DNA from: Escherichia phage KKP 3954 | Sequence record: OR067838.1 | Length of the DNA stretch: 64,000 nucleotides | Strand: one strand, 5' to 3' | Part shown: positions 1 through 64,000 of the stretch, piece after piece | Layout of the letters: each line of letters begins with the position of its first letter | Position numbering within the stretch: the stretch's first letter is position 1 | The notes under the pieces: generated by a model | The model's database searches: none | Told to the model about the DNA's origin: nothing | Seen by the model: only the letters and a program-made list of their open reading frames with translations | Position numbers and translations under genes: made by a program

Positions 1-117
1 TGCTACATCATCAATACCGAACAGAGCATCAGTCCAAATCAGAACTTTAGCAGCATCGGCAGCTTCAGCTTTAGCAGCTTCAGTGTTGTCAGCTTTCAGG
101 ATAGAACCAATTTTCAT
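1..117 (-). CDS. partial CDS, candidate major capsid protein N-terminus (runs off window start)
   Basis: ATG at 117-115 (minus) open to position 1; MKIGSILKADNTEAAKAEAADAAKVLIWTDALFGIDDVA; CTG/GCT/GGT-rich codons; lies after scaffold gene in head module. Confidence 0.3.
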   Translation of the reverse strand, partial: MKIGSILKADNTEAAKAEAADAAKVLIWTDALFGIDDVA

Positions 118-242
118 GGTTGCTGTTTTAACCAGGTTAACTTCACGTATACACAGTGTCCAAGGTCAGAGCTAAACACTCCACCCAGAACCAGGTGTCC
201 GAATTCCTGGCGAGAGTTAGATAAAGTAATTCCTTTAGCCAT
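114..242 (-). CDS. small hypothetical protein (42 aa)
   Basis: AGGAGA RBS upstream of ATG at 242-240; stop overlaps next ATG (ATGA); could instead be a frame-disrupted capsid N-terminus. Confidence 0.3.
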   Translation of the reverse strand: MAKGITLSNSRQEFGHLVLGGVFSSDLGHCVYVKLTWLKQQP

Positions 243-261
243 TTAATTTAATCTCCTAAGA

Positions 262-1377
262 TTATTGTTTCTGGGCTTTTTTAAGTTCAGCAGCTTTCTG
301 ACTAATCAGTTCAGAAGAAGATTTAGCTACAGGTTGAGTATTGATCACATCAACACCACGTTCTGCTCCAAATTCTTTCTTAACTGCGTCCACTTCTGCA
401 CGTGCTTTTTCGAATGCTTTGACGATAGTTTCAGCGATATCTTTATTATCTACCAGATATTTAACGAGAGCTTCAACTTTGTCTTCTTCTACGAAAGAAT
501 AGGATTTAACAACAGTTGTATATTCTTCTTCGATACGAGCTTGTTCAGCTTTACGAAGTTCTTCTGCTTCCTGTTCTGCCTTAGCGATTTTTTCCTGTGC
601 TTCAAGTTCTGCGGCTGCACGTGCATCTGCGGCTGCTTTTTCTACAGCTTCAGCGATCTGTGCTTTCATCAGTTCTTGGAATTCAGCAGATTTCAGGAAT
701 TCTTCTTTGTTGATATTTTCCAAAGGGGTTTCTCCTTTATTGATTCCAGTTGTGTTTGCAGATTTATCACCTGCGGGGTTAGCCTCTGCATCCACAGAGT
801 TTGTATTAGCTTTAGCGTGAGCTTTCACTAAATAATCTTTAACTTGACTTTGTTTCAAGGAACTCTTAACGAGATTACTCAAAGCATCGTCTAAAACGTC
901 CTCAAAGAAATCAATGGAGATCATTACATCACCATCAACAACTTGATAATCAGTAACACGAACAACAGGTTTAGCAACCTCTTCAACTTCAACATTCAGT
1001 CCGTCAACTTTAAAGCCAACAGAGAACATACCGTTATCTGAACAGAAAATTGCAACGTTCGCATCGAAGTCAGCATCAATAACGTAAACCCAATCCCAAC
1101 CAGCTTCAAATTTTTCACGCACTTTTTCAGAGATGCGATCCATCACTTGTTGAATATAGCTTTTACGTAACTCTGTAACATCTTCTCCCATTTTAGTGAG
1201 AGCTTCTAACTTTTCAAAAGTTATGTCTGGAGATCCGTCTGACTTAAATAAAAGGGGGGTATTATAACCAGATGCCGCTCCACCTTGAAAATCAAAAGTG
1301 TAAGCAATATGAGCACCTAGTGACTCTTCCGTAGCTTTTCCTGAAAAGTCTACGTTAGTTAAATATGTATTTGCCAC
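262..1377 (-). CDS. putative head scaffolding protein
   Basis: 371 aa; C-terminal half Ala/Glu/Lys-rich coiled-coil-like (AEAVEKAAADARAAAELEAQEKIAKAEQEAEELRKAEQ); position between portal-side and capsid-side genes. Confidence 0.5.
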   Translation of the reverse strand: MANTYLTNVDFSGKATEESLGAHIAYTFDFQGGAASGYNTPLLFKSDGSPDITFEKLEALTKMGEDVTELRKSYIQQVMDRISEKVREKFEAGWDWVYVIDADFDANVAIFCSDNGMFSVGFKVDGLNVEVEEVAKPVVRVTDYQVVDGDVMISIDFFEDVLDDALSNLVKSSLKQSQVKDYLVKAHAKANTNSVDAEANPAGDKSANTTGINKGETPLENINKEEFLKSAEFQELMKAQIAEAVEKAAADARAAAELEAQEKIAKAEQEAEELRKAEQARIEEEYTTVVKSYSFVEEDKVEALVKYLVDNKDIAETIVKAFEKARAEVDAVKKEFGAERGVDVINTQPVAKSSSELISQKAAELKKAQKQ

Positions 1378-1379
1378 GA

Positions 1380-1859
1380 TTAGTCCTTCTTGACTTTAAC
1401 GCCCATTGCGCCTATACTCAAACCTTTAAGAACGCCGTCTTTACGAGCTTGATATAATTCAGGGTCGTTGAATTGGATTTTAACGAGGGGAGTTCCTTCC
1501 ACAACGAGTTCGTCACCAATGTAACAATCGACTTCATTTACCCAAGCTTTAATTGGAGAAAACTTATCGGTGTTCTTCATGTGACCAAGATTACCACTAA
1601 TGTTGGTAATATTCTCATTGAAGTTGTCAACCATCTTCCTGATTTCCAAATCAGACATGCGCTCTCCGTGGAGATCGTCTTCTTCAGGTGGACAATACAA
1701 GACCTCAATAACCTGCATCTTTTCTTCATCAAATTTATTTTGTTTGACTAAAGTTTCAGGTTTTTGAGATGGTATAGAATCTTGTTGGGATTCAGAATTC
1801 TCTTTAAAACCAGCGAAGGTTTTGAAGAGTTCCCACAGTGTATCTTTATTGAGTTCCAT
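1380..1859 (-). CDS. head-module hypothetical protein (possible prohead protease or assembly factor)
   Basis: 159 aa ORF between portal and scaffold genes, 3-nt gap to scaffold; no motif recognised. Confidence 0.4.
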   Translation of the reverse strand: MELNKDTLWELFKTFAGFKENSESQQDSIPSQKPETLVKQNKFDEEKMQVIEVLYCPPEEDDLHGERMSDLEIRKMVDNFNENITNISGNLGHMKNTDKFSPIKAWVNEVDCYIGDELVVEGTPLVKIQFNDPELYQARKDGVLKGLSIGAMGVKVKKD

Positions 1860-1952
1860 TTGAAACCTCTTAAAAACAGATATCCCATAAATCTTAGTCT
1901 ACAGGATATTTGTTGTTTTGTCAATAGAAAAATTAAAAAATATTAAATATTT

Positions 1953-3518
1953 TTAATTCGACAGGTTTTGTGCTGAAGGATCTAAAGCAGAAACAGTATC
2001 AGATGTTCCAGTCCCTGCTGTAGCTAAACCATCTCCTGATCGTGAAGTTTTGTCAGGCATATAGTTATCCATGAATTCAAAGAATTTCTCTTTATTGGCA
2101 ACAATATCGTCAGGGATGCGATATTCAAAACCAATTTTTTCAAGGAACTCGTTAATAACTTCTGGGGTTAAAGGTATTGCACCAGAGGCTACCAACTGTT
2201 GAATAGCTTTAGCATTTACTTCAATATCAGGATCACCCATTTCACCACTGACAAACTTAGGCATATCTTCATCAGAAAGGAAGATATTGTTTAGTCGTAG
2301 TGTTTGAGGGATTAGTTGAGAGTTTATAGCTTCTACAACAATATCTACATCTCGCTCAATAAAATGAGACAATAGTGTTTGTTTGTTGTCAGAAAGCGCA
2401 AAACTTCCTGCATCACCATCACCCATAATCAACACACCCGCACCAAAGCGGTTATAAATATCTAGTTTGCGTTGTTTGATTAGTGCTTGAGTGTCAAACT
2501 GTTTACCCGTGCCATCAACACCTTGGAATACAAGATCGTATTGACGCATCACTGTACCTTCATAAACGTCTGAAGGCAATACCATGTAGGCTTGCTCACC
2601 AGAGTGCAGGTTAGCGATGTTGGCTTGGAGAACTCGAAGAGATTGTGCTTCATCCCCAGCAGGATCTAAAGATGCCCTGTTTAGAATGTCACTTGGAACC
2701 TTAAGAACTGGCATACCGCCTAAATCTTTAGATACCCCAATAACCTCAAATTCCTGAATAAGAGATTTTTCACGCCAGCTACGATATACAGCTAAAAGCG
2801 GACTAACTCCTAGTGGGTTATTCTCTGTAATGTTGCTACCAACAAATAAAACTTTACTGAAAGGAATTTCTTTAATACCCGTTTCTAAAGTTGTATTACC
2901 TGGGGCTAACATTGTATTGGTGATATTCTGGTTAACAGACAAGATAGAACGTCCGTCTGCCGAATATGTAAAAGGTTGAGCCATGTGAAGAGTATCTTGT
3001 GGTCTAAAAGCCAGCTTAGTTAATCGCCAATACCCAAAGTAAGGACTCTTAGGATCTTCATCCAACTCATAAACTTTTTCTGCGAATGCAAACCCGTATT
3101 GCTTATATGTCAAAAGTGATCTAACATATTGACGTAGAGGGGCTTGCATATTACGTAACATATAATCAATAAACTTAGCAGCTTTTCTTGACTTTGCCGA
3201 GCTTACATTGTATTTTATCTTAAAATCAAAGAATGCTCTATCTACAAAGATATACGTAGCATCAAGAGCAGTAGCTACATCAGGGTCTTCACCCATCTCT
3301 TTAAAAGTTCGAATACATTCTGGGAAACGAGTCTCATAAGGCTGCATGAAATTCGTAAATGCTTTGATTGAGTTTAATCCGATCGTTCCTATTTCAGGTG
3401 ACAGGAGTAACGTTTTCTCTTTCTCTGCTTCTTTTGTTGGAGAGAGAGCAGCTTTATTTGCAGCACCTTTGTCCCAGTATTCTGACTTTTTAGTATACGT
3501 TCTTTTTCCTGTTGACAC
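1953..3518 (-). CDS. putative portal protein
   Basis: 521 aa ORF immediately downstream of large terminase; size and position typical of portal; no motif-level proof. Confidence 0.55.
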   Translation of the reverse strand: MSTGKRTYTKKSEYWDKGAANKAALSPTKEAEKEKTLLLSPEIGTIGLNSIKAFTNFMQPYETRFPECIRTFKEMGEDPDVATALDATYIFVDRAFFDFKIKYNVSSAKSRKAAKFIDYMLRNMQAPLRQYVRSLLTYKQYGFAFAEKVYELDEDPKSPYFGYWRLTKLAFRPQDTLHMAQPFTYSADGRSILSVNQNITNTMLAPGNTTLETGIKEIPFSKVLFVGSNITENNPLGVSPLLAVYRSWREKSLIQEFEVIGVSKDLGGMPVLKVPSDILNRASLDPAGDEAQSLRVLQANIANLHSGEQAYMVLPSDVYEGTVMRQYDLVFQGVDGTGKQFDTQALIKQRKLDIYNRFGAGVLIMGDGDAGSFALSDNKQTLLSHFIERDVDIVVEAINSQLIPQTLRLNNIFLSDEDMPKFVSGEMGDPDIEVNAKAIQQLVASGAIPLTPEVINEFLEKIGFEYRIPDDIVANKEKFFEFMDNYMPDKTSRSGDGLATAGTGTSDTVSALDPSAQNLSN

Positions 3519-3619
3519 TTGTTCCTCCAGTCAGGTATAAAATCGTTAAGGCAAGGCTGTATTATATACAACCTCACCTATCTAGTTATAATACACTTTA
3601 AAGTGACTTTTGTCAACAA

Positions 3620-5695
3620 TTATCTTTTACGGACACTATACGGTTGGTGAAATCCGCTGTTCATTCTACTGTATCCTGTAGGAGCATTTGTTGTTGTAGG
3701 AATAGCTACTGCCTTGAAAGTATTCTCTTTTGACAGAGTATTGAAACAAGAAGCAGCAGCATCGGGAATGTCATCTTTAATAGTGGCTGTAGATCTTTCA
3801 CCATTGAAAGATTCCAATTCTTTATAAAAGTGGGTTAGAGTTTCCACATTAGGGAAAGAATCTTCAACAATATAAACAAAACCATTTTGACACGCACTAC
3901 TAAAAGGCATAAAACGCTGAAGCTTTTTCTTGTTGCCTGGCATAGCATCTGGTTTAACAACAAAACCTTCTAGAATAAGTTTCTTTGCAGACTCTGTATA
4001 TTCTATTGTTCCAGCACCAGATGGGTCTTTAGGAAGCACTACTGTAACTTCTGGTCCATCAATCTTACATTGATTAAGAATCAGATTATCCCTTTCCCCA
4101 GGTAGTCTTCTAAACCTTCCGAAAATTTTACTTTTCTCATCCACAGCGTCATAGTCATAGTCACCAAAGATGTAGATATTACCATCCTGATCTTTACCCA
4201 TTTTGACAGACGTTGTATAGTCTGGATAACGATAAGTTTCTGTAGGAACTGAAACAGCTTTATCCCAGGCTCGCATTAGTTTAAGATTGTTAGGAACATC
4301 TTTATAAGATATTTTATGTAACCATTCACGTTGAAAGAAAGATTCTTTCTGAATACGTGCAAACCAACAACCATCCAGAAGCTGTGCTCTTTTAATTGCT
4401 GTTTGTGATTTAAGCTGTGCTAAGTAATTAGGGTTAAGCCTAATCAGTTCTGGGTTATCAAATATTGTCCCACCAATAAATACGAAAGTTTGTGGTTCAA
4501 TAACAACTGTCTCCCCTGTATTAGGGTTTTCCATGAAACAGTTTTCTGGATATTTTTCTTTCAGTTCTTCAGGTGTGTCAGCAAAAACAGGTTCATCGTT
4601 AACAATGATGAAATATTTTTGTTTACCACACATATCTTCTCTAGGATAACCACCCTCATCAAGATAAGGTAACACCCAATTCAAAACCCAACTATCTGCA
4701 TCGGGGTTACATGTGCACAACATGAAGCTTGTTTCTGATTCTGAACGCATACGTCCCAGAAGATAGAGCATTTCATATTGCGTGAAGTGGGTTAACTCGT
4801 CAAAACCTACCATTGAATACTGTATACCCTGATGGTTTGTTTCTGCTGTTACGTTATCATTTTCCAAATGGTCGAATTTGAGGGTTCCACCACCAGTGGC
4901 TTCAAAAATGATATCCATTGTACTTTCTTTTACGTGCGGTTGTAAAGGAAGATACAAACGTTTTGCTTCTGTAAACAGACCACCTGGTTTACGGTGAGCA
5001 GTGGTGTTCTTACGAAAAAGTATTCCACCAAACAAAGGATCTTTGTAGGCGTATTTTAAAGCTTTCAGCAATAGCAGACGAGACTTGCCGCTATTCCCAG
5101 TAACGAAGCAGTGATCGCCACGTCTAAAGACAATATAGCTGCTTGGAGTCTCAAAACAATATTTCTTATCATCTGTTGAAATAACCTCGTGTATTTTTAA
5201 GTAAGTGCTCTTTTTACCAGGTATGTTAAAAGGAACACGTTTACCGAATGGATTTTCTACATAACCTTGAAGGGGTTTTCCTATTTGCTGTAATGCAATA
5301 AGATCTCCTACAAGAATCTCGAAATGTTTCTTTGATTTCTTTTTCTTATAGAATACAAAACGGTGTTCCATACTAAGTTCTTGGAACAATCCTACACCAT
5401 TTGTTATTCTGTATAGGTTATCTCCATTTAAATCGTATTCTACAAAATAAGGTGTTACCAATTCTAAACGCTTATTCTTAGGATTGTATTGGTAAATATC
5501 CTCTCCTGAATATTCACTAATCTGTCTCCAACCATCTTTTGTAAGATATTCCGTTTCAGCAGAAACACATCCAGCGGCACCACCATAAATCATAACTTCT
5601 GGCATTAAATCCATTGCAAGAGTCTGTTTACCTGGTTGAGCCTTTACTTCAATATCTACTCCAGCTAAACTACCTGCTGCCTTTTTCTTTGCCAC
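3620..5695 (-). CDS. terL: terminase large subunit, intein-containing precursor
   Basis: 691 aa; Walker A split as YGGAAG / SGKS around an insert; Walker B-like VGFDELTHF; LCTCNP coupling motif; C-terminal nuclease-like region. Confidence 0.85.
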   Translation of the reverse strand: MAKKKAAGSLAGVDIEVKAQPGKQTLAMDLMPEVMIYGGAAGCVSAETEYLTKDGWRQISEYSGEDIYQYNPKNKRLELVTPYFVEYDLNGDNLYRITNGVGLFQELSMEHRFVFYKKKKSKKHFEILVGDLIALQQIGKPLQGYVENPFGKRVPFNIPGKKSTYLKIHEVISTDDKKYCFETPSSYIVFRRGDHCFVTGNSGKSRLLLLKALKYAYKDPLFGGILFRKNTTAHRKPGGLFTEAKRLYLPLQPHVKESTMDIIFEATGGGTLKFDHLENDNVTAETNHQGIQYSMVGFDELTHFTQYEMLYLLGRMRSESETSFMLCTCNPDADSWVLNWVLPYLDEGGYPREDMCGKQKYFIIVNDEPVFADTPEELKEKYPENCFMENPNTGETVVIEPQTFVFIGGTIFDNPELIRLNPNYLAQLKSQTAIKRAQLLDGCWFARIQKESFFQREWLHKISYKDVPNNLKLMRAWDKAVSVPTETYRYPDYTTSVKMGKDQDGNIYIFGDYDYDAVDEKSKIFGRFRRLPGERDNLILNQCKIDGPEVTVVLPKDPSGAGTIEYTESAKKLILEGFVVKPDAMPGNKKKLQRFMPFSSACQNGFVYIVEDSFPNVETLTHFYKELESFNGERSTATIKDDIPDAAASCFNTLSKENTFKAVAIPTTTNAPTGYSRMNSGFHQPYSVRKR
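5093..5569 (-). other. mini-intein (Hint domain) inserted in the terminase P-loop
   Basis: Residues 43-201: starts Cys (CVSAETEYLTKDGW), ends FVTGN followed by Ser; removal gives canonical GAAGSGKS; about 159 aa, too small for a homing endonuclease domain. Confidence 0.7.
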
Positions 5696-5704
5696 ATTTC
5701 CTCC

Positions 5705-6031
5705 TTATTCAGCAATAATACCTTTTTCTTGCAGTGTTTTAATATATGTTTGTAAACCTAAAACCTTTCGTCTATCTTGCTCCCAAAGAGCGTTGTTTTG
5801 AGTTTGGTTGTTAACAACTTCAGATCTACTGACCCCTTTTGCAATTTGATTTTTAGTGTATGGCACAGGTGTCGATACTTTATCCATCAAGTCTGAATCT
5901 GGACCTTTAACCTTTTCTATGGCTACAGCCTTACACTCATCAATAAGAACTGGGGAAACTTTTGTTGATGATGAACAACCCGTCATCATTAGGGGCAAAG
6001 CAAGACATACTGCCAGAATTAGTTTTTGCAT
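5705..6031 (-). CDS. o-spanin (Rz1-like outer-membrane lipoprotein)
   Basis: Signal peptide MQKLILAVCLALPLMMTGCSSS with lipobox-like TGC; overlaps the 3' end of the i-spanin gene in another frame. Confidence 0.55.
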   Translation of the reverse strand: MQKLILAVCLALPLMMTGCSSSTKVSPVLIDECKAVAIEKVKGPDSDLMDKVSTPVPYTKNQIAKGVSRSEVVNNQTQNNALWEQDRRKVLGLQTYIKTLQEKGIIAE

Positions 6032-6332
6032 AATTCGTTGTATCCTCATTGATCGTTTGTTTCTTCTTCTCTAAATCTGCTTTTAATTGTGCATTGTTTT
6101 TAGACAAGTTGTTTATTTGAGTATTTAATAATGCTCTTTCTTCATCGGCTCTTTTTTGAAGAACATCAAAATCCTGTTTTGCTTTTGCTTGGGCTGCTTG
6201 ATATAATTGCGTTTGATAGGCAACACCATCTTTGTAGCCAGACTCACGTATCTTGTTATAAGCAAACATTCCGGTAAGAATAAGAACAACAATTAAAACA
6301 AAACCTAATACAGTTTTAGTCTTTAGATTCAT
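5940..6332 (-). CDS. i-spanin (Rz-like)
   Basis: N-terminal TM helix (TVLGFVLIVVLILTGMFAY) then coiled-coil periplasmic region; overlapping partner lipoprotein ORF. Confidence 0.55.
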   Translation of the reverse strand: MNLKTKTVLGFVLIVVLILTGMFAYNKIRESGYKDGVAYQTQLYQAAQAKAKQDFDVLQKRADEERALLNTQINNLSKNNAQLKADLEKKKQTINEDTTNYAKTNSGSMSCFAPNDDGLFIINKSFPSSY

Positions 6333-6531
6333 TATCTTCTGCTTCCTCATAAAATTTTATTTTAGGAAGAGAAGGGGCATTATTAACTATCTTCTTCACT
6401 TCCATTGGTTGAGCCTCCACTAGGATCTCTTCCCACGTCTTCTCTGTCATCATAAAGTTCTTCCTCCAAGTTCCAAGCCCGTGTGTAATCATTCTTTTTA
6501 TCTTTATGATAAGAAGAACGGTTAAAATCAT
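6316..6531 (-). CDS. hypothetical protein
   Basis: 71 aa ORF in track; start uncertain. Confidence 0.3.
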   Translation of the reverse strand: MILTVLLIIKIKRMITHGLGTWRKNFMMTEKTWEEILVEAQPMEVKKIVNNAPSLPKIKFYEEAEDNESKD

Positions 6532-6693
6532 TTTTAACTACAAAATTGCGCATATTTTATCCTCCTCATATCTGATCTTATCACAAAAGGATATACAATT
6601 GCAAGCATTAAAAATAAAAAAGCCCCTAACCTTTCGGAGAGGGGTGTTAAAAATAACAAGGAGGAGGGCCAAAGCCCCAAGAGAGGAGAGGGA

Positions 6694-6990
6694 TTAGATT
6701 ACGATCTTTTTAGGAACGTCATCTGTATTCTGCACGGCAGGGGTTTCTTCTTCCATAGCTTCATAATGTTCTTCTAACCATTCTTCTACTTGCTCTTTAA
6801 TAGCTTTAGCTGCTTGGAAGCGGAGAGGTTTTGCTGCATCCTTATCATTAACAAGTTCAACAATATACCGCATAGCTTCTAAATAATGCTCTGCAAATAA
6901 TTCTTTTACACTTGCTTGCGCCGCATCCATTGCGTAAATCTGTTGCATTTCGGCTGTTGGTCTTCCACGACCACGTTTTAGTTTAGGCAT
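6694..6990 (-). CDS. hypothetical protein (possible small DNA-binding or terminase-associated protein)
   Basis: 98 aa, basic N-terminus MPKLKRGRGRP; upstream of spanins and terminase on same strand. Confidence 0.45.
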   Translation of the reverse strand: MPKLKRGRGRPTAEMQQIYAMDAAQASVKELFAEHYLEAMRYIVELVNDKDAAKPLRFQAAKAIKEQVEEWLEEHYEAMEEETPAVQNTDDVPKKIVI

Positions 6991-7007
6991 AATAAAATCC
7001 TCCTAAA

Positions 7008-7040
7008 CTTTATCTTAACATATAAAAAATAATAAGTCAA
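7008..7040 (-). promoter_or_regulatory. putative sigma70-like promoter for the 6990 gene
   Basis: Minus-strand TTGACT (rc of agtcaa 7035-7040) with AT-rich -10-like element about 17 nt downstream. Confidence 0.3.
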
Positions 7041-7057
7041 GTTTTATTCAATAGATA

Positions 7058-7081
7058 GCAAAAAGCCTCCAATAAGGAGGC
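7058..7081 (-). terminator. rho-independent terminator after the tRNA cluster
   Basis: GCCTCC-AATAA-GGAGGC hairpin followed on the minus strand by a U-tract. Confidence 0.5.
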
Positions 7082-7197
7082 CAATAAATACTGTTAATTT
7101 GAAATGCTTTATTATGATTGTGCGTTAAGGAGTCGCACCCCTCCATCTTAGAAGGAACCAGGCAAGGTCTTCAAAGATACCGCTGGCAAGCGATATT

Positions 7198-7276
7198 TGG
7201 AGGCGGGAATTGGATTTGAACCAATGATCTCCAGCATATGAAACTGGCGAGGACGACCAGACTCCTCTATCCCGCT
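7198..7276 (-). tRNA. tRNA-Met (anticodon CAT)
   Basis: Manual cloverleaf: CCA encoded, acceptor GGCGGGA/TCCCGCT, T-arm ATTGG-ATTTGAA-CCAAT, anticodon loop rc TTCATAT; long D-loop. Confidence 0.6.
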
Positions 7277-7280
7277 ATCA

Positions 7281-7352
7281 TGTATCCCGTGCTGGATTCG
7301 AACCAGCGTCACAATAAATTGTGGATCTCTTATCCTGTAAGTCTAACGGGAA
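7281..7352 (-). tRNA. tRNA-like element, no canonical anticodon arm (possible pseudo-tRNA)
   Basis: Perfect T-arm GCTGG-ATTCGAA-CCAGC and 6/7 acceptor complementarity, but no 5-bp anticodon stem found by hand. Confidence 0.25.
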
Positions 7353-7354
7353 AC

Positions 7355-7428
7355 TGGTTGTTTCGACAAGAATCGAACTTGTGTCTCACGATTATCAGTC
7401 GTGGGTTCTACCATTGAACTACGAAACA
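7355..7428 (-). tRNA. tRNA-Ile (anticodon GAT)
   Basis: CCA encoded; acceptor TGTTTCG/CGAAACA; T-arm ACAAG-AATCGAA-CTTGT; anticodon stem CACGA/TCGTG, loop rc CTGATAA. Confidence 0.7.
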
Positions 7429-7434
7429 TTTAAT

Positions 7435-7511
7435 TGGTCGGAATTGCAGGATTCGAACCTGCGACCCTACGCTCCCAAAGCGTATGCTCTACCAAACTGA
7501 GCTAAATTCCG
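7435..7511 (-). tRNA. tRNA-Pro (anticodon TGG)
   Basis: CCA encoded; acceptor CGGAATT/AATTCCG; T-arm GCAGG-ATTCGAA-CCTGC; D-arm GCTC-TACCAAACT-GAGC; anticodon stem TACGC/GCGTA. Confidence 0.75.
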
Positions 7512-7516
7512 TTATA

Positions 7517-7592
7517 TGGCTGGTCTGTCTGGATTTGAACCAAACCTACGACAGTCAAAGTGTCGTGTGCTACCGGACTACACTACAAACCA
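7517..7592 (-). tRNA. tRNA-Gln (anticodon TTG)
   Basis: CCA encoded; T-loop ATTTGAA; anticodon stem CGACA/TGTCG, loop rc CTTTGAC; one mismatch each in T-stem and acceptor. Confidence 0.6.
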
Positions 7593-7690
7593 ATAAATCA
7601 TTTAATGAAGGGCAACCAGAAGAAGTGTGAGAGAAGGAGAAAACCATGAGTAAAAGAGAAAGTTTTCTGGCAACCCTTTATTAAATAATT

Positions 7691-7764
7691 TGGAGCGTTC
7701 TACGAGGATCGAACTCGTGCCGCCGACTTGGAAGGACGGAATGCTACCGCTACACCAAGAACGC
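7691..7764 (-). tRNA. tRNA-Gly (anticodon TCC)
   Basis: CCA encoded; acceptor GCGTTCT/AGAACGC; T-arm ACGAG-GATCGAA-CTCGT; anticodon loop rc CTTCCAA; one mismatch in anticodon stem. Confidence 0.55.
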
Positions 7765-7775
7765 CCTATATATTT

Positions 7776-7805
7776 ACTATACTACATTTTACTATTTGTT
7801 GTCAA
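7776..7805 (-). promoter_or_regulatory. sigma70-like promoter upstream of tRNA-Gly
   Basis: Minus strand TTGACA-N18-TATAGT, placing the start site a few nt before tRNA-Gly. Confidence 0.4.
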
Positions 7806-8077
7806 GACTTTTATTGATTGGGACAGTGACGAGTATCCCGTTGGGTGACTAGCCCTACGTTCGGTAAGCTAACTTAAAATAATACAAAACCAAAGTCAAA
7901 TATTATTCTTCGTTGCTGTCGATGGGAGAGCCGCTTCTCATTTTGCCCCATCCAACCCTACTCCGGTCAAGTTTCGGGTGACTCTTTTTGTGATCAACAC
8001 AATACTAAGAACACTGTCTTTCGAGCAGACCTTGTGCACAGGAACGACGATCAATCACAATGCTCTTAATGTTGTGT

Positions 8078-8152
8078 TGGTGCTCCCACACTGAATCGAA
8101 CAGAGATCCACGGATTACAAAACCGTTGTAATAGCCATTATACTATAGGAGC
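8078..8152 (-). tRNA. tRNA-Thr (anticodon TGT)
   Basis: CCA encoded; acceptor GCTCCCA/TAGGAGC; T-loop AATCGAA; anticodon loop rc TTTGTAA; single mismatches in T and anticodon stems. Confidence 0.6.
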
Positions 8153-8158
8153 AATGCT

Positions 8159-8235
8159 GGGACTCGGCAGGATTCGATACCTGCAATTCCAGAAGCCTAT
8201 TGGCGACTGGGGGTTTACCTTAACTCTACAAGTCC
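8159..8235 (-). tRNA. tRNA-like element, unresolved fold
   Basis: T-arm-like GCAGG-ATTCGATA-CCTGC (8-nt loop) and acceptor-like complementarity GGACTCG/CAAGTCC; no canonical anticodon arm found by hand. Confidence 0.25.
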
Positions 8236-8242
8236 ATAATTC

Positions 8243-8328
8243 TGGCGATGAGTATAGGATTCGAACCTATATTGTTCTTTCGAACACGGATTAACAGTCC
8301 GCCGCTTAAACCGTTCAGCCAACTCATC
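8243..8328 (-). tRNA. tRNA with anticodon GTT (Asn-type) and an atypical 15-nt variable region
   Basis: CCA encoded; perfect acceptor GATGAGT/ACTCATC; T-arm ATAGG-ATTCGAA-CCTAT; anticodon stem ACGGA/TCCGC, loop rc CTGTTAA; extra GTTC-TTTC-GAAC hairpin. Confidence 0.45.
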
Positions 8329-8334
8329 TTAATT

Positions 8335-8422
8335 TGGTGGTGAGTGATGGAGTCGAACCACCCGAATCGCAATGATAACAGATTTACAGTCTGCCCCGCT
8401 ACCCCTACGGAATTAACTCACC
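8335..8422 (-). tRNA. tRNA-Tyr (anticodon GTA)
   Basis: CCA encoded; acceptor GGTGAGT/ACTCACC; T-loop AGTCGAA; long variable arm (class II); anticodon loop rc CTGTAAA. Confidence 0.7.
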
Positions 8423-8553
8423 TAAATACTAATATTTAAATTCTTTTTAAAATAGCCAGTGTTCGCACCACTAACTATGAGTTATCGGTAAGATGGTGGG
8501 GGGCTATCTTCCGAAAGTTTACTCTATTAAAGTAAGCTACATTAAAAAGAACT

Positions 8554-8639
8554 TGGCGGTAGATGTAGGACTCGAACCTACACGCCGTTTCCGACTACAG
8601 TTTAGCAAACTGTCGTGGCTACCATTTCACCAATCTACC
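8554..8639 (-). tRNA. tRNA-Ser (anticodon GCT)
   Basis: CCA encoded; acceptor GGTAGAT/ATCTACC; T-arm GTAGG-ACTCGAA-CCTAC; anticodon stem ACAGT/ACTGT, loop rc TTGCTAA; long variable arm. Confidence 0.75.
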
Positions 8640-8644
8640 TAATC

Positions 8645-8735
8645 TGGCGGAAGGAGGGAGAGTCGAACTCCCAAGGCTCTTTCAAGCTCGGCGGTTTTCA
8701 AGACCGTTTTCGTCGCCACATCGATTTGCCCTTCC
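8645..8735 (-). tRNA. tRNA-Ser (anticodon TGA)
   Basis: CCA encoded; T-arm GGGAG-AGTCGAA-CTCCC; anticodon stem GCGGT/ACCGT (G-U), loop rc CTTGAAA; long variable arm. Confidence 0.7.
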
Positions 8736-8969
8736 ATACTTATAATCTAACATAAAATAATGATTGTTGTCAATACTTTTTTAAAACATTTTACCATGAA
8801 TGGTGACTCCACCAACCCCCGTTCTCCACGAACGGTGCTCTTCGAGCATTTATGTCTTCTAATATAACCGTGGCCTTTGTTTATAATGTCTGACATACTT
8901 GCCTCATTCTCTGCCACCATGATCAGTAGTGGGTTCAAATCACTTGAGCTAATTCATGTTAAAATGTTC

Positions 8970-9044
8970 TGGTGTCTTTACAAGGAATCGAACCTTGACT
9001 AAGAGTTTAGAAGACTCCTGTGCTATCCATTACACCATAAAGAC
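8970..9044 (-). tRNA. tRNA-Arg (anticodon TCT)
   Basis: CCA encoded; acceptor GTCTTTA/TAAAGAC; T-arm CAAGG-AATCGAA-CCTTG; anticodon loop rc CTTCTAA. Confidence 0.7.
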
Positions 9045-9046
9045 GT

Positions 9047-9121
9047 TGGTGGCCCTGGCTGGTTTCGATCCAGCTACCTATCGGTTATGAGCCGACAGCT
9101 CTCCCATTGAGCTACAGGGCC
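9047..9121 (-). tRNA. tRNA with anticodon CAT (second copy; initiator Met or lysidine-Ile)
   Basis: CCA encoded; acceptor GGCCCTG/CAGGGCC; T-arm GCTGG-TTTCGAT-CCAGC; D-arm GCTC-TCCCATT-GAGC; anticodon loop rc CTCATAA. Confidence 0.7.
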
Positions 9122-9368
9122 ATAAATGTGGTAACAGAGACGCTGACGATTGTAGAGAACCGCTACATTCTCTAAGACCAAGCCCAACTTTCAGCGTAAA
9201 AGTTCTTGAGCCGAGACTATTCCTTTTCCTCTTTGGTAGCTAACCTCTGAAGAAGTAGTCTCTAACACTATCCGCAGTGCAAGCCCCTCTTAACAAAAGT
9301 CAACGACCCTGTTACCACACTTGATGAACGTATCCTAACATATGAAGGATACGTTTGTCAATAGTTAT

Positions 9369-9617
9369 TTAAGCATATTCTGCTACTTCTTCACTATCTT
9401 TCTTTTCCAGAAGAGCAACAACCAAAGCTTCTGCGTTAAAAGTATTAATTTCAAGATCCATCTCTCGCATCAGAGCCAAGAAATCAATAACTTTAACATC
9501 TTTAGTGATTACAATAGAAGTTGTACCATTGTTTTCAGATGTGTATTTTTCTGGATGGAAAAGAAAAACTGCATTGCCGTTACCATCTTCAAACACGTGT
9601 TTTTCTAATAGAGACAT
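9369..9617 (-). CDS. hypothetical protein
   Basis: Track ORF 9369..9683; AGGAGG RBS supports start at MSLLEKHVFEDG (9617). Confidence 0.5.
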   Translation of the reverse strand: MSLLEKHVFEDGNGNAVFLFHPEKYTSENNGTTSIVITKDVKVIDFLALMREMDLEINTFNAEALVVALLEKKDSEEVAEYA

Positions 9618-9625
9618 TGTTCCTC

Positions 9626-9877
9626 CTAATCTGTTAGTTGTTCGTCCTCTACCAAGTTTGACACGAGAACGTCTGTTATACATTGATGCTGATAAACCCT
9701 TTCGGGACTATCATCAAAAGCCAAACCTGTGCAAATAGAACAGAGGTCTGATTCCTTGATGACTCCATTTTTATCACGTCTGGAGTGGTTTGTCAAATGC
9801 CTATTACAAGCACGGCACCTAAAATAAAAGCTATTTTGCATATATCCTTCGAACCCCAAATGGGGAGTGATCGGCAT
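9626..9877 (-). CDS. hypothetical Cys-rich (zinc-finger-like) protein
   Basis: 83 aa; CRACNRH ... CSIC cysteine pairs. Confidence 0.4.
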   Translation of the reverse strand: MPITPHLGFEGYMQNSFYFRCRACNRHLTNHSRRDKNGVIKESDLCSICTGLAFDDSPERVYQHQCITDVLVSNLVEDEQLTD

Positions 9878-9914
9878 CTCCTCACTTCTAGTTTAGCACG
9901 AAGGATATCTTAAG

Positions 9915-10100
9915 TCAACTAGGAATAATTTTATCCCTTTTGGTTTCATAACCAGTCCAATCTAAATCCTCCCAGCCTTCATCATCGTCTAACACATTGT
10001 CATCGTCATAAGATGCAATGTTATAAATAGAACGTGGATTACAAGACATACAATCTTTAATAGGCACATGATGCCATTTGCACGGATTATCACTAATCAT
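9915..10100 (-). CDS. hypothetical protein
   Basis: 61 aa ORF; GGAGG RBS upstream on minus strand. Confidence 0.45.
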   Translation of the reverse strand: MISDNPCKWHHVPIKDCMSCNPRSIYNIASYDDDNVLDDDEGWEDLDWTGYETKRDKIIPS

Positions 10101-10577
10101 TGCACACCTCCATTCTTGTTAAGATGTTTCATGTATTGTACTTCATACTAATCTATAGATCAAGTATTATTTATAATAATTTATTATTTTAATTGATAGA
10201 AGTTGATCTATACATACCAGTTCTGATACACTGTACCTGTTTGTTAGATCTAATAATTATTTATTATTAATATTTAATAATTATTAATCTAATACGAATG
10301 ACAATATTTGAGTATGAGAGTACTACATCAACAACCTAAAACCTTAACTCGCTGCGCTCGTTAATAGATTTCTAGGGTAGCATACTTCGAACACAAAAGT
10401 CAAGTGTTTTATTAAAATTATTTTCTGTGTGCAAAAACCTTGCTTAAACAGGTAGCAATAGTATAGCCTATAACATAAGCTTCATAAGAGGCTCGTAGAG
10501 CAAGTTTACTTACTAGGTAAGGTGATTTATCATCTTATATATAAAAAGTGCGTCAGAGACGCGTTTAGGAGGCTAGA
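10101..10577. promoter_or_regulatory. AT-rich divergent intergenic control region
   Basis: 477 bp non-coding between minus and plus gene blocks; 12-bp perfect palindrome GATCTATAGATC, AT-rich direct repeats, GCGTC-AGA-GACGC hairpin before first plus-strand RBS. Confidence 0.5.
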
Positions 10578-10901
10578 ATGAGATTTACAAGACAAGAGGT
10601 GGTTGTGCTGGACGAAGCAATGACAATGATCGTCTTTTACTATGAGGATATCTTCTGTGCAGCATATCATTTAAATGACATTCAGATTGAATGGCAGCAG
10701 ATAGCATTCCTGTTGGACAAGAGTAATCATTTAGATGGCTTTGAGTATTTGGAGTGGGATGGTGCAAAGGAAGTTAAAATTGTAGGGTTAAATCACGATC
10801 AGATTGTTGACATGCAATGTAAGTTGTGTCATTATCAGTTCTCAAATAAAGTTAAACTCGAAAGGCAACTGGAGGTAGTTAAAGATGATAGCACTAATTA
10901 G
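10578..10901 (+). CDS. hypothetical protein
   Basis: 107 aa; GGAGG RBS; first gene of plus block. Confidence 0.55.
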   Translation: MRFTRQEVVVLDEAMTMIVFYYEDIFCAAYHLNDIQIEWQQIAFLLDKSNHLDGFEYLEWDGAKEVKIVGLNHDQIVDMQCKLCHYQFSNKVKLERQLEVVKDDSTN

Positions 10902-10997
10902 TGAGCATCCAATCCTGGCAACAATTGTTCTGATTTTCGCCATTTGTGTGGTTCACGATGTTCTGGTAAGCTATTTTGACAACAAAGGAGGTAAGAA

Positions 10998-11192
10998 ATG
11001 AAAGACGTTATTCAAATGGTATTCCGTGTCACCCTGGATGATATTCATGTTGTTAAAGGCACCCAGAACTACACAGAAGCGAAAGAACATTTCCTGGAAT
11101 GGGTTGAGACGTTGAAGACACAAAACGTTTCCTACAACCGTGTGACGCTCACTGGCGACCATACCCCAATCATGGAGTACGTAAAGAAATGA
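10998..11192 (+). CDS. hypothetical protein
   Basis: 64 aa; AGGAGG RBS; co-oriented packing. Confidence 0.5.
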   Translation: MKDVIQMVFRVTLDDIHVVKGTQNYTEAKEHFLEWVETLKTQNVSYNRVTLTGDHTPIMEYVKK

Positions 11193-11428
11193 GCAAATAT
11201 CCAATTACAGGTGTAACCTATTCTTGTGTATCCAAAGGTGGCTTATATACGGTCGTGGAATTTCCAAAACCTGCCGGAATATCTAAAGTGTTTGATCCTG
11301 TTGTTATCTATGAAGATCTTAGAACAGGTCAACGTTATTGGAGATTTGTGAATGACTTTTTAGATCGTATGGAGGTAGTAAGTGGCGAAAACACCGAAGA
11401 AGTTATCAAAGCCAAAGAACGTTACTAA
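11189..11428 (+). CDS. hypothetical protein
   Basis: 79 aa; ATGA start/stop overlap with upstream gene. Confidence 0.5.
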   Translation: MSKYPITGVTYSCVSKGGLYTVVEFPKPAGISKVFDPVVIYEDLRTGQRYWRFVNDFLDRMEVVSGENTEEVIKAKERY

Positions 11429-11735
11429 GAAACCGAAAAACGAGGTTCTCAAAGTAGCCAAATCAGTTCCTAAGAAAGATAAATTTGATACGGAGGCATT
11501 CGTCTTTGACACACCAATCGAGAAGATTGAAGAAGCGTTGCAACGTCTTGAGGAGCAGGAGGCAGATCCAATGGCTGAACCACTCACGGCAGACCAAATT
11601 TATTGGTGGGGAATATGGACTTTGCAACTACCAGAAGCAAAAAGAAGAGGAATGACTTCAGTTCCTACTTGCGCAAAAGAAGCGGCTGTGTTAGGTTTGT
11701 ATGAGAAATCTAAAAAGAGGAGCAAAAAGAAATGA
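11382..11735 (+). CDS. hypothetical Lys-rich basic protein (possible nucleic-acid binding)
   Basis: 117 aa; GTG start after GGAGGT; N-terminal KKLSKPKNVTKKPKN and C-terminal KKRSKKK. Confidence 0.45.
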   Translation: MAKTPKKLSKPKNVTKKPKNEVLKVAKSVPKKDKFDTEAFVFDTPIEKIEEALQRLEEQEADPMAEPLTADQIYWWGIWTLQLPEAKRRGMTSVPTCAKEAAVLGLYEKSKKRSKKK

Positions 11736-12013
11736 TCAAGACTTTCCTGAAGTGTGTAAAAGCAACAGATAATGAGTGGTACTCTGGATTATTCACTGCT
11801 GGCAAGAAATACGAGATCCTCAACGGGACAGGCAAGAAGTTTTCTCTCGTTATAAACGATGAAGGCACGAAGCAAATGGTATTTGCTGAAAGTTCTGTTT
11901 ATGGTATTTTTGAAGTAGTGCAAGAAGGCTCTCCAATGATTCTGGAGTATCATGGCACTAATAAACCATATACTGCTATGGATGTTATCAACAATAAGAG
12001 GAATGCAAAATGA
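11732..12013 (+). CDS. hypothetical protein
   Basis: 93 aa; ATGA overlap with upstream stop. Confidence 0.5.
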   Translation: MIKTFLKCVKATDNEWYSGLFTAGKKYEILNGTGKKFSLVINDEGTKQMVFAESSVYGIFEVVQEGSPMILEYHGTNKPYTAMDVINNKRNAK

Positions 12014-12192
12014 TTTTACTTTATTCCGGTAAGGCGAAATACATGCAAGGTGTTAAACGTGTAGAGGTTACTAAGACAGTAACAATCGGAAAATCTTTTA
12101 TAGTTTATTATTTCATTATTAATGGGAAGGAGTATGCTGTAGCAAAGACCTTGGTTGATAATGGTAAAACGTGGAAAGTGGAGGCACTATGA
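12010..12192 (+). CDS. hypothetical protein
   Basis: 60 aa; ATGA overlap. Confidence 0.4.
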   Translation: MILLYSGKAKYMQGVKRVEVTKTVTIGKSFIVYYFIINGKEYAVAKTLVDNGKTWKVEAL

Positions 12193-12395
12193 TCCCTGTA
12201 GCTGGGTGGGTGGTATTGGCAACACTTAATGGGAATGTTACTGTGGAGACTAAAACCATCTTCAAAGCACCAGAAGATTGCTATAACTCCTTGGTAACTT
12301 GGCCTCGTGACGAGGATGATAAGGCAGAGTATCAGTGTTTTTACATTGAGGGTAAGCCTGTAGAATTTGAGGTTAAAGTGAAGGAGGAAAAATGA
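12189..12395 (+). CDS. hypothetical protein
   Basis: Track ORF 12171..12395; GGAGG RBS supports start at MIPVAGWV. Confidence 0.45.
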   Translation: MIPVAGWVVLATLNGNVTVETKTIFKAPEDCYNSLVTWPRDEDDKAEYQCFYIEGKPVEFEVKVKEEK

Positions 12396-12862
12396 GAATT
12401 AAAGTAACTAAAGCTTACGATGATAACCCGAAGTTTATCTCTTTGAATAAGAGTTATGGTGTCGAAAACGGCGATGAGTTCGAGGTTATCGATCTTTTTG
12501 AGGACCACGGTTATATTGTCAAAGCCCCAATCACAGAGCAGGCTATTATCATCTTACGCACAGAGGCTGTTGAGGTAGGTTCTGATGAGCCTCAATATGA
12601 CAGCCCATACATGACAGAGTGGATTGTGGCTGTAGATGTTGGAGGCAGGGTTTCTGTATTGAAAGCTCCTAATCTCCATCCTAGTTTTACAGAGAACGGT
12701 AAGACAGCTTTGGATTATGGGTTGCCAGAAGATGTTGAGAATACACCGCCAGGTATGTACCGTTGGATTTGCTCTTTCCATGAAGAGAAGGATTGGGAAT
12801 CAGGGCTTGTTGATGATTGGCATTTTGAAGTGGAAAGTTCTTTTTTAATCATGCCAGCTTAA
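12392..12862 (+). CDS. hypothetical protein
   Basis: 156 aa; ATGA overlap with upstream gene. Confidence 0.55.
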   Translation: MRIKVTKAYDDNPKFISLNKSYGVENGDEFEVIDLFEDHGYIVKAPITEQAIIILRTEAVEVGSDEPQYDSPYMTEWIVAVDVGGRVSVLKAPNLHPSFTENGKTALDYGLPEDVENTPPGMYRWICSFHEEKDWESGLVDDWHFEVESSFLIMPA

Positions 12863-12872
12863 AGGAGGTTAT

Positions 12873-13217
12873 ATGAAAGTTTGGATAGATGATATGCGGA
12901 ACCCAGCCGACTATGGACAGGAAGATGCAATTTGGTTTAAAACGTCACAAGAAGCTATGGCCTTTCTCAATGATCCTGCTAAACTGTATCGAAGAGTAAC
13001 CGAGTGGTCTTTTGACAATGATTTAGGTATGGAGTCAGACCAAGATGGGTATGATGTTTTCCTGCACCTGGAAGAACTTCTGGCGTTTGGTAAACCTTGC
13101 TTTGGTTCACCTACCATTTTCGTGCATACTTCTAATCCCGCCGCTGGGGATAAATTCATGCTTGCAAAAGAATCCATGCTGCGTTATGGTATTAAAATGA
13201 TTCGTGTGCACTACTAA
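12873..13217 (+). CDS. hypothetical protein
   Basis: 114 aa; AGGAGG RBS. Confidence 0.55.
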   Translation: MKVWIDDMRNPADYGQEDAIWFKTSQEAMAFLNDPAKLYRRVTEWSFDNDLGMESDQDGYDVFLHLEELLAFGKPCFGSPTIFVHTSNPAAGDKFMLAKESMLRYGIKMIRVHY

Positions 13218-13226
13218 GGAGAGAAC

Positions 13227-13370
13227 ATGCATCATTTGGTTTGGTCGGAACAAGAAGAGGACGAAGGTTACTTTATCTACCGAGAAGAAGAGGATTGGCC
13301 CGACACAAGTAATGATCTTTTACTTCCAGACACTAGTTTTTTCGAGGATAACTTAAGAGAGGAGGATTAG
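13227..13370 (+). CDS. small acidic hypothetical protein (47 aa)
   Basis: Not in track (<60 aa); AGGAGAGAAC RBS then ATG; fills the gap between flanking genes. Confidence 0.35.
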   Translation: MHHLVWSEQEEDEGYFIYREEEDWPDTSNDLLLPDTSFFEDNLREED

Positions 13371-13376
13371 GAAACA

Positions 13377-13733
13377 ATGAGTGGTATTGAAAACAACATT
13401 TGTTACCAACCTCTTACCTGGATGGGTGAGGGTCATTATGCGCAACGTGTTATCGTCTGTGCTGCAAATAAGTATATTTTGAATAATGGTGAAGAGTTAA
13501 TTATTCCTTGTGTTCGACATGCAAATCCTGTACTATATGCACAGTTAAACGTGTTGAAAGAAGCAGGTGTAATCAACAAAACTTTGTGCACACCAGATAA
13601 TCAAGGCTTTATCGATCAGTATTACAATTGGTGGAGTCGTGCGGATGCTTACATCATCGCGGAAAATGCTGACCAGATCGACCATGAGCGTAATGGTCAC
13701 GACCATGAATTATTTAGCGAGGGATTATACTAA
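13377..13733 (+). CDS. hypothetical protein
   Basis: 118 aa; GGAGG RBS. Confidence 0.55.
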   Translation: MSGIENNICYQPLTWMGEGHYAQRVIVCAANKYILNNGEELIIPCVRHANPVLYAQLNVLKEAGVINKTLCTPDNQGFIDQYYNWWSRADAYIIAENADQIDHERNGHDHELFSEGLY

Positions 13734-14284
13734 TGTTTATTACAAGCGATTTGCATTTTATGCATAAACGTATTCGAGAGTTTGCTCCTGAATATCGTCC
13801 CTGGGAAGATATGGACCACATGACAGAAGCCTTGATCGAAGCATGGAACAAATGTGCTACTACTCCTGGTGTTAAGATGTGGCATTTGGGCGACTTCTGT
13901 TTCGGAACTGAAGAAGATACCCGTAAAATTGCTTCCCGTCTCCAAGGAGATATCACCTACTGTGTTGGGAACCATGACTACAGCAAACACCGAGAAGTGC
14001 TTGCAGAGTATGGAGAAGTGGTGTATTATGACGAAGTGAAATATCAGAAGCTGTTCTTCGTCTTAAGCCATTACCCTATGGCCTCCTGGAATAAACAAGG
14101 TCGTGGATCAATCATGCTACACGGGCATTCCCACGGATCTTTCCCTGATGAAGCTTATGGTAAAATGTTAGATGTGGGTTGGGATGCACACGGAAAAATC
14201 TTGCATTTTGATGAGATAATTTCTATGATGAGTAAACGAGATATCGTGACTGTAGACCATCACAAAATAATCAAAGGAGAGTAA
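13733..14284 (+). CDS. calcineurin-like metallophosphoesterase
   Basis: 183 aa; phosphoesterase motifs HLGDFCFG, GNHD, HGHSHG; first gene of RNA-repair-like trio. Confidence 0.65.
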   Translation: MFITSDLHFMHKRIREFAPEYRPWEDMDHMTEALIEAWNKCATTPGVKMWHLGDFCFGTEEDTRKIASRLQGDITYCVGNHDYSKHREVLAEYGEVVYYDEVKYQKLFFVLSHYPMASWNKQGRGSIMLHGHSHGSFPDEAYGKMLDVGWDAHGKILHFDEIISMMSKRDIVTVDHHKIIKGE

Positions 14285-14285
14285 T

Positions 14286-15218
14286 GTGACTAAATTTAAT
14301 TGCGACGATTTGGTTGAAAAAGGTTTAGTTCATAAGAAAACATATAAAGAAGGAGAGTATTCTGGTCTATCTGTTCTTAAGTATAAGAACAAAGTTTTCT
14401 GGGATAACTTATGGAGCATTGATTCTCGTCTTCTAGAATGTCGCGGAATCGTTGTTGATGCTGATGACAATGTTGTTATTTGGCCTTTCACTAAGATTTT
14501 TAATCGTTTTGAGAATGGCACAGATCTACCATTGGATGAACTTGTAGATGTGGTTCGTAAAGTAAATGGTTTTATGGCCTCTGTAGGTGTATATAAAGGT
14601 CAACTTATTGTATCGACAACAGGAAGCCTTGAATCAGATTTTGCAAGTATTGCAAAGAATCGTATTGTTTCAGAGTGTGATGACATAGAACATTTCATCA
14701 AATGGACAGAGAGTGCAAAAGCAACTTTCCTTTTTGAAATCTGTGATCCTTCTGATCCGCATATTGTCGAAGAAGAACCAGGTGCATACTTAATTGGTGC
14801 CAGAATTCAAAATCCTGATGGGACAAGTTTTATGTTACCTGAAGGTGCTCTTGATGGAATTGCTTCTGTCACCAAATTTAAGCGTCCTGAAGTTCATCCA
14901 ATGGTTAAGTTTTCAGATGTTGTTGAAATGTCTAAACATTGTAAACACGAAGGGTTTATTGTTCGTGAAACAAACTGTCCGTTTAACTTACTTTTAAAGA
15001 TTAAGTCACCATACTATCTTACTAAGAAGTTTCTTATGCGTGGTGGAGATAAGAAGTGGGATCTTATTTGGGATAATCCAAAAAATGCCAAACAAATTGT
15101 TGACGAAGAATATTACACTTTGTTAGAATGGATTCGAAATAATTTTACGAAGACTCAATGGGCTGCTTTAAATCAGCAAGAGCGACGTGAAGAAATCGAA
15201 AACTTCTTTGGAGGATAA
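14286..15218 (+). CDS. nucleotidyltransferase of the ligase family (RNA-ligase-like)
   Basis: 310 aa; GTG start after AGGAGAG; motif I-like KVNG, motif IV-like EGFIV, motif V-like LKIK. Confidence 0.5.
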   Translation: MTKFNCDDLVEKGLVHKKTYKEGEYSGLSVLKYKNKVFWDNLWSIDSRLLECRGIVVDADDNVVIWPFTKIFNRFENGTDLPLDELVDVVRKVNGFMASVGVYKGQLIVSTTGSLESDFASIAKNRIVSECDDIEHFIKWTESAKATFLFEICDPSDPHIVEEEPGAYLIGARIQNPDGTSFMLPEGALDGIASVTKFKRPEVHPMVKFSDVVEMSKHCKHEGFIVRETNCPFNLLLKIKSPYYLTKKFLMRGGDKKWDLIWDNPKNAKQIVDEEYYTLLEWIRNNFTKTQWAALNQQERREEIENFFGG

Positions 15219-15623
15219 ATGAAACAACTTATCATTTTACGTGGTGTTTCAGGTGCTGGTAAATCTACAGTAGCAGAAATTATTTCTGAAGGTTATTGGC
15301 CTATCTGCGAGGCAGATCAATATCATTACACAGAAAGTGGTGTTTACGATTGGAAGCCAGAAAATGTAGGTAAAGCACACGCATGGTGTCAGAGTATTGT
15401 TCGTGATGCTATGGCGTCTAATCTTAACAAGATTATTGTTTCTAACACTTCAACCACAGAGAAAGAACTTAAACCTTATCTAGCTCTTGCTGAAGAGTTT
15501 GGTTATCAAGTTATCTCTTTAGTTGTTGAAAATAGGCACGGTAATGATTCAATTCACGAGGTTCCACAATATATCCGTGATCAGCAAGAGAAACGTCTTC
15601 GTGGTTCACTTAAACTTCAATAA
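15219..15623 (+). CDS. polynucleotide 5'-kinase (P-loop, T4 Pnk kinase-domain-like)
   Basis: 134 aa; Walker A GVSGAGKST; IVSNTSTTEKE resembles the T4 Pnk IISDTN region. Confidence 0.6.
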   Translation: MKQLIILRGVSGAGKSTVAEIISEGYWPICEADQYHYTESGVYDWKPENVGKAHAWCQSIVRDAMASNLNKIIVSNTSTTEKELKPYLALAEEFGYQVISLVVENRHGNDSIHEVPQYIRDQQEKRLRGSLKLQ

Positions 15624-15632
15624 GGAGAAATA

Positions 15633-15959
15633 ATGCAGATTTATACAGATGATCGTAAATATGAGACAATTTTAGATGAAGATACTGGACGAATTACCGT
15701 TCTCCGTCACGGTGAAGAGTGGCGTGATGAAACGGGAGACAATTATATCTTGTCTCTGATTCATCTTATTGAACAAATGCGTGATGATTACGCTGAACTG
15801 CATTATGAAAATGAGGCGAATAAAGTAAAATTTGAAAATGAATTAGAAGAGAAAGAATCTGAAATGGTATATCTAAAAGAAGAGATCTCCCGTTTGGAGG
15901 AAGAGATTGATGCTCTTCAGGAAGAGATTTACGAACTCAACAGCGAACTGAATGCTTAA
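15633..15959 (+). CDS. hypothetical coiled-coil protein
   Basis: 108 aa; heptad-like C-terminus EISRLEEEIDALQEEIYELNSEL. Confidence 0.5.
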   Translation: MQIYTDDRKYETILDEDTGRITVLRHGEEWRDETGDNYILSLIHLIEQMRDDYAELHYENEANKVKFENELEEKESEMVYLKEEISRLEEEIDALQEEIYELNSELNA

Positions 15960-15968
15960 GGATGAATT

Positions 15969-16157
15969 ATGAAAAAAGATATCGTTGTTGATTGGCTGAC
16001 TTGTCCTTGTGGCAGTCATGAAATCTCTGTAAACACAGAAGGTGATAAACATTATTTGTTCTATGGTGATAAAATCACTTGCCTTTCTTGCGGACGCATT
16101 GGTATTATAGAAACAGATGATTGCTGTGTTTTTGAATCTTGGGATGAAGATGAATGA
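15969..16157 (+). CDS. hypothetical zinc-ribbon protein
   Basis: 62 aa; CPCGSHE ... CLSCGR. Confidence 0.45.
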   Translation: MKKDIVVDWLTCPCGSHEISVNTEGDKHYLFYGDKITCLSCGRIGIIETDDCCVFESWDEDE

Positions 16158-16375
16158 GTACTGCATTTTATGTTCGTAGCGGAGACGAGGATTTTCTAGC
16201 TACTTTTGATGACGGTGATCTTGAAGATATGTATGAAGATATGCTTGACTATGCCAAAGGGCAAGGTTTCACAAGCATTGATTATATGTTGGCAACATCT
16301 ACAACGTTACTCGACGCAGATTTGGATGAAGTGTGTAACAGATTGAAAATTTCAGTTTTTAAATGGGAGGACTAA
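16154..16375 (+). CDS. hypothetical acidic protein
   Basis: 73 aa; ATGA overlap. Confidence 0.45.
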   Translation: MSTAFYVRSGDEDFLATFDDGDLEDMYEDMLDYAKGQGFTSIDYMLATSTTLLDADLDEVCNRLKISVFKWED

Positions 16376-17490
16376 TGCAACAAACAAATCAAACGCTGTA
16401 TGGTAAAGATTCAAAAGGAAAACTTAAACAGTGGACAGTGTATACAGATGGTGCAGTTGTTACTGTAGCTCATGGAAGGGTAGGTGGAAAAATCACAGAA
16501 AAATCTTATACAGCAGAAGCAAAAAACATTGGTCGTTCCAATGAAACAACACCGGAAGAACAAGCTGAACTTGAAGCTTTTGCCAAATGGACAAAACAGT
16601 TAAAGAATGGCTATTATAAAACAAAAGAAGAAGCTGAAAACCATGTTCCTTCTACACCAATGAAATGCCAGGATTATAAAGATTATCCTGAAAGGGTTGT
16701 GTTCCCTGGTTATGCACAATACAAACTGAACGGGTTACGTTCTATGATTAACATGAAAGGGGAGTGTTTATCAAAAGCTGGGGAAGTGTATAACCTGCCA
16801 CCTCATTGGGAAGGTATTCCAAACTTTATTAGTGAAGTTGTTGGTCATCCTCTTGATGGTGAAGTGTTTGCTGGGTTAGGTGTCCTTAGTCTGCAACAAA
16901 TTAACAGTGCCTGGAAGAAGCATAATGCAAATACACCTTTGCTGAATTATTACGTATACGATATTCCAGTTCCAGATCTACCGTTTGAAAAACGTGTTGA
17001 TGTTCTGGCTGCTCTTAAGGCAGTAGTGGAAGATTATGGTCTTGATGAGCTTATTTGTGTAGTTCATACAGAGTATATTGAAAACCAAGAACAGTTTGAT
17101 GCTTTCTATGAAAAAGCTTTACTTGAAAAGGCTGAAGGTGTAGTATATCGTAATGCTCGCGGAGTTTACGAATTTGATAAACGTTCTTATGACGTTATTA
17201 AACGTAAGCCTCGCCACACCCTTGAAGTTAAAGTAACAAATTCAAAAAGTGATAAAAATGGCGATGGAGTGTTGACAGGTGAGATGGAAAATGGTAAAGT
17301 AGTCGAATTCTTAATGCGTAAAGATGCTCATGAGACTATCAATTATCGTAAAGCAGAGAATGCTTCTACCTTGATTAATCAGTTCGTTGAAATAGAGTAT
17401 GAAGAATTTTCAGATGAAGGTATTCCAACAAAACCTGTTGGTGTTCGTATTCGAGAAATGATCCCAGGCACTTGGGAACCAGCAGAATAA
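16375..17490 (+). CDS. ATP-dependent DNA ligase (minimal type)
   Basis: Track ORF 16363..17490; GGGAGG RBS supports MQQTNQ start; motif I KLNGLR, III LDGEVF, IV EGVVYR, V VIKRK. Confidence 0.55.
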   Translation: MQQTNQTLYGKDSKGKLKQWTVYTDGAVVTVAHGRVGGKITEKSYTAEAKNIGRSNETTPEEQAELEAFAKWTKQLKNGYYKTKEEAENHVPSTPMKCQDYKDYPERVVFPGYAQYKLNGLRSMINMKGECLSKAGEVYNLPPHWEGIPNFISEVVGHPLDGEVFAGLGVLSLQQINSAWKKHNANTPLLNYYVYDIPVPDLPFEKRVDVLAALKAVVEDYGLDELICVVHTEYIENQEQFDAFYEKALLEKAEGVVYRNARGVYEFDKRSYDVIKRKPRHTLEVKVTNSKSDKNGDGVLTGEMENGKVVEFLMRKDAHETINYRKAENASTLINQFVEIEYEEFSDEGIPTKPVGVRIREMIPGTWEPAE

Positions 17491-17499
17491 GGAGGAAAA

Positions 17500-17694
17500 A
17501 TGTTCTTAGCCATTCTAATCGTTTTCAGTGTGCTTTCTTTTTATTGTATGAATGCTTCTGAAAACTTTCCTAAGAATTCAAAGAAAAGAACCGTATGTAT
17601 TGCGATTGATTCATGTATGTCTGGAGTTGGGTATGCGGTAGTTTCTTGTTTCTTAGCTTATCATTGTGCAAAATACCTGGAGGCATTTTTATGA
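17500..17694 (+). CDS. small membrane protein
   Basis: 64 aa, hydrophobic N-terminus. Confidence 0.4.
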   Translation: MFLAILIVFSVLSFYCMNASENFPKNSKKRTVCIAIDSCMSGVGYAVVSCFLAYHCAKYLEAFL

Positions 17695-17873
17695 TAATTT
17701 TAGCAACAATTCTTATGATGTTGATAGCCATTGCTATTGTAATTCTGGCATCTTTTCCGGCGGATAAATGGTATTTCAATATTCCACGTATGCTTGTTTT
17801 CGGTTTCGCAGGAATTTACATGGGTGAGACTGTAGTAAATATTAGCAACTTTCTAGAAAGCTATTTTAAATAA
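17691..17873 (+). CDS. small membrane protein
   Basis: Track ORF 17613..17873; GGAGG RBS supports start MIILATILMM; two hydrophobic segments. Confidence 0.45.
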   Translation: MIILATILMMLIAIAIVILASFPADKWYFNIPRMLVFGFAGIYMGETVVNISNFLESYFK

Positions 17874-17882
17874 GGAGTTATA

Positions 17883-18608
17883 ATGATCGAGAATTTTTTT
17901 AAAGATATTAAATTCGATACTGAATTTTTCAAAAATGCAGCAAAGCACGTGATTGACTGGAATGCCAAAGCACGAGGTGGTGAACAACCGGAATTCACTC
18001 AAGAGCTATTTATGTCCCAAATCGGGTTCGTTCGTGAAGAGCTTAAAGAGTATGAAACAGCCGCGAAAGTAAACGATCATGTAGAACTCTTGGATGCAGC
18101 AGCGGATATTTTTGTAGTATCAAGTTATCTGACTTACATGTTCTTTGGTGAAGAACATACGATGAATTTCTTGGACTATGCTGTAGGCGATGTTTTTACT
18201 CCAACTGTGTATACTGATTTTGATGCTTTGGAACAAACATTTACAGAGCCAGTTCAAATGGCACTAATGGCTGCTGGTATTATGCGTATGTCTCGTGACA
18301 CTCTAATCCGTTCAAAATATCCAGAAAAGAAAGTTATTAAAGAGGTATTGAAAAGTAATGATTCCAAGTATCCAACTAAACAACAGTTGCTGAAAACTTG
18401 GAAAACTTCAGATATCGATTCAGCCATTGCACAAGAATGCACTGCAATTGAAGAACGAAATGCCAATCGTCCAGAAGGAGCATACACTGGTGTTCATGCT
18501 GTTTATAATGAAAAACAGAAAGTGTATGTGTTCTTTGATGATAAAGGTAAGATCATGAAACCATCGACCTTTGTCAAACCTAATATTGCAGGTATTATTA
18601 ATAAGTAA
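17883..18608 (+). CDS. putative all-alpha NTP pyrophosphohydrolase (MazG/dUTPase-like)
   Basis: 241 aa; EELKEYETA ... ELLDAAADIF resembles the MazG EExxE/ExxD metal-binding pattern; weak. Confidence 0.35.
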   Translation: MIENFFKDIKFDTEFFKNAAKHVIDWNAKARGGEQPEFTQELFMSQIGFVREELKEYETAAKVNDHVELLDAAADIFVVSSYLTYMFFGEEHTMNFLDYAVGDVFTPTVYTDFDALEQTFTEPVQMALMAAGIMRMSRDTLIRSKYPEKKVIKEVLKSNDSKYPTKQQLLKTWKTSDIDSAIAQECTAIEERNANRPEGAYTGVHAVYNEKQKVYVFFDDKGKIMKPSTFVKPNIAGIINK

Positions 18609-18664
18609 TGTTGTAAGCCGCCCTTTATGGGCGGTAATGTGAGATGTATTAAATAGGAGGAAAC

Positions 18665-19543
18665 ATGTTTGTAAAATCTTTTAAATCCGCTCTGCCTATG
18701 GTTGTTGGTGACAATGCTTCTGTAGCATCCCTTAACAGCATTACAGATATTCCTCTGGAATTTGTAACAGCAGAAGGCTCCCAGTCACACACTATCGGTC
18801 TTGTTCGTTTCGAAGATGACTCTAAATTTGTAAAAGAGTTTTCAGATCTTGAACTGCTTAATGTAGGTCAATCTGTGAAGAAGGTAGATAAAAAGAAAGT
18901 TAAACGTATTCTGAATGAACGTCTAGAAGAAATGCGTCAGGACATGGAGAGCGAAGGTAAAGAGTTTTATGTCGATAAAGAAGTAGTCAAAGCAATGAAG
19001 GAAGATATTGAATTTGCACTATTGCCTGAAACAGAACCTGAAGATTTCTTTAACTATGTTGTCTTGGATAAAACTACGAATCTTCTTTATGTTCTTAATG
19101 GAAGTAAAAAGGTTGCAGAAGAGATTACTTCTTTCCTCCGTTCCGTTCTGGGGACTTTCCCTTCGGTAGGTTTTAGTGTGCACGAAGAAGCTATTGTAAA
19201 AGGTTTTGGTGAATTGCTGGAGAATCACGAAGCAGATCGTATTACTCTCGGAAATTATATCAAAATGGAGGATAGCGAGGGCGTTGTTGTTTGGAGTAAA
19301 GAATCTCTATACGAGTCTAAAGCTGTCGAACTAAAAGAAGATGGTAAAGATGTGGTTGCAATTGGTCTTGAATATGACGGTGTTGTAGATTTTGTAGTGG
19401 ATAAAGAGTTTAAACTTTCTAAACTACGTTTTCCGAAATATTTTGCAGACGAAGAAGGTAGTATTGAAGCTTCAGTTCTTCTGTGCTTCAATGAGATTCG
19501 AGGTCTGATGGAAGATTTAACCAAAGCAACAATCCTTAAATAA
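18665..19543 (+). CDS. hypothetical protein
   Basis: 292 aa; AGGAGG RBS. Confidence 0.6.
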   Translation: MFVKSFKSALPMVVGDNASVASLNSITDIPLEFVTAEGSQSHTIGLVRFEDDSKFVKEFSDLELLNVGQSVKKVDKKKVKRILNERLEEMRQDMESEGKEFYVDKEVVKAMKEDIEFALLPETEPEDFFNYVVLDKTTNLLYVLNGSKKVAEEITSFLRSVLGTFPSVGFSVHEEAIVKGFGELLENHEADRITLGNYIKMEDSEGVVVWSKESLYESKAVELKEDGKDVVAIGLEYDGVVDFVVDKEFKLSKLRFPKYFADEEGSIEASVLLCFNEIRGLMEDLTKATILK

Positions 19544-19547
19544 GTTC

Positions 19548-19605
19548 TTGACTTGCGGGATTAGTTATGATATTATGCCTACCTACTTAATGAGGTAGGC
19601 TTTTT
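19548..19605 (+). promoter_or_regulatory. composite promoter / terminator-like hairpin
   Basis: TTGACT-N17-TATTAT directly followed by GCCTACCT-loop-AGGTAGGC hairpin plus TTTTT, then RBS of the 19616 gene. Confidence 0.4.
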
Positions 19606-19615
19606 AGGAGGCGTT

Positions 19616-19825
19616 ATGAAAAAGATTCTGACAGTCGTTCTTTTAGCTTTTAGTTTCACAGTAGCAGCAGGTCAAATTACTTTAATCTTGTCTGATTCTG
19701 AAGTTAATGGCAACACAAAATATTGCTACTATTCTAACGCTAACCAAGATGAAGTTATAGCAATCCCGAAAAGTCGTCAATGTCCGTATACTAAAACATT
19801 CTCAACAGAGGATGACGATGAATAA
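19616..19825 (+). CDS. small secreted protein
   Basis: 69 aa; signal peptide MKKILTVVLLAFSFTVAAGQ. Confidence 0.5.
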   Translation: MKKILTVVLLAFSFTVAAGQITLILSDSEVNGNTKYCYYSNANQDEVIAIPKSRQCPYTKTFSTEDDDE

Positions 19826-19837
19826 TTAGGGGGAAAT

Positions 19838-20956
19838 ATTAGCGGTTATATTTTAATTAAACCTGAAGATCTTCATTTATATGTCAACGAAGAAACAATA
19901 GCTGCAATTGATTATGATCAGATCGCTTTCCAAGCAGCGTCTGCATTAGAGAAAAGAACAATCATTGCGAAGCACATCCCTTCGGGTGCTCAAAAGGAAT
20001 TTAAAAATAAGACAGAGTTTTGGGGTAAAAGCAAGACTAAAATTGGAGGTTGGCTAGGAGATACAAATGCAGAAAGAGCCTCCAAAAACAAACGTCCCTT
20101 CACAAAGGAAGAGTTCGAAATCATTGATAAGCAATACCCGCCAGAAGATATCGGACACACCTTCCAAGCAGCTAAAACAAAAGTCTTAGGTATTCTAAAA
20201 CATCTACGTTTAGAAAAATATTGCGGAGTTATTGGCGTAGGAAAAACTTTCAGACACGCCTTCAAAATGCCCGTAGAATATAAATCTGAACGGTTAGATA
20301 TCAAACCACTTCAGCTTTCAGAAACCAAAGATTATCTTGTGGAATTCCACAATGGTGATGTTGTTACTGTAATAGAGGCTGACGATGAGTTGGAGAAATA
20401 TGGTTTCCAGGGTTATAAAGATTATAAAAGGACGGGTAAATTTTCTTATATCGTAGTGTCTATCGATAAAGATAGTTTACATACTCCTAGTATCCTTTTT
20501 AATTTCTACAAAGAAGATGGAGTCTTTAAAAACCCAGATATAATTCTTATTGATGAATCTATTGGCGACATATGGATCGTAGATAAAGGTAAAAAGAAAG
20601 AAGTTAAAGGTTGGGGCAGTTACTGGTTAGCATATCAAATGCTAATGGGAGATAAAACAGATAGTATCCGACCTTATCAAGATTTTGATATTAAGTTTGG
20701 AGATATTACTTGTTTTAATCTTCTTTCAGCTTGTAAAACTCAAGCAGAGCTTTTCCAAACAGTTAAAGATACTTACTACTCATGGTTCCCAGATGGTGTT
20801 AATTTTACTTCTTGGGATGGAGAAGAAGTCCATATGACAACAGATGAATGGATAGAAACAATTTTCCAGTTGGTATACATGAAACGCTGGGATAATGACG
20901 ATACAACATTTGAGAGTATGCTTCAGTCATACATCTCACAACAGGAGGCAGAGTGA
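19838..20956 (+). CDS. rnh: RNase H / 5'-3' exonuclease (T4 rnh-like), apparent non-AUG start
   Basis: Frame open from 19826; IAAIDYDQIA, EADDELEKYG, VVSIDKDS, LMGDKTDSI resemble T4 RNase H acidic clusters; no ATG/GTG/TTG in frame before 20267; GGGGG RBS then ATT. Confidence 0.55.
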   Translation: MSGYILIKPEDLHLYVNEETIAAIDYDQIAFQAASALEKRTIIAKHIPSGAQKEFKNKTEFWGKSKTKIGGWLGDTNAERASKNKRPFTKEEFEIIDKQYPPEDIGHTFQAAKTKVLGILKHLRLEKYCGVIGVGKTFRHAFKMPVEYKSERLDIKPLQLSETKDYLVEFHNGDVVTVIEADDELEKYGFQGYKDYKRTGKFSYIVVSIDKDSLHTPSILFNFYKEDGVFKNPDIILIDESIGDIWIVDKGKKKEVKGWGSYWLAYQMLMGDKTDSIRPYQDFDIKFGDITCFNLLSACKTQAELFQTVKDTYYSWFPDGVNFTSWDGEEVHMTTDEWIETIFQLVYMKRWDNDDTTFESMLQSYISQQEAE

Positions 20957-21603
20957 GCAGATTAACAGAAGAGCAGAAAGCAGATATCCTTAGTATGAGT
21001 GCAGAGGGTATGTCTTCTCGCAATATTGCAGCAATTGTTTTAGGTAGTCCAACAAGAAAAAGCACAGTAAATGATTTCCTTGCACGTTTCGGTGCAAGTA
21101 AACAAGAGCCAGTTAAAAAGAAACAACCAGTTATTAAAATTATTGATGTTGAAACTGCACCAGAGATTGCATATACTTTCCGTCGATTCAAAGCCTTCAT
21201 TTCTCCAGACCAGGTAATTCGTAGGGGTTATTTGTTATCTTACTCTTCTGCTGATTTGTATACAGGTGAAGTAGAAGGTAAGAACTTATCTTCTTATCCT
21301 CTTTTCGATATCGATCATACAGACGATTGGGAGCTTTGCCAAGATCTTTGGAACCTTCTGAATGAGGCAGATGTAGTTGTGGCACACAACGGGTATAAGT
21401 TTGACCGTGCATACATTAACCAACGATTTGCATATCACGATATGGCTCCTCCTTCTAATTATGTAGTTGTTGATACATTGAAGGCAGCTAAGAAACAATT
21501 TGCACTTCCTTCCAACTCCCTTAAAGAAATGGGAGCATATTTCGAAACAGAAAGTGAAAAACTGGATAACGAGGGGTTCCCCTTTATGGAAAGCATGTTG
21601 TGA
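20953..21603 (+). CDS. DEDDy-type 3'-5' exonuclease with N-terminal HTH, N-terminal part (frame-disrupted)
   Basis: Exo I IDVETAPE, Exo II VVAHNGYKFD; reading frame ends at 21603 before Exo III. Confidence 0.55.
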   Translation: MSRLTEEQKADILSMSAEGMSSRNIAAIVLGSPTRKSTVNDFLARFGASKQEPVKKKQPVIKIIDVETAPEIAYTFRRFKAFISPDQVIRRGYLLSYSSADLYTGEVEGKNLSSYPLFDIDHTDDWELCQDLWNLLNEADVVVAHNGYKFDRAYINQRFAYHDMAPPSNYVVVDTLKAAKKQFALPSNSLKEMGAYFETESEKLDNEGFPFMESML

Positions 21604-21913
21604 AGGTGATCGTGATGCTTTTGAACGTATGCAGATTTACAATGATGGCGATGTTGTTTCACTCCGTGATTTGTATATGAAAATCCTTCCGTGGATTCCA
21701 CAGCATCCTAACTTATCCGCTTATTACCCAGATGAGAAGGTCCGTTGTTCTCGTTGTGGCAGTGATCACGTTCACGTTGTTACTGGTAAACAATACCACA
21801 CTGCGGTAAGTTCTTTCGATATCATTCGTTGTGAATCTTGCGGAGGTTTGTCACGTAGTAGAGCAAACACCAGATCCAAGGATAAACGAGCAGCAACTAT
21901 CATCGGAATCTAA
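21500..21913 (+). CDS. C-terminal part of the same exonuclease in another frame
   Basis: Exo III-like YNDGD; Cys-rich zinc-ribbon tail CSRCGSDH ... CESCGG. Confidence 0.45.
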   Translation: MHFLPTPLKKWEHISKQKVKNWITRGSPLWKACCEGDRDAFERMQIYNDGDVVSLRDLYMKILPWIPQHPNLSAYYPDEKVRCSRCGSDHVHVVTGKQYHTAVSSFDIIRCESCGGLSRSRANTRSKDKRAATIIGI

Positions 21914-21919
21914 TAATAA

Positions 21920-21945
21920 GGGAGCTTCTTGCTCCCTTTTTTATT
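21920..21945 (+). terminator. rho-independent terminator
   Basis: GGGAGC-TTCTT-GCTCCC hairpin followed by TTTTTTATT. Confidence 0.6.
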
Positions 21946-21972
21946 GACAAAAATTTGATATTAGTGTATACT
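21944..21972 (+). promoter_or_regulatory. sigma70-consensus promoter
   Basis: TTGACA-N17-TATACT. Confidence 0.5.
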
Positions 21973-21999
21973 CTGCTAACCACAATAAAAGGAGGAAAT

Positions 22000-22227
22000 A
22001 TGAGCATTACATTAACAGGTAACGAAATTTTCGAACTGTTTGAAATGTTAGGTTTGAACTATACCATCGAGAAAGACCCAGATTTACTTGACGTTGAAAT
22101 AACAATTCAAGAAGATACAGCAATCTACAATGACGATGGTGATGTTATCTATCAAGGTAGGGTAGCTTATTATACAGACTACCCAGAAGAAGGCGCAGTA
22201 GGAATTCAGGAGGAAAATTATGTCTAA
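22000..22227 (+). CDS. hypothetical protein
   Basis: Track ORF 21955..22227; AGGAGG RBS supports start MSITLTGNE. Confidence 0.5.
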   Translation: MSITLTGNEIFELFEMLGLNYTIEKDPDLLDVEITIQEDTAIYNDDGDVIYQGRVAYYTDYPEEGAVGIQEENYV

Positions 22228-22615
22228 TGCTTTTGATAATCAGGTTGACGGTGATCACTACACAAAAATGGCAATGCAACCTATCGAATTAGCTTATTTG
22301 GTTGGTGGCACACCTTGTTTTTGCAAATTGGCAAAATACGCAACACGTATTAAAGGTGAGCGTCAGATTAACCTGGATAAAGCTATCCATTGTATTGAAC
22401 TGGAAAGAACGCTCATGGAAAATAACACGTATATGGTTCGTGAAAATTATCCGTCTATGACTAGTGCAGCTAAACATGATCAAGCTATGCTTCTTATCGA
22501 TTTCTTCACAAAAGATCCTTTAATCCGAGTAGCACTGAAACACATGTATAACTCTTCTTATGTAGATGCAATCGAAGCTATTAAACAACTTAAGGAACGT
22601 ATTAGTGGCGAGTAA
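22220..22615 (+). CDS. hypothetical protein
   Basis: 131 aa; ATGtctaATG overlap with upstream gene. Confidence 0.5.
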   Translation: MSNAFDNQVDGDHYTKMAMQPIELAYLVGGTPCFCKLAKYATRIKGERQINLDKAIHCIELERTLMENNTYMVRENYPSMTSAAKHDQAMLLIDFFTKDPLIRVALKHMYNSSYVDAIEAIKQLKERISGE

Positions 22616-22788
22616 TACTAAACAATATGGAGCAGGAGAAGTTTATAAAATATTCAACCGCAAAGGTGATAAACTTTTACTAACTTTGACTATTCCAGAA
22701 ACAATGTGCAAGGCGGGGTTAGACCGCCTTTTGTTTTTTAAACATAATATCCCACCAGGGGAATATACAGCTAAAAAGGTGAGCAATA

Positions 22789-23364
22789 TTGGCAGGTGAA
22801 CCAAAAATAATGTGGGGTGAAGGAACACCCTGGAAAACACAAGCTGAATTTTATACTTATCTTAGGGGATGTTTTAGAAAAGCATGGATGAGACACCCTA
22901 ATAAAATTAAGGTTATCAATGCAAGGCGTTTTAAAGTTGATCGTGTAGATAAAGACGGCAATGTAATGATAGACAAGAAAACTGGAAAACCAAAACAAGT
23001 TTGGAATTGTGAGTGTGAAATATGTGGACATAGAGGAGGAATGAAAGACTTCCAAGTGGATCATATTCACGCAGCAAAACAACTTCAATGTTTTGATGAT
23101 ATTCCTCTTTTTGTTTTCCGTTTAATCTATGTGAAAGAAGAAGATTTGCGCATGGTTTGTAAATTGTGCAACTCTATTCTTGCTTATGCAGACAAACAAG
23201 GTATATCTTTTGAAGAAGCGAAAGCTGAAAAAGAGGCGATAGCTTTGTGTAGAGCTAAGAAAGATAAAGCTTGGTTGAAGAAGCGTAAAATAGAACCTGA
23301 AAGCACAGTAGCAAAACGCCGTAAACAAATAGTCAAAATCCTATTGCAGGAAATTGAAAGTTAG
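22789..23364 (+). CDS. HNH endonuclease
   Basis: 191 aa; CECEICGH ... FQVDHIHA ... CKLCN zinc-binding HNH motif; start uncertain. Confidence 0.6.
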   Translation: MAGEPKIMWGEGTPWKTQAEFYTYLRGCFRKAWMRHPNKIKVINARRFKVDRVDKDGNVMIDKKTGKPKQVWNCECEICGHRGGMKDFQVDHIHAAKQLQCFDDIPLFVFRLIYVKEEDLRMVCKLCNSILAYADKQGISFEEAKAEKEAIALCRAKKDKAWLKKRKIEPESTVAKRRKQIVKILLQEIES

Positions 23365-23400
23365 TATAAGATAACTATACTAAAAGAGAGAGGAGGTTTT

Positions 23401-24009
23401 ATGCAGATAGTATGTGATTGGGATTTAGTTGTGGCTCCGTTAGATGTTGCTTGGTTAGAATGGTTGAATAAGATTAGTGGCCTTGGTGTTAAAATCGACA
23501 CATTCACAAAAAATGCAGATTATGATCTTACCAACTATTTTCCTGGTTTCAGGGAAGAGTTCAACATAGATCCTTACGGATTTCTGGATAATCCTCATCT
23601 CTACGATACAATGGGTTTTGTTCCAGGTATGCCAGATTTCTTAAAGTATGTTTCAAGGAAAGGTAGCAATCTTTTGATCGCGAGTGTGACAAAAGGTGGT
23701 CACTTAAGTTCTAAACATAAACATGTTTTAAGAACATTAGATACGATTGATTTTAGCAAAGGATCTGGTAACGGCTTTTTTGCTACGAAAGAAAAATACT
23801 TATTACCTTGTGATATAGCAATAGATGACAGGGCTGATAACCTATTATATTTTCCAGATGAAGTAGTTAAAATATATTTTAATACACCTTATAAAGATAA
23901 CCATCTAGAAGAACTAAAGAAAAAACCAAATGTTGTGATCACAGGTTTAGAAGATCAGTGGCTAACATGTTTGGATGTTTTTAACACTTTGAACAATTTT
24001 AAAAACTAA
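23401..24009 (+). CDS. 5'(3')-deoxyribonucleotidase (HAD superfamily)
   Basis: 202 aa; HAD motif I VCDWDLVV (DxDxV) and C-terminal AIDDRADN. Confidence 0.55.
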   Translation: MQIVCDWDLVVAPLDVAWLEWLNKISGLGVKIDTFTKNADYDLTNYFPGFREEFNIDPYGFLDNPHLYDTMGFVPGMPDFLKYVSRKGSNLLIASVTKGGHLSSKHKHVLRTLDTIDFSKGSGNGFFATKEKYLLPCDIAIDDRADNLLYFPDEVVKIYFNTPYKDNHLEELKKKPNVVITGLEDQWLTCLDVFNTLNNFKN

Positions 24010-24019
24010 GGAGAAAAAA

Positions 24020-24433
24020 ATGACAAAACAGATTTCGGCTAGTATTATTGCACATTCCATCACTGAAGACGGAAAAGAGATTGTAACTTTCGAACTTGAA
24101 TATCCACGTATTATTCATTCAGAACTGATGACTCACCGCCTGTTCAGTCGTAACGCTGCTTCTAGCCGTGCTATACCTGTTAAAACACTGATCGAAATGG
24201 TGCGAAATCAGCCTGCTCGTCCTTATCGTTTTGGTGCTAACCAACCTGGTATGCAGGACAAAGGTGTTGACCATGATGCTCTTATTGATGCAGGTTATAC
24301 TGCTCAAGAGTGGTGGGATCTTGCCGCGCTTAGCGCAGCACGTTTTGCAGAAGAATTCTCTTTGGCAGGGAATACCACAAACAAGTTGCAAACCGTCTTC
24401 TGGAACCTTTCCAACGAATTAAAACAGTTCTGA
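24020..24433 (+). CDS. ThyX-like protein, N-terminal reading frame
   Basis: THRLFSRNAASSRAIP resembles the ThyX RHRxxSxxxxSxR motif; frame ends at 24433. Confidence 0.45.
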   Translation: MTKQISASIIAHSITEDGKEIVTFELEYPRIIHSELMTHRLFSRNAASSRAIPVKTLIEMVRNQPARPYRFGANQPGMQDKGVDHDALIDAGYTAQEWWDLAALSAARFAEEFSLAGNTTNKLQTVFWNLSNELKQF

Positions 24434-24501
24434 CAGCAACAGAATATGAAAATTTCTGGTGGCTACGTGATGACAAAGAAGCCGATCCTACTATCGAAGC
24501 T

Positions 24502-25020
24502 TTGGCTAAAGAGATGCACAAAGAGTATGAAGAATCTACACCAGAAGTGCTGAAACCAGGGCAATGGCACACACCTTATGTAGACCATTTCTATGATAAT
24601 ATTGGCACAGAAGGTGACGATCATTTTGTTTTTGGTGGATACTACGTTCAAGATGAATCTGGAGAAGTTGTTGTGCTTACTTTGGAAGAAGCTAAAGCTA
24701 TTTCAGCTTCGTGTTGTGCACAGGTTAGCTATCGTCGTTTGAATGCAACTAAAGATAAAGCTTTAGATATTTATGGTCGTTTGCTAACTGGGCGCAAGGT
24801 TCATGCTTCTCCATTTGAACATCAAGCCACCCCAATGCAAGAAACATGCGAACAATACGGAGAGAACTGTTTTGAAGATTTGTTTATCAATGCTCCTTGG
24901 GATTTTAACTCTTGGGAACCAGGTATTACCCATGTAGATCGTAATGGTAAGTTTTGGTCTGGCAATTTCAAAGGTTGGATTCAACATCGTCAACTTTTAA
25001 CAAATCATACTAAATGGTGA
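24502..25020 (+). CDS. ThyX-like protein, C-terminal reading frame
   Basis: Frame open from 24334, overlapping upstream frame by about 100 nt; ENFWWLRDDKEADPTIEAL and HASPFEHQ are ThyX-like. Confidence 0.45.
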   Translation: MAKEMHKEYEESTPEVLKPGQWHTPYVDHFYDNIGTEGDDHFVFGGYYVQDESGEVVVLTLEEAKAISASCCAQVSYRRLNATKDKALDIYGRLLTGRKVHASPFEHQATPMQETCEQYGENCFEDLFINAPWDFNSWEPGITHVDRNGKFWSGNFKGWIQHRQLLTNHTKW

Positions 25021-25036
25021 TCTGTTTAAATAGTTA

Positions 25037-25064
25037 TTGACTTTAGTATTAGTTTTAGTATAAT
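25037..25064 (+). promoter_or_regulatory. sigma70-consensus promoter
   Basis: TTGACT-N16/17-TATAAT upstream of the 25119 gene. Confidence 0.5.
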
Positions 25065-25118
25065 ATAGCACAATACTGGGAGGAGGTGAGTCCTCCCATT
25101 CAAAACGAAGGAGAAAAT

Positions 25119-25529
25119 ATGTCATTAGTAAATACTACAACTTGGGCTACCGTAAGCATGTCTACTGTAATGTCTACCCCTATCTGGAAACTAGAATCAA
25201 ATAAACACAATGGCAATATCCCACACGAGAAACAAAATGCTGTTATTAGAGCGTCGCTTGTAATGCTGGGTATGGCTGAAGATTCACACTATTCTGTTGA
25301 GCGTAATGTGAATATCCGAAGCAATAACGATAAGCGAGTAGTGTTTGCAAATACAACGCTTTTCACTTTCCCTGTTTCACCTAATTGTGGTTTTAAACGA
25401 ATCTATCAAGAAAATGATATTTTTCATTTTGGTGATGAAGAATTTACAGGTTGGGGTGCGTCACATATTAAGATGGATGATTTCGGTAACTCTTATGATC
25501 CTGCGAAAGCAGATGATACTAATCAATGA
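25119..25529 (+). CDS. hypothetical protein
   Basis: Track ORF 25086..25529; AAGGAG RBS supports start MSLVNTTTW. Confidence 0.5.
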   Translation: MSLVNTTTWATVSMSTVMSTPIWKLESNKHNGNIPHEKQNAVIRASLVMLGMAEDSHYSVERNVNIRSNNDKRVVFANTTLFTFPVSPNCGFKRIYQENDIFHFGDEEFTGWGASHIKMDDFGNSYDPAKADDTNQ

Positions 25530-25780
25530 GAGGGACAATGACTGATAATAAATATGAAGGCTGTGAAATCGAAGTCTATTTTGATGAAACTGTTGGTTGT
25601 AATGTAACTGTAATTCTAGACACTTCAAAACGTTTATCTCCTAAAAGACAAGAAGCAGATCGTCGAGCAAAAGCAAAAGGGTTTGATGACATAACTCATT
25701 TTGAAGGTTTTCTATATGCTAATGGACTTTTTAATGAAATGAAGTTCGGTTATGATGTAGATGTTTTGAATATGCATTAA
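25526..25780 (+). CDS. hypothetical protein
   Basis: 84 aa; ATGA overlap. Confidence 0.5.
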   Translation: MRGTMTDNKYEGCEIEVYFDETVGCNVTVILDTSKRLSPKRQEADRRAKAKGFDDITHFEGFLYANGLFNEMKFGYDVDVLNMH

Positions 25781-25796
25781 TAATAGGGAGGAGAAG

Positions 25797-28037
25797 TTGA
25801 TTCGTTTTGTAACTAAATCTAATGGTAAGACAGAGGAGTTTAACCCAGAAAAACTTCGCAAGTGGTCTGAATTTGCAGCAGGTAAACTAAACTGGTCTGA
25901 AATTGAATTAGAAGCTGTGAAGCGGTGTTATGACGGTGTGTCTACACGTGATCTGCATAAAGCAATGATTGCAGCGTGTATTGACAAGAAAACACAAGCT
26001 TACAGTGATATGGCAGGAAGACTTCTTCTAGGTATGATTTACAAACAGGCTCATGGGGGATACCACAGTATCCCTTCACTGAATACCTTTTATCATGATA
26101 TGGTAGAACGTGGACACTGGGCTAAAATGGATTATACTGATGAAGAGATCAAAGAAATCGGTAAGATTGTAAAGCATAATAAAAATCTAACTTATGGTTA
26201 TTCTGTTTTACGTCAGATGGTAGATAAATATCTTATTCGAGATGCAGTAAACGATGTGGTGCATGAGTCTCCACAGTTTCTTTTCATTGGTATCGCAATG
26301 AAGGTTATGGAGATCCAACCAAAAGAACGCCGTATAGAAGATATTAAAAAACTTTATACTTATGTTAGCGATCTTAAGATTAATCTGCCATCGCCGTATC
26401 TGACAACTCTACGAACTCCAATCAAAGGAAGTGCGTCTTGTTGTTTATTCCGTGCAGATGATACGGCAGAGTCTTTAGCCATTGCTAATTACTTAGCTCA
26501 TGAGTATACATTGAATAACGCAGGTATTGGTGTTAATCTTCAAACTCGTGCCACAGGTCAAGGTGTTAAGAATAATCGTATTATTCACGGTGGTCTTCTT
26601 CCGTATCTGAAATGGATGGAAGATAGTGTTGGAGCTTCAAAGCAAGCAAGCCGTGGAGGTAGTGCTACAGTTACCTTTACCATACTTGAACCAGACTTCG
26701 ACGATCTGATTCGACTGAAGAATCCAACAACACCTATAGATAAACGAGTGGATAAACTAGATTATTCTATTGTTGTTAACCGTTCGTTCTTGCGTCGAGC
26801 AGCAAAAAACGAAGACTGGATGTTAGTTAGTTGTGATGATGCTCCTGAACTTTATGAAGCTTTATATAAAAGTGAAGAAGAGTTTGATGCAGTTTATGAC
26901 AAAGTAAGTCGTCGTCGCATTAAGAAAAAATTTGTTAAGGCTCGTGATCTTCTGACAGAGATTATTGTTCAACGTGCAGAAACAGGACGTATTTACATGT
27001 TCTTTGCTGACAACGTTAACAACCATACACCTTTCTTGGATACGGTGTATCAATCAAACCTGTGTCAAGAGATCTTCTTGCCAACTAAAGCTTTCCACAG
27101 TATGCCGGATCTCTTTACTGGTGAGAATACAGAAGATCAAGAATTGGCTTTATGCTTCTTATCTTCTATTGTTGCTGGTCGTGTATTACCTGAAGAATAT
27201 GAGGATGTTGCATACTACACTGTATTGACAATTGACAACGTTATTGAAACAATGGATTATCCATTTAAACATAACGAAATAACTGCTAAAGCACGTAGAT
27301 CTATTGGTGTAGGTATTACAAACTTAGCGCATTACTTGGCAAGTAATTTTGTAAATTATTCAGATGCTTATGCTAAAAAATTAATGCATGAACTTGCAGA
27401 ACGTCATTACTTTTGGTTGGCAAAAGCCTCTCTGCGTCTGGCTAAGGAAAAAGGTAATGCGGAATGGATCGATAAGACAAAATGGCCTCAAGGTTGGCTA
27501 CCAATTGACACCTATGCTAAAACAGTAGATAGTATCGGTAATTTTGATCTTAAAATGGACTGGGAAGGCTTACGTGCTGAAATCATTGAACAAGGTGGTA
27601 TCCGTAACAGTGTATTGGCTGCTATTGCACCTAATGAGTCCAGCAGTTTGGTAAGCAATACTACTAACTCTCTGTATCCTGTTCGTGATACCATTATGTA
27701 TAAACAAAGTCAGAAAGGTAGTGTATTATTTATTGTTCCAGACTACGAAAAACTGAAAATGTTCTACCAATCTGCCTGGGATACTCCGGCTAAAGACCTT
27801 GCAGAAATGTATGGTATCTTTACCAAGTTTACTGACCAAGGAATTTCTTGTGATTCTTGGCTAGATTATTCTAAATTGGTAGGTGGACGTTTATCCGTGA
27901 AAGCTGAGATGCAGTTTATTTTGAATTTTGCTAGACTGGGTGGCAAATCATTGTATTACCTTAATAGTAGAACAAAATCAGCAGACTCTTTAGCACAAGA
28001 AGATTCTGATGGTGGTTGTGAAGCTTGCAAGATGTGA
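25797..28037 (+). CDS. nrdA: ribonucleotide reductase class Ia alpha subunit
   Basis: 746 aa; TTG start after GGAGGAG; N-terminal ATP-cone VTKSNGKTEEFNPEKL; active-site SNLCQEI; C-terminal CEACKM. Confidence 0.85.
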   Translation: MIRFVTKSNGKTEEFNPEKLRKWSEFAAGKLNWSEIELEAVKRCYDGVSTRDLHKAMIAACIDKKTQAYSDMAGRLLLGMIYKQAHGGYHSIPSLNTFYHDMVERGHWAKMDYTDEEIKEIGKIVKHNKNLTYGYSVLRQMVDKYLIRDAVNDVVHESPQFLFIGIAMKVMEIQPKERRIEDIKKLYTYVSDLKINLPSPYLTTLRTPIKGSASCCLFRADDTAESLAIANYLAHEYTLNNAGIGVNLQTRATGQGVKNNRIIHGGLLPYLKWMEDSVGASKQASRGGSATVTFTILEPDFDDLIRLKNPTTPIDKRVDKLDYSIVVNRSFLRRAAKNEDWMLVSCDDAPELYEALYKSEEEFDAVYDKVSRRRIKKKFVKARDLLTEIIVQRAETGRIYMFFADNVNNHTPFLDTVYQSNLCQEIFLPTKAFHSMPDLFTGENTEDQELALCFLSSIVAGRVLPEEYEDVAYYTVLTIDNVIETMDYPFKHNEITAKARRSIGVGITNLAHYLASNFVNYSDAYAKKLMHELAERHYFWLAKASLRLAKEKGNAEWIDKTKWPQGWLPIDTYAKTVDSIGNFDLKMDWEGLRAEIIEQGGIRNSVLAAIAPNESSSLVSNTTNSLYPVRDTIMYKQSQKGSVLFIVPDYEKLKMFYQSAWDTPAKDLAEMYGIFTKFTDQGISCDSWLDYSKLVGGRLSVKAEMQFILNFARLGGKSLYYLNSRTKSADSLAQEDSDGGCEACKM

Positions 28038-28045
28038 TGAAACTA

Positions 28046-28067
28046 GGGGCTTCGGCCCCTTTTTATT
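28046..28067 (+). terminator. terminator hairpin GGGGC-UUCG-GCCCC plus U-tract
   Basis: Perfect 5-bp GC stem with UUCG tetraloop then TTTTTATT, right after nrdA stop. Confidence 0.55.
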
Positions 28068-28081
28068 GAGGAGAATTTTAA

Positions 28082-29170
28082 ATGGCAGCAATTAATTTAC
28101 ACAATGAAGTTTACAAAACAGGAAAATATCCAGTATTTTTAGGGGAACAATTAGGGATCTTTGATTCTGTTAACGTAACTTATCCAGAGATGCACAAACT
28201 CTACAAACTTCAAAAAGCACAAGATTGGGATGAGAATGAAGTCAATCTGGATCAGACACGTAAAGATTTCGTAGCTTGTTCTAAAAACAACTATGATGTT
28301 ATGATTAAAAACTTATCGTTCCAATGGGAAAATGATTCTCTTGCAAAATCAATCATCACTTTGTTCTCTCCATTCTTGAGTAACAATGAAGCCTGTGCTA
28401 TGATGATGAAGCAGAGTGAAATGGAAGTTCTCCATGCGTTAACGTATTCTGAAATAATCCGTCAATGTACTCCAGATCCAATCGAAGTCATCAATCAGAT
28501 TATGATTAATGATAAAATTTTCAATCGTATGGGTATCATTGCTGATATCATGGGTCAGTTGGAAGAAGCTGGTCATAAGTATGCTCTAGGATTGATTGAA
28601 GCTAACGATGAACTTCGACTGCTGATTCTTAAAGGGATGGTAGCCCTGATTGGATTAGAAGGTATTCAGTTTATATCTTCCTTCTCTGCTACTTTTGCTA
28701 TGGCAGAACAACAACTGTTTGTTGGGGCTTGTAAACTGATCCAGAAAATTATGCTAGATGAAATCTTGCATGTTAAGATGGATTATGCTGTAATTGATGC
28801 ATTGATGCATGACCCAATTTGGCGTAAAATTTACGAAGACAATATTGAAGAGTTGACTTTGATCCTCGACACTGTTGTTGAACAAGAGGAACAGTGGTGT
28901 GACTACCTGTTTAGTGAAGGTCGTTTTATTGTAGGTCTTAACGCCGAATTGTCTAAACAGTGGGTTTATTTCAATGCTGCTCCTATTTATCGTCGATTGA
29001 AAATGAAAGCCAAGTTTAAAGCACCTAAACATAGCCCTTTAGCTTGGATGGAAAAATGGTTGAATCCTGATTTGATTCAGTCAGCAGCCCAAGAGATTCA
29101 GTTAACTAACTACAAATTGAATTCAGCTAACAAAGATCTCTCTGATGATGAGGAGCTTGACTTCGAATGA
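28082..29170 (+). CDS. nrdB: ribonucleotide reductase class Ia beta subunit
   Basis: 362 aa directly downstream of nrdA; ferritin-like helical protein with conserved Glu/His spacing. Confidence 0.75.
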   Translation: MAAINLHNEVYKTGKYPVFLGEQLGIFDSVNVTYPEMHKLYKLQKAQDWDENEVNLDQTRKDFVACSKNNYDVMIKNLSFQWENDSLAKSIITLFSPFLSNNEACAMMMKQSEMEVLHALTYSEIIRQCTPDPIEVINQIMINDKIFNRMGIIADIMGQLEEAGHKYALGLIEANDELRLLILKGMVALIGLEGIQFISSFSATFAMAEQQLFVGACKLIQKIMLDEILHVKMDYAVIDALMHDPIWRKIYEDNIEELTLILDTVVEQEEQWCDYLFSEGRFIVGLNAELSKQWVYFNAAPIYRRLKMKAKFKAPKHSPLAWMEKWLNPDLIQSAAQEIQLTNYKLNSANKDLSDDEELDFE

Positions 29171-29376
29171 TTTTGAAATGTGTTGGTATAATCGACACAT
29201 TCAAAGACGTTTTTGATAAAGGGGCTTCTTATGAAGCCTCTGAAATGAAGAATGGTTTTTGTGATGTATTCGGTAAACGCCTGAAGAAAAACGGCGATCC
29301 TTGGCTAGGAGTTATGTCTTGTGGTCATATTATTGTAAATGGTGTTGCCAAATTTGAAATAATTAAGGAGGAATAG
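29167..29376 (+). CDS. hypothetical protein
   Basis: 69 aa; ATGA overlap with nrdB stop. Confidence 0.45.
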   Translation: MILKCVGIIDTFKDVFDKGASYEASEMKNGFCDVFGKRLKKNGDPWLGVMSCGHIIVNGVAKFEIIKEE

Positions 29377-29528
29377 TGGCTGAAAAACTTATTTTTTGTC
29401 CTGTGTGCGGTGGGACGGGACAGATGGAAGTGGAAATTATGGTAACATTTCCTTGCCTGAATTGTCATGGTGAGGGACGAGTAGTAGTCTTTGAAAAAGA
29501 AGGGTTGGAGGTAGAAGATGGAGAGTGA
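29376..29528 (+). CDS. small zinc-ribbon protein (about 50 aa)
   Basis: GTG start after AGGAGG; CPVCGG ... CLNCHG; not in track. Confidence 0.35.
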   Translation: MAEKLIFCPVCGGTGQMEVEIMVTFPCLNCHGEGRVVVFEKEGLEVEDGE

Positions 29529-29682
29529 AAAAGAGTATGTCCGCATTCCACGAGAATTAACAGATCACATTGCAGAAGCAATAGCTTTCGAAGCTAGATG
29601 TTGTGGAGGTATTGCTTACGATATTTATGAAGCAATTATTAAAGCTGCTCAAGAAGAGGAGGAGATGAATAATGGGTATTGA
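29518..29682 (+). CDS. small hypothetical protein (54 aa)
   Basis: ATG overlapping upstream gene end; not in track. Confidence 0.3.
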   Translation: MESEKEYVRIPRELTDHIAEAIAFEARCCGGIAYDIYEAIIKAAQEEEEMNNGY

Positions 29683-29998
29683 TATCGAATGGCGTATGTT
29701 ACAGGGTGCACCATATGATAAATGGAAAGAAATATTTGGAGACGACCCACAAGTTGAAGACCAGTTCGATGGGGACTTTAATTGGTTTCTCTGCGAAGGT
29801 TTGGGCTTGGAAAACATTTCCCCGTGGTACGATGCAGATCCTGAAGATTGTGTCTTCGGTGTCAAGCTGTGTAGCGGTTGTGGTGCTTGTGCCATAGACC
29901 TCACAAGCTTAAATAAAAAAGCAAATGAGATCTATTTTGAACTACTTAATAAGTATAATATTGAAACTGAAACATTAGTGTCACAAAACGTCTGGTAA
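29672..29998 (+). CDS. hypothetical protein
   Basis: 108 aa; GGAGGAG RBS. Confidence 0.5.
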   Translation: MGIDIEWRMLQGAPYDKWKEIFGDDPQVEDQFDGDFNWFLCEGLGLENISPWYDADPEDCVFGVKLCSGCGACAIDLTSLNKKANEIYFELLNKYNIETETLVSQNVW

Positions 29999-30007
29999 GG
30001 AGAACTG

Positions 30008-30493
30008 ATGCGCTATCTGGTAACAGGTGGTCTTGGTTTTATTGGGAGCGCCGTGGTGCGCTCTCTTTGTCAAGATCCTAATAACGAAGTTTTTATCATT
30101 GATAAAATGGGTTATGCAGCAGACATTGAGAATGTAGGTGATATCACTCACGCTAAACTAAGCATGACAGATTTGGCAAACGAAGCCCAGGTCAAAAGTT
30201 TAGTAGTAGAGTGCAATCCCGATTTCATCATTCACTTAGCGGCAGAGAGCCATGTGGATAATTCTATCAAGAATCCACGAGCTTTCATCGACTCCAATAT
30301 TATTGGTACATACAATTTATTGGAAGCTGCAAGGCTCCTCCCAAAGAATAAACTGAAGATGTTCATACACGTCTCCACAGACGAAGTGTATACGGTGATA
30401 TGGCAGACTCTGGCGTTCCCTTTACCGAAGAGACAGCTTATGCCCCTTCAAGCCCGTACAGTGCGTCTAAGGCAGCATCTGACCATCTTGTGA
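30008..30493 (+). CDS. rmlB: dTDP-glucose 4,6-dehydratase, N-terminal part (frame-disrupted)
   Basis: VTGGLGFIGS Rossmann motif; HVSTDEVY then frame loss. Confidence 0.65.
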   Translation: MRYLVTGGLGFIGSAVVRSLCQDPNNEVFIIDKMGYAADIENVGDITHAKLSMTDLANEAQVKSLVVECNPDFIIHLAAESHVDNSIKNPRAFIDSNIIGTYNLLEAARLLPKNKLKMFIHVSTDEVYTVIWQTLAFPLPKRQLMPLQARTVRLRQHLTIL

Positions 30494-31002
30494 AAGCTTG
30501 GCACCGTACCTACGATTTACCTGTTGTGATAACCAACTGCTCCAATAACTTTGGACCCTATCAACATCCAGAAAAGCTGATCCCAAAAATCATCACAAGT
30601 ATCTTGACGAATAAAGAGATTCCGGTGTATGGTAAAGGCGATCAGGTGCGAGACTGGCTTTTTGTTGAGGATCATGCGCGAGCTATTCTTCAAGTGGCAA
30701 CAGGTGGAGAACCAGGTAAAACGTATAATGTGGGAACACGTAATCCCAAAACCAATATGGAGATCATCTATATGGTTTGTGACTACATGGATGCTGTACA
30801 TCCAGAAGCAGGAACCTACCCTTCTTCCAACTTGATAACTTTTGTTGAAGATCGTAAAGGGCATGACTTGCGTTATGAAATCAATCCTTCTAAGATAGAG
30901 TTTGAACTGGGTTGGAGTGCAAACTCTACATTTGAACAAGATCTCTACTCAACGATTGAATGGTACTTAAACAACCCTCAATGGTGGAGTGGGAAGATTT
31001 AA
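30400..31002 (+). CDS. rmlB: dTDP-glucose 4,6-dehydratase, C-terminal part in second frame
   Basis: [32 protein letters not shown] (catalytic YxxxK region) open from about 30388; about 2 nt extra at GTGTATACGG. Confidence 0.65.
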
Positions 31003-31010
31003 GGAGGGCT

Positions 31011-31889
31011 ATGAAAGGTATTATTTTGGCGGGAGGAAGTGGAACCCGCCTTCATCCGGTAACACGCAGTGTGAGCAAGCAATTGCTCCCTGTGTATGAC
31101 AAACCCATGATCTACTACCCTTTATCGGTATTGATGTTGGCTGACATTAAGGATATCTTAATCATTACCACACCAGGCGATCAGGAAGACTTTGAGTATC
31201 TTCTCGGAGATGGGTCTATGTTTGGGATAAAACTCACTTACGCAATCCAATCCGAGCCACGAGGTCTTGCGGACGCTTTCATCATCGGTAAAGATTTTAT
31301 CGGAGAAGACTCTGTTGCTCTTATTTTAGGTGACAACCTATTCTTCGGACAAAGCTTTGGTAAACTACTGATTAACGCCAGTGAGATGGTAGATGTTTGT
31401 GGCGGAGCTTGTATCTTCGGGTATTTGGTGAAAGATCCTGAACGATTCGGTGTGGTTGAATTTGGGAGTAATCGTCAAGCTATTTCTATTGAAGAGAAAC
31501 CTGAAAATCCTAAATCAGATTATGCTGTCACAGGTTTGTATTTCTATGATAACTCTGTTGTTCAACGTGCATTAGAAGTAACCCCTTCCGCGCGTGGAGA
31601 ACTGGAGATCACAGATATCAATCGCAGCTACCTCGAAGACAGGAAGTTACAAGTGGAAGTTCTCGGACGAGGATTTACTTGGCTTGACACAGGAACACAC
31701 GCCAGTCTGATGGAAGCTGGTCAATTCGTGCAGACTATTGAGAACCGTCAAGGATTGAAGATTGCGTGCCTGGAAGAAATTGCTTTCAAAAAAGGGTGGA
31801 TTTCTTTAGAGACTTTGTTGTATCATGGAAACTCACTGAAGAAAACAGAATACGGGCAATACCTACTCAAATTAGCGGAGAGAAAATGA
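31011..31889 (+). CDS. rmlA: glucose-1-phosphate thymidylyltransferase
   Basis: Track ORF 30960..31889; AGGAGGG RBS supports start [14 protein letters not shown]. Confidence 0.8.
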
Positions 31890-32452
31890 AAGTAGAAAAA
31901 ACAAAAATTGAAGGTGCGGTAATTATCAAACCAGACGTTTATAAAGATGATCGTGGTTTCTTTTTAGAAACATATAATGAACAAAAATACGAAGATATCA
32001 TTGGTAGACAAACTTTCGTTCAAGATAACATGTCTAAATCAAACTTCGGTGTTTTGCGAGGAATGCACTTTCAAACAAATAATCCGCAAGGTAAGCTTGT
32101 TCGTTGTGTAAGTGGGGAAGTATTGGATTTCGCTGTAGACCTACGTAAAGATAGTCCTACTTACGGTGCTTGGGACGGTGTTGTTCTTCGTGCACGACAC
32201 CATACACAGTTCTGGCTTCCACCTGGTTTGGCACATGGTTTTATAGTGCTGAGTATGGATGCTATCTTCGAATACAAATGCACAACTCCATACGACCCTT
32301 CCAGCGAACAAAGTTTACGTTGGGATGATCCTGATATAGGGATTGATTGGGGCTTCGATATGATTTTTGACGAAGATTTTAAACCTATCTTATCAACAAA
32401 AGATGCAATGGCTAAGTCTTTTCAACAGCTACGTAGCGAGGGTGTATGCTAA
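31886..32452 (+). CDS. rmlC: dTDP-4-dehydrorhamnose 3,5-epimerase
   Basis: Track ORF 31766..32452; start [10 protein letters not shown] overlaps rmlA stop (ATGA); cupin-type motifs DDRGFF and RGMHFQ. Confidence 0.75.
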
Positions 32453-33288
32453 CATATCTGGTATTGGGTGGTAATGGACAACTGGGACAAGCTTTACGTA
32501 AAGTGGCTCCTTCAAATGTGTCTTTAATTTATCCTAAAGAACGTGTAGATATTACAAATTTTGAAGCTGTGCGAAACGCTATTGTTGAAGATTATGTAGA
32601 TGGTGTTATTAATTGCGCTGCTTATACGGCTGTAGATAAAGCAGAACATGATTTTGCTACTGCTTTGGCTGTTAATGCCTATGGCCCTGCAAATACTGCG
32701 GCAGTGTGCAGCAAACTTAAAATTGATTTTGTGCATATTTCTACAGACTATATTTTTAATTATTCTCATCCTATTTTTGAAGATACTACACCTAACCCAA
32801 TAAACAATTATGGGTATACGAAAGAACTTGGTGAAAAAATGGTGCGAGGAGTTAACCCAAATGCATATATTATTCGAACAGCCTCGGTATATAGCGAATT
32901 TGGAAATAACTTTCTAAAAACCATGTTGTCTCGCTATAATGATGGACAACGTGATTTTATTATTGTTGCTGATCAGTTCTCTTGTCCAACATATGCCCCA
33001 GATTTAGCAGAAGCTATTTTTGAAGTATTAAAAACAGGTTGGTCAAGATCTGTAAAGACTTACCATTTTGCAGGAAGCCATCTTATTTCTTGGGCGGAGT
33101 TTGCGGAAAAGATCTTGACACAGATGCCAGAACCTGTTAAGATATCGGCGGTATCAGCTTCAACCTATAATGCTCCAGCAGCACGTCCGGTGAAGTCACA
33201 ATTAGTAACCAGTCACTATCTTACAAAATCAGATTTAAATAAAGGTATTGAACGGTCTTTAGCAGTATTACTTAATAAGGAGAGGTAA
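32446..33288 (+). CDS. rmlD: dTDP-4-dehydrorhamnose reductase
   Basis: 280 aa; N-terminal LGGNGQLG Rossmann motif; completes B-A-C-D order. Confidence 0.75.
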   Translation: MLTYLVLGGNGQLGQALRKVAPSNVSLIYPKERVDITNFEAVRNAIVEDYVDGVINCAAYTAVDKAEHDFATALAVNAYGPANTAAVCSKLKIDFVHISTDYIFNYSHPIFEDTTPNPINNYGYTKELGEKMVRGVNPNAYIIRTASVYSEFGNNFLKTMLSRYNDGQRDFIIVADQFSCPTYAPDLAEAIFEVLKTGWSRSVKTYHFAGSHLISWAEFAEKILTQMPEPVKISAVSASTYNAPAARPVKSQLVTSHYLTKSDLNKGIERSLAVLLNKER

Positions 33289-33548
33289 TGGAATTTGTAA
33301 TTTTTGGTAAACCTAACTGTCAATTTTGCGAAATGTCAAAACAACTATTAACCATGCGCAATAAACAGTTTGAATATTTAAGTCTTGACCAAGACTACGA
33401 TTTAGAATCAATGACTAAAACAGTTGTTGATCTTACCGGAGTTCCTCCACGCACATTTCCACAAATTCTGTCTGAAGTGAACGGGGAGGTAACATACGTA
33501 GGCGGTTTTACCGAACTGCGTGATCTCATGGCTCAAATTGCGGAGTAA
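33288..33548 (+). CDS. glutaredoxin / NrdH-like thioredoxin (T4 NrdC-like)
   Basis: 86 aa; CQFC active site near N-terminus; ATGA overlap with rmlD. Confidence 0.7.
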   Translation: MEFVIFGKPNCQFCEMSKQLLTMRNKQFEYLSLDQDYDLESMTKTVVDLTGVPPRTFPQILSEVNGEVTYVGGFTELRDLMAQIAE

Positions 33549-33553
33549 CAATT

Positions 33554-33703
33554 ATGAAAAGTAAACAGAAACGTAAGATCTTTTCTCGTGCTTTGGCAAA
33601 TGAGCTGAAGTCCAACATAAAGAAAACGAAACCAAAACGTGAAACTTCTCCAGAACACCTGTTGTTTAACGAGTTGGATCACGGAGTAGGAGACGACGAA
33701 TAG
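33554..33703 (+). CDS. small basic hypothetical protein (49 aa)
   Basis: Not in track; weak RBS; MKSKQKRKIFSR. Confidence 0.25.
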   Translation: MKSKQKRKIFSRALANELKSNIKKTKPKRETSPEHLLFNELDHGVGDDE

Positions 33704-33710
33704 GAAGTAA

Positions 33711-34211
33711 ATGGCTAAAGTAGTAGATGAGTTTGATATGCTACGAGTCGATGAAGGACTGAAGCTTACTGTTTATCAAGACCATCTTGGTTATTGGACA
33801 GTCGGCATAGGACACCTTCTGACTAAAATAAAAGATAAAGCAAAGGCTATTCAAATCTTAGATAATCTCCTTGGTCGTAAGACCAATGGAGTTATCACAG
33901 AAAAAGAAGCCCGTCAAATCTTTGCTGACGATGTTGCAAAAGTGAAGAGAGACATAAAAAACAGTGCTATCTTATCACCAATCTATGATAAGGTGAGTGA
34001 TACTCGTAAATTGGGAATAATCAACATGGTTTTCCAGTTGGGGTTAAAAGGTGCTGAAGGGTTTCAAAATAGCTTGACTTTAATCAGCAATGCATATTAT
34101 ACTCAAGCAGGTAAAAACATGCGTAAAAGCCGATGGTATAGCCAGACGCCAAACCGTGCTGAACGAGTAATTAAAGTTCTGACTTCTGGAACTTTAGATG
34201 CTTACAACTAA
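33711..34211 (+). CDS. T4-type lysozyme (endolysin)
   Basis: 166 aa; EGLKLTVYQDHLGYWTVGIGHLLTK (catalytic Glu/Asp region), NGVITE, INMVFQLG, SRWYSQTPNRAERVI all T4 lysozyme-like. Confidence 0.9.
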   Translation: MAKVVDEFDMLRVDEGLKLTVYQDHLGYWTVGIGHLLTKIKDKAKAIQILDNLLGRKTNGVITEKEARQIFADDVAKVKRDIKNSAILSPIYDKVSDTRKLGIINMVFQLGLKGAEGFQNSLTLISNAYYTQAGKNMRKSRWYSQTPNRAERVIKVLTSGTLDAYN

Positions 34212-34215
34212 TAAA

Positions 34216-34229
34216 GGGGCTTCGGCCCC
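34216..34229 (+). terminator. GGGGC-UUCG-GCCCC hairpin (weak U-tract)
   Basis: Same 14-nt hairpin as at 28046 and 46308, right after lysozyme stop. Confidence 0.4.
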
Positions 34230-34248
34230 TTCTAAAAGGAGTGCTACT

Positions 34249-35007
34249 ATGGGAAATAAAACCGCAGCTAAAACACAACGGCAGAAACTGGCTAATTCAG
34301 CAAAGATTGAAAGCCGTTATGCAGCAAAAGCGGTAGGTAATGACGATTACCGTTTAGATGAATTTATGCCTGAAGGGGACCAAAATAAGATTGTTCAAAG
34401 CATGATTTGGAATGATCTGACTGTTGTAAATGCTCCGGCAGGGACTGGTAAAACCTCTGTTGCTTTATGGAAAGCTTTGCAGATGCTTCGTTCAGGAGAC
34501 TTCCGTAAACTACTTTTTATCAAGAACCCTACTGAAGTCGGAGATGATCAGATTGGTTTCTTGTCTGGGGATAAAACAGATAAACTAGCAGCACACTATG
34601 AATCTACAAAACGTATTTTCCAGCAATTCATGACAGCCAACAAATTGGAAAACGATATTGGATCAGGTAAGATCGAATTGAATATTCCTAACTATTTGTT
34701 GGGAGCTACCCTGGATAATACAATTGTCATTATTGACGAAGCACAACTTATGTCAACAGAAACACTTAAACTTCTTATTGAACGTGCAGGTATTAATACG
34801 CATGTTATTGTATTAGGCGATGTTCGCCAGACATATGCAATTAAAAAACGTAGCAATGGTCTGCATCAAATTTTGGAACTTTTATATCCAGAAAATGAAG
34901 AAGGTGTTCGTGAGCCAATTGTAGATTTTATTGGATATGTTGAACTGACAACGGACGATAATAAACGTGGACGTTTGTCTAAACTGATTACTGAAGTGTT
35001 TATTTAA
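34249..35007 (+). CDS. phoH: PhoH-like ATPase
   Basis: Track ORF 34198..35007; AAGGAG RBS supports start MGNKTAAK; Walker A NAPAGTGKTSVAL; Walker B VIIDEAQL. Confidence 0.8.
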   Translation: MGNKTAAKTQRQKLANSAKIESRYAAKAVGNDDYRLDEFMPEGDQNKIVQSMIWNDLTVVNAPAGTGKTSVALWKALQMLRSGDFRKLLFIKNPTEVGDDQIGFLSGDKTDKLAAHYESTKRIFQQFMTANKLENDIGSGKIELNIPNYLLGATLDNTIVIIDEAQLMSTETLKLLIERAGINTHVIVLGDVRQTYAIKKRSNGLHQILELLYPENEEGVREPIVDFIGYVELTTDDNKRGRLSKLITEVFI

Positions 35008-35039
35008 TAACGTGGCAGGGAAGCCATTTATAAGGAGGA

Positions 35040-35543
35040 TTGATGGGTGTAGCAACAATAGCTATCGGAAGAAGCGGTATAGATGAGTGCTATCAAACGG
35101 GACTCGTAAAACCTAACGAATTTCGTCAAATTTGTGTAAACCATATTGAAAAAGAGATTGCTCTTACTTTAGAGAATATGACCCTCCGAGATAAACTGGA
35201 AATGTTTAAATGTTGGTGTCTAGGAGAAGATTGGCTTTTAAACCATTTTCAAGAACTTTCTGATAGTAAAGAAAGCTTGTTTGATTGTATAATAGGAATA
35301 GCTGGCTCCGATCCTAGCCTTCTGCACATAACAGAAGAAGAGGCGAAGTTACTGTTCTTAAGTAATTTGTTTAATAAGAAAGCACTGCTTGTTCGTGATT
35401 GCAGTGATCTTCTTAATAACCCGCTCGCAACGTCTGATCAAATTTTTGTTGACAAAGAGACACTACGTGCGATAGAATACATCTGCAAATATGTGAATGG
35501 CGGGAAAGCGGTTCTTAAAACATTAACAGAGGAGGAAGAATAG
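35040..35543 (+). CDS. hypothetical protein
   Basis: 167 aa; AGGAGG RBS. Confidence 0.55.
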   Translation: MMGVATIAIGRSGIDECYQTGLVKPNEFRQICVNHIEKEIALTLENMTLRDKLEMFKCWCLGEDWLLNHFQELSDSKESLFDCIIGIAGSDPSLLHITEEEAKLLFLSNLFNKKALLVRDCSDLLNNPLATSDQIFVDKETLRAIEYICKYVNGGKAVLKTLTEEEE

Positions 35544-36235
35544 TGACGACAATTATTGCAACCAAAAATAAGATTTTGAGTGACGGTAAGGTAACTTTTG
35601 GTGGACGTGTAGATTCTATTAATTTCAAAAAGGTCCGAAAAATTGGAGATTACCTTGTAGGTGGTGCTGGTCGTCTGACCTCCGTGCTTTCTTTCTTTCA
35701 ATGGTTTGAACAAAATCTACAGTGCGAAGCAGCACGTGATGCTGTCCCTGGTTTGATGATTCACTCTGATCCAGATAAAGAAGATGAAGAGTTTATTGCA
35801 CTTGTTGTTCATCCTGACGGACGTATTTTCCTGCACGAAGGTAACAACCCAACACGTGCATATCCGATTGATGAAGAATATTATGCGGTAGGAAGCGGGT
35901 CAGACTTTGCTTTAGCTGCTCTTGATGCAGGGGCAACACCAGAACAGGCTATGGAAGTAGCTAAAAAGCGAGATGCTTTTTCTGGTGGTGAAACATTTGT
36001 TGAAGAACAAGATGAGATTATTGAATTAACAGACGATGATTTAGAAAACTTCTCCAAAGAAGAATTGATCAATCTTTTGAAATTCGGTAATCCCTACGGT
36101 GAAGAAGAACCTCGTAACGTGGCAGGTAACGAGGCGGATACTGAAGAAAAATCTGTTGCAGAAAACAACTTGACTTCTAAATCTGAAAATATTAATCTCG
36201 TAAATGTGGCGGATTTCGAAGGAACCGCTATTTAA
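35543..36235 (+). CDS. HslV-like (proteasome beta-type, Ntn-hydrolase) peptidase
   Basis: 230 aa; GTG start giving M-TTIIA (N-terminal Thr nucleophile); GGAGRLTS and AVGSGSDFALAALDAG resemble HslV; acidic C-terminal extension. Confidence 0.6.
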   Translation: MTTIIATKNKILSDGKVTFGGRVDSINFKKVRKIGDYLVGGAGRLTSVLSFFQWFEQNLQCEAARDAVPGLMIHSDPDKEDEEFIALVVHPDGRIFLHEGNNPTRAYPIDEEYYAVGSGSDFALAALDAGATPEQAMEVAKKRDAFSGGETFVEEQDEIIELTDDDLENFSKEELINLLKFGNPYGEEEPRNVAGNEADTEEKSVAENNLTSKSENINLVNVADFEGTAI

Positions 36236-36241
36236 CAAACT

Positions 36242-36255
36242 GCCCCTTCGGGGGC
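36242..36255 (+). terminator. GCCCC-UUCG-GGGGC hairpin
   Basis: Stem-inverted variant of the recurrent UUCG hairpin, right after the HslV-like gene. Confidence 0.4.
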
Positions 36256-36280
36256 ATTTCTTAAACATAGGAGATTAATA

Positions 36281-36716
36281 ATGTTACAAGTTCCTGCTAA
36301 GTTTGTTGAAGGCGCTATCCACTCTTACCGTCAAACATGTAAGAGGGCAAGAAACTGTTTAGATGGTCTGGTGGCAAAAACCTATACTGTTGAAAAAGAA
36401 AAAACGTTGGTTTGGCAAAGATGTTTACGAAGTTAATATTTTTGGTGAACATAAACTAAACCACGATACTCCTGAAAACATGTTAGAAATATTTCTAAGA
36501 GATGACAAAATATCTCCTATGGATTACCAACTTTTAAAATTTTATGATTCTTCTTTGGCTATTGATAAGTTTGTTGAAGATATTCTGTCTAGAAAAACAG
36601 ATAAAAACACTTATCCTCTAGAGGCTGATCAAATAGGATTATTAAACGAGATTTCATCCTTTAAAGAGTTGGATAATATTACAAAAGAGGAGATTTTAGA
36701 TGGCATTAGATTATGA
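36281..36716 (+). CDS. hypothetical protein, frame-disrupted at a poly(A) run
   Basis: Strong RBS TAGGAGATTAATA-ATG at 36281 (frame open to about 36436); track ORF 36363..36716 in another frame; frames overlap across AAAAAGAAAAAA. Confidence 0.45.
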
Positions 36717-37209
36717 TCGCCCAACGAGCGATTATTATCCGACACCGCAAAAAGCAATCAACAGTTTGTTTAGTGTTATAGATTTCAAAAATCTAAAGGA
36801 AGAAGGTTGGGTTTTTGCAGAACCTTGTAGAGGTGAAGCTGAAGCGATTTATCGCCATTTTCCTGAAGGTTCAGAATATTGTGAACTTGAAGAAGGTAAA
36901 GATTATTTTAGTCATGAATGGGAAAATCGTCCCGACATTATAATCACAAATCCTCCATTCAAGTTAGCAATGGAGTTCTTGGAAAAGAGCTTAAAAGAGG
37001 CGGATGTTTGTATTTATCTTCTTCGGTTGGGCTTCTTGGAGTCAAAGAAACGACGAGAGTTCCATCAAAAGAATCCACCAACAAACCTTATAGTCCTTTC
37101 AGAACGGCCTTCGTTTGTTGCAGGTGGAACAGATAAGACAGCATACGCTTGGTATGTATACGACCCAAAGAATCGTTTGGGCCTCTCTCAACCATTTTAT
37201 TTTGTTTAA
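36700..37209 (+). CDS. DNA N6-adenine methyltransferase (small phage Dam-like)
   Basis: 169 aa; catalytic IIITNPPF (NPPF motif IV); AGAGGAG RBS. Confidence 0.55.
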   Translation: MALDYDRPTSDYYPTPQKAINSLFSVIDFKNLKEEGWVFAEPCRGEAEAIYRHFPEGSEYCELEEGKDYFSHEWENRPDIIITNPPFKLAMEFLEKSLKEADVCIYLLRLGFLESKKRREFHQKNPPTNLIVLSERPSFVAGGTDKTAYAWYVYDPKNRLGLSQPFYFV

Positions 37210-37221
37210 GGAGTGTGAACT

Positions 37222-37458
37222 ATGGGTAAACTAATTATGACAGTGGCTATTGATTTTGATGAAGTAGATGAAAGCCTCAACCTTTCACTTTCTACTGATG
37301 TAGAGGGTGAAATGGATAATATTGAAGCAGCTACTGCTCTTTTCTTCAAAAAGGCCATTGAAGTTTATGCCGAACATGCTGCAAATCAGGCAGTAGATTA
37401 CGGTGGTATCGTGCGAGCTTTGGTTCACTCTACCGAGGACAATGACTGGGAAGACTAA
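37222..37458 (+). CDS. hypothetical acidic protein
   Basis: 78 aa. Confidence 0.5.
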   Translation: MGKLIMTVAIDFDEVDESLNLSLSTDVEGEMDNIEAATALFFKKAIEVYAEHAANQAVDYGGIVRALVHSTEDNDWED

Positions 37459-37661
37459 TGGCTTACAATTATTACTGCATTTATGCACATGAAAAGAAGA
37501 AAGGTGACACTGGGACTAACGTTTATGCGGAGTCTGAATCTCATGCAAAAGAGATTGGTGCTATCCTTTTATCACGCTGGACTGGAAATAATTACAGTGC
37601 AGAAGATATGTTTGCAGAAGTGGATTCTAGTATCCAAGAAGGCAACATAACAACTACGTGA
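37458..37661 (+). CDS. hypothetical protein
   Basis: 67 aa; ATGA overlap. Confidence 0.45.
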   Translation: MAYNYYCIYAHEKKKGDTGTNVYAESESHAKEIGAILLSRWTGNNYSAEDMFAEVDSSIQEGNITTT

Positions 37662-37707
37662 TATACTTATACTCCCTTCTCGGAGGGAGTATTTTTAAGG
37701 AGGGATT

Positions 37708-37902
37708 ATGCAGAGCGGAGAAGAACTTTTAGAGAAACAATTCTCAACGCGTCAACAAGCTTTAAGTTATATGGTTTTTCTAAGCAATCTTGATGTGAAT
37801 GAGATACTTTTACGGCGCGAAGGTAATTTCTGGAGCGTTAAATACCATGCAACAAGATCTGTAATCTACCTAGAAGAGGCGGAATTCTCTTTGGTAGAAT
37901 GA
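37708..37902 (+). CDS. hypothetical protein
   Basis: 64 aa; AGGAGGG RBS; preceded by hairpin plus T-run. Confidence 0.45.
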   Translation: MQSGEELLEKQFSTRQQALSYMVFLSNLDVNEILLRREGNFWSVKYHATRSVIYLEEAEFSLVE

Positions 37903-37916
37903 TCCGAGGAGTAGTT

Positions 37917-38489
37917 ATGCGTTCAACTTTCACTGGCAAAATAAACGCTGGTTTAATTTTTACCGCAGTAAGCATTCTTAGCAAAAAGTTTAAAGTTGTT
38001 AACTTACCTGTGTGTGTCGATTTCGATCATGTCTTTGATCCTTCGAACCCCACTCGTTGCATAGTAAGGAGTAATGTTGAAAACCCAACAGAAAATCTTT
38101 TTTATGTAACAAAACCATCTCAAAGCATACTTAACCAGGTTGAGGCGAAATTGATACCTAACGGTAAATATTACTCCTTTTTACCTTGCAAGTCGGTTGA
38201 AGTAGAGAATAGCAATACTTTCGCTAACAACTTGTCTGTATTCGTTTTCTTTGTTTCGCACGAAGATGAAACAGATGAAATGGTAGCAACAGTGAGATCA
38301 CTTTATGACTCTTTAGGGGTTGTTTATAGACAACAAGTGTGCGAAAATAATAAAGCTTGTGTAGATTTCATTATCAACGGTATTTGTGTTTGTAGAGTAG
38401 AATCTTTTTGGCTGCACGATACATATGTGACTGTAGCAGAGGTTATATCTGAACCAAAATTTAGTCATGCGGTTTCGTTAATAATTTGA
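37917..38489 (+). CDS. hypothetical protein
   Basis: Track ORF 37899..38489; GAGGAG RBS supports start MRSTFTGK. Confidence 0.5.
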   Translation: MRSTFTGKINAGLIFTAVSILSKKFKVVNLPVCVDFDHVFDPSNPTRCIVRSNVENPTENLFYVTKPSQSILNQVEAKLIPNGKYYSFLPCKSVEVENSNTFANNLSVFVFFVSHEDETDEMVATVRSLYDSLGVVYRQQVCENNKACVDFIINGICVCRVESFWLHDTYVTVAEVISEPKFSHAVSLII

Positions 38490-38499
38490 GGAGGAAGGA

Positions 38500-38829
38500 A
38501 TGGAAATTACTACAGAACAAGCCCTTATCGACGAGGGTCGTAAAATCTTAGAAAAGCATTTAGGGGAGATTCATAAAACTCCTGGCTATTTGGGTTGGAG
38601 AATTGTTGAAGCTGTAGATTTCCTTCCTCGTAACAGTAAAAGCGTCGAAATGCGATCTCTTTTCTTATTAGTAAAGGTGGATGGGGATACACCTTTTAAA
38701 GATGCCGCAGAGCATATTGAAAAAGTTGAAGAGAAAGCTTATGCAGAATTTGCCGATCTTGTTTTAGAACAAAAGATTGAAGGAAAGGTGAATATTTTTA
38801 TTTTCTTAGATTTTGAGGAGGATAAGTGA
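38500..38829 (+). CDS. hypothetical protein
   Basis: 109 aa; GGAGGAAGG RBS. Confidence 0.55.
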   Translation: MEITTEQALIDEGRKILEKHLGEIHKTPGYLGWRIVEAVDFLPRNSKSVEMRSLFLLVKVDGDTPFKDAAEHIEKVEEKAYAEFADLVLEQKIEGKVNIFIFLDFEEDK

Positions 38830-39569
38830 TCATACATAGAGAAATTACTGTTAAAAGCGATCAAGATCTTTTTATAATTGGAGATCTACACGGTTGTTAT
38901 AATTTGTATGAAAAAGGAAAGGCAAAGTTAGGTATCCGAGATACAGATGTAGTTGTATCTTTAGGAGATCTTACTGACCGTGGAAAGCAAAACTTTCGTT
39001 GTGTTTTAGAATTTACTCGTAAACACAATCGCTACGCTATTCGTGGAAATCATGAAGACATGATGATTAAAGGTATGCTGGAAGGAGATCGTAGCTACTT
39101 CGAGTGTTGGTATCAAAATGGAGGATATACAGTCCTTGAAGAATGTGGTGAAGAAGGAGCTACAGCCTTAGCAATGATGACAGAAGATTTACCTGTTGTT
39201 CTCATTGTTAACTACAGAGGCATGAAACTTGCGTTTATTCATGGTGGGTATCCATCTTCTTTGGAATATCTCCCTGTAACAGATATTCCAGAATACACTT
39301 TGAAGATGACAAAAACACAGGAAAACCGTTTTGCTGAAGCACTTATGTGGGACAGAGATATGGTGGACTGTGCTAAAGAGGGAATGAAACTTCCTGTTGT
39401 GATGGGTGTGGACTATGTGTTTCATGGACACTCTTATGTAAAAACACCTATTATCAATGCGAATCGTGTTTATATGGATACTGGATCTGTGTTCAATAAT
39501 AACTTAACATTTGCTTATTTCGATATGGACGGTGGTCTTCAATTTTATTCAACTCTTGAGGAGGATTAA
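38826..39569 (+). CDS. Ser/Thr protein phosphatase (PPP family, lambda-phosphatase-like)
   Basis: 247 aa; GTG start; motifs GDLHG, GDLTDRG, RGNHE. Confidence 0.75.
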   Translation: MIIHREITVKSDQDLFIIGDLHGCYNLYEKGKAKLGIRDTDVVVSLGDLTDRGKQNFRCVLEFTRKHNRYAIRGNHEDMMIKGMLEGDRSYFECWYQNGGYTVLEECGEEGATALAMMTEDLPVVLIVNYRGMKLAFIHGGYPSSLEYLPVTDIPEYTLKMTKTQENRFAEALMWDRDMVDCAKEGMKLPVVMGVDYVFHGHSYVKTPIINANRVYMDTGSVFNNNLTFAYFDMDGGLQFYSTLEED

Positions 39570-39877
39570 TGTATAAGATTACAATTATTCAAAGTGTAGG
39601 TAATATCCGTAAAGAAGTTATCTTAGAAACAGAAGATGTTAATCTTGTTCGTGAGATTGTTTTTAAGGAAGATAACCTGCAAGCTGTAGAATCGGATGCA
39701 CCGAATCTTATGGTGGATCAAGAATATTCTGAACTTCGTCGTATTTTTGAAGAGATTCAGAAGAAAGAAACACAACCTACCATAAAACCTTTTGGTCCTT
39801 ATGATCCGAGCAATCCTAGCAGTCCTTGGATCATGAGAAATACAGAACCATATACACCTTTTGAAATTACTTGCTGA
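39569..39877 (+). CDS. hypothetical protein
   Basis: 102 aa; ATGA-type overlap. Confidence 0.5.
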   Translation: MYKITIIQSVGNIRKEVILETEDVNLVREIVFKEDNLQAVESDAPNLMVDQEYSELRRIFEEIQKKETQPTIKPFGPYDPSNPSSPWIMRNTEPYTPFEITC

Positions 39878-39884
39878 GGTGTTT

Positions 39885-40466
39885 ATGGCAGAATTGTTTT
39901 ATACGGGAGTTGGAAGTAGAGACATCTCCGAAGAAGAGTGGGCTTTGATGGTAGGCATAGGGAAATGGCTTTCCAACCTTGGGTTTAAATTAAGGTCTGG
40001 GAAGGCAGAGGGTAGTGATTCTGCTTTTGAAACAGGTGTCCAAGAGTCTGAAAATCCTACTAACAAGGAGATTTATGTTCCTTGGGAAAATTTCAAAGGT
40101 AATCAGATTCCAGGTGATGTTATTGTTCTTGCAAAACCAGATACAATGAACTATGCTATCTCTGTGCAATGGATCAAAGATGTTCACCCAGCTTATGAAA
40201 AGCTTAAGCAGGGTGCTAGAAAATTGCACCAACGTAATGTGCATCAGGTGTTAGGTAAAGATTTGGAGAATCCTGCTCCATCATGTTTCTTGTTGGCTTG
40301 TGCCGATACTGATAAACACGGAGATGCAAAAGGCGGAACAGCTACGGCTTGGAAGATAGCTAAAGCAAATAATGTTCCTTGTTTAAACATTCGTGGGAGA
40401 ACAAAACAAGAGATTTATGATTTTCTACGACCTTTGGTAATGAGGGCAATAACAAGTGATTCCTAA
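39885..40466 (+). CDS. DprA/SLOG-like Rossmann-fold protein
   Basis: Track ORF 39861..40466; GAGGTG RBS supports start MAELFYTG; YTGVGSRD then LRSGKAEGSDSAFETG resembles DprA/Smf. Confidence 0.4.
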   Translation: MAELFYTGVGSRDISEEEWALMVGIGKWLSNLGFKLRSGKAEGSDSAFETGVQESENPTNKEIYVPWENFKGNQIPGDVIVLAKPDTMNYAISVQWIKDVHPAYEKLKQGARKLHQRNVHQVLGKDLENPAPSCFLLACADTDKHGDAKGGTATAWKIAKANNVPCLNIRGRTKQEIYDFLRPLVMRAITSDS

Positions 40467-40968
40467 ACGTAAACGTGGTGAACAAAGAACAAACTTGGCA
40501 GAAATCTTAGATTACAACATGGTTAATGATGTGACAAAAGAAATTCTCCCTGTTGTAGAAGATATTCTTCGTAGAGGGTTACGATTCTGCTCGGATCGGG
40601 TGCATTTCATGTGGACACATAAAAGTGATTCCGCTTTGAATTTCTATCCTTTAGACTACACTCTGAACAATGCAGAGATGAAAGATATTAACAAATATTT
40701 AATGGGGTATAAAGATATAACCGAAACTGTTCTTGGAGAATTGGCAGAAATCTTGGCTAACGATATCCTTAGAAATATTAATAAGGCTCTTGACAGAAGC
40801 CCAGAAGGAGTAGTAGTATCTTTTGCTGTGCCAGATATGGTTAAATATGAGTCTACAATACCTAATAAAGCTTATGCCTTTCTTCGGAGAGACGTTCGTG
40901 GAAATGTGTTGGAGATGGAGTCAAACTACAAGATTGAGGAGGTTTTATGGCAGAGTTCGGATCAGTAA
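40456..40968 (+). CDS. hypothetical protein
   Basis: 170 aa. Confidence 0.5.
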   Translation: MIPKRKRGEQRTNLAEILDYNMVNDVTKEILPVVEDILRRGLRFCSDRVHFMWTHKSDSALNFYPLDYTLNNAEMKDINKYLMGYKDITETVLGELAEILANDILRNINKALDRSPEGVVVSFAVPDMVKYESTIPNKAYAFLRRDVRGNVLEMESNYKIEEVLWQSSDQ

Positions 40969-41237
40969 CAAGTTTTGAAAGTAACTTCGTTACAGCTTGG
41001 GAAGCTTGGGATGAAATGGGTGTTGGGGAACTTTATTTTTACAATGTAACATTACGTCCAGAGTATGCTTACCTGGTACCAGAAGGAACAGTTCAAATTG
41101 GCATGTATTTGTCTTCTCAAGACGGTGTTGTTCAATTTGAGTTTTATTCGAACACAACGGACAACGAATTTACATATCGTGCATTTCATGTCACCATGTC
41201 TTTAGGAGAGGAGAAATTTTATGACGACCAAGTTTAA
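40947..41237 (+). CDS. hypothetical protein
   Basis: 96 aa. Confidence 0.45.
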   Translation: MAEFGSVTSFESNFVTAWEAWDEMGVGELYFYNVTLRPEYAYLVPEGTVQIGMYLSSQDGVVQFEFYSNTTDNEFTYRAFHVTMSLGEEKFYDDQV

Positions 41238-41418
41238 AACAGTAGAAGAAGCCGTAAAAGCAGCTTATGAGGCTTTAGCGGAAGCAGAGCAGTTAGCAGA
41301 TGAGACTGGTAAAGGTTTCCGTTTCTCCCCTGAATATGGGATGGGTGGCTATTATGATCCAGAAGATGAAAATGAGAATACTGGAACAAATTGGCATCCA
41401 TCTTCTTTAAGTTGTTAA
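41221..41418 (+). CDS. small protein, C-terminal W-x-SS-x-C family member 1
   Basis: 65 aa ending NWHPSSLSC. Confidence 0.5.
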   Translation: MTTKFKTVEEAVKAAYEALAEAEQLADETGKGFRFSPEYGMGGYYDPEDENENTGTNWHPSSLSC

Positions 41419-41429
41419 TAGGAGGTAAA

Positions 41430-41705
41430 GTGGGAATCGAAGATATCAAAGGTTATAAGGCGCATACTGACGATAAGATTGGCAAGGTTAACGCTATTAA
41501 AGATGCAGAAGAGCGTTTAGGTTTAATCTTCAAAGCTTTAGAGGAAGAGTATTGTGAAGCATATCATGGGTCTTTTGACGGCACAGAAAAAGAATTAGAT
41601 CTTGCATACGAACGTATTGATCAAATCCGTTGTGCTATTAAACATTTAAAAGAAGCTAGTATGTGGGCTTGTCGTTCAGTTTTCCAACCAGAGGAGAAAT
41701 ACTAA
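41430..41705 (+). CDS. hypothetical protein
   Basis: Track ORF 41391..41705; TAGGAGG RBS supports GTG start at 41430. Confidence 0.45.
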   Translation: MGIEDIKGYKAHTDDKIGKVNAIKDAEERLGLIFKALEEEYCEAYHGSFDGTEKELDLAYERIDQIRCAIKHLKEASMWACRSVFQPEEKY

Positions 41706-41923
41706 TGAGTGATCGTAATGTTGAAGAATTAACTGAAAAAGCCCAAGCTATTATGGCTTTAGTGGACGAACTTACAAAAGAAGCTGAAGATGCTGGTTTT
41801 GGTCTTAGTTTAGAAAATGACGCAATCTGTTTTGAAGATTGGCAATCCTCTTCTTGTTATGGTGAAGGTGATGATGGTTTCGTCGTTAATTCTCAAGGCG
41901 TTTGGCACAGTAGTAGCTGTTAA
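41705..41923 (+). CDS. small protein, C-terminal W-x-SS-x-C family member 2
   Basis: Track ORF 41663..41923; GAGGAG RBS supports start MSDRNVEEL; ends GVWHSSSC. Confidence 0.5.
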   Translation: MSDRNVEELTEKAQAIMALVDELTKEAEDAGFGLSLENDAICFEDWQSSSCYGEGDDGFVVNSQGVWHSSSC

Positions 41924-41932
41924 GGAGAGATT

Positions 41933-42205
41933 GTGGAGTCTGAAGGCGAACTGCTGATAAAAAAGAAAGTTAAAGAGATGGAACAAGCACAAAGAAAGTT
42001 TCGTAAGGAGATTGAAGAACTTTGTGAACAGTTTCAGGAACAAGCTTGGATAGGTGACTACGGTAACGGAGAAACTTATTACCCTACAGGAACGCCAGCC
42101 GCAGATCACTATATTGATTTCATTTGTGAAGATTATGGTGTAGAGTTGGATGAAAATGGTTTAACCACAAGAGGTGTTTGGATCTCTTCTTCCTCAATGT
42201 GTTAG
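41933..42205 (+). CDS. small protein, C-terminal W-x-SS-x-C family member 3
   Basis: 90 aa; GTG start after AAGGAG; ends GVWISSSSMC. Confidence 0.5.
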   Translation: MESEGELLIKKKVKEMEQAQRKFRKEIEELCEQFQEQAWIGDYGNGETYYPTGTPAADHYIDFICEDYGVELDENGLTTRGVWISSSSMC

Positions 42206-42215
42206 TAAATAATAA

Positions 42216-42239
42216 CCCGCTTCGGCGGGTTTTTTTATT
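42216..42239 (+). terminator. rho-independent terminator
   Basis: CCCGC-UUCG-GCGGG hairpin followed by TTTTTTTATT. Confidence 0.65.
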
Positions 42240-42266
42240 GACAGGAATCTGGAAGCTTGATAAACT
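42238..42266 (+). promoter_or_regulatory. sigma70-consensus promoter
   Basis: TTGACA-N17-TAAACT. Confidence 0.5.
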
Positions 42267-42296
42267 TAACCTATCAACCAATAGAGGAGAAATATT

Positions 42297-43240
42297 ATGG
42301 TGTTAATTGGTAGCCGTGCATTGCAAATTCATGCTATGGACATGGGAAAAGACTTGTATCGCCCTTGTGTAGATTTAGATTACCTGTGTATACAGAACAA
42401 GAGTGGGAAGAATTATCAAAAATGTTCTCTCAAGAGGAGTTTGTTGAACTTGTAGAACGTAAAGGAAACAAAGGCCATGTCAAAATGATAGCTGGTGCAC
42501 ATTTGGAATACGATATTGCTTCTCAAGGAGATAGCACAGAAGCTTTGATTAGTTATTGTGAAGATTCTGATGATGTTCGTCGAACTTACGCTGGACATGT
42601 TGTTGCTCCTTTAGATGTGCTCTACCTTCTTAAAATGAGTCATCGTTTTAAAAAGGATAGTCCTCACTTCTTTAAAACTATGAAAGATATTCATTTCATG
42701 CGATCACTAGGTGCAAAGATCCCAGAAAATCTTAAGAGTATTTATGAGTTGCGTGAGAAAGAAACATACACTTACTCTCATCCAAACTTAAACGTGAGAA
42801 GTAAAGACTTCTTTAAAGGTGATGAGGTTCCGTATGTTTATGATCATGACTCTATTCATGAAGCAATCGCAGTAATGGATGCTCCAGCATATAAATCTTA
42901 TATGAAAGATGGAAGTGAAGTTATGACCAGCAAAGAAAAGTTTTTTGCTCAACCAAAACATGTGCGCCTGTTAGGTGTTTATGAAGAAGCGTGCGTTTTG
43001 GCTTTGGAACGTTCACAAATTCCTTTCGGTGAAGAGATCGGAGGTCCAACCCCTAAGCAAAGTTTTATGATGGCTTTATCTAAAGTTTGCACATCTATCA
43101 CTAGTGGTTGGTTTAGGGAATATGCTTGGGAGAACTTTTATATTGTTACTAAACTATATGAAAACATGGGTGAAAACGACTATGTTGAACGTTTTAAAGC
43201 TAATCAACATGTAGTTAAGCCTTTTGAAGGAGGTTATTAA
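42297..43240 (+). CDS. hypothetical protein, frame-disrupted near its 5' end
   Basis: Strong RBS AGAGGAGAAATATT-ATG at 42297 (frame 0, about 52 codons); main 291-aa ORF 42365..43240 in another frame, open from 42314. Confidence 0.45.
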
Positions 43241-43637
43241 TATGTGTGGATATCTTTCAGAAAGTTATTTCAAAGTGACGCATGAGGATTTAGAAAAAGC
43301 ACGATTGAAATTGACAGCTATTATTGAATACTCTAATACTGTTGATCACAGATTAAAGACTACTAAAGTATCTGTTCCTTGTTGGTTAGGTTTACGGCAT
43401 AAAACAATGTCTCAACATGATCATGTTGTTCGAGAGATGCATGGTTGGTGTTGGTTTCACGATGTGGCTTTGCATTTTGGTTATATTACAGAAGAAGAAC
43501 ATAGATTCTGTGAACTAACGTATCGTATTCCAACCCTTCACGATCTAGATTTGTGGAAGAAAGCAAACGAGATTTTTCTTACAGAAAGTGATTGGCGTAA
43601 AGTTATGGCTTGTCTTGAATGGAGGGGTAATGAGTAA
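43224..43637 (+). CDS. hypothetical protein
   Basis: 137 aa; GGAGG RBS. Confidence 0.5.
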   Translation: MKEVINMCGYLSESYFKVTHEDLEKARLKLTAIIEYSNTVDHRLKTTKVSVPCWLGLRHKTMSQHDHVVREMHGWCWFHDVALHFGYITEEEHRFCELTYRIPTLHDLDLWKKANEIFLTESDWRKVMACLEWRGNE

Positions 43638-44313
43638 AACAGTTTTGTCTATGTTTGACGGATCTGGGATCATGGTGTTACGTTATGCCGAAGCAGGTCA
43701 CAAGTGTTTTTGTGTAAACGCTGATGAAGGGGACCACGGTAAATACGAGGTTAGGATGGAGCACCCAAACATAACCTATGTGAATGCTTGGATAGATTCT
43801 ACATTCAACCCTGAAGATCATGGAATACCTAAACCCGATATTATTTTTGGATTTCCACCTTGCACTATGTTAGCAGGTAGTGGTAGCAAACACGAACGCA
43901 GCACAGAGGAATTAGATGAAGCTTTAGCTAATATTCGTGTAGTGGAAGCTTTGGGTAACAAATACAATGTTCCTTGGATGATTGAGAACCCAGTAGGTAA
44001 ACTTTCAACCTTATGGCGTAAACCCGATTTTTACTTTGATCCTTATGAGTATGGTGGGTATTTGTTTGAAGAGGAAGGAAGCTTTCATCCTAAAATGCCT
44101 ACCCGTGATGGGTATACAAAGAAAACTTGTATTTGGCACGGGAATGGTTTTGTTCAACCAGTGAAGAAACCAGTAGATCATATAGGCTGTTTCTGGGGTT
44201 GGAAAAGCTTAGGCGGAGCTAGTGCAAAAACAAAACAACTTAGATCACTAACCGCACGTGGTTTTGCTCGTGCAGTGTTTTTGTCTAACAATCTTCTAGA
44301 TAAGGAGAAATAA
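43630..44313 (+). CDS. DNA (cytosine-5)-methyltransferase-like protein
   Basis: Track ORF 43588..44313; GGAGGGG RBS supports start MSKTVL; motif I-like SMFDGSG, motif IV FGFPPC, motif VI ENP. Confidence 0.55.
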   Translation: MSKTVLSMFDGSGIMVLRYAEAGHKCFCVNADEGDHGKYEVRMEHPNITYVNAWIDSTFNPEDHGIPKPDIIFGFPPCTMLAGSGSKHERSTEELDEALANIRVVEALGNKYNVPWMIENPVGKLSTLWRKPDFYFDPYEYGGYLFEEEGSFHPKMPTRDGYTKKTCIWHGNGFVQPVKKPVDHIGCFWGWKSLGGASAKTKQLRSLTARGFARAVFLSNNLLDKEK

Positions 44314-44966
44314 TGTCAAATTCAAAACCAGTAGTTGCTTATCAAGTAGATCGTAATGATGGTGAAGGAAGTGTTGTTATTTTCAGCACACACGGTCTTG
44401 AGGCTCGTCGAAAAGGTGCGTATCGTTTAGAATGTGAGTTTGAAGACTGCACAAGCCACCGTGTCAAACAATTTGATCAATATGCTGATAAAGGCTTCGT
44501 CCCTATCAAAGCTTTACTGGAAGATGGTTGGTGGGTATATTCTGCTTTTGATTACTCAAAACTGGAAGAGTCAGCTTCGTGCGCCTCCGAGATCGAATAT
44601 GATGATTACTATGACACTCTCTACCTTCCAGAATGGCTTGTCTTTTCCCCTGATGAGAGAAGCGTCTGGAAAACTTGGGAAGAAATGGAGAGACATGCAT
44701 ATAGCATCAATGAAGCCTTAGATCGTAAAGCTTGGTTTATTGAGGCAGTAAAGGCGGCATACCCTCAATTTTCATTCTGTGATTTCACTGGTGGCCCAGG
44801 GTACATTACACATACAGCCTCTTTTGAGTTCCCTGGTTCACGTTATAAAGGTAACGTTTATTGGGATTGGGATGAAAATAAACAACCTTCGGCTCAAGAC
44901 TTCCGTTGCTATGTTTGTCAAGGTGATCAAGAAGCCCTTGACAAATACCTACAAAGTCTGGTATAG
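44313..44966 (+). CDS. hypothetical protein
   Basis: 217 aa; ATGA overlap. Confidence 0.55.
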   Translation: MSNSKPVVAYQVDRNDGEGSVVIFSTHGLEARRKGAYRLECEFEDCTSHRVKQFDQYADKGFVPIKALLEDGWWVYSAFDYSKLEESASCASEIEYDDYYDTLYLPEWLVFSPDERSVWKTWEEMERHAYSINEALDRKAWFIEAVKAAYPQFSFCDFTGGPGYITHTASFEFPGSRYKGNVYWDWDENKQPSAQDFRCYVCQGDQEALDKYLQSLV

Positions 44967-45024
44967 TGCCAACATCTGAACAAAGCTTCCTGTTTCAGGG
45001 GGCTTTTCTTTTATAGGAGGGAAT

Positions 45025-45498
45025 ATGTTTCAAGTAAATATCAATGTGCATAATAGTTACTCTGATTGTGAAACGTGTGGCTATAATTCATCTAATGTTG
45101 TTCGTATTAGTGGCGATTTAGGAGAAGCTTCTTTTGGAGAAGAAGCAAGTTGCTTTAGTGGTATGGATGCAGAATGGAATGATATTGCACATTGGTTGGT
45201 GAGCAAACTAAAAGAAAAAGAGAAACCATTTCCTACTCTGCTTGATCGTTCTCTTGTAGAAGATGCAGGTAAAGCATATGCAGACTATGCGTATGCAGAC
45301 GGGAAATATTTGGAAGATGATAAGGCTAACCATTTGCTTTATGTTTACTATGAAGCTGAATCTGCCTACGATAATTATTATAGCATGTCTAACATCCTCC
45401 GTCTATTTGCAGAGTTTGATATTTATTTCGAAGTAGAATTTTCAGAAGACGATACTTACGAATATGATTCTTATGATCCATTTGAGGAGGACGAATAA
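45025..45498 (+). CDS. hypothetical acidic protein
   Basis: 157 aa; GGAGGG RBS. Confidence 0.5.
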   Translation: MFQVNINVHNSYSDCETCGYNSSNVVRISGDLGEASFGEEASCFSGMDAEWNDIAHWLVSKLKEKEKPFPTLLDRSLVEDAGKAYADYAYADGKYLEDDKANHLLYVYYEAESAYDNYYSMSNILRLFAEFDIYFEVEFSEDDTYEYDSYDPFEEDE

Positions 45499-46298
45499 TG
45501 CCAAGACGTGTATATTTTATTAGTGGTGCGGGACTAAGTGCTGACAGCGGAATCCAAACATTTCGCACAGAAACAGATTCTGGAAAGGCATTATGGGATG
45601 AATATGATTTAACAGAAGTCTGTGACATTTTCAACTTCCGTGACGGTTATCAGCAAGAACAGGGTATTCCTGATGCTATGGGTGGCTTAGATGTGGAAGG
45701 ATATAACCTCTACCGTAAAACTCACGACTTCTACAATAAACGTCGCGTGGAATTAGAGAAAGTTGACCCGAATCCAGCACATCTTCAGATTGGAGAATGG
45801 TTCGAAAAATACGGTGCAGAAAGGATTATTAACATTACTACTAACGTTGACGATCTATTAGAACGCGCTGGAATCGATAGAGAAGAAATATTGCACGTTC
45901 ATGGTTTCTTGCCAGAAGTTGTTGTTGATAACAAAATTATCAAAGATGTGGGTTACGCAGCTATTGATGTAGACGATTACAAATATGTGAAGCCTAATGT
46001 GGTGTTTTTTGGTGAGAATGCACCACTCTACACAGACATGTATCACAAACTGGATCAACTAACATCACAAGATATGGTTATCGTTGTAGGCTGCTCTAAC
46101 CAAGTAATCAACTTCAACTGGGAACTCTTCCCTGCCCTGAATATTGGGGTTAAGATGGTTGTAGTTAACCCAGGTTTGAATTTTGTAGAACAAACTCTCT
46201 ACGAAGAACGTGGAGTGCTTGTCTACCGAGAGAAAGCAGGAACAGTCTTCAGTGATGAAGGCTTTATCAAAATGGTTGAAGACCATTTAAACAAATAA
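45498..46298 (+). CDS. sirtuin-like (SIR2 family) NAD-dependent protein without zinc ribbon
   Basis: 266 aa; FISGAGLSADSGIQTFR, NPAH, TTNVDDL, HVHG, VVFFGE, VVGCS in SIR2 order; no Cys4 module. Confidence 0.6.
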   Translation: MPRRVYFISGAGLSADSGIQTFRTETDSGKALWDEYDLTEVCDIFNFRDGYQQEQGIPDAMGGLDVEGYNLYRKTHDFYNKRRVELEKVDPNPAHLQIGEWFEKYGAERIINITTNVDDLLERAGIDREEILHVHGFLPEVVVDNKIIKDVGYAAIDVDDYKYVKPNVVFFGENAPLYTDMYHKLDQLTSQDMVIVVGCSNQVINFNWELFPALNIGVKMVVVNPGLNFVEQTLYEERGVLVYREKAGTVFSDEGFIKMVEDHLNK

Positions 46299-46307
46299 AC
46301 CACTCAA

Positions 46308-46327
46308 GGGGCTTCGGCCCCTTTCTT
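46308..46327 (+). terminator. GGGGC-UUCG-GCCCC hairpin plus T-rich tract
   Basis: Third copy of the identical 14-nt hairpin, right after the sirtuin-like gene. Confidence 0.45.
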
Positions 46328-46341
46328 ATTAGGAGAATAAA

Positions 46342-46614
46342 ATGACTGAAGAAATCCGTGATTACTACCTTGCACATTACGTTTACTACTTTGCTAATGC
46401 TACACAAAAAGGGGAAGGTAATCTTTACTTGGCAACAGGACATGGAACAGGTGTTAGGAAATCAAATATTGATAATGCCTTGGCTCAAGTGGCTGCTGGG
46501 CTAGAAGATAAACTTCAAACGCCTGTAGTTGTAGTGATGCAAAATATAAGTTACCTAGCAAGTTGTACTGAAACCGAATTTAACGCATCTGAAACGCAAT
46601 CTAACGAAGAATAA
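46342..46614 (+). CDS. hypothetical protein
   Basis: 90 aa; AGGAG RBS; last plus-strand gene before strand switch. Confidence 0.5.
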   Translation: MTEEIRDYYLAHYVYYFANATQKGEGNLYLATGHGTGVRKSNIDNALAQVAAGLEDKLQTPVVVVMQNISYLASCTETEFNASETQSNEE

Positions 46615-46620
46615 AACAAA

Positions 46621-46649
46621 GGCACCCAAGTGGGTGCCTTTTCTATTTT
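46621..46649. terminator. bidirectional terminator at convergent gene junction
   Basis: GGCACCC-AAGT-GGGTGCC hairpin with T-runs on both sides. Confidence 0.55.
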
Positions 46650-46683
46650 AGAGCGTCTCTGTTCGATTTAGGTGGGTTCTAGC

Positions 46684-46914
46684 TTACTTGTGTAGTGCTC
46701 TCTCGTATAACTCAATGATCAATTCATCCTCTACTGTAATACGCGCCATTTGATCCGTCTTAAGTATTGTTGGTTGGTAGTAGTGCATTTCGCTATTGAT
46801 ACTACAATCCCATTCGTCATTACCTAAATACTCTCCTACATGGATCTTAACCATAAACGGAAACGGGTTATCTACCAAAAATGCCATACAACCTTCTTCG
46901 ATTTTATTTAACAC
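46684..46914 (-). CDS. hypothetical protein
   Basis: 76 aa; track ORF. Confidence 0.45.
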   Translation of the reverse strand: MLNKIEEGCMAFLVDNPFPFMVKIHVGEYLGNDEWDCSINSEMHYYQPTILKTDQMARITVEDELIIELYERALHK

Positions 46915-47005
46915 ACGACCTCCTATTGCTACAGATATGAAAAAACCCGCCGAAGCGGGTTCTATTGCTACGATAGAATCACTATCCTATAGTATTGTTT
47001 CTGTG

Positions 47006-47287
47006 TCAAGCCTTAGCGTAGAAAAACTTCTCATATTCAGCTTTTGTTACGATTGTGGGGCAACCTTTTGTTCCATCCTCGATAACAGGGGCTTCTACCA
47101 TTCTGGTGTTGAATAAGCAATAAGTTCCACGCATATAAATACCCAGTTTTGTTTGTACAATGTGCTCTTTACTTACGCTTGAAAACTTAATCTCACCATC
47201 GGAGTCTCTTATAGCAATAAGCGCATGTTCGGGCCAATCTTTTCCTTTTGCTCCTAAAGCATTATACAGTTCTTGAACGAGTTCCAT
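47006..47287 (-). CDS. hypothetical protein
   Basis: 93 aa; GGAGG RBS on minus strand. Confidence 0.5.
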   Translation of the reverse strand: MELVQELYNALGAKGKDWPEHALIAIRDSDGEIKFSSVSKEHIVQTKLGIYMRGTYCLFNTRMVEAPVIEDGTKGCPTIVTKAEYEKFFYAKA

Positions 47288-47299
47288 ATTACCTCCTTA

Positions 47300-47476
47300 T
47301 TAAATAACAAATTTTTCTTCTTCTTCTGGTTTATCGTAATCTGGAGAATAAACATGTGCGGGATTAAAACCTTTAAAATTTCCGCGACCTTTACGTGGAC
47401 AATTGAATGTGCGAGCTTGATGATCCCCAAAAGATTTCCCACAATGCATACATTTAAAATCAGTGCGTTTAGTCAT
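47300..47476 (-). CDS. small zinc-ribbon protein
   Basis: Track ORF 47300..47503; AAGGAGA RBS supports start MTKRTDF; CMHCG ... CPRKG. Confidence 0.45.
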   Translation of the reverse strand: MTKRTDFKCMHCGKSFGDHQARTFNCPRKGRGNFKGFNPAHVYSPDYDKPEEEEKFVI

Positions 47477-47639
47477 GCCGTATCTCCTTTTAAAAGGCTG
47501 CACCTATTGAAGATGCAGCTTTGATAGATTATTTAGATGAGTCTAAAATGTCTTTTACTTTTGCCGTGATAACGTCTTGATATTTGTTAATAAGATAGCC
47601 TACAACTACACCTACGATAAATGAAACCATTATTTCTCC

Positions 47640-48248
47640 TTACTTAAGTGGTGAGAGAACAATCTCTCGGTTTTTTAAGAACCAAAGCATGTCATCTTGA
47701 TCATAATCTGATCCCTCTGTAGTAGAATTTTTGATAGAATCAAAAAACCAACGAGGTATACCAAAACAACTTCCAGATGACTGCATGTCTTTCTGCGACA
47801 TTTTAAATGTGATTGGAAAATCACAATTATCAATCTCTCGGATATCTGCTGAAGATAAGATTGTAACTTCAACCAGTTCGTCGTTAGATGTAGTATCGTT
47901 GTCTTCCTGAATAATGTCAAATGCTTTTTGCACATCTTTTGCATCTAATGTTAAACCTGTGGCTTTCTGAAAAGCCGAGACAAAAATTAGAGCTTCTTCA
48001 GAGCAAGGGGCTTCCAGCAAATGAGCCATAATAGGTGACAAGCAAATGTTAAGATCTTTGTCATACCAACGAACAATCCACACAGGCGTTGCTCCGTTTT
48101 GTTTGTCACGAGCCAAAATTGTAACGTGCTGACCTTCTTCTGGTATATGATACAAACCAGAAAAACCAGGACCTGTAGTAGATTTTTTGACACGCGCTAC
48201 GTGTCCAACTTCTAAAGGATCTTTACCATCCCAAATCTTCTCTTCCAT
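47640..48248 (-). CDS. hypothetical protein
   Basis: 202 aa; GGAGG RBS. Confidence 0.55.
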   Translation of the reverse strand: MEEKIWDGKDPLEVGHVARVKKSTTGPGFSGLYHIPEEGQHVTILARDKQNGATPVWIVRWYDKDLNICLSPIMAHLLEAPCSEEALIFVSAFQKATGLTLDAKDVQKAFDIIQEDNDTTSNDELVEVTILSSADIREIDNCDFPITFKMSQKDMQSSGSCFGIPRWFFDSIKNSTTEGSDYDQDDMLWFLKNREIVLSPLK

Positions 48249-48256
48249 ATAACCTC

Positions 48257-48520
48257 CTAAATAACATCTTTGAAATAGTGAATCACTTCAATATTATGGT
48301 ACAAAGTGCTTCGCTCTTTTGTATACTCTGTTTTAGTAACAAACACTTTTGCAATACCGTATTTATGCGCTGGTAGATTTGGATTGGTTTGCATAATTTC
48401 TTTCACTACACTTATAGTTTCGTGCTCGGATTCCCAATAAGTGAAGTAACCCTCACTATCAACGATTAAAGACTCGTTTTCAAGATCTACAAAACAGAAA
48501 AATATTGACGGATGGCTCAT
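48257..48520 (-). CDS. hypothetical protein
   Basis: 87 aa. Confidence 0.5.
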   Translation of the reverse strand: MSHPSIFFCFVDLENESLIVDSEGYFTYWESEHETISVVKEIMQTNPNLPAHKYGIAKVFVTKTEYTKERSTLYHNIEVIHYFKDVI

Positions 48521-48680
48521 TCTTTTTCTTCAACCTTCCTCAAAGCTTTTTGATCGAATATAGCGTGTTGCAACTCCCCGTTTTCATCAAACCAAGTTAC
48601 TTTACAAGATTCGCCATAACTTTCTATTACTGTCATTTGTTTGTTTGCACCTTTAAGACAAACCACATCACCTACTTGCA

Positions 48681-49130
48681 TCATGATTGAGTTCCTTTTT
48701 GTTTTTCAATAGCTGCACGAATTTCTGCTAAAGGTTCTGCTACCAGATCTTCAACTTCTTGGATTTGTTCATTCATTACGTCACGAACCATTTGAATCCG
48801 CTCTTCAAGGGAAACAGCAAGTTCATCTGCATAAGCCATATTAAGAACGTGGTAGAAATTTTCTTGTGCACTTAAAGCACCAGATAACAAATAATCCTGA
48901 TCTTCCTCTGGTAAAAGCATGTGTTGCTCATATTCAGCAAAAGTGTTTTTGTTAATCTCAAGCAAAGCACCCATCATAACATCATACTGATAATCTTTAT
49001 GACCAGGGTTGTTTAAAATAACATCTTCAAAGATATTAAGAAGAATCTTAGTAACAAAAGCATTGTTTTCGGCACCTTCCATCTGACGGATTACCGTGAT
49101 TACTTCTTTTTCTTTAGCGTTTTGGCTCAT
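48681..49130 (-). CDS. hypothetical protein
   Basis: 149 aa. Confidence 0.55.
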   Translation of the reverse strand: MSQNAKEKEVITVIRQMEGAENNAFVTKILLNIFEDVILNNPGHKDYQYDVMMGALLEINKNTFAEYEQHMLLPEEDQDYLLSGALSAQENFYHVLNMAYADELAVSLEERIQMVRDVMNEQIQEVEDLVAEPLAEIRAAIEKQKGTQS

Positions 49131-49320
49131 AGTGTTTCTCCTCTGATTCTATTTGGATATAACCTGTGGTTTTGCACGGGTTACACTCGTAAATTTGACC
49201 TACATCCGCCATAACATATCCTGCACCACCACAATAGGGACAAGGCATAGGAGGACAAGGTATGGACGTAGTGATTGTTACGACATTATCAATTTCCAAC
49301 ATTTTCGCCATTATTACCAT
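49114..49320 (-). CDS. small Cys-rich protein (CxxCxGxG zinc-finger-like)
   Basis: 68 aa; CPYCGGAGYV ... CNPCKTTGYI. Confidence 0.45.
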   Translation of the reverse strand: MVIMAKMLEIDNVVTITTSIPCPPMPCPYCGGAGYVMADVGQIYECNPCKTTGYIQIESEEKHYEPKR

Positions 49321-49562
49321 TCCGCTATTAACGTCAAACCAAGTGCATCGTTAAAACGCTCAACATTTGAGTATAGATATGGAGGGGTTATTTGCTCTAA
49401 AATTTGTGCTGCTTCCACTTGGTGTTCTATGTTTTGAGAAGTTCGGGCATAAACTAAGACGCCCATTTTATTCAAAATAAAAACAGAATCAGACCCATCC
49501 AGCTTATCAACGGCTGCATACATTTTAGTCATATTTTCTCCTGGATTACCATTCAGCAACAA
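49314..49562 (-). CDS. hypothetical protein
   Basis: 82 aa. Confidence 0.45.
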   Translation of the reverse strand: MLLNGNPGENMTKMYAAVDKLDGSDSVFILNKMGVLVYARTSQNIEHQVEAAQILEQITPPYLYSNVERFNDALGLTLIAEW

Positions 49563-49761
49563 GACTAGGATTCATAGCAAAAGCTTTGAAAGTTGTTATG
49601 TCATGACTAACATTAAAACTAACACCTTTTACTTTCTCTAGTATTTGAACTTTCGTCTCTCCGTCCCACGGTAGGATGATAACACCATCTACTGTGATCA
49701 ACCACCAATGGTTCTCTCCATCTCGTGAATCTTTTGCTTTGTATAGAAAATTGGAACTCAT
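49546..49761 (-). CDS. hypothetical protein
   Basis: 71 aa; GGAGGAAGA RBS. Confidence 0.45.
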   Translation of the reverse strand: MSSNFLYKAKDSRDGENHWWLITVDGVIILPWDGETKVQILEKVKGVSFNVSHDITTFKAFAMNPSLVAEW

Positions 49762-50121
49762 TCTTCCTCCTGTTCGGTATTATTCACCTGTGAGACACAA
49801 TGTAACACAAGCTTTGTGAGTTTGTCAAGGATCTAATTACATTCTACAGAAGAAGATGGTTAATAACTATAGGAATAGTCTTACTATAGGTGCAATACTA
49901 GTTAAGAGTTAGATTGATAGGTAAGACTTATCTTAAACAGATAATTGATAGGTGAGTCAGCATTGACTTTTTCAAAAAAATATGGTACCCTAAACATATG
50001 TTTACGAGCGATAGCGAGTAGTAGATTTCTATATAATAATGTTTCATGTTACTCACGATAGTGAGGTATGAAACGTAAGTGAAGGTAGATAAACTATGAT
50101 CATCTATCTACCATCTATTAA
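49762..50121. promoter_or_regulatory. intergenic region rich in inverted and direct repeats
   Basis: 360 bp non-coding inside minus gene block; TTGATAGGT x2, ACTATAGG x2, GGTAGATA-N13-TATCTACC, GTTTCAT ... ATGAAAC palindrome. Confidence 0.4.
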
Positions 50122-50331
50122 TCAATATAGATCTAATGTTAGACTAACAGTTATCCAACAAACAATAGCAGTCCATATAACAAGTAATGATCTACAAACT
50201 ACATCCCATTCAAATACATTGTATGTTAACCATTCTCCCATCACAACAGAAGAACCCAACCAACATCCAACAACAACTATAATCCAATAAAAGAATCCTA
50301 CAGTAGAGTATACAGCAAAAGCTTTTAACAT
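50122..50331 (-). CDS. small membrane protein
   Basis: 69 aa, two hydrophobic segments; GGAGGA RBS. Confidence 0.45.
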   Translation of the reverse strand: MLKAFAVYSTVGFFYWIIVVVGCWLGSSVVMGEWLTYNVFEWDVVCRSLLVIWTAIVCWITVSLTLDLY

Positions 50332-50744
50332 CTTTCCTCCAGAAGTTGTTCAACAGTTTGACGAGTATGATTGTCCCAGTAAACCTTAGTGAAGTCAAGA
50401 GTTCCTTGTTCGTTTCTCTTAGTTTCGAAGAAGTATCCGCCTTCTCTTTCTACTCTGTCTCTAATGTGCTCTATGAGGTGCTTCTTACAAGATGCTGATA
50501 AACAGTGGTCATACTCCCCACGAAGTAACGCTATAGCTGCAAGTCTGTTATCACCAACTTGAGATATTGTCCAAGAAAGCATACTACCTTCTATACCTAA
50601 AGGTGTTTGTCGAATGGAATATCCACCATGCCGACTGATAGAAATTATGGCAAGTGGTTCTCCTGTTAGAGATCTTCCTAATGCACCTTCTGTTGGACTT
50701 CCTTCAACAATACGTTTGAAAAAAGCTTTGATCTTACCTAACAT
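50325..50744 (-). CDS. hypothetical protein
   Basis: 139 aa. Confidence 0.5.
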   Translation of the reverse strand: MLGKIKAFFKRIVEGSPTEGALGRSLTGEPLAIISISRHGGYSIRQTPLGIEGSMLSWTISQVGDNRLAAIALLRGEYDHCLSASCKKHLIEHIRDRVEREGGYFFETKRNEQGTLDFTKVYWDNHTRQTVEQLLEERC

Positions 50745-50761
50745 AAGTCCCCCTTAAAAAT

Positions 50762-50896
50762 TTACTTGTTTAAAGTATCTCTTACTTGTTCTGCTTGACG
50801 TTTAGTAATAAAAGTCCCAACCGAAACGTTAAACTCATTGACTACAGAGAACGATCCATCACGGTTCTCACGAATATTAAACAATTTCTTACTCAT
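50762..50896 (-). CDS. small hypothetical protein (44 aa)
   Basis: Not in track; GGAGG RBS then ATG; MSKKLFNIRENRDG. Confidence 0.3.
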   Translation of the reverse strand: MSKKLFNIRENRDGSFSVVNEFNVSVGTFITKRQAEQVRDTLNK

Positions 50897-51092
50897 TTCT
50901 ACCTCCTTCAATGCTTTGTGCCATATCATCCCAAGCCATTAGAATGTTTTCCAATAGTTCACGAGGCTCTTTAAACCAAACTTCCATTTCATCAAGAATC
51001 TCGTCCGTGTCGTAAGTATAACCTGGAACACCAAGTTCACATTTCTTAATATAACTTTCTAACCAACGATGATAAGTCTTAGCCCCATTCAT
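50889..51092 (-). CDS. hypothetical protein
   Basis: 67 aa. Confidence 0.45.
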   Translation of the reverse strand: MNGAKTYHRWLESYIKKCELGVPGYTYDTDEILDEMEVWFKEPRELLENILMAWDDMAQSIEGGRNE

Positions 51093-51465
51093 ACTGTGCT
51101 ACCTTTTCTTTTACCCAATCTACGCGATCTTTGTCATAATGTTGAGTGCCAAGGAAAAGACCATTGTGGAAACTTTCCTCACCGAAAGGATAAATTGGAT
51201 CTAAACCATCTTCTTCAAACAACATTTTTAATCTGTTTGATGTAGATTTCTTAGTTTCTGAATTGTAGTTTGTGGTTATAAGCCAATCTTCCAAACAACG
51301 ACACAAGCCTTGACGAGAATCCCAAGGAAAAACACAATCTCCGACAGGAGCTTGTTCCGCCCATTTCAACCAACCTTTAAAAAAGTTATACAGTATATAG
51401 TCTTCAGTGTAATACATTAGCTCCTCCTTTACATATACAATAACACCCCGCAGAACGGGGTGCAA
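51079..51465 (-). CDS. paralog family A member 1 (GLC / PF / WVKDR motifs)
   Basis: 128 aa; FFKGWLKWA, GLCRCL, PIYPFGE, RVDWVKEKV. Confidence 0.55.
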   Translation of the reverse strand: MHPVLRGVIVYVKEELMYYTEDYILYNFFKGWLKWAEQAPVGDCVFPWDSRQGLCRCLEDWLITTNYNSETKKSTSNRLKMLFEEDGLDPIYPFGEESFHNGLFLGTQHYDKDRVDWVKEKVAQYEWG

Positions 51466-51468
51466 CTA

Positions 51469-52080
51469 TTATTTAATCTGTTTAAAAATTTCGTTTGGAA
51501 CGGTACCGTTTAAAATACCTTCTACGATCTCTTGTGCAGATGTGTAAGAGAGTCCAAAAGAAGCTACGCCTAAAATTGCCTCCTTCAAAGGATCTGGTAA
51601 GGGTTCAAAATTACCTGCAACAAATCCTCCCGCACAAGCAGCACCTTCATCATCCCAGAAAACAACTGCTACTTCATTACCATGTGAAGTTGTGCGATGT
51701 GCAAGAACTTCAACTTCAGTACCTTCTTTAGGAATAGAATAAGAGGTGTCCCAGGAGTATCTTTCTAAATCGGGGACAAAAATAACCTTCTCACCTACTG
51801 GCGGCAGTTCACAACGATAATACCAAGAATTTTTTTCGTTCATTGTTTTATTTTCCTCCACGTCTTCAAAAGTAACGATCCAATCGTAGCCGTAAGAAAA
51901 CGGATATTTTAGATCTAAAGAATAAGTTTGACCTAGATCGTCCTCAACAAGAACCATCCTGTCAAAGTTTGCGATGTTAGGATTATGTTTAATGACAGGG
52001 TATGTTTCCCCTACAGTAAATTGTCCCAAATGGTAAAGTTCGTCTCTCCAAGTGATTTTGATACGAGTGCATTGAATCAT
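51469..52080 (-). CDS. hypothetical protein
   Basis: 203 aa. Confidence 0.55.
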   Translation of the reverse strand: MIQCTRIKITWRDELYHLGQFTVGETYPVIKHNPNIANFDRMVLVEDDLGQTYSLDLKYPFSYGYDWIVTFEDVEENKTMNEKNSWYYRCELPPVGEKVIFVPDLERYSWDTSYSIPKEGTEVEVLAHRTTSHGNEVAVVFWDDEGAACAGGFVAGNFEPLPDPLKEAILGVASFGLSYTSAQEIVEGILNGTVPNEIFKQIK

Positions 52081-52084
52081 AAAA

Positions 52085-52327
52085 TTACCCCCAAGAAATA
52101 GCTATGTATCTTACAATGTTTGCACTGTCTAAAGCCATGTTTGCACCACACCCACGCTCGCGCCAGTAACTAACAATACCTTCACAAATACTCTCTTGTA
52201 TCTTCTTATCATTTGGCATTTCTAATATAAGACTTGGGTTGTGGATGTTTATGTTATAATATCCTTCCTCTGCGGCTTGAGCTACCAATTTACTCACTTT
52301 TTCAAAATACAGGGGAATTAGTGGCAT
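52085..52327 (-). CDS. hypothetical protein (YWRxxGC motif, possible family C)
   Basis: 80 aa; IVSYWRERGCGAN. Confidence 0.45.
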   Translation of the reverse strand: MPLIPLYFEKVSKLVAQAAEEGYYNINIHNPSLILEMPNDKKIQESICEGIVSYWRERGCGANMALDSANIVRYIAISWG

Positions 52328-52357
52328 CTGCTATTGTTTTTAAGGTTTGTCTATCCA

Positions 52358-52756
52358 TTATTCTGCCTCATCATAGAAGAAATCCAACTCTTGTTCCAGT
52401 TGTTTAACTCGATCCTTAACCCACTGTACACGTTTTTCATTAAACATGCAACGTTTTTCCTTACACTCTTGCTCAAAAGATTTTGCTGTGTTAAATGGGA
52501 AAGTTGTATCTAAGCCAGCGTTTTCAAAACTGGCTAATTGCATACCATAAACAGAATATGCTAAAGAATGCTCGGCCCGAAATTCATCACTTATATACAT
52601 ACGTAGACCTCGGCATAAGCCAACATCAGCGTAACCACTTTCTCTTGGAAAGAGACGGAGGTGTTCTAACCAATTATTATAGAAATCTAAAAGAATCCTC
52701 TTACACTTCAAATCGATTGTCATAAAAAGTTTCTCCTTCATCGAACAAGTTGGCAA
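52358..52756 (-). CDS. paralog family A member 2
   Basis: 132 aa; FYNNWLEHL, GLCRGL, TFPFN, RVQWVKDRV. Confidence 0.55.
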   Translation of the reverse strand: MPTCSMKEKLFMTIDLKCKRILLDFYNNWLEHLRLFPRESGYADVGLCRGLRMYISDEFRAEHSLAYSVYGMQLASFENAGLDTTFPFNTAKSFEQECKEKRCMFNEKRVQWVKDRVKQLEQELDFFYDEAE

Positions 52757-53123
52757 GATTGTTCACGGCAATCTGGGTGGAAAGAAGACAACTGTTTGCA
52801 GACACATAAGCACGAGCTATTTTGTAAACATAGGCTTTCGTATTACAATTGTCTAGGATCGGAAGACTTTCGTCGATAGCATCTATAACACTAAACATCA
52901 CATCTAAAACTTTAATGGTGAGTGTTGTATTTGTATCTTCGTAACCTTTTTCAATCCGACCTGAATAGAAAGCATAGTCCTCAACAGTTCGTCGTTTAAA
53001 CTGGCGCATAAAATCGGAACCATCTGTAGCAGAATTGAACAAATTTTCAAAAAATACCTCCCATCCGGCAAAAAGGGCTGACAGCATGATTAAGTGATCT
53101 ACAGATTCATTTTCTTGTTTCAT
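52701..53123 (-). CDS. hypothetical protein
   Basis: 140 aa. Confidence 0.5.
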   Translation of the reverse strand: MKQENESVDHLIMLSALFAGWEVFFENLFNSATDGSDFMRQFKRRTVEDYAFYSGRIEKGYEDTNTTLTIKVLDVMFSVIDAIDESLPILDNCNTKAYVYKIARAYVSANSCLLSTQIAVNNLANLFDEGETFYDNRFEV

Positions 53124-53131
53124 ATCCTCTC

Positions 53132-53809
53132 CTATTTAATGTTCAATCTAGCACACAAGCGAGAAACAGTTTTAGCATCCCACTTACCACCACGTGCTGT
53201 TGCGATTTTCTTACTATTGAATTTTTCAGCAATAGTTTTGTAAGGTGTATTTAAATCTCTAAGGATTTCTAAGCGTTCACGGAATGTCTCTGCAAAAGCG
53301 TCTGCTTTAACAGAATTGTATTCCATTTTTCCTTTTCTACGTGCAGCAGCAGTTTTAGGATTAGCACTGCCTAATAAAACACCTTTGCTTTTTGCTACAG
53401 CAAGACCCTTTTTAATACGATCAGCAATACCTCTAACTTCTTGTTCAGCCAGAACAGACAGAAGCTGTATAACCATTTTATCTGCGTCTGGCATGATGGC
53501 TATCTTAACATCGATCATTTCTAGAAGAGTTGCTACGGAGGCGTTGTTACGACCCAAGCGGTCAACTTTAGCTACCAATAAAGTTGCTCCGGTAGCTTTA
53601 CACATTTCAACCGCTTTAACCAGTTCCTTACGTTGCTTCCAATCGCCCTTACCCGAATAGTATTCAGAAAATTGACCAATAACTTCCGCATCAGGTACAG
53701 AGTCTAAGAAGTAACGGATATCGTTCTCTTGGCTCTCCATACCATATTGTGCCTCACCTTTTTTCTGTTTAGAAAGACGACTGTAAACAACAAACTTTTT
53801 CATAACCAC
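53132..53809 (-). CDS. small serine recombinase (resolvase/invertase family)
   Basis: 225 aa; catalytic VYSRLSKQ ... SQ, VAKVDRLGRN, C-terminal HTH-like region. Confidence 0.7.
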   Translation of the reverse strand: MVMKKFVVYSRLSKQKKGEAQYGMESQENDIRYFLDSVPDAEVIGQFSEYYSGKGDWKQRKELVKAVEMCKATGATLLVAKVDRLGRNNASVATLLEMIDVKIAIMPDADKMVIQLLSVLAEQEVRGIADRIKKGLAVAKSKGVLLGSANPKTAAARRKGKMEYNSVKADAFAETFRERLEILRDLNTPYKTIAEKFNSKKIATARGGKWDAKTVSRLCARLNIK

Positions 53810-53873
53810 TCCTAAACCATTGCTGTATTCTCACTTTACAAAACGAATAAACACTTGTCAAGGTATTTATTAT

Positions 53874-54086
53874 TTACAGCCATTCTACTCTTAAGCAGTA
53901 TTCCTCGACATGTTGTTTACGCTTGTTTTTGTCTATGTAAGTGTATTCAACAAATGTCCCAAGATAGTCCTTGTCTACATTGTGTGGGCTATTGATTGGA
54001 CATTTAGTACGACAAACCCGTTGCCACTGACGAAGAATTACGGCTTTGTTTTTAGGATCAAACGGATGAGGGTAATGTACCTTCAT
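53874..54086 (-). CDS. hypothetical protein
   Basis: 70 aa. Confidence 0.45.
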   Translation of the reverse strand: MKVHYPHPFDPKNKAVILRQWQRVCRTKCPINSPHNVDKDYLGTFVEYTYIDKNKRKQHVEEYCLRVEWL

Positions 54087-54410
54087 TCACGCCCCCTGTT
54101 TTAGTCGAAAAATATTTTGAATAACTAGAGATGTATAGTTATCACTTAGTCCCATAAGTTCTACTTCCAAGTTTCGAATATCTTCCACCGTAGGAGGATA
54201 TGTTGGTAAAAATGCTTGAGCATTGCCAGATCCAACCTCATTGCTGTAAGCAGTTGTAAAATTGTAAGATACAAAACATGAAACACCTTTTTGTCGGTAC
54301 CCGATTAATCGACGAATACACCAGATAAGAGCCAAACCTATGAGAACACCTCCTAAACCAGCTAACAAGAAGGATAAGTTTATAATAGCTTCGTTAACAA
54401 CTGCTTGCAT
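54087..54410 (-). CDS. hypothetical membrane protein
   Basis: 107 aa; N-terminal TM segment LAGLGGVLIGLALIW. Confidence 0.5.
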   Translation of the reverse strand: MQAVVNEAIINLSFLLAGLGGVLIGLALIWCIRRLIGYRQKGVSCFVSYNFTTAYSNEVGSGNAQAFLPTYPPTVEDIRNLEVELMGLSDNYTSLVIQNIFRLKQGA

Positions 54411-54420
54411 TCTTTTCTCC

Positions 54421-54720
54421 TTAGTTATGTAAACCCAAATGTGCTACAACTTCTCTACGATAAGATAACTGCATAGCAATTTTATAGCCAGGATGAAAAC
54501 CATTTACATCAATATCATCAAACCAAACCTCAAACGAACCGTGCTTAAGAGTCATTAAATTGATATACCATTCAATAGTATAATGATCGTCGGCAATACC
54601 TTCGATGTAAAATTCTCGGCAACAGTGAGATAAGTCTTCACTTGTTTCACGTTTCCAATCCTTAATAGCCCCTTTCTCTTTGGCTTTGTTCAGAATGTTG
54701 ATCAGGTCTTCAACTTGCAT
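54421..54720 (-). CDS. hypothetical protein
   Basis: 99 aa. Confidence 0.5.
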   Translation of the reverse strand: MQVEDLINILNKAKEKGAIKDWKRETSEDLSHCCREFYIEGIADDHYTIEWYINLMTLKHGSFEVWFDDIDVNGFHPGYKIAMQLSYRREVVAHLGLHN

Positions 54721-54773
54721 ATCTATCTCCTTTGTGGTTAATCTTTATATTTTAAATATTATACCGTCTTCTA

Positions 54774-55226
54774 TCAAATAGCCTCTTTCTCTAAAACAAC
54801 TCTTTGGATCACAACATCTTCAATGTTTGCCAAACAATGACCCAAAGTCAATCCTGCTTTGAAAGGTGCTTGTAGTTTGGACTCAGCTTCTACGCGAATA
54901 GAATGTTCCGCTCCGCACATGGTGTAATCTACACGGTAAACGTTTAAACCTAAGAACATAGATTCTTCTTCCTCACAACAAGGATTGAGTTCAGCCCATT
55001 CCCAAGCATCTCCTTCTAAAGCAAACGGGGTGTTGTAATTGAAGAAAGTGCAGCGCGGATACTCCCCGTTGAAAGAATCTTTCAACAAGATATATTTCTT
55101 ACCGTTTGCGTGGAAGAGTTCTCCTTTGATAACCTTGCCTACAAGGATATCACTGTTAGTAGAACGGGTGCAGATAAACTTTTTCATGATTTTCTCCTCT
55201 TTGTTTTGATGAGATGAGTATGACAA
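54774..55226 (-). CDS. hypothetical protein
   Basis: 150 aa. Confidence 0.5.
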   Translation of the reverse strand: MSYSSHQNKEEKIMKKFICTRSTNSDILVGKVIKGELFHANGKKYILLKDSFNGEYPRCTFFNYNTPFALEGDAWEWAELNPCCEEEESMFLGLNVYRVDYTMCGAEHSIRVEAESKLQAPFKAGLTLGHCLANIEDVVIQRVVLEKEAI

Positions 55227-55249
55227 AGACAGATCCTTCTGTCAACGAT

Positions 55250-55489
55250 TTATTTCCACTCGCCTTGATGTTCTTTGATCTCGTAAGAGTAGTATTCGAA
55301 CATGCTCATACAAACCACACCTGCCATTTCTAAACAAAAAGGTTTGTCATTATAGAAGGCACTTACTGCTCTTCCTGCTTTATGTGCTGCTTCTTCGGAA
55401 TCACAACCGCAAACGTTATGCACCCAAGGATCAGGGCCATCATATTTAAGACGTACAATCCACATGATCATTCTTCCATCTCGAACCAT
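55250..55489 (-). CDS. hypothetical protein
   Basis: 79 aa. Confidence 0.45.
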   Translation of the reverse strand: MVRDGRMIMWIVRLKYDGPDPWVHNVCGCDSEEAAHKAGRAVSAFYNDKPFCLEMAGVVCMSMFEYYSYEIKEHQGEWK

Positions 55490-55695
55490 TCAGGGAACAC
55501 TTTGTGGAAGACACGTGTTGTTTCTAAGAGAAATTCCAACTCTTTTTCCAAATCTGCGTTCCAACCGTTTATTTTAACACGGATTGCCAATGCACTTGCA
55601 CGGCGACTCAATTCTTGACAGATTGGATCACGCAGAACTATTGAGTCATAAAACTGACAAACAGCCTCAAGTTCATACCAGTTATAATCCGACAT
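55468..55695 (-). CDS. hypothetical protein
   Basis: 75 aa. Confidence 0.45.
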   Translation of the reverse strand: MSDYNWYELEAVCQFYDSIVLRDPICQELSRRASALAIRVKINGWNADLEKELEFLLETTRVFHKVFPEWFEMEE

Positions 55696-56021
55696 TATTC
55701 ATCCTCCTCTGCAATACGATCTCTTACCCAATTAATCCTGTCCACGTTCAGGTGACATACCTTTGCATCTGATTCTAAGACATATGCATCGTAGTTCTCA
55801 TTGAAAGGGAGTTCTTGACTCAACCCTTTGTGGTAAAACTGTGCGTGCATTTCATCTGACAAGGTTGTTATAATGGGGTTGTAATTACCTCTGTGCACAT
55901 AATCGAACAAGTTGGCACACAAACCACAATCCCGCCGAAAAGGTTTACCATCAGGAGCACCAACATCAATCCATGCTAGATAAATTTTATAAAACTCCAT
56001 CAAATCTTTACTTGTTTTCAT
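55695..56021 (-). CDS. paralog family A member 3
   Basis: 108 aa; FYKIYLAWI, GLCANL, ELPFNE, RINWVRDRI. Confidence 0.55.
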   Translation of the reverse strand: MKTSKDLMEFYKIYLAWIDVGAPDGKPFRRDCGLCANLFDYVHRGNYNPIITTLSDEMHAQFYHKGLSQELPFNENYDAYVLESDAKVCHLNVDRINWVRDRIAEEDE

Positions 56022-56092
56022 TATTTTACCTCGATCACGTTGATAAATACATCTTCACGACAATCTTTATCGTCCCCGTAGATTTGACCTAA

Positions 56093-56437
56093 TCATACAC
56101 ATGCGTTAAAGGCGGATTTTGCGGGAATTTGATATTTACGGACAGGACCATTGTCTTTTGTGTAGGAAACCTCAAAGAGACGAATAGTGTCATCCTCAAT
56201 TACATGAAACCGACCACAATCCATAATCAAAGAGATACACAGGGTATCCCCTTCTTCGTCTGTAATATAAAACAAACCTGGATTATCTATAACTTGGGAA
56301 GCTAGATACTGCTTACCCTCTTTAAGGAACTCGACAGAAGACTCTGCACATAAAAGTTTAATCATTTTTCTCCTCCTTATCTGTGTTGATAATGTATGTA
56401 TACCATACATAAAAGAAATGTCAAGGTTTATCGACAC
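56093..56437 (-). CDS. hypothetical protein
   Basis: 114 aa. Confidence 0.5.
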   Translation of the reverse strand: MSINLDISFMYGIHTLSTQIRRRKMIKLLCAESSVEFLKEGKQYLASQVIDNPGLFYITDEEGDTLCISLIMDCGRFHVIEDDTIRLFEVSYTKDNGPVRKYQIPAKSAFNACV

Positions 56438-56628
56438 AGATAGTTGTAACGATCCGCTTTATCCTCTGCTTCAGCAAAGTCAGCAATCAAGGAAGTTTTG
56501 AGTTCTTCCAACTCTTTCACCCAAGAGTCGTAATCGTTCTGTGTTTCTCCAATAGTTTGGAGAAAACAATCGTCGTAGCCAATAGACATGGCTAACTCGA
56601 TAATACGTTCCAGTTTTTCTTCCATCAC
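56428..56628 (-). CDS. hypothetical protein
   Basis: 66 aa. Confidence 0.45.
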   Translation of the reverse strand: MMEEKLERIIELAMSIGYDDCFLQTIGETQNDYDSWVKELEELKTSLIADFAEAEDKADRYNYLCR

Positions 56629-56987
56629 TTCTCTCCTTCTACAGACTTCTGTTTAACATAAAAGTAAGCACCACGAGCAAGATACAAATCATGTTCAATA
56701 TCGCTCACAGGAAAACCATCTGGATTTTTAAAACCATCTTCTACAGCCAAAATGAGAGATCGTAAACTGATAGCTAACAACTCCATTTGATCTTGTAGTT
56801 TTCTATTTTCTGCATAAAGGTTTTTGCATTTTTGTTCTGCATTTTTCCATTGTTCTAATGCGTGATCATAGTTTCGCATAAGAATAGCTTTTTCTTGTTC
56901 ACGTTTAAAGGTTTCTTCACAAATGAAACCTGTGCCTAAACCAGTTTCTTCATCTTTGACAAACATTTCAACAAAATCTTTAGACAT
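56625..56987 (-). CDS. hypothetical coiled-coil protein
   Basis: Track ORF 56625..57119; AGGAGA RBS supports start MSKDFVEMF. Confidence 0.45.
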   Translation of the reverse strand: MSKDFVEMFVKDEETGLGTGFICEETFKREQEKAILMRNYDHALEQWKNAEQKCKNLYAENRKLQDQMELLAISLRSLILAVEDGFKNPDGFPVSDIEHDLYLARGAYFYVKQKSVEGEK

Positions 56988-56988
56988 A

Positions 56989-57252
56989 TTATCTCCTATT
57001 TGCTTTTGGATACTCCCAACCCTCTGGGAGATCTTCTTTACACATCCACTCAAAAGGCCAGCGACAATAACTGTGCCACTTTCCATCGAGATACAAGCAA
57101 TCTTCATCCACTGGTCCACATGGGTTGATAACTACAACACACCCTTTCGCTCGCCAATATTGAACTATTTCAGGGTAAAAACAAGAAACGTCGGTCCACT
57201 CCCAAATACGCTCATCATTCAAACGATATGCTGCTGGCAATGTTTCTTCCAT
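56989..57252 (-). CDS. hypothetical protein (YWRxxGC motif, possible family C)
   Basis: 87 aa; IVQYWRAKGCVVV. Confidence 0.45.
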   Translation of the reverse strand: MEETLPAAYRLNDERIWEWTDVSCFYPEIVQYWRAKGCVVVINPCGPVDEDCLYLDGKWHSYCRWPFEWMCKEDLPEGWEYPKANRR

Positions 57253-57256
57253 ATTA

Positions 57257-57703
57257 TTAAACCTCTGTCAAAGAGAAACGCCAATCCTTACTACTACCTA
57301 CGCCAAGGAAGATATAGTCTCCGGTACTAACGGAAATACGCCAAGCGGGAATCCAATCAGGAATCTCTGGCTTATGGCTGTAACCATAACGATCACCATT
57401 CGAGTCTGTTGCAATATAATTAACAAATTCAGGAACATCTAAAGTTTCACCTTGATACTCTACACGCTTGAAGCCATCTTCCACTTCTTTCTCACCTTCT
57501 ACCAGACAAGCAAGAAGTTTGATGTGAGGGCAAGTGAAATCTTGTCCTGGATAACGTGAACGGATATCAGTTAACAATGCGATTACAGCATCCGATAACT
57601 CTTTATAATCCTCATATCTTACAAATGTGCCTTCTGTCGGATCATCAGGACACAAACGCCAAGCATCGTTGCAGTTTACAGCGTAATGCCTCACTTTAGT
57701 CAT
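57257..57703 (-). CDS. hypothetical protein
   Basis: 148 aa. Confidence 0.5.
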   Translation of the reverse strand: MTKVRHYAVNCNDAWRLCPDDPTEGTFVRYEDYKELSDAVIALLTDIRSRYPGQDFTCPHIKLLACLVEGEKEVEDGFKRVEYQGETLDVPEFVNYIATDSNGDRYGYSHKPEIPDWIPAWRISVSTGDYIFLGVGSSKDWRFSLTEV

Positions 57704-57713
57704 AAATCCCCCC

Positions 57714-58112
57714 TTATCGTTGCGTACAATCAGCTTCTAGAGTAAGAACATTCGTTATTGTTTTATCATTTTTTAGAAATGCAAACCAAGCTAAAGTATC
57801 TCGATACTCTGTGCGCATCATCACAACTTCGGTAGTGCCAATAAACTGCTGTGAACCGTACATAGAACTTCCATCTTTACTCTTTCCTCCTGTGTTTTGA
57901 AGAATACCGCTCATCAAAGCACCACCCGAATTTTTAAGGATAAAGGAGTTGTCTTTATTAATGACAACAGAAGCCATTTTCTTAGGACCAGAAATCACTT
58001 CACCTTTCAGATTTTTAACAACTACGTCTGATACACACTCATAAACTTGAGATGCATTCGCTGTTCCAAGAGATGCAATGAGTAACAATAAACCTACGAT
58101 AATCTTTTTCAT
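57714..58112 (-). CDS. secreted/periplasmic hypothetical protein
   Basis: 132 aa; signal peptide MKKIIVGLLLLIASLGTANA; followed by hairpin plus T-run. Confidence 0.55.
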   Translation of the reverse strand: MKKIIVGLLLLIASLGTANASQVYECVSDVVVKNLKGEVISGPKKMASVVINKDNSFILKNSGGALMSGILQNTGGKSKDGSSMYGSQQFIGTTEVVMMRTEYRDTLAWFAFLKNDKTITNVLTLEADCTQR

Positions 58113-58207
58113 ATAAACTCTCCTCTTTATTTACCCGACGCGCCCCTGTTGGGCGGAAAGGGTTATACGCAAAATTTTTAGCTCCAATCGTCGGGTGTCC
58201 CGACTCC

Positions 58208-58414
58208 TTACGCTTTTAATGTTTTAACAGAATGACAAGCTTTGCAAACCATAACTGGAACAAGTTCATCTCCATTATCCGCATAAATCACTGTTTTCTT
58301 CATTCTGCTACCACATGAACAATACACTGTATGATCTACTGGAATATTAAATATTCCGTAATCACTTTCATACTGTTTCTTACACATGGATACTGCTTTT
58401 GTAAAACAAGACAT
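58208..58414 (-). CDS. small Cys-rich protein
   Basis: 68 aa; CSCGSR ... CKACH. Confidence 0.45.
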   Translation of the reverse strand: MSCFTKAVSMCKKQYESDYGIFNIPVDHTVYCSCGSRMKKTVIYADNGDELVPVMVCKACHSVKTLKA

Positions 58415-58416
58415 AC

Positions 58417-58638
58417 CTACTCCGCAAGAACATTCACTTCGTCAGAGAAAAATACGTAATCACAACCTTCCCAAACATCTTCTTCAAACCACTCCCATCC
58501 CTCAACTTTGGACATTTCTTCTATCGTAACAAAGAATGTTGCCATATCCTCACTAACAAGATGTGCTTCAACAACAAAAGGAATCTGAACATTCTCAAAA
58601 CCAACATAACCCAATACATCACAAACTCTAATTTTCAT
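58417..58638 (-). CDS. paralog family B member 1
   Basis: 73 aa; EWFEEDVWEGCDYVFFSDE. Confidence 0.5.
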   Translation of the reverse strand: MKIRVCDVLGYVGFENVQIPFVVEAHLVSEDMATFFVTIEEMSKVEGWEWFEEDVWEGCDYVFFSDEVNVLAE

Positions 58639-58639
58639 A

Positions 58640-58840
58640 TTATGCTCCTTTGTAGATTATGTTGGTGCGTTCACACTCTGCCACCAGCAAGCGATTAGCA
58701 ATGTTGTCCATAGGAACATCAATCTCTACGCTCCAGGCGTTGATATACACTTCTTCAATCTTTGCTCCAAGCATTTGTGCGATCAAGGCAACAGCCCCAG
58801 CATATTCAAGTTTAATCTCAATTACCATTTTGCACCTCAA
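58640..58840 (-). CDS. hypothetical protein
   Basis: 66 aa. Confidence 0.45.
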   Translation of the reverse strand: MRCKMVIEIKLEYAGAVALIAQMLGAKIEEVYINAWSVEIDVPMDNIANRLLVAECERTNIIYKGA

Positions 58841-58842
58841 GG

Positions 58843-59079
58843 TTATTTATCTTGCTTGTATCTTACAAGGCGATCACACTCCAGGTCAAGAAATTTCTCC
58901 GCATTTCGTTCATGTTTGAGCACAATACATTGTTCTTTCAAGTCTGTAGCTCTTTGCTGCGCGGCTCCTGGGTCAAAATCCCAAAGCCATGCAGCGAAAA
59001 GAACCACCATAACAATTGCCAAGAAAACAAACACTATAGGCATTGCACATCCTCCTGTGTGGCATGATCTTTTACCCAT
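58843..59079 (-). CDS. hypothetical membrane protein
   Basis: 78 aa; TM segment IVFVFLAIVMVVLFAAWLW. Confidence 0.45.
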   Translation of the reverse strand: MGKRSCHTGGCAMPIVFVFLAIVMVVLFAAWLWDFDPGAAQQRATDLKEQCIVLKHERNAEKFLDLECDRLVRYKQDK

Positions 59080-59348
59080 TTTATACGAGCAGCATTCAAA
59101 TGTAGCAGCCCGTTTCTTTGTGCAAAATCATATTTAAACCAATCCCCATCATCAAACGGGTATTCTTCAGACAAACCTGCTTCGCGGAATTGCATTTGCA
59201 TTTCATAATTTAGGTCATCATAACCACCAGACCAAAGATATAGGCAGCTACATAACCCTTTATCATGCCAGAAAGGATTATTATCTGGAGCACCAGCTAA
59301 CAGCCAGTTATGATATGCCTGATAAAATTCTTTAAGTTCCTCTGACAT
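59034..59348 (-). CDS. paralog family A member 4
   Basis: 104 aa; FYQAYHNWL, GLCSCL, EYPFDD, RIKWVKDH. Confidence 0.55.
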   Translation of the reverse strand: MSEELKEFYQAYHNWLLAGAPDNNPFWHDKGLCSCLYLWSGGYDDLNYEMQMQFREAGLSEEYPFDDGDWFKYDFAQRNGLLHLNAARIKWVKDHATQEDVQCL

Positions 59349-59591
59349 TTAACCTCCTGTGTGCAGTGTTGAAAGATACACAGCAAAAGCATTCTCGGCT
59401 GTTTTCACCTCCTCTTCAAGATCTTCACGCTCTGCTGGTGTTAGTGCATTTCGCACAGCAGCGTCTGCTTCTCGGATTTTTCTTACTAAACGTGAAACAT
59501 CTTTCAGTTGTTGAAAAGTAGCCATAATCTTTCTCCTGGAATCTCTGTGATCTCCCCTTTGCGGGTTTCGAAGATGGTATCCCCTTTTCAA
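59349..59591 (-). CDS. hypothetical protein
   Basis: 80 aa. Confidence 0.45.
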   Translation of the reverse strand: MKRGYHLRNPQRGDHRDSRRKIMATFQQLKDVSRLVRKIREADAAVRNALTPAEREDLEEEVKTAENAFAVYLSTLHTGG

Positions 59592-59806
59592 TTAGTCGGA
59601 TTTTCATATCGTGCTTCCTTCAATGCGAGTAATGCGTTCACCAGATTATCAACACCTTGATCATCCAGTGCGATAACATCGAAGTTAAACCCTGTATCAG
59701 TTGGGACTTTACGTTTTATGGTGTAATAGTCTCCTTCATGACGTTCAACATACGCGTATGGGTAACTGCTGTTTGGATCATGTTTCACGCGAATAGATGT
59801 TTTCAT
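59588..59806 (-). CDS. hypothetical protein
   Basis: 72 aa. Confidence 0.45.
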   Translation of the reverse strand: MKTSIRVKHDPNSSYPYAYVERHEGDYYTIKRKVPTDTGFNFDVIALDDQGVDNLVNALLALKEARYENPTN

Positions 59807-59821
59807 GTTTTGTTCTCCTCT

Positions 59822-60121
59822 TTAGTCAAACCAGTCGTATTCAGAAGGGTAACGAGCGTAGTTTGGCTTATACCCCAGTCTTTTCATCTTAACAGACATA
59901 CGAGTGAAGCCAAAGGTTGTTTTGCCCTTAGACATAAACTTCTTCCCGCTCTTCATTGGCTTCTTAGGGTTTTTGATCGTCTGGTGTAACGCTCGCGCAA
60001 GCCACAGAGTGTATGCGCTCGGCACTTGATTAACTTTCATCTTGTTACCTTTCATCGAAACCTCCTTAGTGAACTTCGTGCCAAGTGCCAAACTCTTCTG
60101 CTGATACTTTAGGAACGGCAT
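59822..60121 (-). CDS. hypothetical basic protein
   Basis: 99 aa, Lys-rich. Confidence 0.45.
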   Translation of the reverse strand: MPFLKYQQKSLALGTKFTKEVSMKGNKMKVNQVPSAYTLWLARALHQTIKNPKKPMKSGKKFMSKGKTTFGFTRMSVKMKRLGYKPNYARYPSEYDWFD

Positions 60122-60293
60122 GAGTTTCTCGGTATTTGTTTAAAGCTTTCTCAACGGCTGTAGCAAAAACATCTTGTGATTTATGAGGCATATAATAAGA
60201 GCGCCCCATATATGCTACTGCATCACGTAATTCTTCTGCTTGCTCTTGTGTAACTGTCAATGTGATAGTAACCATTATTTCACCTCCGACCAA
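60066..60293 (-). CDS. hypothetical protein
   Basis: 75 aa. Confidence 0.4.
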   Translation of the reverse strand: MVGGEIMVTITLTVTQEQAEELRDAVAYMGRSYYMPHKSQDVFATAVEKALNKYRETHAVPKVSAEEFGTWHEVH

Positions 60294-60574
60294 TCAATAG
60301 TGATCCACTCGTATGCCCCATTCAGATCCATTTCTTTATAAACAATAAGCCCACGCTCACGAAGAATTGCTACTGCTTCATCCATCCACTTCACCTGATT
60401 GTAGATCGCCCCTGGGTGGGTAGGGGAATTATCCAGACCAAAATCAGATGGCGTGAAATTTCTTGAAGAGTTTCCCGCTCGTGCTTCAGCAAAACATGTC
60501 TCGATCACTTCTTCAACAGGGAAGTTGAAGGAAGCTTCTTTTGCAATACGGCGTAACTGTTCGGTCAGATTCAT
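60275..60574 (-). CDS. hypothetical protein
   Basis: 99 aa. Confidence 0.5.
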   Translation of the reverse strand: MNLTEQLRRIAKEASFNFPVEEVIETCFAEARAGNSSRNFTPSDFGLDNSPTHPGAIYNQVKWMDEAVAILRERGLIVYKEMDLNGAYEWITIDWSEVK

Positions 60575-60601
60575 CTTATTCTCCTTTCGTTGTGCGAAAC
60601 A

Positions 60602-61039
60602 TTATAACAGATCTAATGCTTTCAATTCTTCTTTCAATGATTCAGGCAAGTCACATTCAATGTCAATCAGGGATAACAAGTGACCAACAATGCCTTCCAG
60701 ATGTTGATACTCACTATAACTTATAAATTCAGAATTGTAAACAGAAACATCCTTAGTTTCTTTCACAACTTCCCCCGCAGACACGCACATAAAAAAGTTA
60801 CGCTCTCCGCGAGCTAACAATATCTCCCAACTTCTGAACGGATACTGTCCAGCTTCAATAATATCTCCGCTGTCCAATAAAGTCAATGAGCAAACAGACC
60901 CTGATTCACTAACATCTTCGACGCGGAAACAAGACCCTTCAATCAAAGCTGCCATTTTGAAATTTTCATCAGAGATCATAGAGAAAGCTTCACAGGCAGC
61001 TTTAGTTTTGAAACAGTAAACAGCATTAACTTTAAACAT
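60602..61039 (-). CDS. hypothetical protein
   Basis: 145 aa. Confidence 0.5.
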   Translation of the reverse strand: MFKVNAVYCFKTKAACEAFSMISDENFKMAALIEGSCFRVEDVSESGSVCSLTLLDSGDIIEAGQYPFRSWEILLARGERNFFMCVSAGEVVKETKDVSVYNSEFISYSEYQHLEGIVGHLLSLIDIECDLPESLKEELKALDLL

Positions 61040-61051
61040 AACATTCCCCTT

Positions 61052-61510
61052 TTAAACAAAAGATACGCCGATGGTAGCAACAACCAAACGTTTATAAACT
61101 TCAACCTCTTCTGTAGGATTAGCCATTTTATGCTCTGCTGCTTCTTTCAAAGCTTCTTCATAACTTTGAGATCCAGAGATACAGGTGTCACCAGTCATTA
61201 CAACATACCACTCTTCTTTTGTTGTATCAACAGGCTCTTCTTGGGGTTTTCCACGACCACCACGAACACCGCCGTCAACAAAATAATCTATATGAGCAGA
61301 ATTGATTATGTAACGATCCCCATCGCCAGCAGTGATAATACCGTCCCTCATACCTATCACAACCATTGACAAGATATTACCATTTGTATCAGTGCTCAAC
61401 ACCTCGAAAAAATTCTCTCCGATGATAGCTGCAATACTGTTATCAAAGGTAGAATATAGTCGCATATAATCCTCATCCTGGAAACGGTAGACATGACCTT
61501 CTTTAAACAT
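61052..61510 (-). CDS. hypothetical protein
   Basis: 152 aa. Confidence 0.5.
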   Translation of the reverse strand: MFKEGHVYRFQDEDYMRLYSTFDNSIAAIIGENFFEVLSTDTNGNILSMVVIGMRDGIITAGDGDRYIINSAHIDYFVDGGVRGGRGKPQEEPVDTTKEEWYVVMTGDTCISGSQSYEEALKEAAEHKMANPTEEVEVYKRLVVATIGVSFV

Positions 61511-61964
61511 TGTTCTCTCCTCCTAACCCATCATACCATTTCAAAGCGTCTTTTGGAAGCATACCAAAATCTTCTTTCAGTTCTTTTTCAATCTCTTCTT
61601 GCATTTCCATCAGCATTTTCAATTGACGAACTTTTTTGTGCATAGCCACATTCCTTTCATTAAGGTTTGTCACTACATTATTTGCACGACTCGGTGGAAA
61701 CGACAAAGGTTTCACGGGAAGATAATCTTCGATATTATCTAGCGCGTTACGAAAATTATGATCCAAGAAACGCACATCTACACGATTGTAATCGGCAGCT
61801 ACAACAGTGAACACTTTAAACGGCACATTGGATAAAGTATGTTGCACACAGACAATACCCATATTGCCTTCAATTTTACTATTAACTTCCAGCAAACCTG
61901 TATGAGCACTAACATAATCGTGAACACATTGCACATAAGCTGCCAGTATAGAGAATTGTCTCAT
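61503..61964 (-). CDS. hypothetical protein
   Basis: 153 aa. Confidence 0.5.
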   Translation of the reverse strand: MRQFSILAAYVQCVHDYVSAHTGLLEVNSKIEGNMGIVCVQHTLSNVPFKVFTVVAADYNRVDVRFLDHNFRNALDNIEDYLPVKPLSFPPSRANNVVTNLNERNVAMHKKVRQLKMLMEMQEEIEKELKEDFGMLPKDALKWYDGLGGENNV

Positions 61965-62182
61965 TTTCTACCTCCCCATAATGCTAACATTTTATTGAAA
62001 ATGGAAACGCGTCGTGCGCGAGATGCCATATCATAATTCATTCTTTCCGTCTCTGCAAGAAATTGATCTACTGTAATCAACGCTTCTGTCTTCTCTTTCA
62101 GAGTTTGCATATTCATCCATTCACATTCAGAAGTACCAATTATCGAAATACAAACTATCGAGAAGATCCATTGCTGCTTCAT
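61961..62182 (-). CDS. hypothetical protein
   Basis: 73 aa. Confidence 0.45.
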   Translation of the reverse strand: MKQQWIFSIVCISIIGTSECEWMNMQTLKEKTEALITVDQFLAETERMNYDMASRARRVSIFNKMLALWGGRK

Positions 62183-62213
62183 TCTGTTGTGGTGTGATCA
62201 TTGCACACAACCC

Positions 62214-62444
62214 TTAATAGACAATTTCATATTCGTGAGGAAAGAAAACATAATCTTCCCCTTCTCGTGCATCTATCTCGTCCCAAAACCATTCCTGCAC
62301 TTCCATCATCTTCGAGAATCGCACATGAGCAAGCCCACTGTATTCCACAGTAGCTTCCAACACAAGTGGAAATTTTGCATGTGCCAATCCTTTATAACCA
62401 CCATCATTCTCAATACGAATTTTCATGCGTTTCATGTTATGCAT
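62214..62444 (-). CDS. paralog family B member 2
   Basis: 76 aa; EWFWDEIDAREGEDYVFFPHE. Confidence 0.5.
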   Translation of the reverse strand: MHNMKRMKIRIENDGGYKGLAHAKFPLVLEATVEYSGLAHVRFSKMMEVQEWFWDEIDAREGEDYVFFPHEYEIVY

Positions 62445-62646
62445 CCTTCAGACCCTTAATAAAGTAACGACCAACCAGATTCCCTCGGAAGTATTCGTTA
62501 ATGAAATCGATAACACACGTTTCACTGCCTGTCACAACGGACGGCTTAAAGTTTTGGAATTCTACAGCTACACGGCTGGCTTTAGCCAGTGCTTGCACAC
62601 GTGTAGGATCAGTCAAGAACATTGTGACAGTTTTCAAATTCTTCAT
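62437..62646 (-). CDS. hypothetical protein
   Basis: 69 aa. Confidence 0.45.
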   Translation of the reverse strand: MKNLKTVTMFLTDPTRVQALAKASRVAVEFQNFKPSVVTGSETCVIDFINEYFRGNLVGRYFIKGLKDA

Positions 62647-62695
62647 TTCATCTCCTCATTGGCTATCTGTTATGTCATCCATTATACAAACATCT

Positions 62696-63079
62696 TTATT
62701 CAATGCAAGCATTATTTACATCTTCAATCCGATCTTTCACCCACTGAAGACGTAACGTGTTGGTATGACACGCCAAGTTTATACACTCTGAAAGGTAATC
62801 CATGCAATCCACATTGAACGGAAGATTGTAGTCCAGCCCTGCACATGTAAATTGTTTCCTCATTTCATATTTCAAACGGTCCAACAAATGATCACGCCAT
62901 TTTCTATCTTCTTCTCTAGGTGTCTCACCAACAAAATCATCTACATAATCTACCAGACAACCACATAAGCCACTCGTTGTGCGATTCATTGCAGGATAGT
63001 TGGCAATCCATGCTTTATAGAAGCGAAGCAATGTTGCACTGCTCAACGGAATACTATTTGTCATCTTTCTCTCCTTCAT
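62696..63079 (-). CDS. paralog family A member 5
   Basis: 127 aa; FYKAWIANY, GLCGCL, NLPFNVD, RLQWVKDRI. Confidence 0.55.
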   Translation of the reverse strand: MKERKMTNSIPLSSATLLRFYKAWIANYPAMNRTTSGLCGCLVDYVDDFVGETPREEDRKWRDHLLDRLKYEMRKQFTCAGLDYNLPFNVDCMDYLSECINLACHTNTLRLQWVKDRIEDVNNACIE

Positions 63080-63398
63080 AATCTTGAATTCTATCTAGCA
63101 CCCATTGTATACGATGTTTGTTTTTATGGCAAATATGTTTTTTATGTTCAAAGGTGTATTCCTCATAACCACCTTCATTAAACGGGAAATTGTAATCCAA
63201 TCCTGCACCAATAAACTGTGATTTCATCTCCTGTTGTAGACGAGGTAACAGTTCATCAGGGTATGTTCCCTCTACATACTTAATCAAACATATGCACAAA
63301 CCACTCGTTGTGTGACCTTCTACCTCACCAGCAAGCCAAGCTTTGTAAAACTTCATTAGACGTAAACTACTTAACGGAACATTTTTACTCTCTTGCAT
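63054..63398 (-). CDS. paralog family A member 6
   Basis: 114 aa; FYKAWLAGE, GLCICL, NFPFNEG, RIQWVLDRI; overlaps member 5 by 26 nt. Confidence 0.55.
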   Translation of the reverse strand: MQESKNVPLSSLRLMKFYKAWLAGEVEGHTTSGLCICLIKYVEGTYPDELLPRLQQEMKSQFIGAGLDYNFPFNEGGYEEYTFEHKKHICHKNKHRIQWVLDRIQDYEGEKDDK

Positions 63399-64000
63399 GA
63401 TAATCTCCTCTCATCGTTAGCTATCTTTCATGGCAATCATCAATCACCAACATCATACGATCAATCTTAGGGAATTACAATCGAATTATCATAGGGGATT
63501 CCTATCAATTATCCCATATATACCGATTATTTTTGACACCCCACTCTTGTATAAAAAGTAACCCAAAATATCTACGGGAAGAGATTATTTCGACACACCC
63601 TGTTTCATGGCAAGCATGGCAAGAATATCTAATAGAATCAATATCATATGGCAAAAATCATGGCGCATACGTAAGAAGTGCTTAACGCGAATTTTCGGGC
63701 CGTCAGGTCCACGCAGCGACAATTCCCAAATATCATGAGAATGAGAATAATTATCATTCGTATTCAATGACTTATGCAAGGCTCATGCCAACATAGCGAC
63801 AAGGTGGCCCACCTGATTATAAATCACACAAACACTTATTTATCAATGGCTTGGCAACTTCATCATATGACGGAACAATGTCAACTGATCCCGCCCATGA
63901 CAAGCAGACTATTATTTATATGAGAATGATTATTATTTAAACGTTTATTAGCATATAAACTAAAATAAATCAAGAATTTTCTGATTTTATTTACGTTTAA
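63399..64000. repeat. non-coding region with CATGGCAA-type repeats
   Basis: About 600 bp without convincing ORF; TCATGGCAATC, tandem CATGGCAAG-CATGGCAAG, TCATGGCGC, CCCATGACAAGC; AT-rich tail to window end. Confidence 0.4.

Follow-up and report, generated by a model that had tools for sequence, protein, structure and literature searches.

Small acidic proteins A, B, and C, encoded in close succession by Escherichia phage KKP 3954 (OR067838.1), are, as judged from sequence profiles, remote paralogs belonging to one large, unnamed, and apparently phage-restricted family, phrog_899, the most conserved feature of which is a short C-terminal tail. Members of this family form arrays of one to five diverged paralogs located directly upstream of a gene encoding a protein with DUF7277 and DUF7275 domains, a predicted nucleotidyltransferase. 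We infer, with a probability of roughly 0.5, that this enzyme is the docking site of the tail, which would serve it as a substrate or a pseudosubstrate; this is the best reading of the data described below. The relevant elements of the stretch of DNA that was analyzed (64,000 nucleotides, referred to here as the window) are as follows.

41221-41418, + strand: small protein A, 65 amino acids, pI 4.31, C-terminus NWHPSSLSC
41392-41415, + strand: tail of A, W58-H-P-S61-S62-L-S-C65, assigned from the sequence
41430-41705, + strand: Acb2/Tad1-hairpin protein, homolog of T4 vs.4 (Pfam PF24729, phrog_717)
41705-41923, + strand: small protein B, 72 amino acids, pI 4.05, C-terminus GVWHSSSC
41840-41857, + strand: internal copy of the motif in B, W46-QSSS-C51 (within DWQSSSC, residues 45-51), followed by YGEG
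41903-41920, + strand: terminal motif of B, W67-HSSS-C72, assigned from the sequence
41933-42205, + strand: small protein C, GTG start, 90 amino acids, pI 4.40, C-terminus GVWISSSSMC
42179-42202, + strand: tail of C, W83-ISSSSM-C90, assigned from the sequence
42214-42238, + strand: intrinsic-terminator-like hairpin AACCCGC-TTCG-GCGGGTT (42214-42231) with a T-run, assigned from the sequence; ends the small-protein array
42238-42266, + strand: sigma-70-like promoter (TTGACA, 17 nt, TAAACT, extended TG), a consensus match only
42297-43240, + strand: DUF7277+DUF7275 gene, predicted MenT/AbiEii-like nucleotidyltransferase, phrog_2141, with a 2-nt insertion at ~42389-42390

The three small ORFs with W-SS-C ends that were described in the earlier note are all present on the + strand, and their acidic nature, also claimed there, is borne out by the pI values listed above. 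Each of the three genes is preceded by a strong Shine-Dalgarno sequence; the true start of B is the ATG at 41705, which shares bases with the preceding stop codon (TAATG). The window derives from a Phapecoctavirus (a phAPEC8-like myovirus of E. coli), and the region encoding A, B, and C is matched at ~98% identity in over 60 sequenced phages (phage ukendt being one of them), with the three products listed as "hypothetical protein" in all public sources. Among the 1082 stop-to-stop ORFs of at least 30 amino acids present in the 64 kb, only these three end with the pattern W.{1,3}S[ST].{0,2}C$. Protein A exhibits the layout that is canonical for the family, in which a helix is followed by F-x-F, YGMGGYY, an acidic linker, and the tail. 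The YG(M)GG element is YGMGG in A, YGEGD in B, and YGNGE in C, with the body of the latter comprising YGNGETYYP, as well as a long insert before the tail. Of the three tails treated as one motif in the earlier note, those of A and C fit the family pattern W-x-[P/S/A]-S-S-x-x-Cys exactly, whereas the tail of B is shorter (W-x-S-S-S-C) and this protein represents a separate subfamily, in which the motif is present in two copies. A 170-residue ORF at 40456-40968 (...LWQSSDQ) was considered as a degenerate fourth member and rejected, having no similarity to the ~150-residue tail-bearing proteins of related phages.

The ORF positioned between A and B is indeed unrelated to them, as had been noted before, and is a homolog of the anti-CBASS sponge Acb2. 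Its match to PF24729 (E = 1.2e-16, 61 bits, with a gathering cut-off of 27) places it within the Acb2/Tad1 group, and its counterpart in phage ukendt is annotated as 'vs.4 gene product'. Accessory genes, including those of methyltransferases and Sir2, are abundant around the array. The promoter-like site at 42238-42266 precedes the gene of the nucleotidyltransferase.

A word-indexed profile search retrieved 366 relatives of the small proteins, and exhaustive HMMER searches gave 860 clusters at 50% identity; the family has neither a Pfam model nor a name. Its members are acidic (median pI 4.4) and consist of an N-terminal amphipathic helix, a short β element with YG(M)GG, a variable acidic linker, and the tail, the consensus of which is G-W-x-[P/S/A]-S-S-x-x-Cys-COOH. 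Among 258 retrieved members, W-x-x-S-S-x-x-C is located at the very C terminus in 251, the terminal residue is a cysteine in 252, and YGMGG is present in 245. A search for the motif in other phages, proposed at the outset, has thus revealed a tail maintained by strong selection. The two invariant serine positions are encoded by TCN codons in 202 cases and by AGY in 78, with all six codons represented, and both cysteine codons are also in use, so that selection operates at the level of protein rather than DNA. Origin of the tails from a DNA-level repeat is ruled out by the same differences in codons. The terminal cysteine is the only one in 170 of the 258 proteins and no histidine or second cysteine is conserved, which makes metal binding, one of the roles first suggested for the tail, a disfavored assignment.

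The subfamily represented by B, present also in T4-like phages, is characterized by the pattern F-[D/E]-D-W-x-x-S-S-C-Y-G-E ... W-x-x-S-S-C. The internal copy of the motif, which retains its cysteine, is found in 23 of the 29 proteins with a short tail and in none of those with the canonical one. The tail motif behaves as a unit, being duplicated within B-type proteins. No fusion to the enzyme was seen among the longest members of the family that were inspected, including the two longest; the NCBIfam and PADLOC libraries gave nothing useful, and no relevant paper was found for the identifiers of either family or for the motif. Both gene families are catalogued (phrog_899, phrog_2141, DUF7277, and DUF7275) as being of unknown function.

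BLASTP detected no significant similarity between any two of the three small proteins, and their homology is therefore argued from profiles and intermediates. All three proteins match phrog_899, with E values of 1.2e-12 for A, 1.4e-5 for B, and 5.1e-14 for C. Comparison of subfamily profiles with hhalign yields 98% for A and C (96% without the tails), 91% for A and B (57% without the tails), and 28% for B and C. A profile built solely from A-like sequences scores A at 104 bits and C weakly, at 8.7 bits, and misses B. When the last 10 residues are removed from the tail-bearing ORFs of 90 loci, a trimming that keeps the motif from contributing, A, B, and C are found in one BLAST cluster, each being joined to it by way of two intermediates, and no link has an E value above 8.5e-5. 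By these sequence measures, A and C are clear paralogs and B is a more distant member; the tails, the likeness of which was the starting point of this analysis, are to be considered homologous.

An AlphaFold2 model of A, built with 54 homologs, has a pLDDT of 87 and comprises a helix (residues 8-29) and two strands (residues 43-45 and 58-60), with the strand of YGMGG (43-45) paired with that of the tail (58-60). Of the helical N termini that had been ascribed to all three proteins, the one in A is thereby predicted, the model being that of A alone. The mean pLDDT of the last five residues is 66, which suggests that in the model the end of the tail is probably exposed. A Foldseek search of the PDB with this model gave 0 hits. 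PDB sequences matched by the family profile, which include designed helical proteins and AcrIIC4, share only helix composition and were dismissed as non-specific. Similarity of A, B, or C to the antitoxin MenA1 was absent in a profile search of all PDB sequences, nor was MenA1 among Foldseek hits for A.

The location of the array in the window, upstream of the DUF7277/DUF7275 gene (42297-43240), is repeated widely. In 80 IMG/VR loci anchored on the enzyme, one to five ORFs with the motif are present in 72. Of the 193 motif ORFs, 185 are encoded no more than 3 kb upstream of the enzyme gene and in its orientation, and elsewhere the motif is found in 8 of 12,509 ORFs; the Fisher test for the upstream position gives p = 2e-185, a value calculated for 80 loci that are not phylogenetically independent, many of them being T4-like. 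Only 8 of the 193 motif ORFs (~4%) have no enzyme gene nearby. When the loci are anchored instead on the small protein, DUF7275 is found just downstream in all eight, from Phapecoctavirus, the T4-like Dhakavirus VR5, Otagovirus, and metagenome contigs. Dhakavirus VR5 has five consecutive ORFs upstream of the enzyme, all of them ending with W..SS..C, and the same arrangement of a small protein followed by the enzyme is seen in Otagovirus PE09 and in three further metagenomic phages.

The enzyme family is present in 734 phage records, including many T4-like, phAPEC8-like, Otagovirus, and jumbo phages. In a scan of 185,579 species genomes (one per bacterial or archaeal species) only five relatives were found, all in MAGs and four of them with tail ORFs upstream, from which the module appears to be phage-specific. 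Tail ORFs are absent from 8 of the 80 enzyme loci, and there are none near the distant enzymes of Gordonia phage Aphelion, Vibrio phage KVP40, and Alteromonas phage PT11-V22. Since the small proteins are hardly ever seen in the absence of the enzyme and the enzyme does occur without them, the dependence is asymmetric. That both the family and the module are real is close to certain.

The product of the enzyme gene belongs to a family of proteins of ~300-310 residues that include a large helical DUF7275 domain (PF23940). The gene in the window matches this domain with E = 7e-76, and its intact ortholog from phage ukendt also matches DUF7277 (PF23942). The best structural match found with Foldseek is MenT1 (E = 6.6e-4). 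Residues G5, S6, D26, D28, and E70 are invariant in the family, and motif I of the Pol-beta nucleotidyltransferase fold (G-[GS]...D-x-[DE]), as well as the third carboxylate of motif II, are present. The protein is thus predicted to be a MenT/AbiEii-like Pol-beta nucleotidyltransferase, with the catalytic carboxylates intact in the family. Searches against Pfam returned only DUF7275 and DUF7277 even at E <= 10, with no match to AbiEii/DUF1814, so that the enzyme is MenT-like by its fold rather than being a member of that family; no hit to PADLOC was obtained, either. In the window, a 2-nt insertion directly after the DLD catalytic motif splits the gene into two frames. The insertion is present in none of 64 related phage records and is an error of sequencing or, alternatively, a knockout of recent origin. 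The genes of A, B, and C are intact in the window despite the broken enzyme gene.

Several anciently diverged paralogs with one invariant and probably exposed tail on differing bodies, their dependence on a single nucleotidyltransferase, and a six-residue motif that can be duplicated are together what would be expected if the enzyme recognizes the tail. The near-obligatory presence of a MenT-like enzyme downstream provides circumstantial support for the view that the tail is a shared modification or interaction site, as the earlier note had suggested. It is probable that the small proteins are functionally coupled to the enzyme. Chances that the tail enters the active site are about even, and covalent transfer onto it is a doubtful step. 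In the mechanism that we propose, the small proteins would be partners of the enzyme and would contact it through the tail. In the manner of a nucleic-acid mimic, the acidic body would occupy the face of the enzyme that binds the substrate, and the flexible tail would reach into the active site, acting there as a substrate or a pseudosubstrate. The tail tryptophan might stack in the position of the base, with the hydroxyl of a serine, or the thiol or carboxylate of the cysteine, facing the metal/NTP site. As a result, either the tail would be nucleotidylylated, which would create a common tag on several different client proteins, or the enzyme would be blocked or retargeted.

The fold class of MenT is best known for extending the 3' ends of tRNA. 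We can speculate, if only tentatively, that the tail is a portable tag, with the MenT-like enzyme nucleotidylylating or phosphorylating its serine or cysteine on one to five small acidic effectors. In the course of infection, such a modification would act on the effectors as an on/off switch, with the tail perhaps being a protein mimic of the 3' end of tRNA.

Some observations speak against the coupling of the small proteins to the enzyme. The two might be neighbors through residence in the same accessory island, with no function in common, and in the window a terminator and a promoter are positioned between the array and the enzyme gene. Unless the 2-nt insertion is an artifact of sequencing, the frameshifted enzyme gene next to intact A, B, and C would fit small proteins that have no strict need of the enzyme. 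The 8 of 80 enzyme loci and the distant clades of the enzyme that lack tail ORFs, as well as the absence of a match of the enzyme to the AbiEii model of Pfam, point in the same direction.

Other explanations of the arrangement differ in what they assign to the tail. The small proteins may be antitoxin-like inhibitors or adaptors, either of the MenT-like enzyme or of host abortive-infection toxins of the AbiEii/MenT type, in which case the tail would act as a plug and remain unmodified; we consider this to be possible, though unlikely. A precedent is provided by MenA1, a helical antitoxin of 68 residues that blocks the electropositive active-site cavity of MenT1 (PMC10435456), the top structural match of the enzyme. 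The acidity of the family would suit a mimic of an RNA substrate, B-type proteins with their two motifs could bridge two protomers, as MenA1 does, and the existence of distant enzyme clades without small proteins makes the latter look like add-on modulators. However, a single inhibitor should suffice, yet in different genera two to five paralogs of ancient divergence are retained next to one another, and they have no sequence similarity to MenA1. Moreover, the C terminus of MenA1 is dispensable (PMC10435456), whereas that of the phage proteins is invariant, so the analogy leaves the conserved tail unexplained. The module is also essentially absent from bacterial chromosomes and is thus not a classical toxin-antitoxin pair, which counts against the inhibitory role. 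The main rival to docking of the tail into the enzyme, although we judge it rather improbable, casts the small proteins as independent effectors of an accessory or anti-defense kind (decoys, DNA mimics, or ligand sponges) that merely share a hypervariable island with the enzyme, their tail being a structural, oligomerization, or ligand-binding element. An Acb2-type anti-CBASS sponge is encoded inside the array in a region rich in accessory genes, and many anti-defense proteins share the small size and acidic nature of A, B, and C. In the model of A, the tail packs on the Gly-rich YGMGG loop, creating a possible binding site for a small anion. The terminator and promoter before the enzyme gene, and the survival of A-C next to a broken enzyme, would also be compatible with independent action. 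Against this reading, islands shuffle their contents, yet the adjacency of the small proteins and the enzyme is kept in Phapecoctavirus, T4-like, Otagovirus, jumbo, and uncultured phages with their other neighbors differing. The small proteins also gave no PADLOC hit, with the models of that library being those of defense rather than anti-defense systems, and Acb2 is the only named neighbor of a known anti-defense type.

Multiple short tandem ORFs with a helical N-terminal part and serine and cysteine residues at the C terminus also bear a superficial likeness to precursors of RiPPs or of signaling peptides, with a Ser/Cys-rich C-terminal core that dedicated enzymes would process. In these proteins, though, it is the core that is invariant and the body that varies, which is the reverse of what is found in multi-precursor clusters, and the tail and the N-terminal part are predicted to form one folded unit. 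The annotated neighbors include no cyclodehydratase, lanthionine synthetase, radical-SAM enzyme, protease, or exporter, and the small proteins have no signal peptide, making this origin highly improbable. Least credible of all is a chance resemblance of the tails, or the ORFs not being genes. The lack of significant pairwise BLASTP matches among A, B, and C would agree with it, but the results of profile methods, the size of the family, the strong ribosome-binding sites, the use of all serine codons, and the conserved synteny contradict it. Both the RiPP-like reading and chance resemblance are effectively excluded.

The family of 860 clusters and the enzyme, encoded by more than 700 sequenced phages, among them phages used in therapy and in defense research, are both annotated as hypothetical. 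If the enzyme uses the tail as a substrate, the chemistry of this protein tagging would be new for phages; if the tail acts as a plug, the small proteins would form a new class of regulators or mimics for enzymes of the MenT/AbiE type, which are bacterial toxins directed against phages. In either case, a function would be assigned to a 'dark' block of genes that recurs beside known anti-defense genes such as Acb2.

Modification of a protein partner by nucleotidyltransferases has several precedents. MNT enzymes AMPylate a conserved tyrosine of their HEPN partners, and GlnD and GlnE, which have the Pol-beta fold, nucleotidylylate their partner proteins (PII and glutamine synthetase, respectively) at conserved motifs. 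In HEPN-MNT type VII systems, as well as in GlnD/PII and GlnE, the acceptor tyrosine is located in a folded partner that has an enzymatic or regulatory role of its own, whereas the candidate acceptor described here would be a serine or a cysteine in the C-terminal tail of several small paralogs. Acb2/Tad1 nucleotide sponges resemble the small proteins in being small accessory proteins of phages, and one of them is encoded inside this array, but they have no sequence similarity to A, B, or C. Phage MNT-like nucleotidyltransferases have been described by Ho et al. as producing competitor cyclic dinucleotides directed against TIR-STING (bioRxiv 10.1101/2022.06.09.495361). Those enzymes are similar to the present one in being phage-encoded nucleotidyltransferases of the Pol-beta type found among anti-defense genes, but no small tail proteins were described there. 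Their catalytic signature is GS-x-AY[GAN]T-x4-SDxD (bioRxiv 10.1101/2022.06.09.495361). Assignment of the enzyme to this type was considered and rejected, as it has GS-x19-DxD and the signature of Ho et al. is found in no ORF of the window. The closest described arrangement is MenAT1 of Mycobacterium tuberculosis, in which a MenT-type nucleotidyltransferase is accompanied by a small protein partner. In comparison with MenAT1, which has one antitoxin, the phage module contains one to five paralogs with no sequence similarity to it; the module is not chromosomal, the C-terminal Cys tail of its small proteins is invariant, and its enzyme includes the large extra domain DUF7275. The array of small proteins beside a nucleotidyltransferase points to a two-part phage system that differs from those described so far.

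The array of small tail-bearing proteins (C-terminal W-x-x-S-S-x-x-C) and the gene of the predicted nucleotidyltransferase downstream of it are accompanied in the window by the following features:
7198-9121, minus strand: tRNA array of 10 genes (Met x2, Ile, Pro, Gln, Gly, Thr, Asn, Ser, Arg)
around 39861-40466 and again beyond 43240: accessory-gene-rich neighbourhood, from the annotation of the related phage ukendt
40456-40968, plus strand: 170-aa ORF with the C-terminus ...EEVLWQSSDQ
41430-41705, plus strand: Acb2/Tad1-hairpin protein, T4 vs.4 homolog (PF24729, E 1.2e-16)
42214-42266, plus strand: strong intrinsic-terminator-like hairpin, then a promoter-like site
42297-43240, plus strand: DUF7277/DUF7275 nucleotidyltransferase gene, 2-nt insertion at about 42389-42390

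The promoter-like site (TTGACA-17-TAAACT with an extended TG) lies directly 3' of the terminator-like hairpin, and this succession makes the small-protein array and the enzyme gene look, at the sequence level, like separate transcription units in this phage. The enzyme gene itself is interrupted, as the window reads CTGTGTATAC where ukendt has CTCTG--TAC, and the two extra nucleotides shift the frame immediately 3' of the codons for the catalytic DLD motif. The insertion was present in none of the 64 related phage records (best identity 98.3% over 121 nt); the two candidate explanations are a natural knockout and a sequencing error.

Loci in three other phages carry the following features:
Escherichia phage VR5, 920-1200: tRNA genes; 3668-4927: five successive small ORFs ending in the motif
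Gordonia phage Aphelion, 3312-7543: tRNA genes close to the enzyme or module
metagenomic phage, 4405-7590: T4 Rnl1-type RNA ligase gene and AAA_33 kinase-like gene, 3' of the enzyme gene

The RNA ligase and kinase-like neighbours, together with the nearby tRNA genes (in VR5 likewise close to the enzyme or module), hint at RNA or tRNA as the ancestral substrate of the enzyme. In the window, about 32 kb separate the 10-tRNA array from the small-protein array. Conservation within the enzyme peaks at K-V-C-T-S-I-T-S-G-W-F-R (residues 262-273 of the ortholog P0259, window about 43080-43120). Read backwards, this stretch shows the Trp, Ser/Thr, Cys succession of the tail motif W-x-x-S-S-x-x-C, probably by coincidence.

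The VR5 ORFs, which end in GAWVSSSQMC, GGWVSSSSEC, TSWVSSSYEC, GFWFTSSMSC and KIWYPSSC, equal in number the largest array observed, and the final one corresponds in ortholog type to window protein B. Upstream of the window array, the C-terminus of the 170-aa ORF is a loose echo of the tail motif without its Cys. Three related phages (L008, L010 and L018) carry tail-bearing proteins of ~150 aa (...AWCSSSM[IS]C) at a comparable position; no similarity was found between these and the ORF.

Also near the array, the ukendt annotation places a DprA-like protein, two DNA methyltransferases and a Sir2-family protein, as well as a NinI-like phosphatase, an HslV-like peptidase and PhoH. Within the array, inserted between small-protein genes A and B, the Acb2/Tad1-hairpin gene is predicted from its sequence to encode a cyclic-nucleotide sponge of a known anti-CBASS type.

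Follow-up and report, generated by a model that had tools for sequence, protein, structure and literature searches.

The plus-strand reading frame at positions 45498 to 46298 of the window, which is the whole 64,000-nucleotide stretch of Escherichia phage KKP 3954 (record OR067838.1) that was analysed, raises the question of whether it encodes a genuine sirtuin, what has become of the zinc ribbon of that protein, and on which substrate such a phage enzyme would act. The source phage is a Phapecoctavirus of the Stephanstirmvirinae lineage. Sirtuin homologs were observed in 980 phage records, among them the 'cobB' gene of the model phage T5 and those of many phage-therapy candidates. The gene, its family, the absence of its zinc ligands and the functional hypothesis are already contained in public records and papers: the Sir2/CobB proteins of Vibrio phages KVP40, phiSt2 and phiGrn1, which lack zinc ligands, were described in 2016 (PMC5107563), and an RNA-repair role was predicted for the phage sirtuin clade from comparative genomics by Iyer et al. 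2022 (PMC9503650). Literature searches turned up no experimental work on a phage sirtuin of this clade; they yielded genome reports, the 2016 in-silico study and the 2022 prediction only. One further paper considered as a source on phage sirtuins, PMC13464706 (NARP3), has the words 'phage Sir2' only as part of 'anti-phage Sir2-HerA' and is irrelevant here.

Identity of the protein

The reading frame encodes a genuine SIR2-family protein, and the match lies far beyond chance. At 74.5 bits (E=1.4e-20) the Pfam profile PF02146 (SIR2) far exceeded its curated gathering score of 24, spanning residues 10-203 of the protein and positions 1-178 of the 180 in the profile, and PHROG 2162 matched over residues 3-266, nearly its full length, with E=1.1e-96; these two results bear out the family assignment made in the preliminary description. 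The protein is 100% identical to gp071 of Escherichia phage nieznany, which is annotated as Sir2, shares about 53% identity with T5 'cobB' (AAX12033), and has orthologs in Vequintavirinae at 49-55% identity over the full length with the same motif set. The structure model is confident and displays a sirtuin fold. The best relatives by both sequence and fold were CobB, Sir2-Af1/Af2, SIRT5 and PfSir2A. On both counts the protein stands nearest to class III, as represented by E. coli CobB, SIRT5 and Sir2-Af1. The comparison with Sir2, CobB and defence-associated SIR2 domains that the preliminary description had proposed thus came out for Sir2 and CobB, and the defence SIR2 models were not matched.

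The motifs and segments of the protein are as follows.

45525 to 45566, plus strand: NAD-binding loop GAGLSADSGIQTFR, residues 10-23
45729 to 45746, plus strand: FYNKRR, residues 78-83, with Y79 and R82 as the class III YxxR anion clamp
Residues 92-95 of the sirtuin: NPAH
45837 to 45857, plus strand: TTNVDDL, residues 114-120, counterpart of TQNIDxL with an invariant Thr115 in place of Gln
45894 to 45905, plus strand: HVHG, residues 133-136, with His135 as the catalytic histidine
45906 to 45992, plus strand: Cys-less zinc-ribbon remnant, residues 137-165, with a beta-hairpin and then a loop in the model
45999 to 46016, plus strand: VVFFGE, residues 168-173, the FGE motif of the substrate loop
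46083 to 46097, plus strand: VVGCS, residues 196-200, counterpart of the canonical GTS motif

All six SIR2 motifs named earlier for this protein are present, and their order from residues 10-23 through 196-200 was confirmed. TTNVDDL was found where it had been placed, but it is not canonical as had been claimed, since Thr stands where TQNID has Gln; no literature on SIRT5 Q140L that bears on this change was found. The protein combines a Rossmann fold with the NAD loop GAGxS, both the N and the D of TQNxD, and the catalytic His of the HG motif. His135 is kept in all 139 representatives examined, and within the PHROG 2162 family the NAD loop residues G10, A11, G12, S14, S17, G18, F22 and R23 are invariant, as are Y79 and R82, which align with Y92 and R95 of CobB (a position marked by the Y92A chain of 6rxs) and supply the class III YxxR feature. 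The catalytic His, the NAD loop, N116, D118 and YxxR remain invariant down to about 50% identity across three phage families. From motifs and model, we predict a catalytically competent NAD+-dependent sirtuin belonging to a known phage-specific clade (PHROG 2162).

The zinc ribbon

The four-Cys zinc ribbon is usual in the SIR2 family though not universal, with fewer than three Cys in the ribbon segment of 54 of the 139 relatives examined. The KKP 3954 protein has two cysteines only, C42 and C199, neither of which occupies a zinc-ligand position. Residues 137-165, the segment that aligns with the zinc ribbon of CobB and Sir2-Af2, contain none, and V, I, V and D stand opposite the zinc Cys of CobB in the alignment. 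The absence of zinc-ribbon Cys pairs reported in the preliminary description is therefore correct, but the further claim that the module itself is missing did not hold. The segment is about 8 residues shorter than that of CobB and forms a beta-hairpin in the model (residues 136-150), and therefore only the Cys ligands are gone while the scaffold is kept, with its own conserved residues E140, D150, G152 and Y153. Taken as a whole, the earlier interpretation is partly supported.

Zinc-ligand loss is linked with the Gln-to-Thr change of the NAD pocket, with an odds ratio of 25 among 126 TQN/TTN representatives, uncorrected for kinship. The loss in the phage clade is derived and accompanies the NAD-pocket change, and the clade itself branched off from the class III (CobB/SIRT5-like) sirtuins, losing the four zinc Cys and retaining the ribbon scaffold.

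The locus and its neighbours

The genes and signals around the sirtuin gene are listed below.

43588 to 44313, plus strand: Dcm-like DNA methyltransferase reading frame (phrog_757), with the RefSeq-annotated start at window position 43630
44313 to 44966, plus strand: 217-aa reading frame (phrog_8514), without a match in Pfam or by fold
44982 to 45006, plus strand: terminator-like hairpin, preceding the two-gene unit of the 157-aa reading frame and the sirtuin gene
45025 to 45498, plus strand: acidic 157-aa reading frame (phrog_9509), with 36 D+E against 10 K+R
45484 to 45490, plus strand: Shine-Dalgarno-like GAGGAGG, 7 nt 5' of the sirtuin ATG and within the end of the 157-aa reading frame
45498 to 46298, plus strand: sirtuin coding sequence, 266 aa with an ATG start, member of the PHROG 2162 phage sirtuin clade
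46306 to 46323, plus strand: terminator-like hairpin (GGGGCTTCGGCCCC and then a T-rich tail), 8 nt past the sirtuin stop codon
46342 to 46614, plus strand: 90-aa reading frame (phrog_15991), the final gene of the plus-strand block
46618 to 46641: bidirectional terminator-like hairpin after the 90-aa reading frame

The sirtuin gene indeed follows a C5-methyltransferase and two uncharacterised proteins, as first described, but it is the penultimate gene of its block and not the last, the 90-aa reading frame at 46342-46614 coming after it. The 157-aa reading frame shares one base with the sirtuin gene, its stop codon running into the sirtuin start codon as TAATG. Its homologs form 9 clusters only, every one in the KKP 3954 lineage, and it was dismissed as a general sirtuin partner on account of this confinement. 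The label 'putative aminoacyl-tRNA synthetase' on its PaulScherrer homolog is supported by no Pfam match. The 217-aa neighbour is kept in all eight type C IMG/VR loci and in PaulScherrer, and a Foldseek search of its model (pLDDT 78, pTM 0.60) against the PDB gave nothing better than E=0.24. In Pfam and PHROGs, the 137-aa, 217-aa, 157-aa and 90-aa neighbours fall into uncharacterised families only, and the 291-aa neighbour is DUF7275.

Orthologs among RNA-repair genes

The KKP 3954 sirtuin is orthologous to sirtuins that lie inside RNA-repair operons (49-55% identity over the full length). RNA end-repair genes surround the ortholog in Vequintavirinae and T5-like phages, and inspection of Mydo, Mangalyan and about 13 IMG/VR loci bore out that sirtuin and cassette adjoin. 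The corresponding genes of the KKP 3954 window are as follows.

7198 to 9121, minus strand: cluster of 10 tRNA genes, candidate substrates of the RNA-repair module
12873 to 13217, plus strand: cREC_REC cyclic-phosphate-processing protein, a possible functional partner judged only from the orthologous operons of other phages
13733 to 14284, plus strand: calcineurin-like metallophosphoesterase, belonging to the RNA-repair cassette
14286 to 15218, plus strand: T4 Rnl1-type RNA ligase (PF09511)
15219 to 15623, plus strand: AAA_33 P-loop kinase-like protein
16363 to 17490, plus strand: ATP-dependent DNA ligase, directly 3' of the sirtuin gene in Vequintavirinae
17883 to 18608, plus strand: MazG-like (PRA-PH) pyrophosphohydrolase

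RNA ligase and sirtuin are thus both encoded in the window and the whole RNA-repair set is present (12873-18608), but it lies about 27-30 kb upstream of the sirtuin gene, which in the KKP 3954 window adjoins none of the RNA ligase, cREC, kinase, MazG or phosphoesterase genes. An obligate coupling of sirtuin and RNA ligase was rejected, since nieznany carries the identical sirtuin with neither RNA ligase nor AAA_33 kinase anywhere in its genome. The RNA ligase is also absent within 10 kb of the T5-like sirtuin loci, and RNA ligase homologs occur in Pseudomonas and Streptomyces phage groups, outside the leading sirtuin host groups. On these grounds the link is not obligate.

Proposed function and alternatives

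The role we consider most likely, and put forward tentatively, is the removal of RNA 2'-phosphates in the manner of Tpt1, as Iyer et al. 2022 proposed. The enzyme would cleave nicotinamide from NAD+ and move the ADP-ribose to an anionic oxygen acceptor near His135, the acceptor being the 2'-phosphate that remains on a cleaved tRNA or other RNA after end-healing. In a first, Tpt1/KptA-like step the phosphate would attack C1'' of NAD+; in a second, the 2''-OH, activated by the His, would attack phosphorus, yielding ADP-ribose 1'',2''-cyclic phosphate and an RNA with a 2'-OH. The sirtuin may in this way act alongside the phage cREC protein, metallophosphoesterase, kinase and RNA ligase against host anticodon nucleases. 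In the KKP 3954 lineage the gene would have moved out of the repair operon, and would be expressed with the lineage-specific acidic 157-aa protein as a small unit.

Several of the observations described count against this RNA-repair role, namely the distance of about 30 kb from the cassette with a Dcm-like methyltransferase and uncharacterised proteins as the actual neighbours, the identical sirtuin of ligase- and kinase-free nieznany, the T5-like loci, and the differing phage groups of RNA ligase and sirtuin. Moreover, gene clustering in phages partly mirrors the timing of expression and not a shared pathway. The acyl-lysine tunnel of sirtuins is narrow, which might keep an RNA 2'-phosphate from reaching the NAD+ C1', and to our knowledge all biochemically characterised sirtuins with the full motif set are protein lysine deacylases. 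Tpt1/KptA partners tRNA ligases whose reaction leaves a 2'-phosphate behind, and we know of no sirtuin with a demonstrated Tpt1-like activity.

With only slightly lower probability, the enzyme may instead be a protein lysine deacylase that acts early in infection, stripping host or phage proteins of acetyl groups or, given YxxR, of succinyl, malonyl or glutaryl groups. Its targets might include acetyl-CoA synthetase, RNA polymerase, translation factors or phage replication proteins, and metabolism might be reprogrammed or an inhibitory acylation reversed. The closest relatives (CobB, Sir2-Af1/Af2, SIRT5 and PfSir2A) are deacylases throughout, the protein keeps its catalytic His and FGE substrate loop, the class III YxxR is invariant, and the gene is kept in genomes that have no RNA ligase. 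In SIRT5 and CobB, Y-x-x-R is the motif that binds succinyl-lysine by its distal carboxylate. A deacylase role was likewise proposed for the Vibrio phage sirtuins (PMC5107563). Such a role fails, however, to explain why orthologs in two independent phage lineages are set in RNA end-repair operons, and the loss of zinc ligands together with the NAD-pocket Gln-to-Thr change is unlike every characterised deacylase. The protein also falls far below the NCBIfam cut-offs for CobB, with 79.7 bits against 320 for the equivalog NF040867 and 94.5 bits against 243 for the subfamily NF001753, and the host already encodes a CobB.

The RNA 2'-phosphate reading has a broader form, in which the Cys-less Gln-to-Thr phage sirtuins as a group would not be deacylases at all and would be the first sirtuins acting on nucleic acids, finishing phage tRNA repair against host anticodon nucleases; we give this generalisation, already in print as a 2022 prediction (PMC9503650), a fair but less than even probability. 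The loss of zinc ligands and Gln would then mark a cleft remodelled from a lysine tunnel to a site for RNA ends.

Two further activities seem improbable. The protein might be an ADP-ribosyltransferase that mono-ADP-ribosylates a host target or DNA/RNA ends with no removal of a group; the T4 proteins Alt and Mod ADP-ribosylate host targets, with a fold unrelated to that of sirtuins. At a similarly low probability, it might consume NAD+ or act against defence, hydrolysing NAD+ or NAD-derived signals so that the host is shut off or Thoeris/CBASS is blunted. Defence SIR2 domains are NADases, and NAD+ salvage genes lie near the sirtuin in some lineages: Mydo has nicotinamide phosphoribosyltransferase and ribose-phosphate pyrophosphokinase there, and Xanthomonas phage XbC2 has NMNAT, nicotinate phosphoribosyltransferase and a Nudix hydrolase. 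That the zinc loss destabilised the enzyme and left a non-catalytic binding protein or relic is very improbable: the zinc ligands and the Gln of TQN are indeed gone, but the catalytic residues are invariant as described above, the ribbon remnant keeps conserved residues of its own and the structure model is confident.

If RNA 2'-phosphate removal were true, sirtuin chemistry would be extended from proteins to RNA and a step would be added to phage counter-defence against tRNA-cleaving immunity; if deacylation were true, phages would have a direct route to rewriting the host acylome. Practical handles are provided by the placement in a class III-like clade with invariant YxxR, by the derived zinc loss alongside the Gln-to-Thr change, and by natural Phapecoctavirus variants whose sirtuins are identical and which differ in the presence of RNA ligase and kinase.

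Comparison with known systems

Defence-type SIR2 NADases (ThsA, DSR1/2, Sir2-HerA, Avs5 and SPARSA) were rejected as an identity for the protein, there being no PADLOC match and a SIR2_2 score below threshold; unlike them, the 266-aa phage sirtuin consists of one domain and carries neither sensor nor partner domains. SirTM enzymes have Gln in place of the catalytic His, and their genes share an operon with a macrodomain hydrolase (PMC8120803). This identity was ruled out because His135 is retained and invariant; no macrodomain match was obtained among the window proteins scanned. Tpt1/KptA is a proposed functional analogue only, similar in its dependence on NAD+ and in an ADP-ribosylated intermediate resolved by 2''-OH attack, but its fold is unrelated (ART superfamily) and sequence similarity is absent.

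The Vibrio phage sirtuins are likewise phage-encoded, keep the catalytic His and lack zinc ligands, and the one from Vibrio phage D525, also devoid of the Cys ligands, shares 37% identity with the KKP 3954 protein; this branch differs in having TAN in place of TTN and in a gene that adjoins the one for the topoisomerase II large subunit. With the class III sirtuins (CobB 1S5P/6RXJ, human SIRT5 and Archaeoglobus Sir2-Af1) the protein has in common the catalytic His, the GAGxS...SGIxxFR loop, the N and D of TQNID, the FGE loop and the YxxR clamp. It differs from them in an identity of about 25% only, in the absence of zinc ligands and in Thr for the TQNID Gln, and some phage members, including that of KKP 3954, have some 25 additional residues inserted in the helical module (residues 49-70). 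The closest likeness is to the rest of the PHROG 2162 clade (T5, rV5, Mydo and phAPEC8), with which it shares TTNVDD, the Cys-less ribbon, FYNxRR, DxGY and VKPNVVFFGE; these signature motifs were also observed in rV5-like phages and PaulScherrer. What sets the gene of the KKP 3954 lineage apart from this clade elsewhere is its position outside the RNA ligase/cREC/kinase operon and away from HAD_SAK.

Identity of the phage sirtuin and its local unit

The sirtuin gene lies in a plus-strand block of the window, in which the following features were recorded, the hairpins being consensus matches that do not by themselves prove function:

42365-43240, plus strand: conserved phage protein of 291 aa, DUF7275 (E=7e-76), phrog_2141, upstream of the sirtuin in the same block
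43588-44313, plus strand: Dcm-like methyltransferase, ~227-241 aa, phrog_757, with FDGSG, FPPC and ENPVG motifs
44313-44966, plus strand: 217-aa protein, phrog_8514, immediately upstream in all window-like (type C) loci
44982-45006: terminator-like hairpin before the pair formed by the 157-aa ORF and the sirtuin
45025-45498, plus strand: acidic ORF of 157 aa (36 D+E against 10 K+R)
45498-46298, plus strand: sirtuin coding sequence, 266 aa with an ATG start, from the ORF list and translation
46306-46323: terminator-like hairpin, 8 nt past the sirtuin stop
46618-46641: bidirectional hairpin closing the plus-strand block after a 90-aa ORF

All six SIR2 motifs named in the preliminary description were found in the order given there, namely GAGLSADSGIQTFR at residues 10-23, NPAH at 92-95, TTNVDDL at 114-120, HVHG at 133-136, VVFFGE at 168-173 and VVGCS at 196-200. 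The Pfam SIR2 profile (PF02146, gathering score 24) matched the protein at 74.5 bits (E=1.4e-20), which is well past chance, and a PDB sequence search with it returned Sir2-Af2, E. coli CobB and SIRT5. Since the motifs are present in order and the similarity is far above chance, the SIR2-like identity is confirmed, although the description claimed less about the protein than can be inferred. It had also put the gene at the end of its block; the gene is indeed near the end, but it is penultimate, with the 90-aa ORF after it.

The stop codon of the 157-aa ORF overlaps the sirtuin start as TAATG, and a Shine-Dalgarno-like GAGGAGG precedes the ATG by 7 nt. Of the sigma-70-like promoter matches in the region, the best (44938-44967, plus strand; TTGACA, 18-nt spacer, TATAGT; 11/12 with an extended TG) stands just before the hairpin at 44982-45006 and the 157-aa ORF, and is only suggestive because the promoter-like matches in the region total no more than in shuffled sequence. 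Only nine homolog clusters of the 157-aa protein were observed, all in the phage lineage of the window; its candidate roles are regulator, partner and nucleic-acid mimic. Its PaulScherrer homolog (37% identity) is annotated as a "putative aminoacyl-tRNA synthetase", a label for which no Pfam support was found. Trp, Gly and Asp are invariant at many positions of the 217-aa protein, and neither a Pfam family nor a PDB fold match for its model (pLDDT 78) was found. The Dcm-like methyltransferase gave no Pfam match at E<0.1.

Distribution and previous knowledge of the family

The sirtuin is 100% identical to gp071 of Escherichia phage nieznany (Phapecoctavirus, Stephanstirmvirinae), labelled "Sir2 (NAD-dependent deacetylase)" in RefSeq, and PHROG 2162, of the same name, spans it end to end (E=1.1e-96). 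In megablast, the 3.5 kb around the gene matched nieznany at 98.8% identity and many phAPEC8 relatives at 90-98%. Homologs were detected by tblastn in 980 phage records (910 with at least 80% query coverage), including T5 ("cobb: putative transferase", 53% identity), T5-like Salmonella and Klebsiella phages, rV5-like Vequintavirinae, Proteus phage Mydo, and large Vibrio and Xanthomonas phages. The protein database held 2005 related clusters at 90% identity (E<=1e-5), and a 50%-identity representative library held 360 related proteins (E<=1e-10).

The family is therefore large and has long been annotated, and the feature is already known from GenBank/RefSeq annotation, its PHROG family, zinc loss published in 2016 and a function predicted in 2022. 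Vibrio phage Sir2/CobB proteins were modelled on E. coli CobB in 2016, with the zinc ligand explicitly reported absent there and in KVP40, and T5 was named among the carriers (PMC5107563). Most viral sirtuins were later described as a distinct clade with predicted RNA repair function, by analogy with KptA (Iyer, Burroughs, Anantharaman, Aravind 2022; PMC9503650). That study described three types of neighbourhood: 2H, Nudix, cREC and PIN in jumbo phages; a T4-like tRNA ligase, cREC, kinase, MazG and calcineurin-like phosphoesterase in phages V5/Mydo; and a "Swiss-army-knife" HAD phosphatase in the T5-like phage SP15. A literature search for an experimental study of any phage sirtuin found none, and what is still of interest is how this very common phage enzyme works, its biochemistry having so far only been predicted.

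Gene neighbourhoods

We scored 10 kb on each side of the sirtuin gene in 54 IMG/VR loci encoding a member of this clade. The RNA ligase/kinase/DNA ligase arrangement (type A) was present in full or in part in 13 loci, the T5-like arrangement of sirtuin, HAD_SAK and DUF7415 (type B) in approximately 30, and the window-like arrangement (type C) in eight. Type A is seen in Mydo and Mangalyan (Vequintavirinae), where RNA ligase, cREC_REC (PF20274, E=2e-17), AAA_33 kinase-like, sirtuin and DNA ligase genes form a same-strand run adjoined by a metallophosphatase gene; in Mangalyan, tRNA genes lie ~5 kb upstream. In T5, the gene after cobB encodes HAD_SAK_2, "HAD domain in Swiss Army Knife RNA repair proteins" (E=4e-20), and two tandem DUF7415 paralogs follow it downstream of the sirtuin (7658-8479 of T5 locus L003). 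Type C runs from the Dcm-like methyltransferase through the 217-aa protein, an optional 157-aa acidic protein and the sirtuin to an optional 90-aa ORF. The 217-aa neighbour was kept in 8/8 type C loci and in PaulScherrer, even in the divergent loci L047 and L051, whose sirtuins reach only 48-51% identity; the methyltransferase was co-localised in 6/8. The published association with RNA-repair genes is thus confirmed for two lineages, and the lineage of the window represents a third context type, with no RNA-repair gene adjacent to the sirtuin.

Genes of NAD+ salvage were also noticed within a few kb of the sirtuin in some lineages. Mydo (L004, 1-1130) has nicotinamide phosphoribosyltransferase and ribose-phosphate pyrophosphokinase; Xanthomonas phage XbC2 (L061, 1-2393 and 5771-6670) has NMNAT/ADP-ribose pyrophosphatase and nicotinate phosphoribosyltransferase, and the next gene after its sirtuin encodes a Nudix hydrolase. 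This arrangement is consistent with recycling of nicotinamide and ADP-ribose products.

The window itself carries a complete RNA end-repair cassette (12873-18608, plus strand), upstream of the sirtuin and adjoining a cluster of ten tRNA genes:

7198-9121, minus strand: tRNA cluster
12873-13217, plus strand: cREC_REC
13733-14284, plus strand: Metallophos, calcineurin-like phosphoesterase
14286-15218, plus strand: RNA_lig_T4_1, T4 Rnl1-type RNA ligase
15219-15623, plus strand: AAA_33 kinase-like
16363-17490, plus strand: ATP-dependent DNA ligase
17883-18608, plus strand: MazG-like protein

Despite its identical sirtuin, the 145-kb genome of nieznany yielded neither RNA ligase nor AAA_33 kinase in a genome-wide search, while cREC, phosphoesterase, DNA ligase and the MazG-like gene are retained. 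The ligase/kinase region is a variable module within the genus, because window ~12000-16366 has no nucleotide alignment with nieznany, in which four small ORFs stand in place of the two genes. RNA ligase was counted in 671 phage records; among them are large Pseudomonas (175) and Streptomyces (62) groups, neither of which belongs to the leading host groups of the sirtuin. Owing to these groups and to nieznany, obligate coupling is ruled out, and the link is frequent.

Three GenBank entries described as Campylobacter jejuni phages have proteins like those of E. coli phages: the RNA ligase of B15 (MG065650) is 97.7% identical to the ligase of the window, and C2 (MG065655) and C12 (MG065635) match at the level of E. 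coli rV5-like phages. Probably these host labels are wrong or the lysates were contaminated.

Conserved residues and probable activity

In an alignment of 22 family members (51-87% identity), G10, A11, G12, S14, S17, G18, F22 and R23 of the NAD loop are invariant, as are N116, D118, the catalytic H135, the F171/E173 loop, G198 and S200. Y79 and R82 of FYNKRR are likewise invariant. When CobB chains are aligned to the profile, these two residues occupy the columns of Y92 and R95, and 6rxs, a chain engineered as Y92A, has Ala at exactly the Y79 column; they form the YxxR clamp of class III sirtuins. In SIRT5 and CobB, this clamp binds succinyl- or malonyl-lysine through the distal carboxylate.

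The protein has the sirtuin fold, all the residues required to cleave off nicotinamide and to resolve an ADP-ribosyl intermediate with the help of His, and an anion-binding clamp, and the fold, catalytic residues and clamp are under strong conservation; a non-catalytic relic is highly improbable. We infer an active enzyme, which would transfer ADP-ribosyl from NAD+ onto an anionic acceptor. Our leading but tentative candidate for that acceptor is an RNA 2'-phosphate, a Tpt1-like role as proposed by Iyer et al., mainly because two different RNA end-healing gene sets flank the clade in two phage lineages, and also because the second sirtuin step chemically parallels the second step of Tpt1. Protein lysine deacylation is quite possible as the next candidate: every one of the closest relatives is a deacylase, the YxxR clamp has been preserved, and the sirtuin persists where RNA ligase is missing, from the whole genome in nieznany and from the surrounding 10 kb in T5-like phages. 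ADP-ribosyltransferase activity is unlikely, and a role as NADase or in anti-defence is equally so.

Comparison with canonical sirtuins and origin of zinc loss

The clade consistently differs from canonical sirtuins in two ways. TTNVDDL, listed among the SIR2 signatures in the preliminary description, is not the canonical form, as it carries T-T-N-V-D where canonical sirtuins have T-Q-N-I-D, the Gln being replaced by the invariant Thr115; and zinc ligands are absent between HG and KPNVVFFGE. The loss of zinc is derived, since the distant jumbo-phage contig relatives L056 and L057 (34-36% identity), which bear the clade signatures IGY, VKPNVVFF and DDLxERAG, retain TQN and CxxC...CxxC-type ligands. 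Vibrio phage D525 and XbC2 branches display TAN with no Cys ligands, and the core enterobacterial-phage clade is TTN, Cys-less and YxxR throughout. An exhaustive library search gave 139 representatives with a length of 200 aa or more, comprising 70 TQN with at least three Cys, 36 TTN with fewer than three, both mixed states (11 TQN with fewer than three, 9 TTN with at least three) and 13 in which A, S, M or C takes the place of the Gln; the catalytic His was kept in all 139. Thr in place of Gln and the lack of zinc-ligand Cys tend to occur together (Fisher's exact test for TQN/TTN against Cys, odds ratio 25, p=1e-13), an association rather than proof because the counts are not corrected for phylogeny.

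The only cysteines of the protein are C42 and C199, and V, I, V and D stand at the positions of the CobB zinc cysteines, so that the reported absence of Cys ligands stands. The segment from HG to KPNVVFFGE has conserved residues of its own (E140, D150, G152 and Y153), and in the AlphaFold2 model (pLDDT 84.4, pTM 0.84) residues 136-150 form a beta-hairpin, so that the ribbon scaffold is retained and the metal site lost. To describe the protein as lacking the zinc-ribbon module therefore overstates the change, as this segment is only ~8 residues shorter than that of CobB.

What the first reader, a model, noticed from the sequence alone, without database searches (positions are those of the whole stretch)
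51079..63398. Six-member paralog family scattered through the minus-strand block
Six ORFs (51079-51465, 52358-52756, 55695-56021, 59034-59348, 62696-63079, 63054-63398) share the same motif order: FY-x-x-WL near the N-terminus, GLC-x-C/G-L, E-M-x-x-QF, GL-x-x-x-PF(N/D), and a C-terminal R-(I/V)-x-WV-(K/R)-D-R-(I/V). The last two are tandem and overlap by 26 nt. Six diverged copies in 12 kb points to repeated duplication and diversification, as seen in phage host-range or counter-defence families. The conserved Cys and aromatic residues suggest a small folded binding domain.
Basis: seen in the sequence. Interest (0 to 1): 0.65.

Follow-up and report, generated by a model that had tools for sequence, protein, structure and literature searches.

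The report
N4 gp3-like early phage protein family
The six genes are true relatives within a very large, phage-only family of small helical proteins of unknown function, first seen here to include coliphage N4 gp3, that phages keep in several copies among their early genes.

Summary
The window is a Phapecoctavirus (phAPEC8-like E. coli myovirus). The six minus-strand ORFs are homologous (leave-one-out HMM E 1e-16 to 1e-29), and a family HMM finds exactly six in the window. All match PHROG 2510 (unknown function); nothing matches in Pfam, NCBIfam, PADLOC or PDB sequences.

AlphaFold gives a confident five-helix domain (pLDDT 94) with no convincing structural relative in the PDB. An exhaustive search finds about 1,800 clusters, including 2- and 3-domain fusions. 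Members include coliphage N4 early protein gp3, and tandem arrays occur in PTXU04 (3), Yersinia phage JC221 (4) and PsgM04F (10 copies, three in tandem).

The copies are old subfamilies, each under purifying selection (omega 0.02-0.33, like neighbouring genes) and present in about 60 related genomes. Turnover happens by gain, loss and recombination between the tandem copies, which produces chimeras. A host-range role is very unlikely. Counter-defence or host takeover is plausible but untested; the three PTXU04 homologues are individually dispensable in a published knock-down screen.

C35 and R95 are invariant and E57, Q61, H90 and N92 are highly conserved, which points to a shared site. Function remains unknown, so this is a good target for experiments rather than a discovery in itself.

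The parts
63054..63398 (-). Family copy 1, the upstream gene of the tandem pair; 114 aa; ortholog of phAPEC8_0018.
   Evidence: ORF. ATG 63398 follows GAGAGGAG. PHROG 2510 E 6e-26. It keeps the full conserved set S4, C35, E57, Q61, H90, N92, R95. omega = 0.105.
62696..63064 (-). Family copy 2, the downstream gene of the tandem pair; 122 aa from ATG 63064 (the ORF extends to 63079); ortholog of phAPEC8_0019. It carries a roughly 12-residue insertion between helices 2 and 3.
   Evidence: GAAGGAGAG lies upstream of ATG 63064, giving an 11-nt overlap with copy 1. PHROG 2510 E 2e-25. 47% identical to copy 1. omega = 0.334. Chimeras with copy 1 occur in relatives.
59034..59348 (-). Family copy 3; 104 aa; ortholog of phAPEC8_0030; the most conserved copy.
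   Evidence: ATG follows AGGAGG. PHROG 2510 E 6e-29. omega = 0.019. At least 95% identical in 61 phage records.
55695..56021 (-). Family copy 4; 108 aa; ortholog of phAPEC8_0041; the protein that was modelled.
   Evidence: PHROG 2510 E 1.6e-32. AlphaFold pLDDT 94.3, pTM 0.86, five helices. omega = 0.328.
52358..52723 (-). Family copy 5; 121 aa from ATG 52723 (the ORF extends to 52756); ortholog of phAPEC8_0051. A divergent copy that lacks S4, E57, Q61 and H90.
   Evidence: GAAGGAGAA upstream. PHROG 2510 E 3e-26. Residue table. omega = 0.094.
51079..51417 (-). Family copy 6; 112 aa from ATG 51417 (the ORF extends to 51465); ortholog of phAPEC8_0054. A divergent copy that lacks S4, E57, Q61 and E83.
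   Evidence: AAGGAGGAG upstream. PHROG 2510 E 8e-27. Residue table. omega = 0.214.
51443..51463 (-). Terminator-like hairpin between the upstream gene (51469-52080) and copy 6. It lies inside the spurious TTG extension of the ORF.
   Evidence: Nine-pair stem with 6 GC pairs followed by a T-rich tail. A terminator is annotated at the same place in phage Schickermooser. This supports ATG 51417 as the true start.

Best explanation
The six genes encode paralogous members of a very large, phage-restricted family of acidic, soluble, roughly 100-residue five-helix proteins. The family is PHROG 2510, and its best-known member is the coliphage N4 early-region protein gp3.

Shown:
- They are real, expressed-looking genes under purifying selection.
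- The six-copy set is conserved across the genus.
- The family sits in early or left-end regions of unrelated phage types (N4-like, T7-like, T4-like, rV5-like).
- It has expanded into tandem arrays and 2-3-domain fusions many times independently.
- The three PTXU04 homologues are individually dispensable on a laboratory host.

Inferred: the proteins are made early and act in the host cytoplasm as accessory binding modules for host takeover or counter-defence. A conserved site (invariant C35 and R95, plus E57, Q61, H90 and N92) would contact one common ligand or partner. The hypervariable segments (about residues 20-32, 43-56 and 75-89) would give each paralog a different specificity. New variants arise by gain and loss of copies and by recombination between neighbouring copies at the conserved motifs.
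For: - Homology and exact count.
- PHROG 2510 at 1e-25 to 1e-32.
- Confident helical model. All 20 significant structural neighbours in BFVD are uncharacterised phage proteins.
- Family size: 1,798 cluster representatives, including 2- and 3-domain fusions.
- Phage-only distribution: 260 phage records; one plasmid hit, which is a phage-plasmid; none in the bacterial genome pattern scan.
- N4 gp3 is a member at E 3.7e-21. Rhizobium T7-like phage genes 2 and 3, and four tandem copies in JC221, are members too. N4's left end is its early region (PMC4496689).
- PTXU04 gp85, gp86 and gp87 are scored 'Not Fit' in CRISPRi-ART (PMC11879866 supplement).
- Purifying selection and genus-wide orthologs.
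- Copy number ranges from 5 to 10 in relatives, and chimeras occur.
- All six are acidic, pI 4.5-5.9.
- Conserved polar set versus variable segments.
Against: - No member has a tested function.
- No fusion to a domain of known function was found; the only fusion partner seen is DUF551.
- No annotated gene recurs as a neighbour.
- Early expression in this phage is inferred from position only.
- I could not obtain model coordinates, so the clustering of conserved polar residues in 3D is untested. Several may be structural: helix N-caps, or a buried polar network. By helical periodicity C35 lies on the hydrophobic face of helix 2, so it may simply be a core residue.
- Two window copies have lost E57 and Q61, which weakens the idea of a single shared site.
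- Ortholog-level omega shows no arms-race signal.
Confidence: 0.45

Rival explanations
1. The domain is a small enzyme, or a cofactor- or metal-binding protein. The invariant Cys at the N-terminus of helix 2 would be the reactive or ligating residue, helped by R95, E57, Q61, H90 and N92. Paralogs would modify different host targets, in the way phage T4 (recalled from knowledge, not tested here) uses three paralogous ADP-ribosyltransferases.
For: C35 and R95 are invariant in 119 of 119 diverse members. E57 is 92% conserved, Q61 96%, N92 87% and H90 76%. That is unusually many conserved polar residues for a 100-aa helical domain. Both domains of the two-domain fusions keep the Cys and the Arg.
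Confidence: 0.17
2. The proteins serve the phage's own early programme, for example as cofactors, chaperones or adaptors for phage transcription or replication proteins, rather than acting on host defences.
For: The family lies next to N4 gp1/gp2-type early genes in N4-like phages. Purifying selection is strong, and one copy is extremely conserved (omega 0.019).
Against: The three PTXU04 copies are individually non-essential. The family occurs in phages with entirely different transcription and replication strategies (N4-like, T7-like, T4-like, rV5-like, T1-like, jumbo). Copy number varies from 1 to 10, which fits an accessory role. The description of N4 middle transcription lists only gp1, gp2, gp15 and gp16 (PMC4496689).
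Confidence: 0.15
3. The genes are host-range determinants, meaning virion or receptor-binding accessory proteins. This was one of the first reader's suggestions.
For: Only the general precedent that receptor-binding genes diversify by duplication.
Against: They lie in the small-ORF block, convergent with the nucleotide-metabolism block and far from the head and packaging genes. They are small, acidic and all-helical, with no signal peptide or tail-fibre-like features. N4 gp3 is an early-region gene. There is no diversifying selection.
Confidence: 0.02
4. The shared motifs are chance or low-complexity matches and there is no family.
For: None.
Against: Searches give E-values down to 1e-45.
Confidence: 0

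Closest known systems
PHROG 2510, with the weaker relatives PHROG 6418, 27059 and 2176; coliphage N4 gp3
   Same: There is full-length, highly significant sequence homology: 1e-25 to 1e-32 for the six copies and 3.7e-21 for N4 gp3 against the family HMM. The proteins share the same size and an early-region location.
   Different: N4 and most phages carry one copy, whereas this genome carries six dispersed copies. The PHROG entry and N4 gp3 have no assigned function, so membership explains nothing about mechanism.
Small early phage counter-defence proteins (Ocr/ArdA DNA mimics, the Acb2, Tad1 and Tad2 nucleotide sponges, anti-CRISPRs); the comparison is by analogy, recalled from knowledge
   Same: They are small, acidic, soluble and encoded among early genes. 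They are dispensable on permissive laboratory hosts, variable in copy number and phage-restricted.
   Different: There is no sequence or structural similarity to any solved protein, which would include any such inhibitors present in the PDB copies searched, and no PADLOC hit. The proteins are not acidic enough for a typical DNA mimic (pI 4.5-5.9). No inhibition has been tested.
Tandem multi-copy early gene arrays in other phages that belong to the same family (PTXU04 gp85-87; Yersinia phage JC221 genes 037-040; PsgM04F)
   Same: Same family. Neighbouring genes overlap by about 10 nt, suggesting translational coupling, and the copies are divergent.
   Different: In this genome only two of the six copies are adjacent. 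The other four are spread over 12 kb among unrelated small genes.

Membership tests
PHROG 2510 / N4 gp3-like family | Significant, near full-length match to the family profile | tested here: met
   All six copies match at E 1.6e-32 to 1.9e-25 over about 100 residues. N4 gp3 matches the profile built from 119 family members at E 3.7e-21 over model positions 2-105.
PHROG 2510 / N4 gp3-like family | Family-wide invariant residues F10, C35, P72, F73, R95, W98 | tested here: met
   All six copies carry all six residues.
Any Pfam, NCBIfam or PADLOC family | Match above the curated threshold | tested here: not met
   No hit approaches a gathering score. The authors of PMC11879866 also found nothing for the PTXU04 homologues using HHpred.
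Structurally characterised anti-defence proteins (DNA mimics, nucleotide sponges, anti-CRISPRs) | Fold or sequence similarity to a solved member | tested here: not met
Structurally characterised anti-defence proteins (DNA mimics, nucleotide sponges, anti-CRISPRs) | Demonstrated inhibition of a defence system | not testable with these tools
   This needs plaque assays on defence-expressing hosts.
Cys-His (papain-like or related) thiol enzymes | Invariant Cys-His pair on an alpha+beta scaffold | tested here: not met
   Cys is invariant, but His90 is present in only 76% of members and is absent from copy 52358. The model is all-helical and has no fold match.
Receptor-binding / host-range proteins | Encoded in the virion module with tail-fibre-like architecture | tested here: not met
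   The genes lie in the 46.7-64 kb small-ORF block, away from terminase and portal at 1-10 kb. The proteins are 104-122 aa helical domains.

The most novel reading that the evidence does not exclude
The N4 gp3-like domain is a previously unrecognised fold with a conserved Cys/Arg-centred site. It would carry out a new, widely used early function in phages of Gram-negative bacteria, such as neutralising a conserved host immune or stress component. Multi-copy arrays and motif-anchored recombination would act as a built-in system for generating new specificities.
Probability: 0.3. Interest if true: 0.75.

Novelty: new member of a known kind. Interest (0 to 1): 0.45.

Why it matters
A family with about 1,800 sequence clusters has no Pfam entry, no structural relative and no known function. 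It is present in model phage N4 and in many candidate therapeutic phages (Phapecoctavirus, N4-like, T7-like). Its repeated independent expansion suggests it matters in natural hosts even though single copies are dispensable in the laboratory.

This work links the six copies to N4 gp3, defines the invariant residues, and shows that chimeras form between neighbouring copies. That yields concrete experiments: C35 and R95 point mutants, multi-copy deletions, pull-downs, and defence-panel screens in tractable phages such as N4 and PTXU04.

Tried and rejected
- Pfam, NCBIfam and PADLOC scans found nothing.
- A PDB sequence-profile search gave 0 hits.
- Fusion partners: the only known domain fused to the family was DUF551, itself of unknown function. 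A second word-indexed search gave no Pfam annotations or names.
The RI[QK]WVKDH pattern scan found no relative.
- Plasmids gave only one hit, a phage-plasmid.
- IMG/VR gave only two loci.
- Literature searches for PHROG 2510, Phapecoctavirus paralogs, phAPEC8 early genes, Stephanstirmvirinae anti-defence, accessory-gene screens and N4 gp3 found no functional data.
- Promoter and terminator consensus scans were no better than shuffled sequence.
- A two-domain fusion model, meant to test whether domains pair, was inconclusive at pTM 0.69.
- dN/dS between paralogs was not attempted, because at 25-47% protein identity synonymous sites are saturated.
- I considered an Erv/ALR-like sulfhydryl oxidase (helical bundle with a reactive Cys) from memory and rejected it: there is no CxxC motif and no fold match.
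Full report
**What the window is.** The 12.5-kb region is 95-97% identical to more than 50 GenBank Phapecoctavirus genomes (phAPEC8-like E. coli myoviruses of about 150 kb, subfamily Stephanstirmvirinae). The window has three parts:
- 1-10 kb, minus strand: a packaging module with terminase and portal.
- 10-46.6 kb, plus strand: a nucleotide-metabolism block with RNA ligase, DNA ligase, NrdAB and Sir2.
- 46.7 kb to the end, minus strand: a block of about 45 small ORFs.

A strong bidirectional hairpin at 46618-46641 separates the last two blocks. The finding lies in the small-ORF block.

**Checking the observation.** All six ORFs are present.
- They align over their whole length, with 15 invariant columns.
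- Pairwise BLASTP E-values range from 1e-5 to 1e-30. A profile built from any five copies finds the sixth at 2e-16 to 2e-29.
- A profile of all six, or of 119 diverse relatives, finds exactly these six among 671 window ORFs.
- An all-against-all comparison shows this is by far the largest paralog set in the window. The only other significant pair is 58417-58638 with 62214-62444.

Two details need correcting.
- The best-supported start codons are ATG 51417, ATG 52723 and ATG 63064. Each follows a strong Shine-Dalgarno sequence and matches the gene lengths annotated in relatives. The tandem pair therefore overlaps by 11 nt rather than 26 nt. A terminator-like hairpin sits inside the spurious 5' extension of the 51079 ORF.
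- The E-M-x-x-Q-F motif is kept by only four of the six copies.

**What the family is.**
- All six match PHROG 2510, annotated 'unknown function', at 1e-25 to 1e-32. Weaker hits go to three other unannotated PHROGs.
- Nothing matches in Pfam, NCBIfam, PADLOC or PDB sequences. Every GenBank ortholog is 'hypothetical protein'.
- AlphaFold2 models the 108-aa copy as a confident five-helix domain: pLDDT 94.3, pTM 0.86.
- In the viral structure library, the 20 significant neighbours are all uncharacterised proteins of N4-like, T7-like, PhiW-14, BcepSaruman and Pakpunavirus phages.
- An exhaustive profile search of 1.84 billion cluster representatives gives 1,798 hits at E <= 1e-3 and 821 at <= 1e-10. 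These include many two-domain proteins, at least one three-domain protein, and a DUF551 fusion.
- tblastn finds the family in 260 phage records. Hosts span Escherichia, Klebsiella, Salmonella, Erwinia, Pectobacterium, Yersinia, Pseudomonas, Acinetobacter, Achromobacter, Burkholderia, Ralstonia, Delftia and Rhizobium.
- It is essentially absent from plasmids; the one hit is a phage-plasmid. A motif scan of 185,579 bacterial genomes found none.

**Link to a model phage and to early genes.**
- The family profile matches coliphage N4 gp3 over its full length (E 3.7e-21). gp3 is the third gene of the N4 left end. Genes in that region include gp1, gp2, gp15 and gp16, which are early products transcribed by the injected virion RNA polymerase (PMC4496689).
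- In Erwinia N4-like phage Frozen, the member is annotated 'N4 gp3-like'.
- In the T7-like Rhizobium phage RHph_TM38, genes 2 and 3 at the extreme left end are members, and gene 3 is a two-domain fusion.
- In Burkholderia phage JG068 it is gene 5, upstream of the primase.
- In the T4-like Yersinia phage JC221, four overlapping tandem copies lie between the DNA ligase and a baseplate gene.
- Metagenomic contexts are likewise strings of small unannotated ORFs, one of them downstream of an N4 Gp2-like gene.

Early expression in the present phage is an inference from these positions. It was not measured.

**Experimental evidence from the literature.** Phage PTXU04 carries three tandem, overlapping members, gp85-87. 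In the genome-wide CRISPRi-ART knock-down screen, all three were scored 'Not Fit', meaning each is dispensable on its own on the laboratory host. HHpred annotation by those authors returned 'unknown' (PMC11879866). Redundancy among the three copies was not addressed. I found no functional study of N4 gp3 or of any other member.

**Evolutionary dynamics.**
- Across seven or eight related genomes, the six ortholog groups have omega = 0.214, 0.094, 0.328, 0.019, 0.334 and 0.105 (median 0.16). Non-family neighbours in the same block have a median of 0.20. Each copy is therefore maintained by purifying selection, with no excess of amino-acid change.
- Each of the four copies checked has an ortholog of at least 80-95% identity in 61-64 phage records.
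- Except for the tandem pair, each copy scores higher against proteins from other phages than against its own window paralogs (compared). The copies therefore represent old subfamilies, not a recent local burst.
- Turnover does occur. Syntenic regions carry 5 copies (vB_Ec-G1), 6 (four genomes), 7 (Mt1B1_P17 and ETEC-TG) or 10 (PsgM04F, with a tandem triple).
- The 5-copy genome is explained by recombination between the tandem copies. Its single gene, and protein cluster P0003 (198 sequences), join the first 13 residues of the upstream copy to the body of the downstream copy. Another cluster, P0002, switches parent at the conserved AGLDYN-PFN motif. The conserved motifs thus act as crossover points that collapse or reshuffle neighbouring copies.

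**Sequence anatomy and what it suggests.**
- In 119 diverse members, F10, C35, P72, F73, R95 and W98 are invariant.
- L7, Y11, G33, L34, E57, Q61, F62, L67 and V99 exceed 90% conservation.
- S4, E83, H90 and N92 are 72-87% conserved.
- Segments 20-32, 43-56 and 75-89 are highly variable.
- Four window copies keep the whole polar set. Copies 51079 and 52358 have lost S4, E57 and Q61, and 52358 has also lost H90.
- All six are acidic, pI 4.5-5.9, which argues against DNA binding.

This many conserved polar residues is compatible with a shared ligand, partner or catalytic site flanked by specificity-determining variable segments. I could not obtain model coordinates to test whether these residues cluster on the surface. 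By helical periodicity C35 lies on the hydrophobic face of helix 2, and S4, N74 and N92 could be helix caps, so a purely structural explanation remains open. A model of a natural two-domain fusion has confident domains (pLDDT 92) but pTM of only 0.69, so it does not settle whether domains pair.

**Most likely mechanism.** I commit, at about 45% confidence, to the following. These are early, cytoplasmic, non-essential accessory binding modules used for host takeover or counter-defence. A conserved scaffold and site are shared by all copies, and variable loops give each paralog its own target. The repertoire is adjusted by copy gain and loss and by recombination at conserved motifs.

Rivals:
- A Cys-dependent enzyme or cofactor-binding protein, about 17%. 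The invariant C35 and R95 favour it. The non-invariant His, the loss of E57 and Q61 in two copies, and the absence of any enzyme-like fold weaken it.
- A role in the phage's own early programme, about 15%. Dispensability, variable copy number, and presence in phages with unrelated transcription and replication strategies weaken it.
- Host range, about 2%.

**Comparison with known things, and novelty.** Membership in PHROG 2510 / the N4 gp3-like family is tested and met. Membership in any characterised family is tested and not met. Functionally the closest analogy is the class of small early anti-defence proteins, but that is a resemblance in lifestyle only.

These exact genes are already in GenBank and in PHROGs as hypothetical proteins, so I rate the finding a new member of a known but uncharacterised kind. 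Four things are new here:
- recognition of a stable six-copy set;
- the link to N4 gp3;
- the invariant Cys/Arg signature on a fold without known relatives;
- the motif-anchored chimeras.

Interest is moderate at 0.45. Nothing here overturns expectations, but it is a well-defined, widespread and experimentally tractable unknown.

Noticed in passing
window 58417-58638 (-) and 62214-62444 (-): This is a second paralog pair: 37.5% identity, E 6e-11, and both match PHROG 15322 (unknown function). Each lies two or three genes downstream of a family member (59034 and 62696), which might be the remnant of an old segmental duplication.
   Followed up: partly
window 60602-61039 (-) and 61052-61510 (-): These adjacent genes both match PHROG 3710 and 5804 (unknown function). 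Some GenBank relatives label them 'goF mRNA metabolism modulator' or 'RNA metabolism moderator'. The label is not supported by any PHROG annotation, and relatives have an extra 786-nt gene inserted between them.
   Followed up: partly
window 53132-53809 (-): A serine recombinase / DNA invertase (PHROG 125, E 1e-32) sits in the middle of the small-ORF block. Several GenBank relatives mis-annotate it as 'methionine ABC transporter ATP-binding protein'. I did not look for a target of inversion. A resolvase also lies near a family member on an unrelated 62.6-kb metagenomic contig (L017).
   Followed up: no
window 46618-46641: A perfect 10-bp GC-rich hairpin with T-runs on both sides looks like a bidirectional terminator. 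It lies exactly where the plus-strand and minus-strand blocks converge.
   Followed up: no
window 57714-58112 (-): This 132-aa protein has an N-terminal signal-peptide-like sequence (MKKIIVGLLLLIASLGTANA) inside the small-ORF block. It matches PHROG 26124 (unknown function) and may be a secreted or periplasmic early protein.
   Followed up: no
window 45498-46298 (+): A Sir2-like NAD-dependent deacetylase gene (PHROG 2162, E 1e-96) is the last sizeable gene of the plus-strand block.
   Followed up: no
GenBank records MG065650 (Campylobacter phage B15), MG065645 (A145), OP562383 (Acinetobacter phage ABPW7), OR584014 (Pseudomonas phage PsgM04F): These records are 82-97% identical to E. coli Phapecoctavirus genomes across this region but are labelled with non-enterobacterial hosts. 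The host assignments look doubtful.
   Followed up: no
L012 (Escherichia phage Bas79, PQ850629) 2393-2794 (+): A clear family member (E 1e-31) is not annotated in this record. The record instead annotates a CDS on the opposite strand (Bas79_0090), probably a mis-call.
   Followed up: partly
L007 (Mt1B1_P17) 4545-4889 and L010 (ETEC-TG) 4544-4888, equivalent to window ~55250-55490: These relatives carry a seventh family copy, about 51% identical to the 55695 copy. The window instead has an unrelated 79-aa ORF (55250-55489) at that position. This spot appears to be a hotspot for gene replacement.
   Followed up: partly
protein P0046: This family member has an N-terminal extension of about 50 residues that looks like one or two transmembrane helices, so it may be a membrane-anchored variant.
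   Followed up: no
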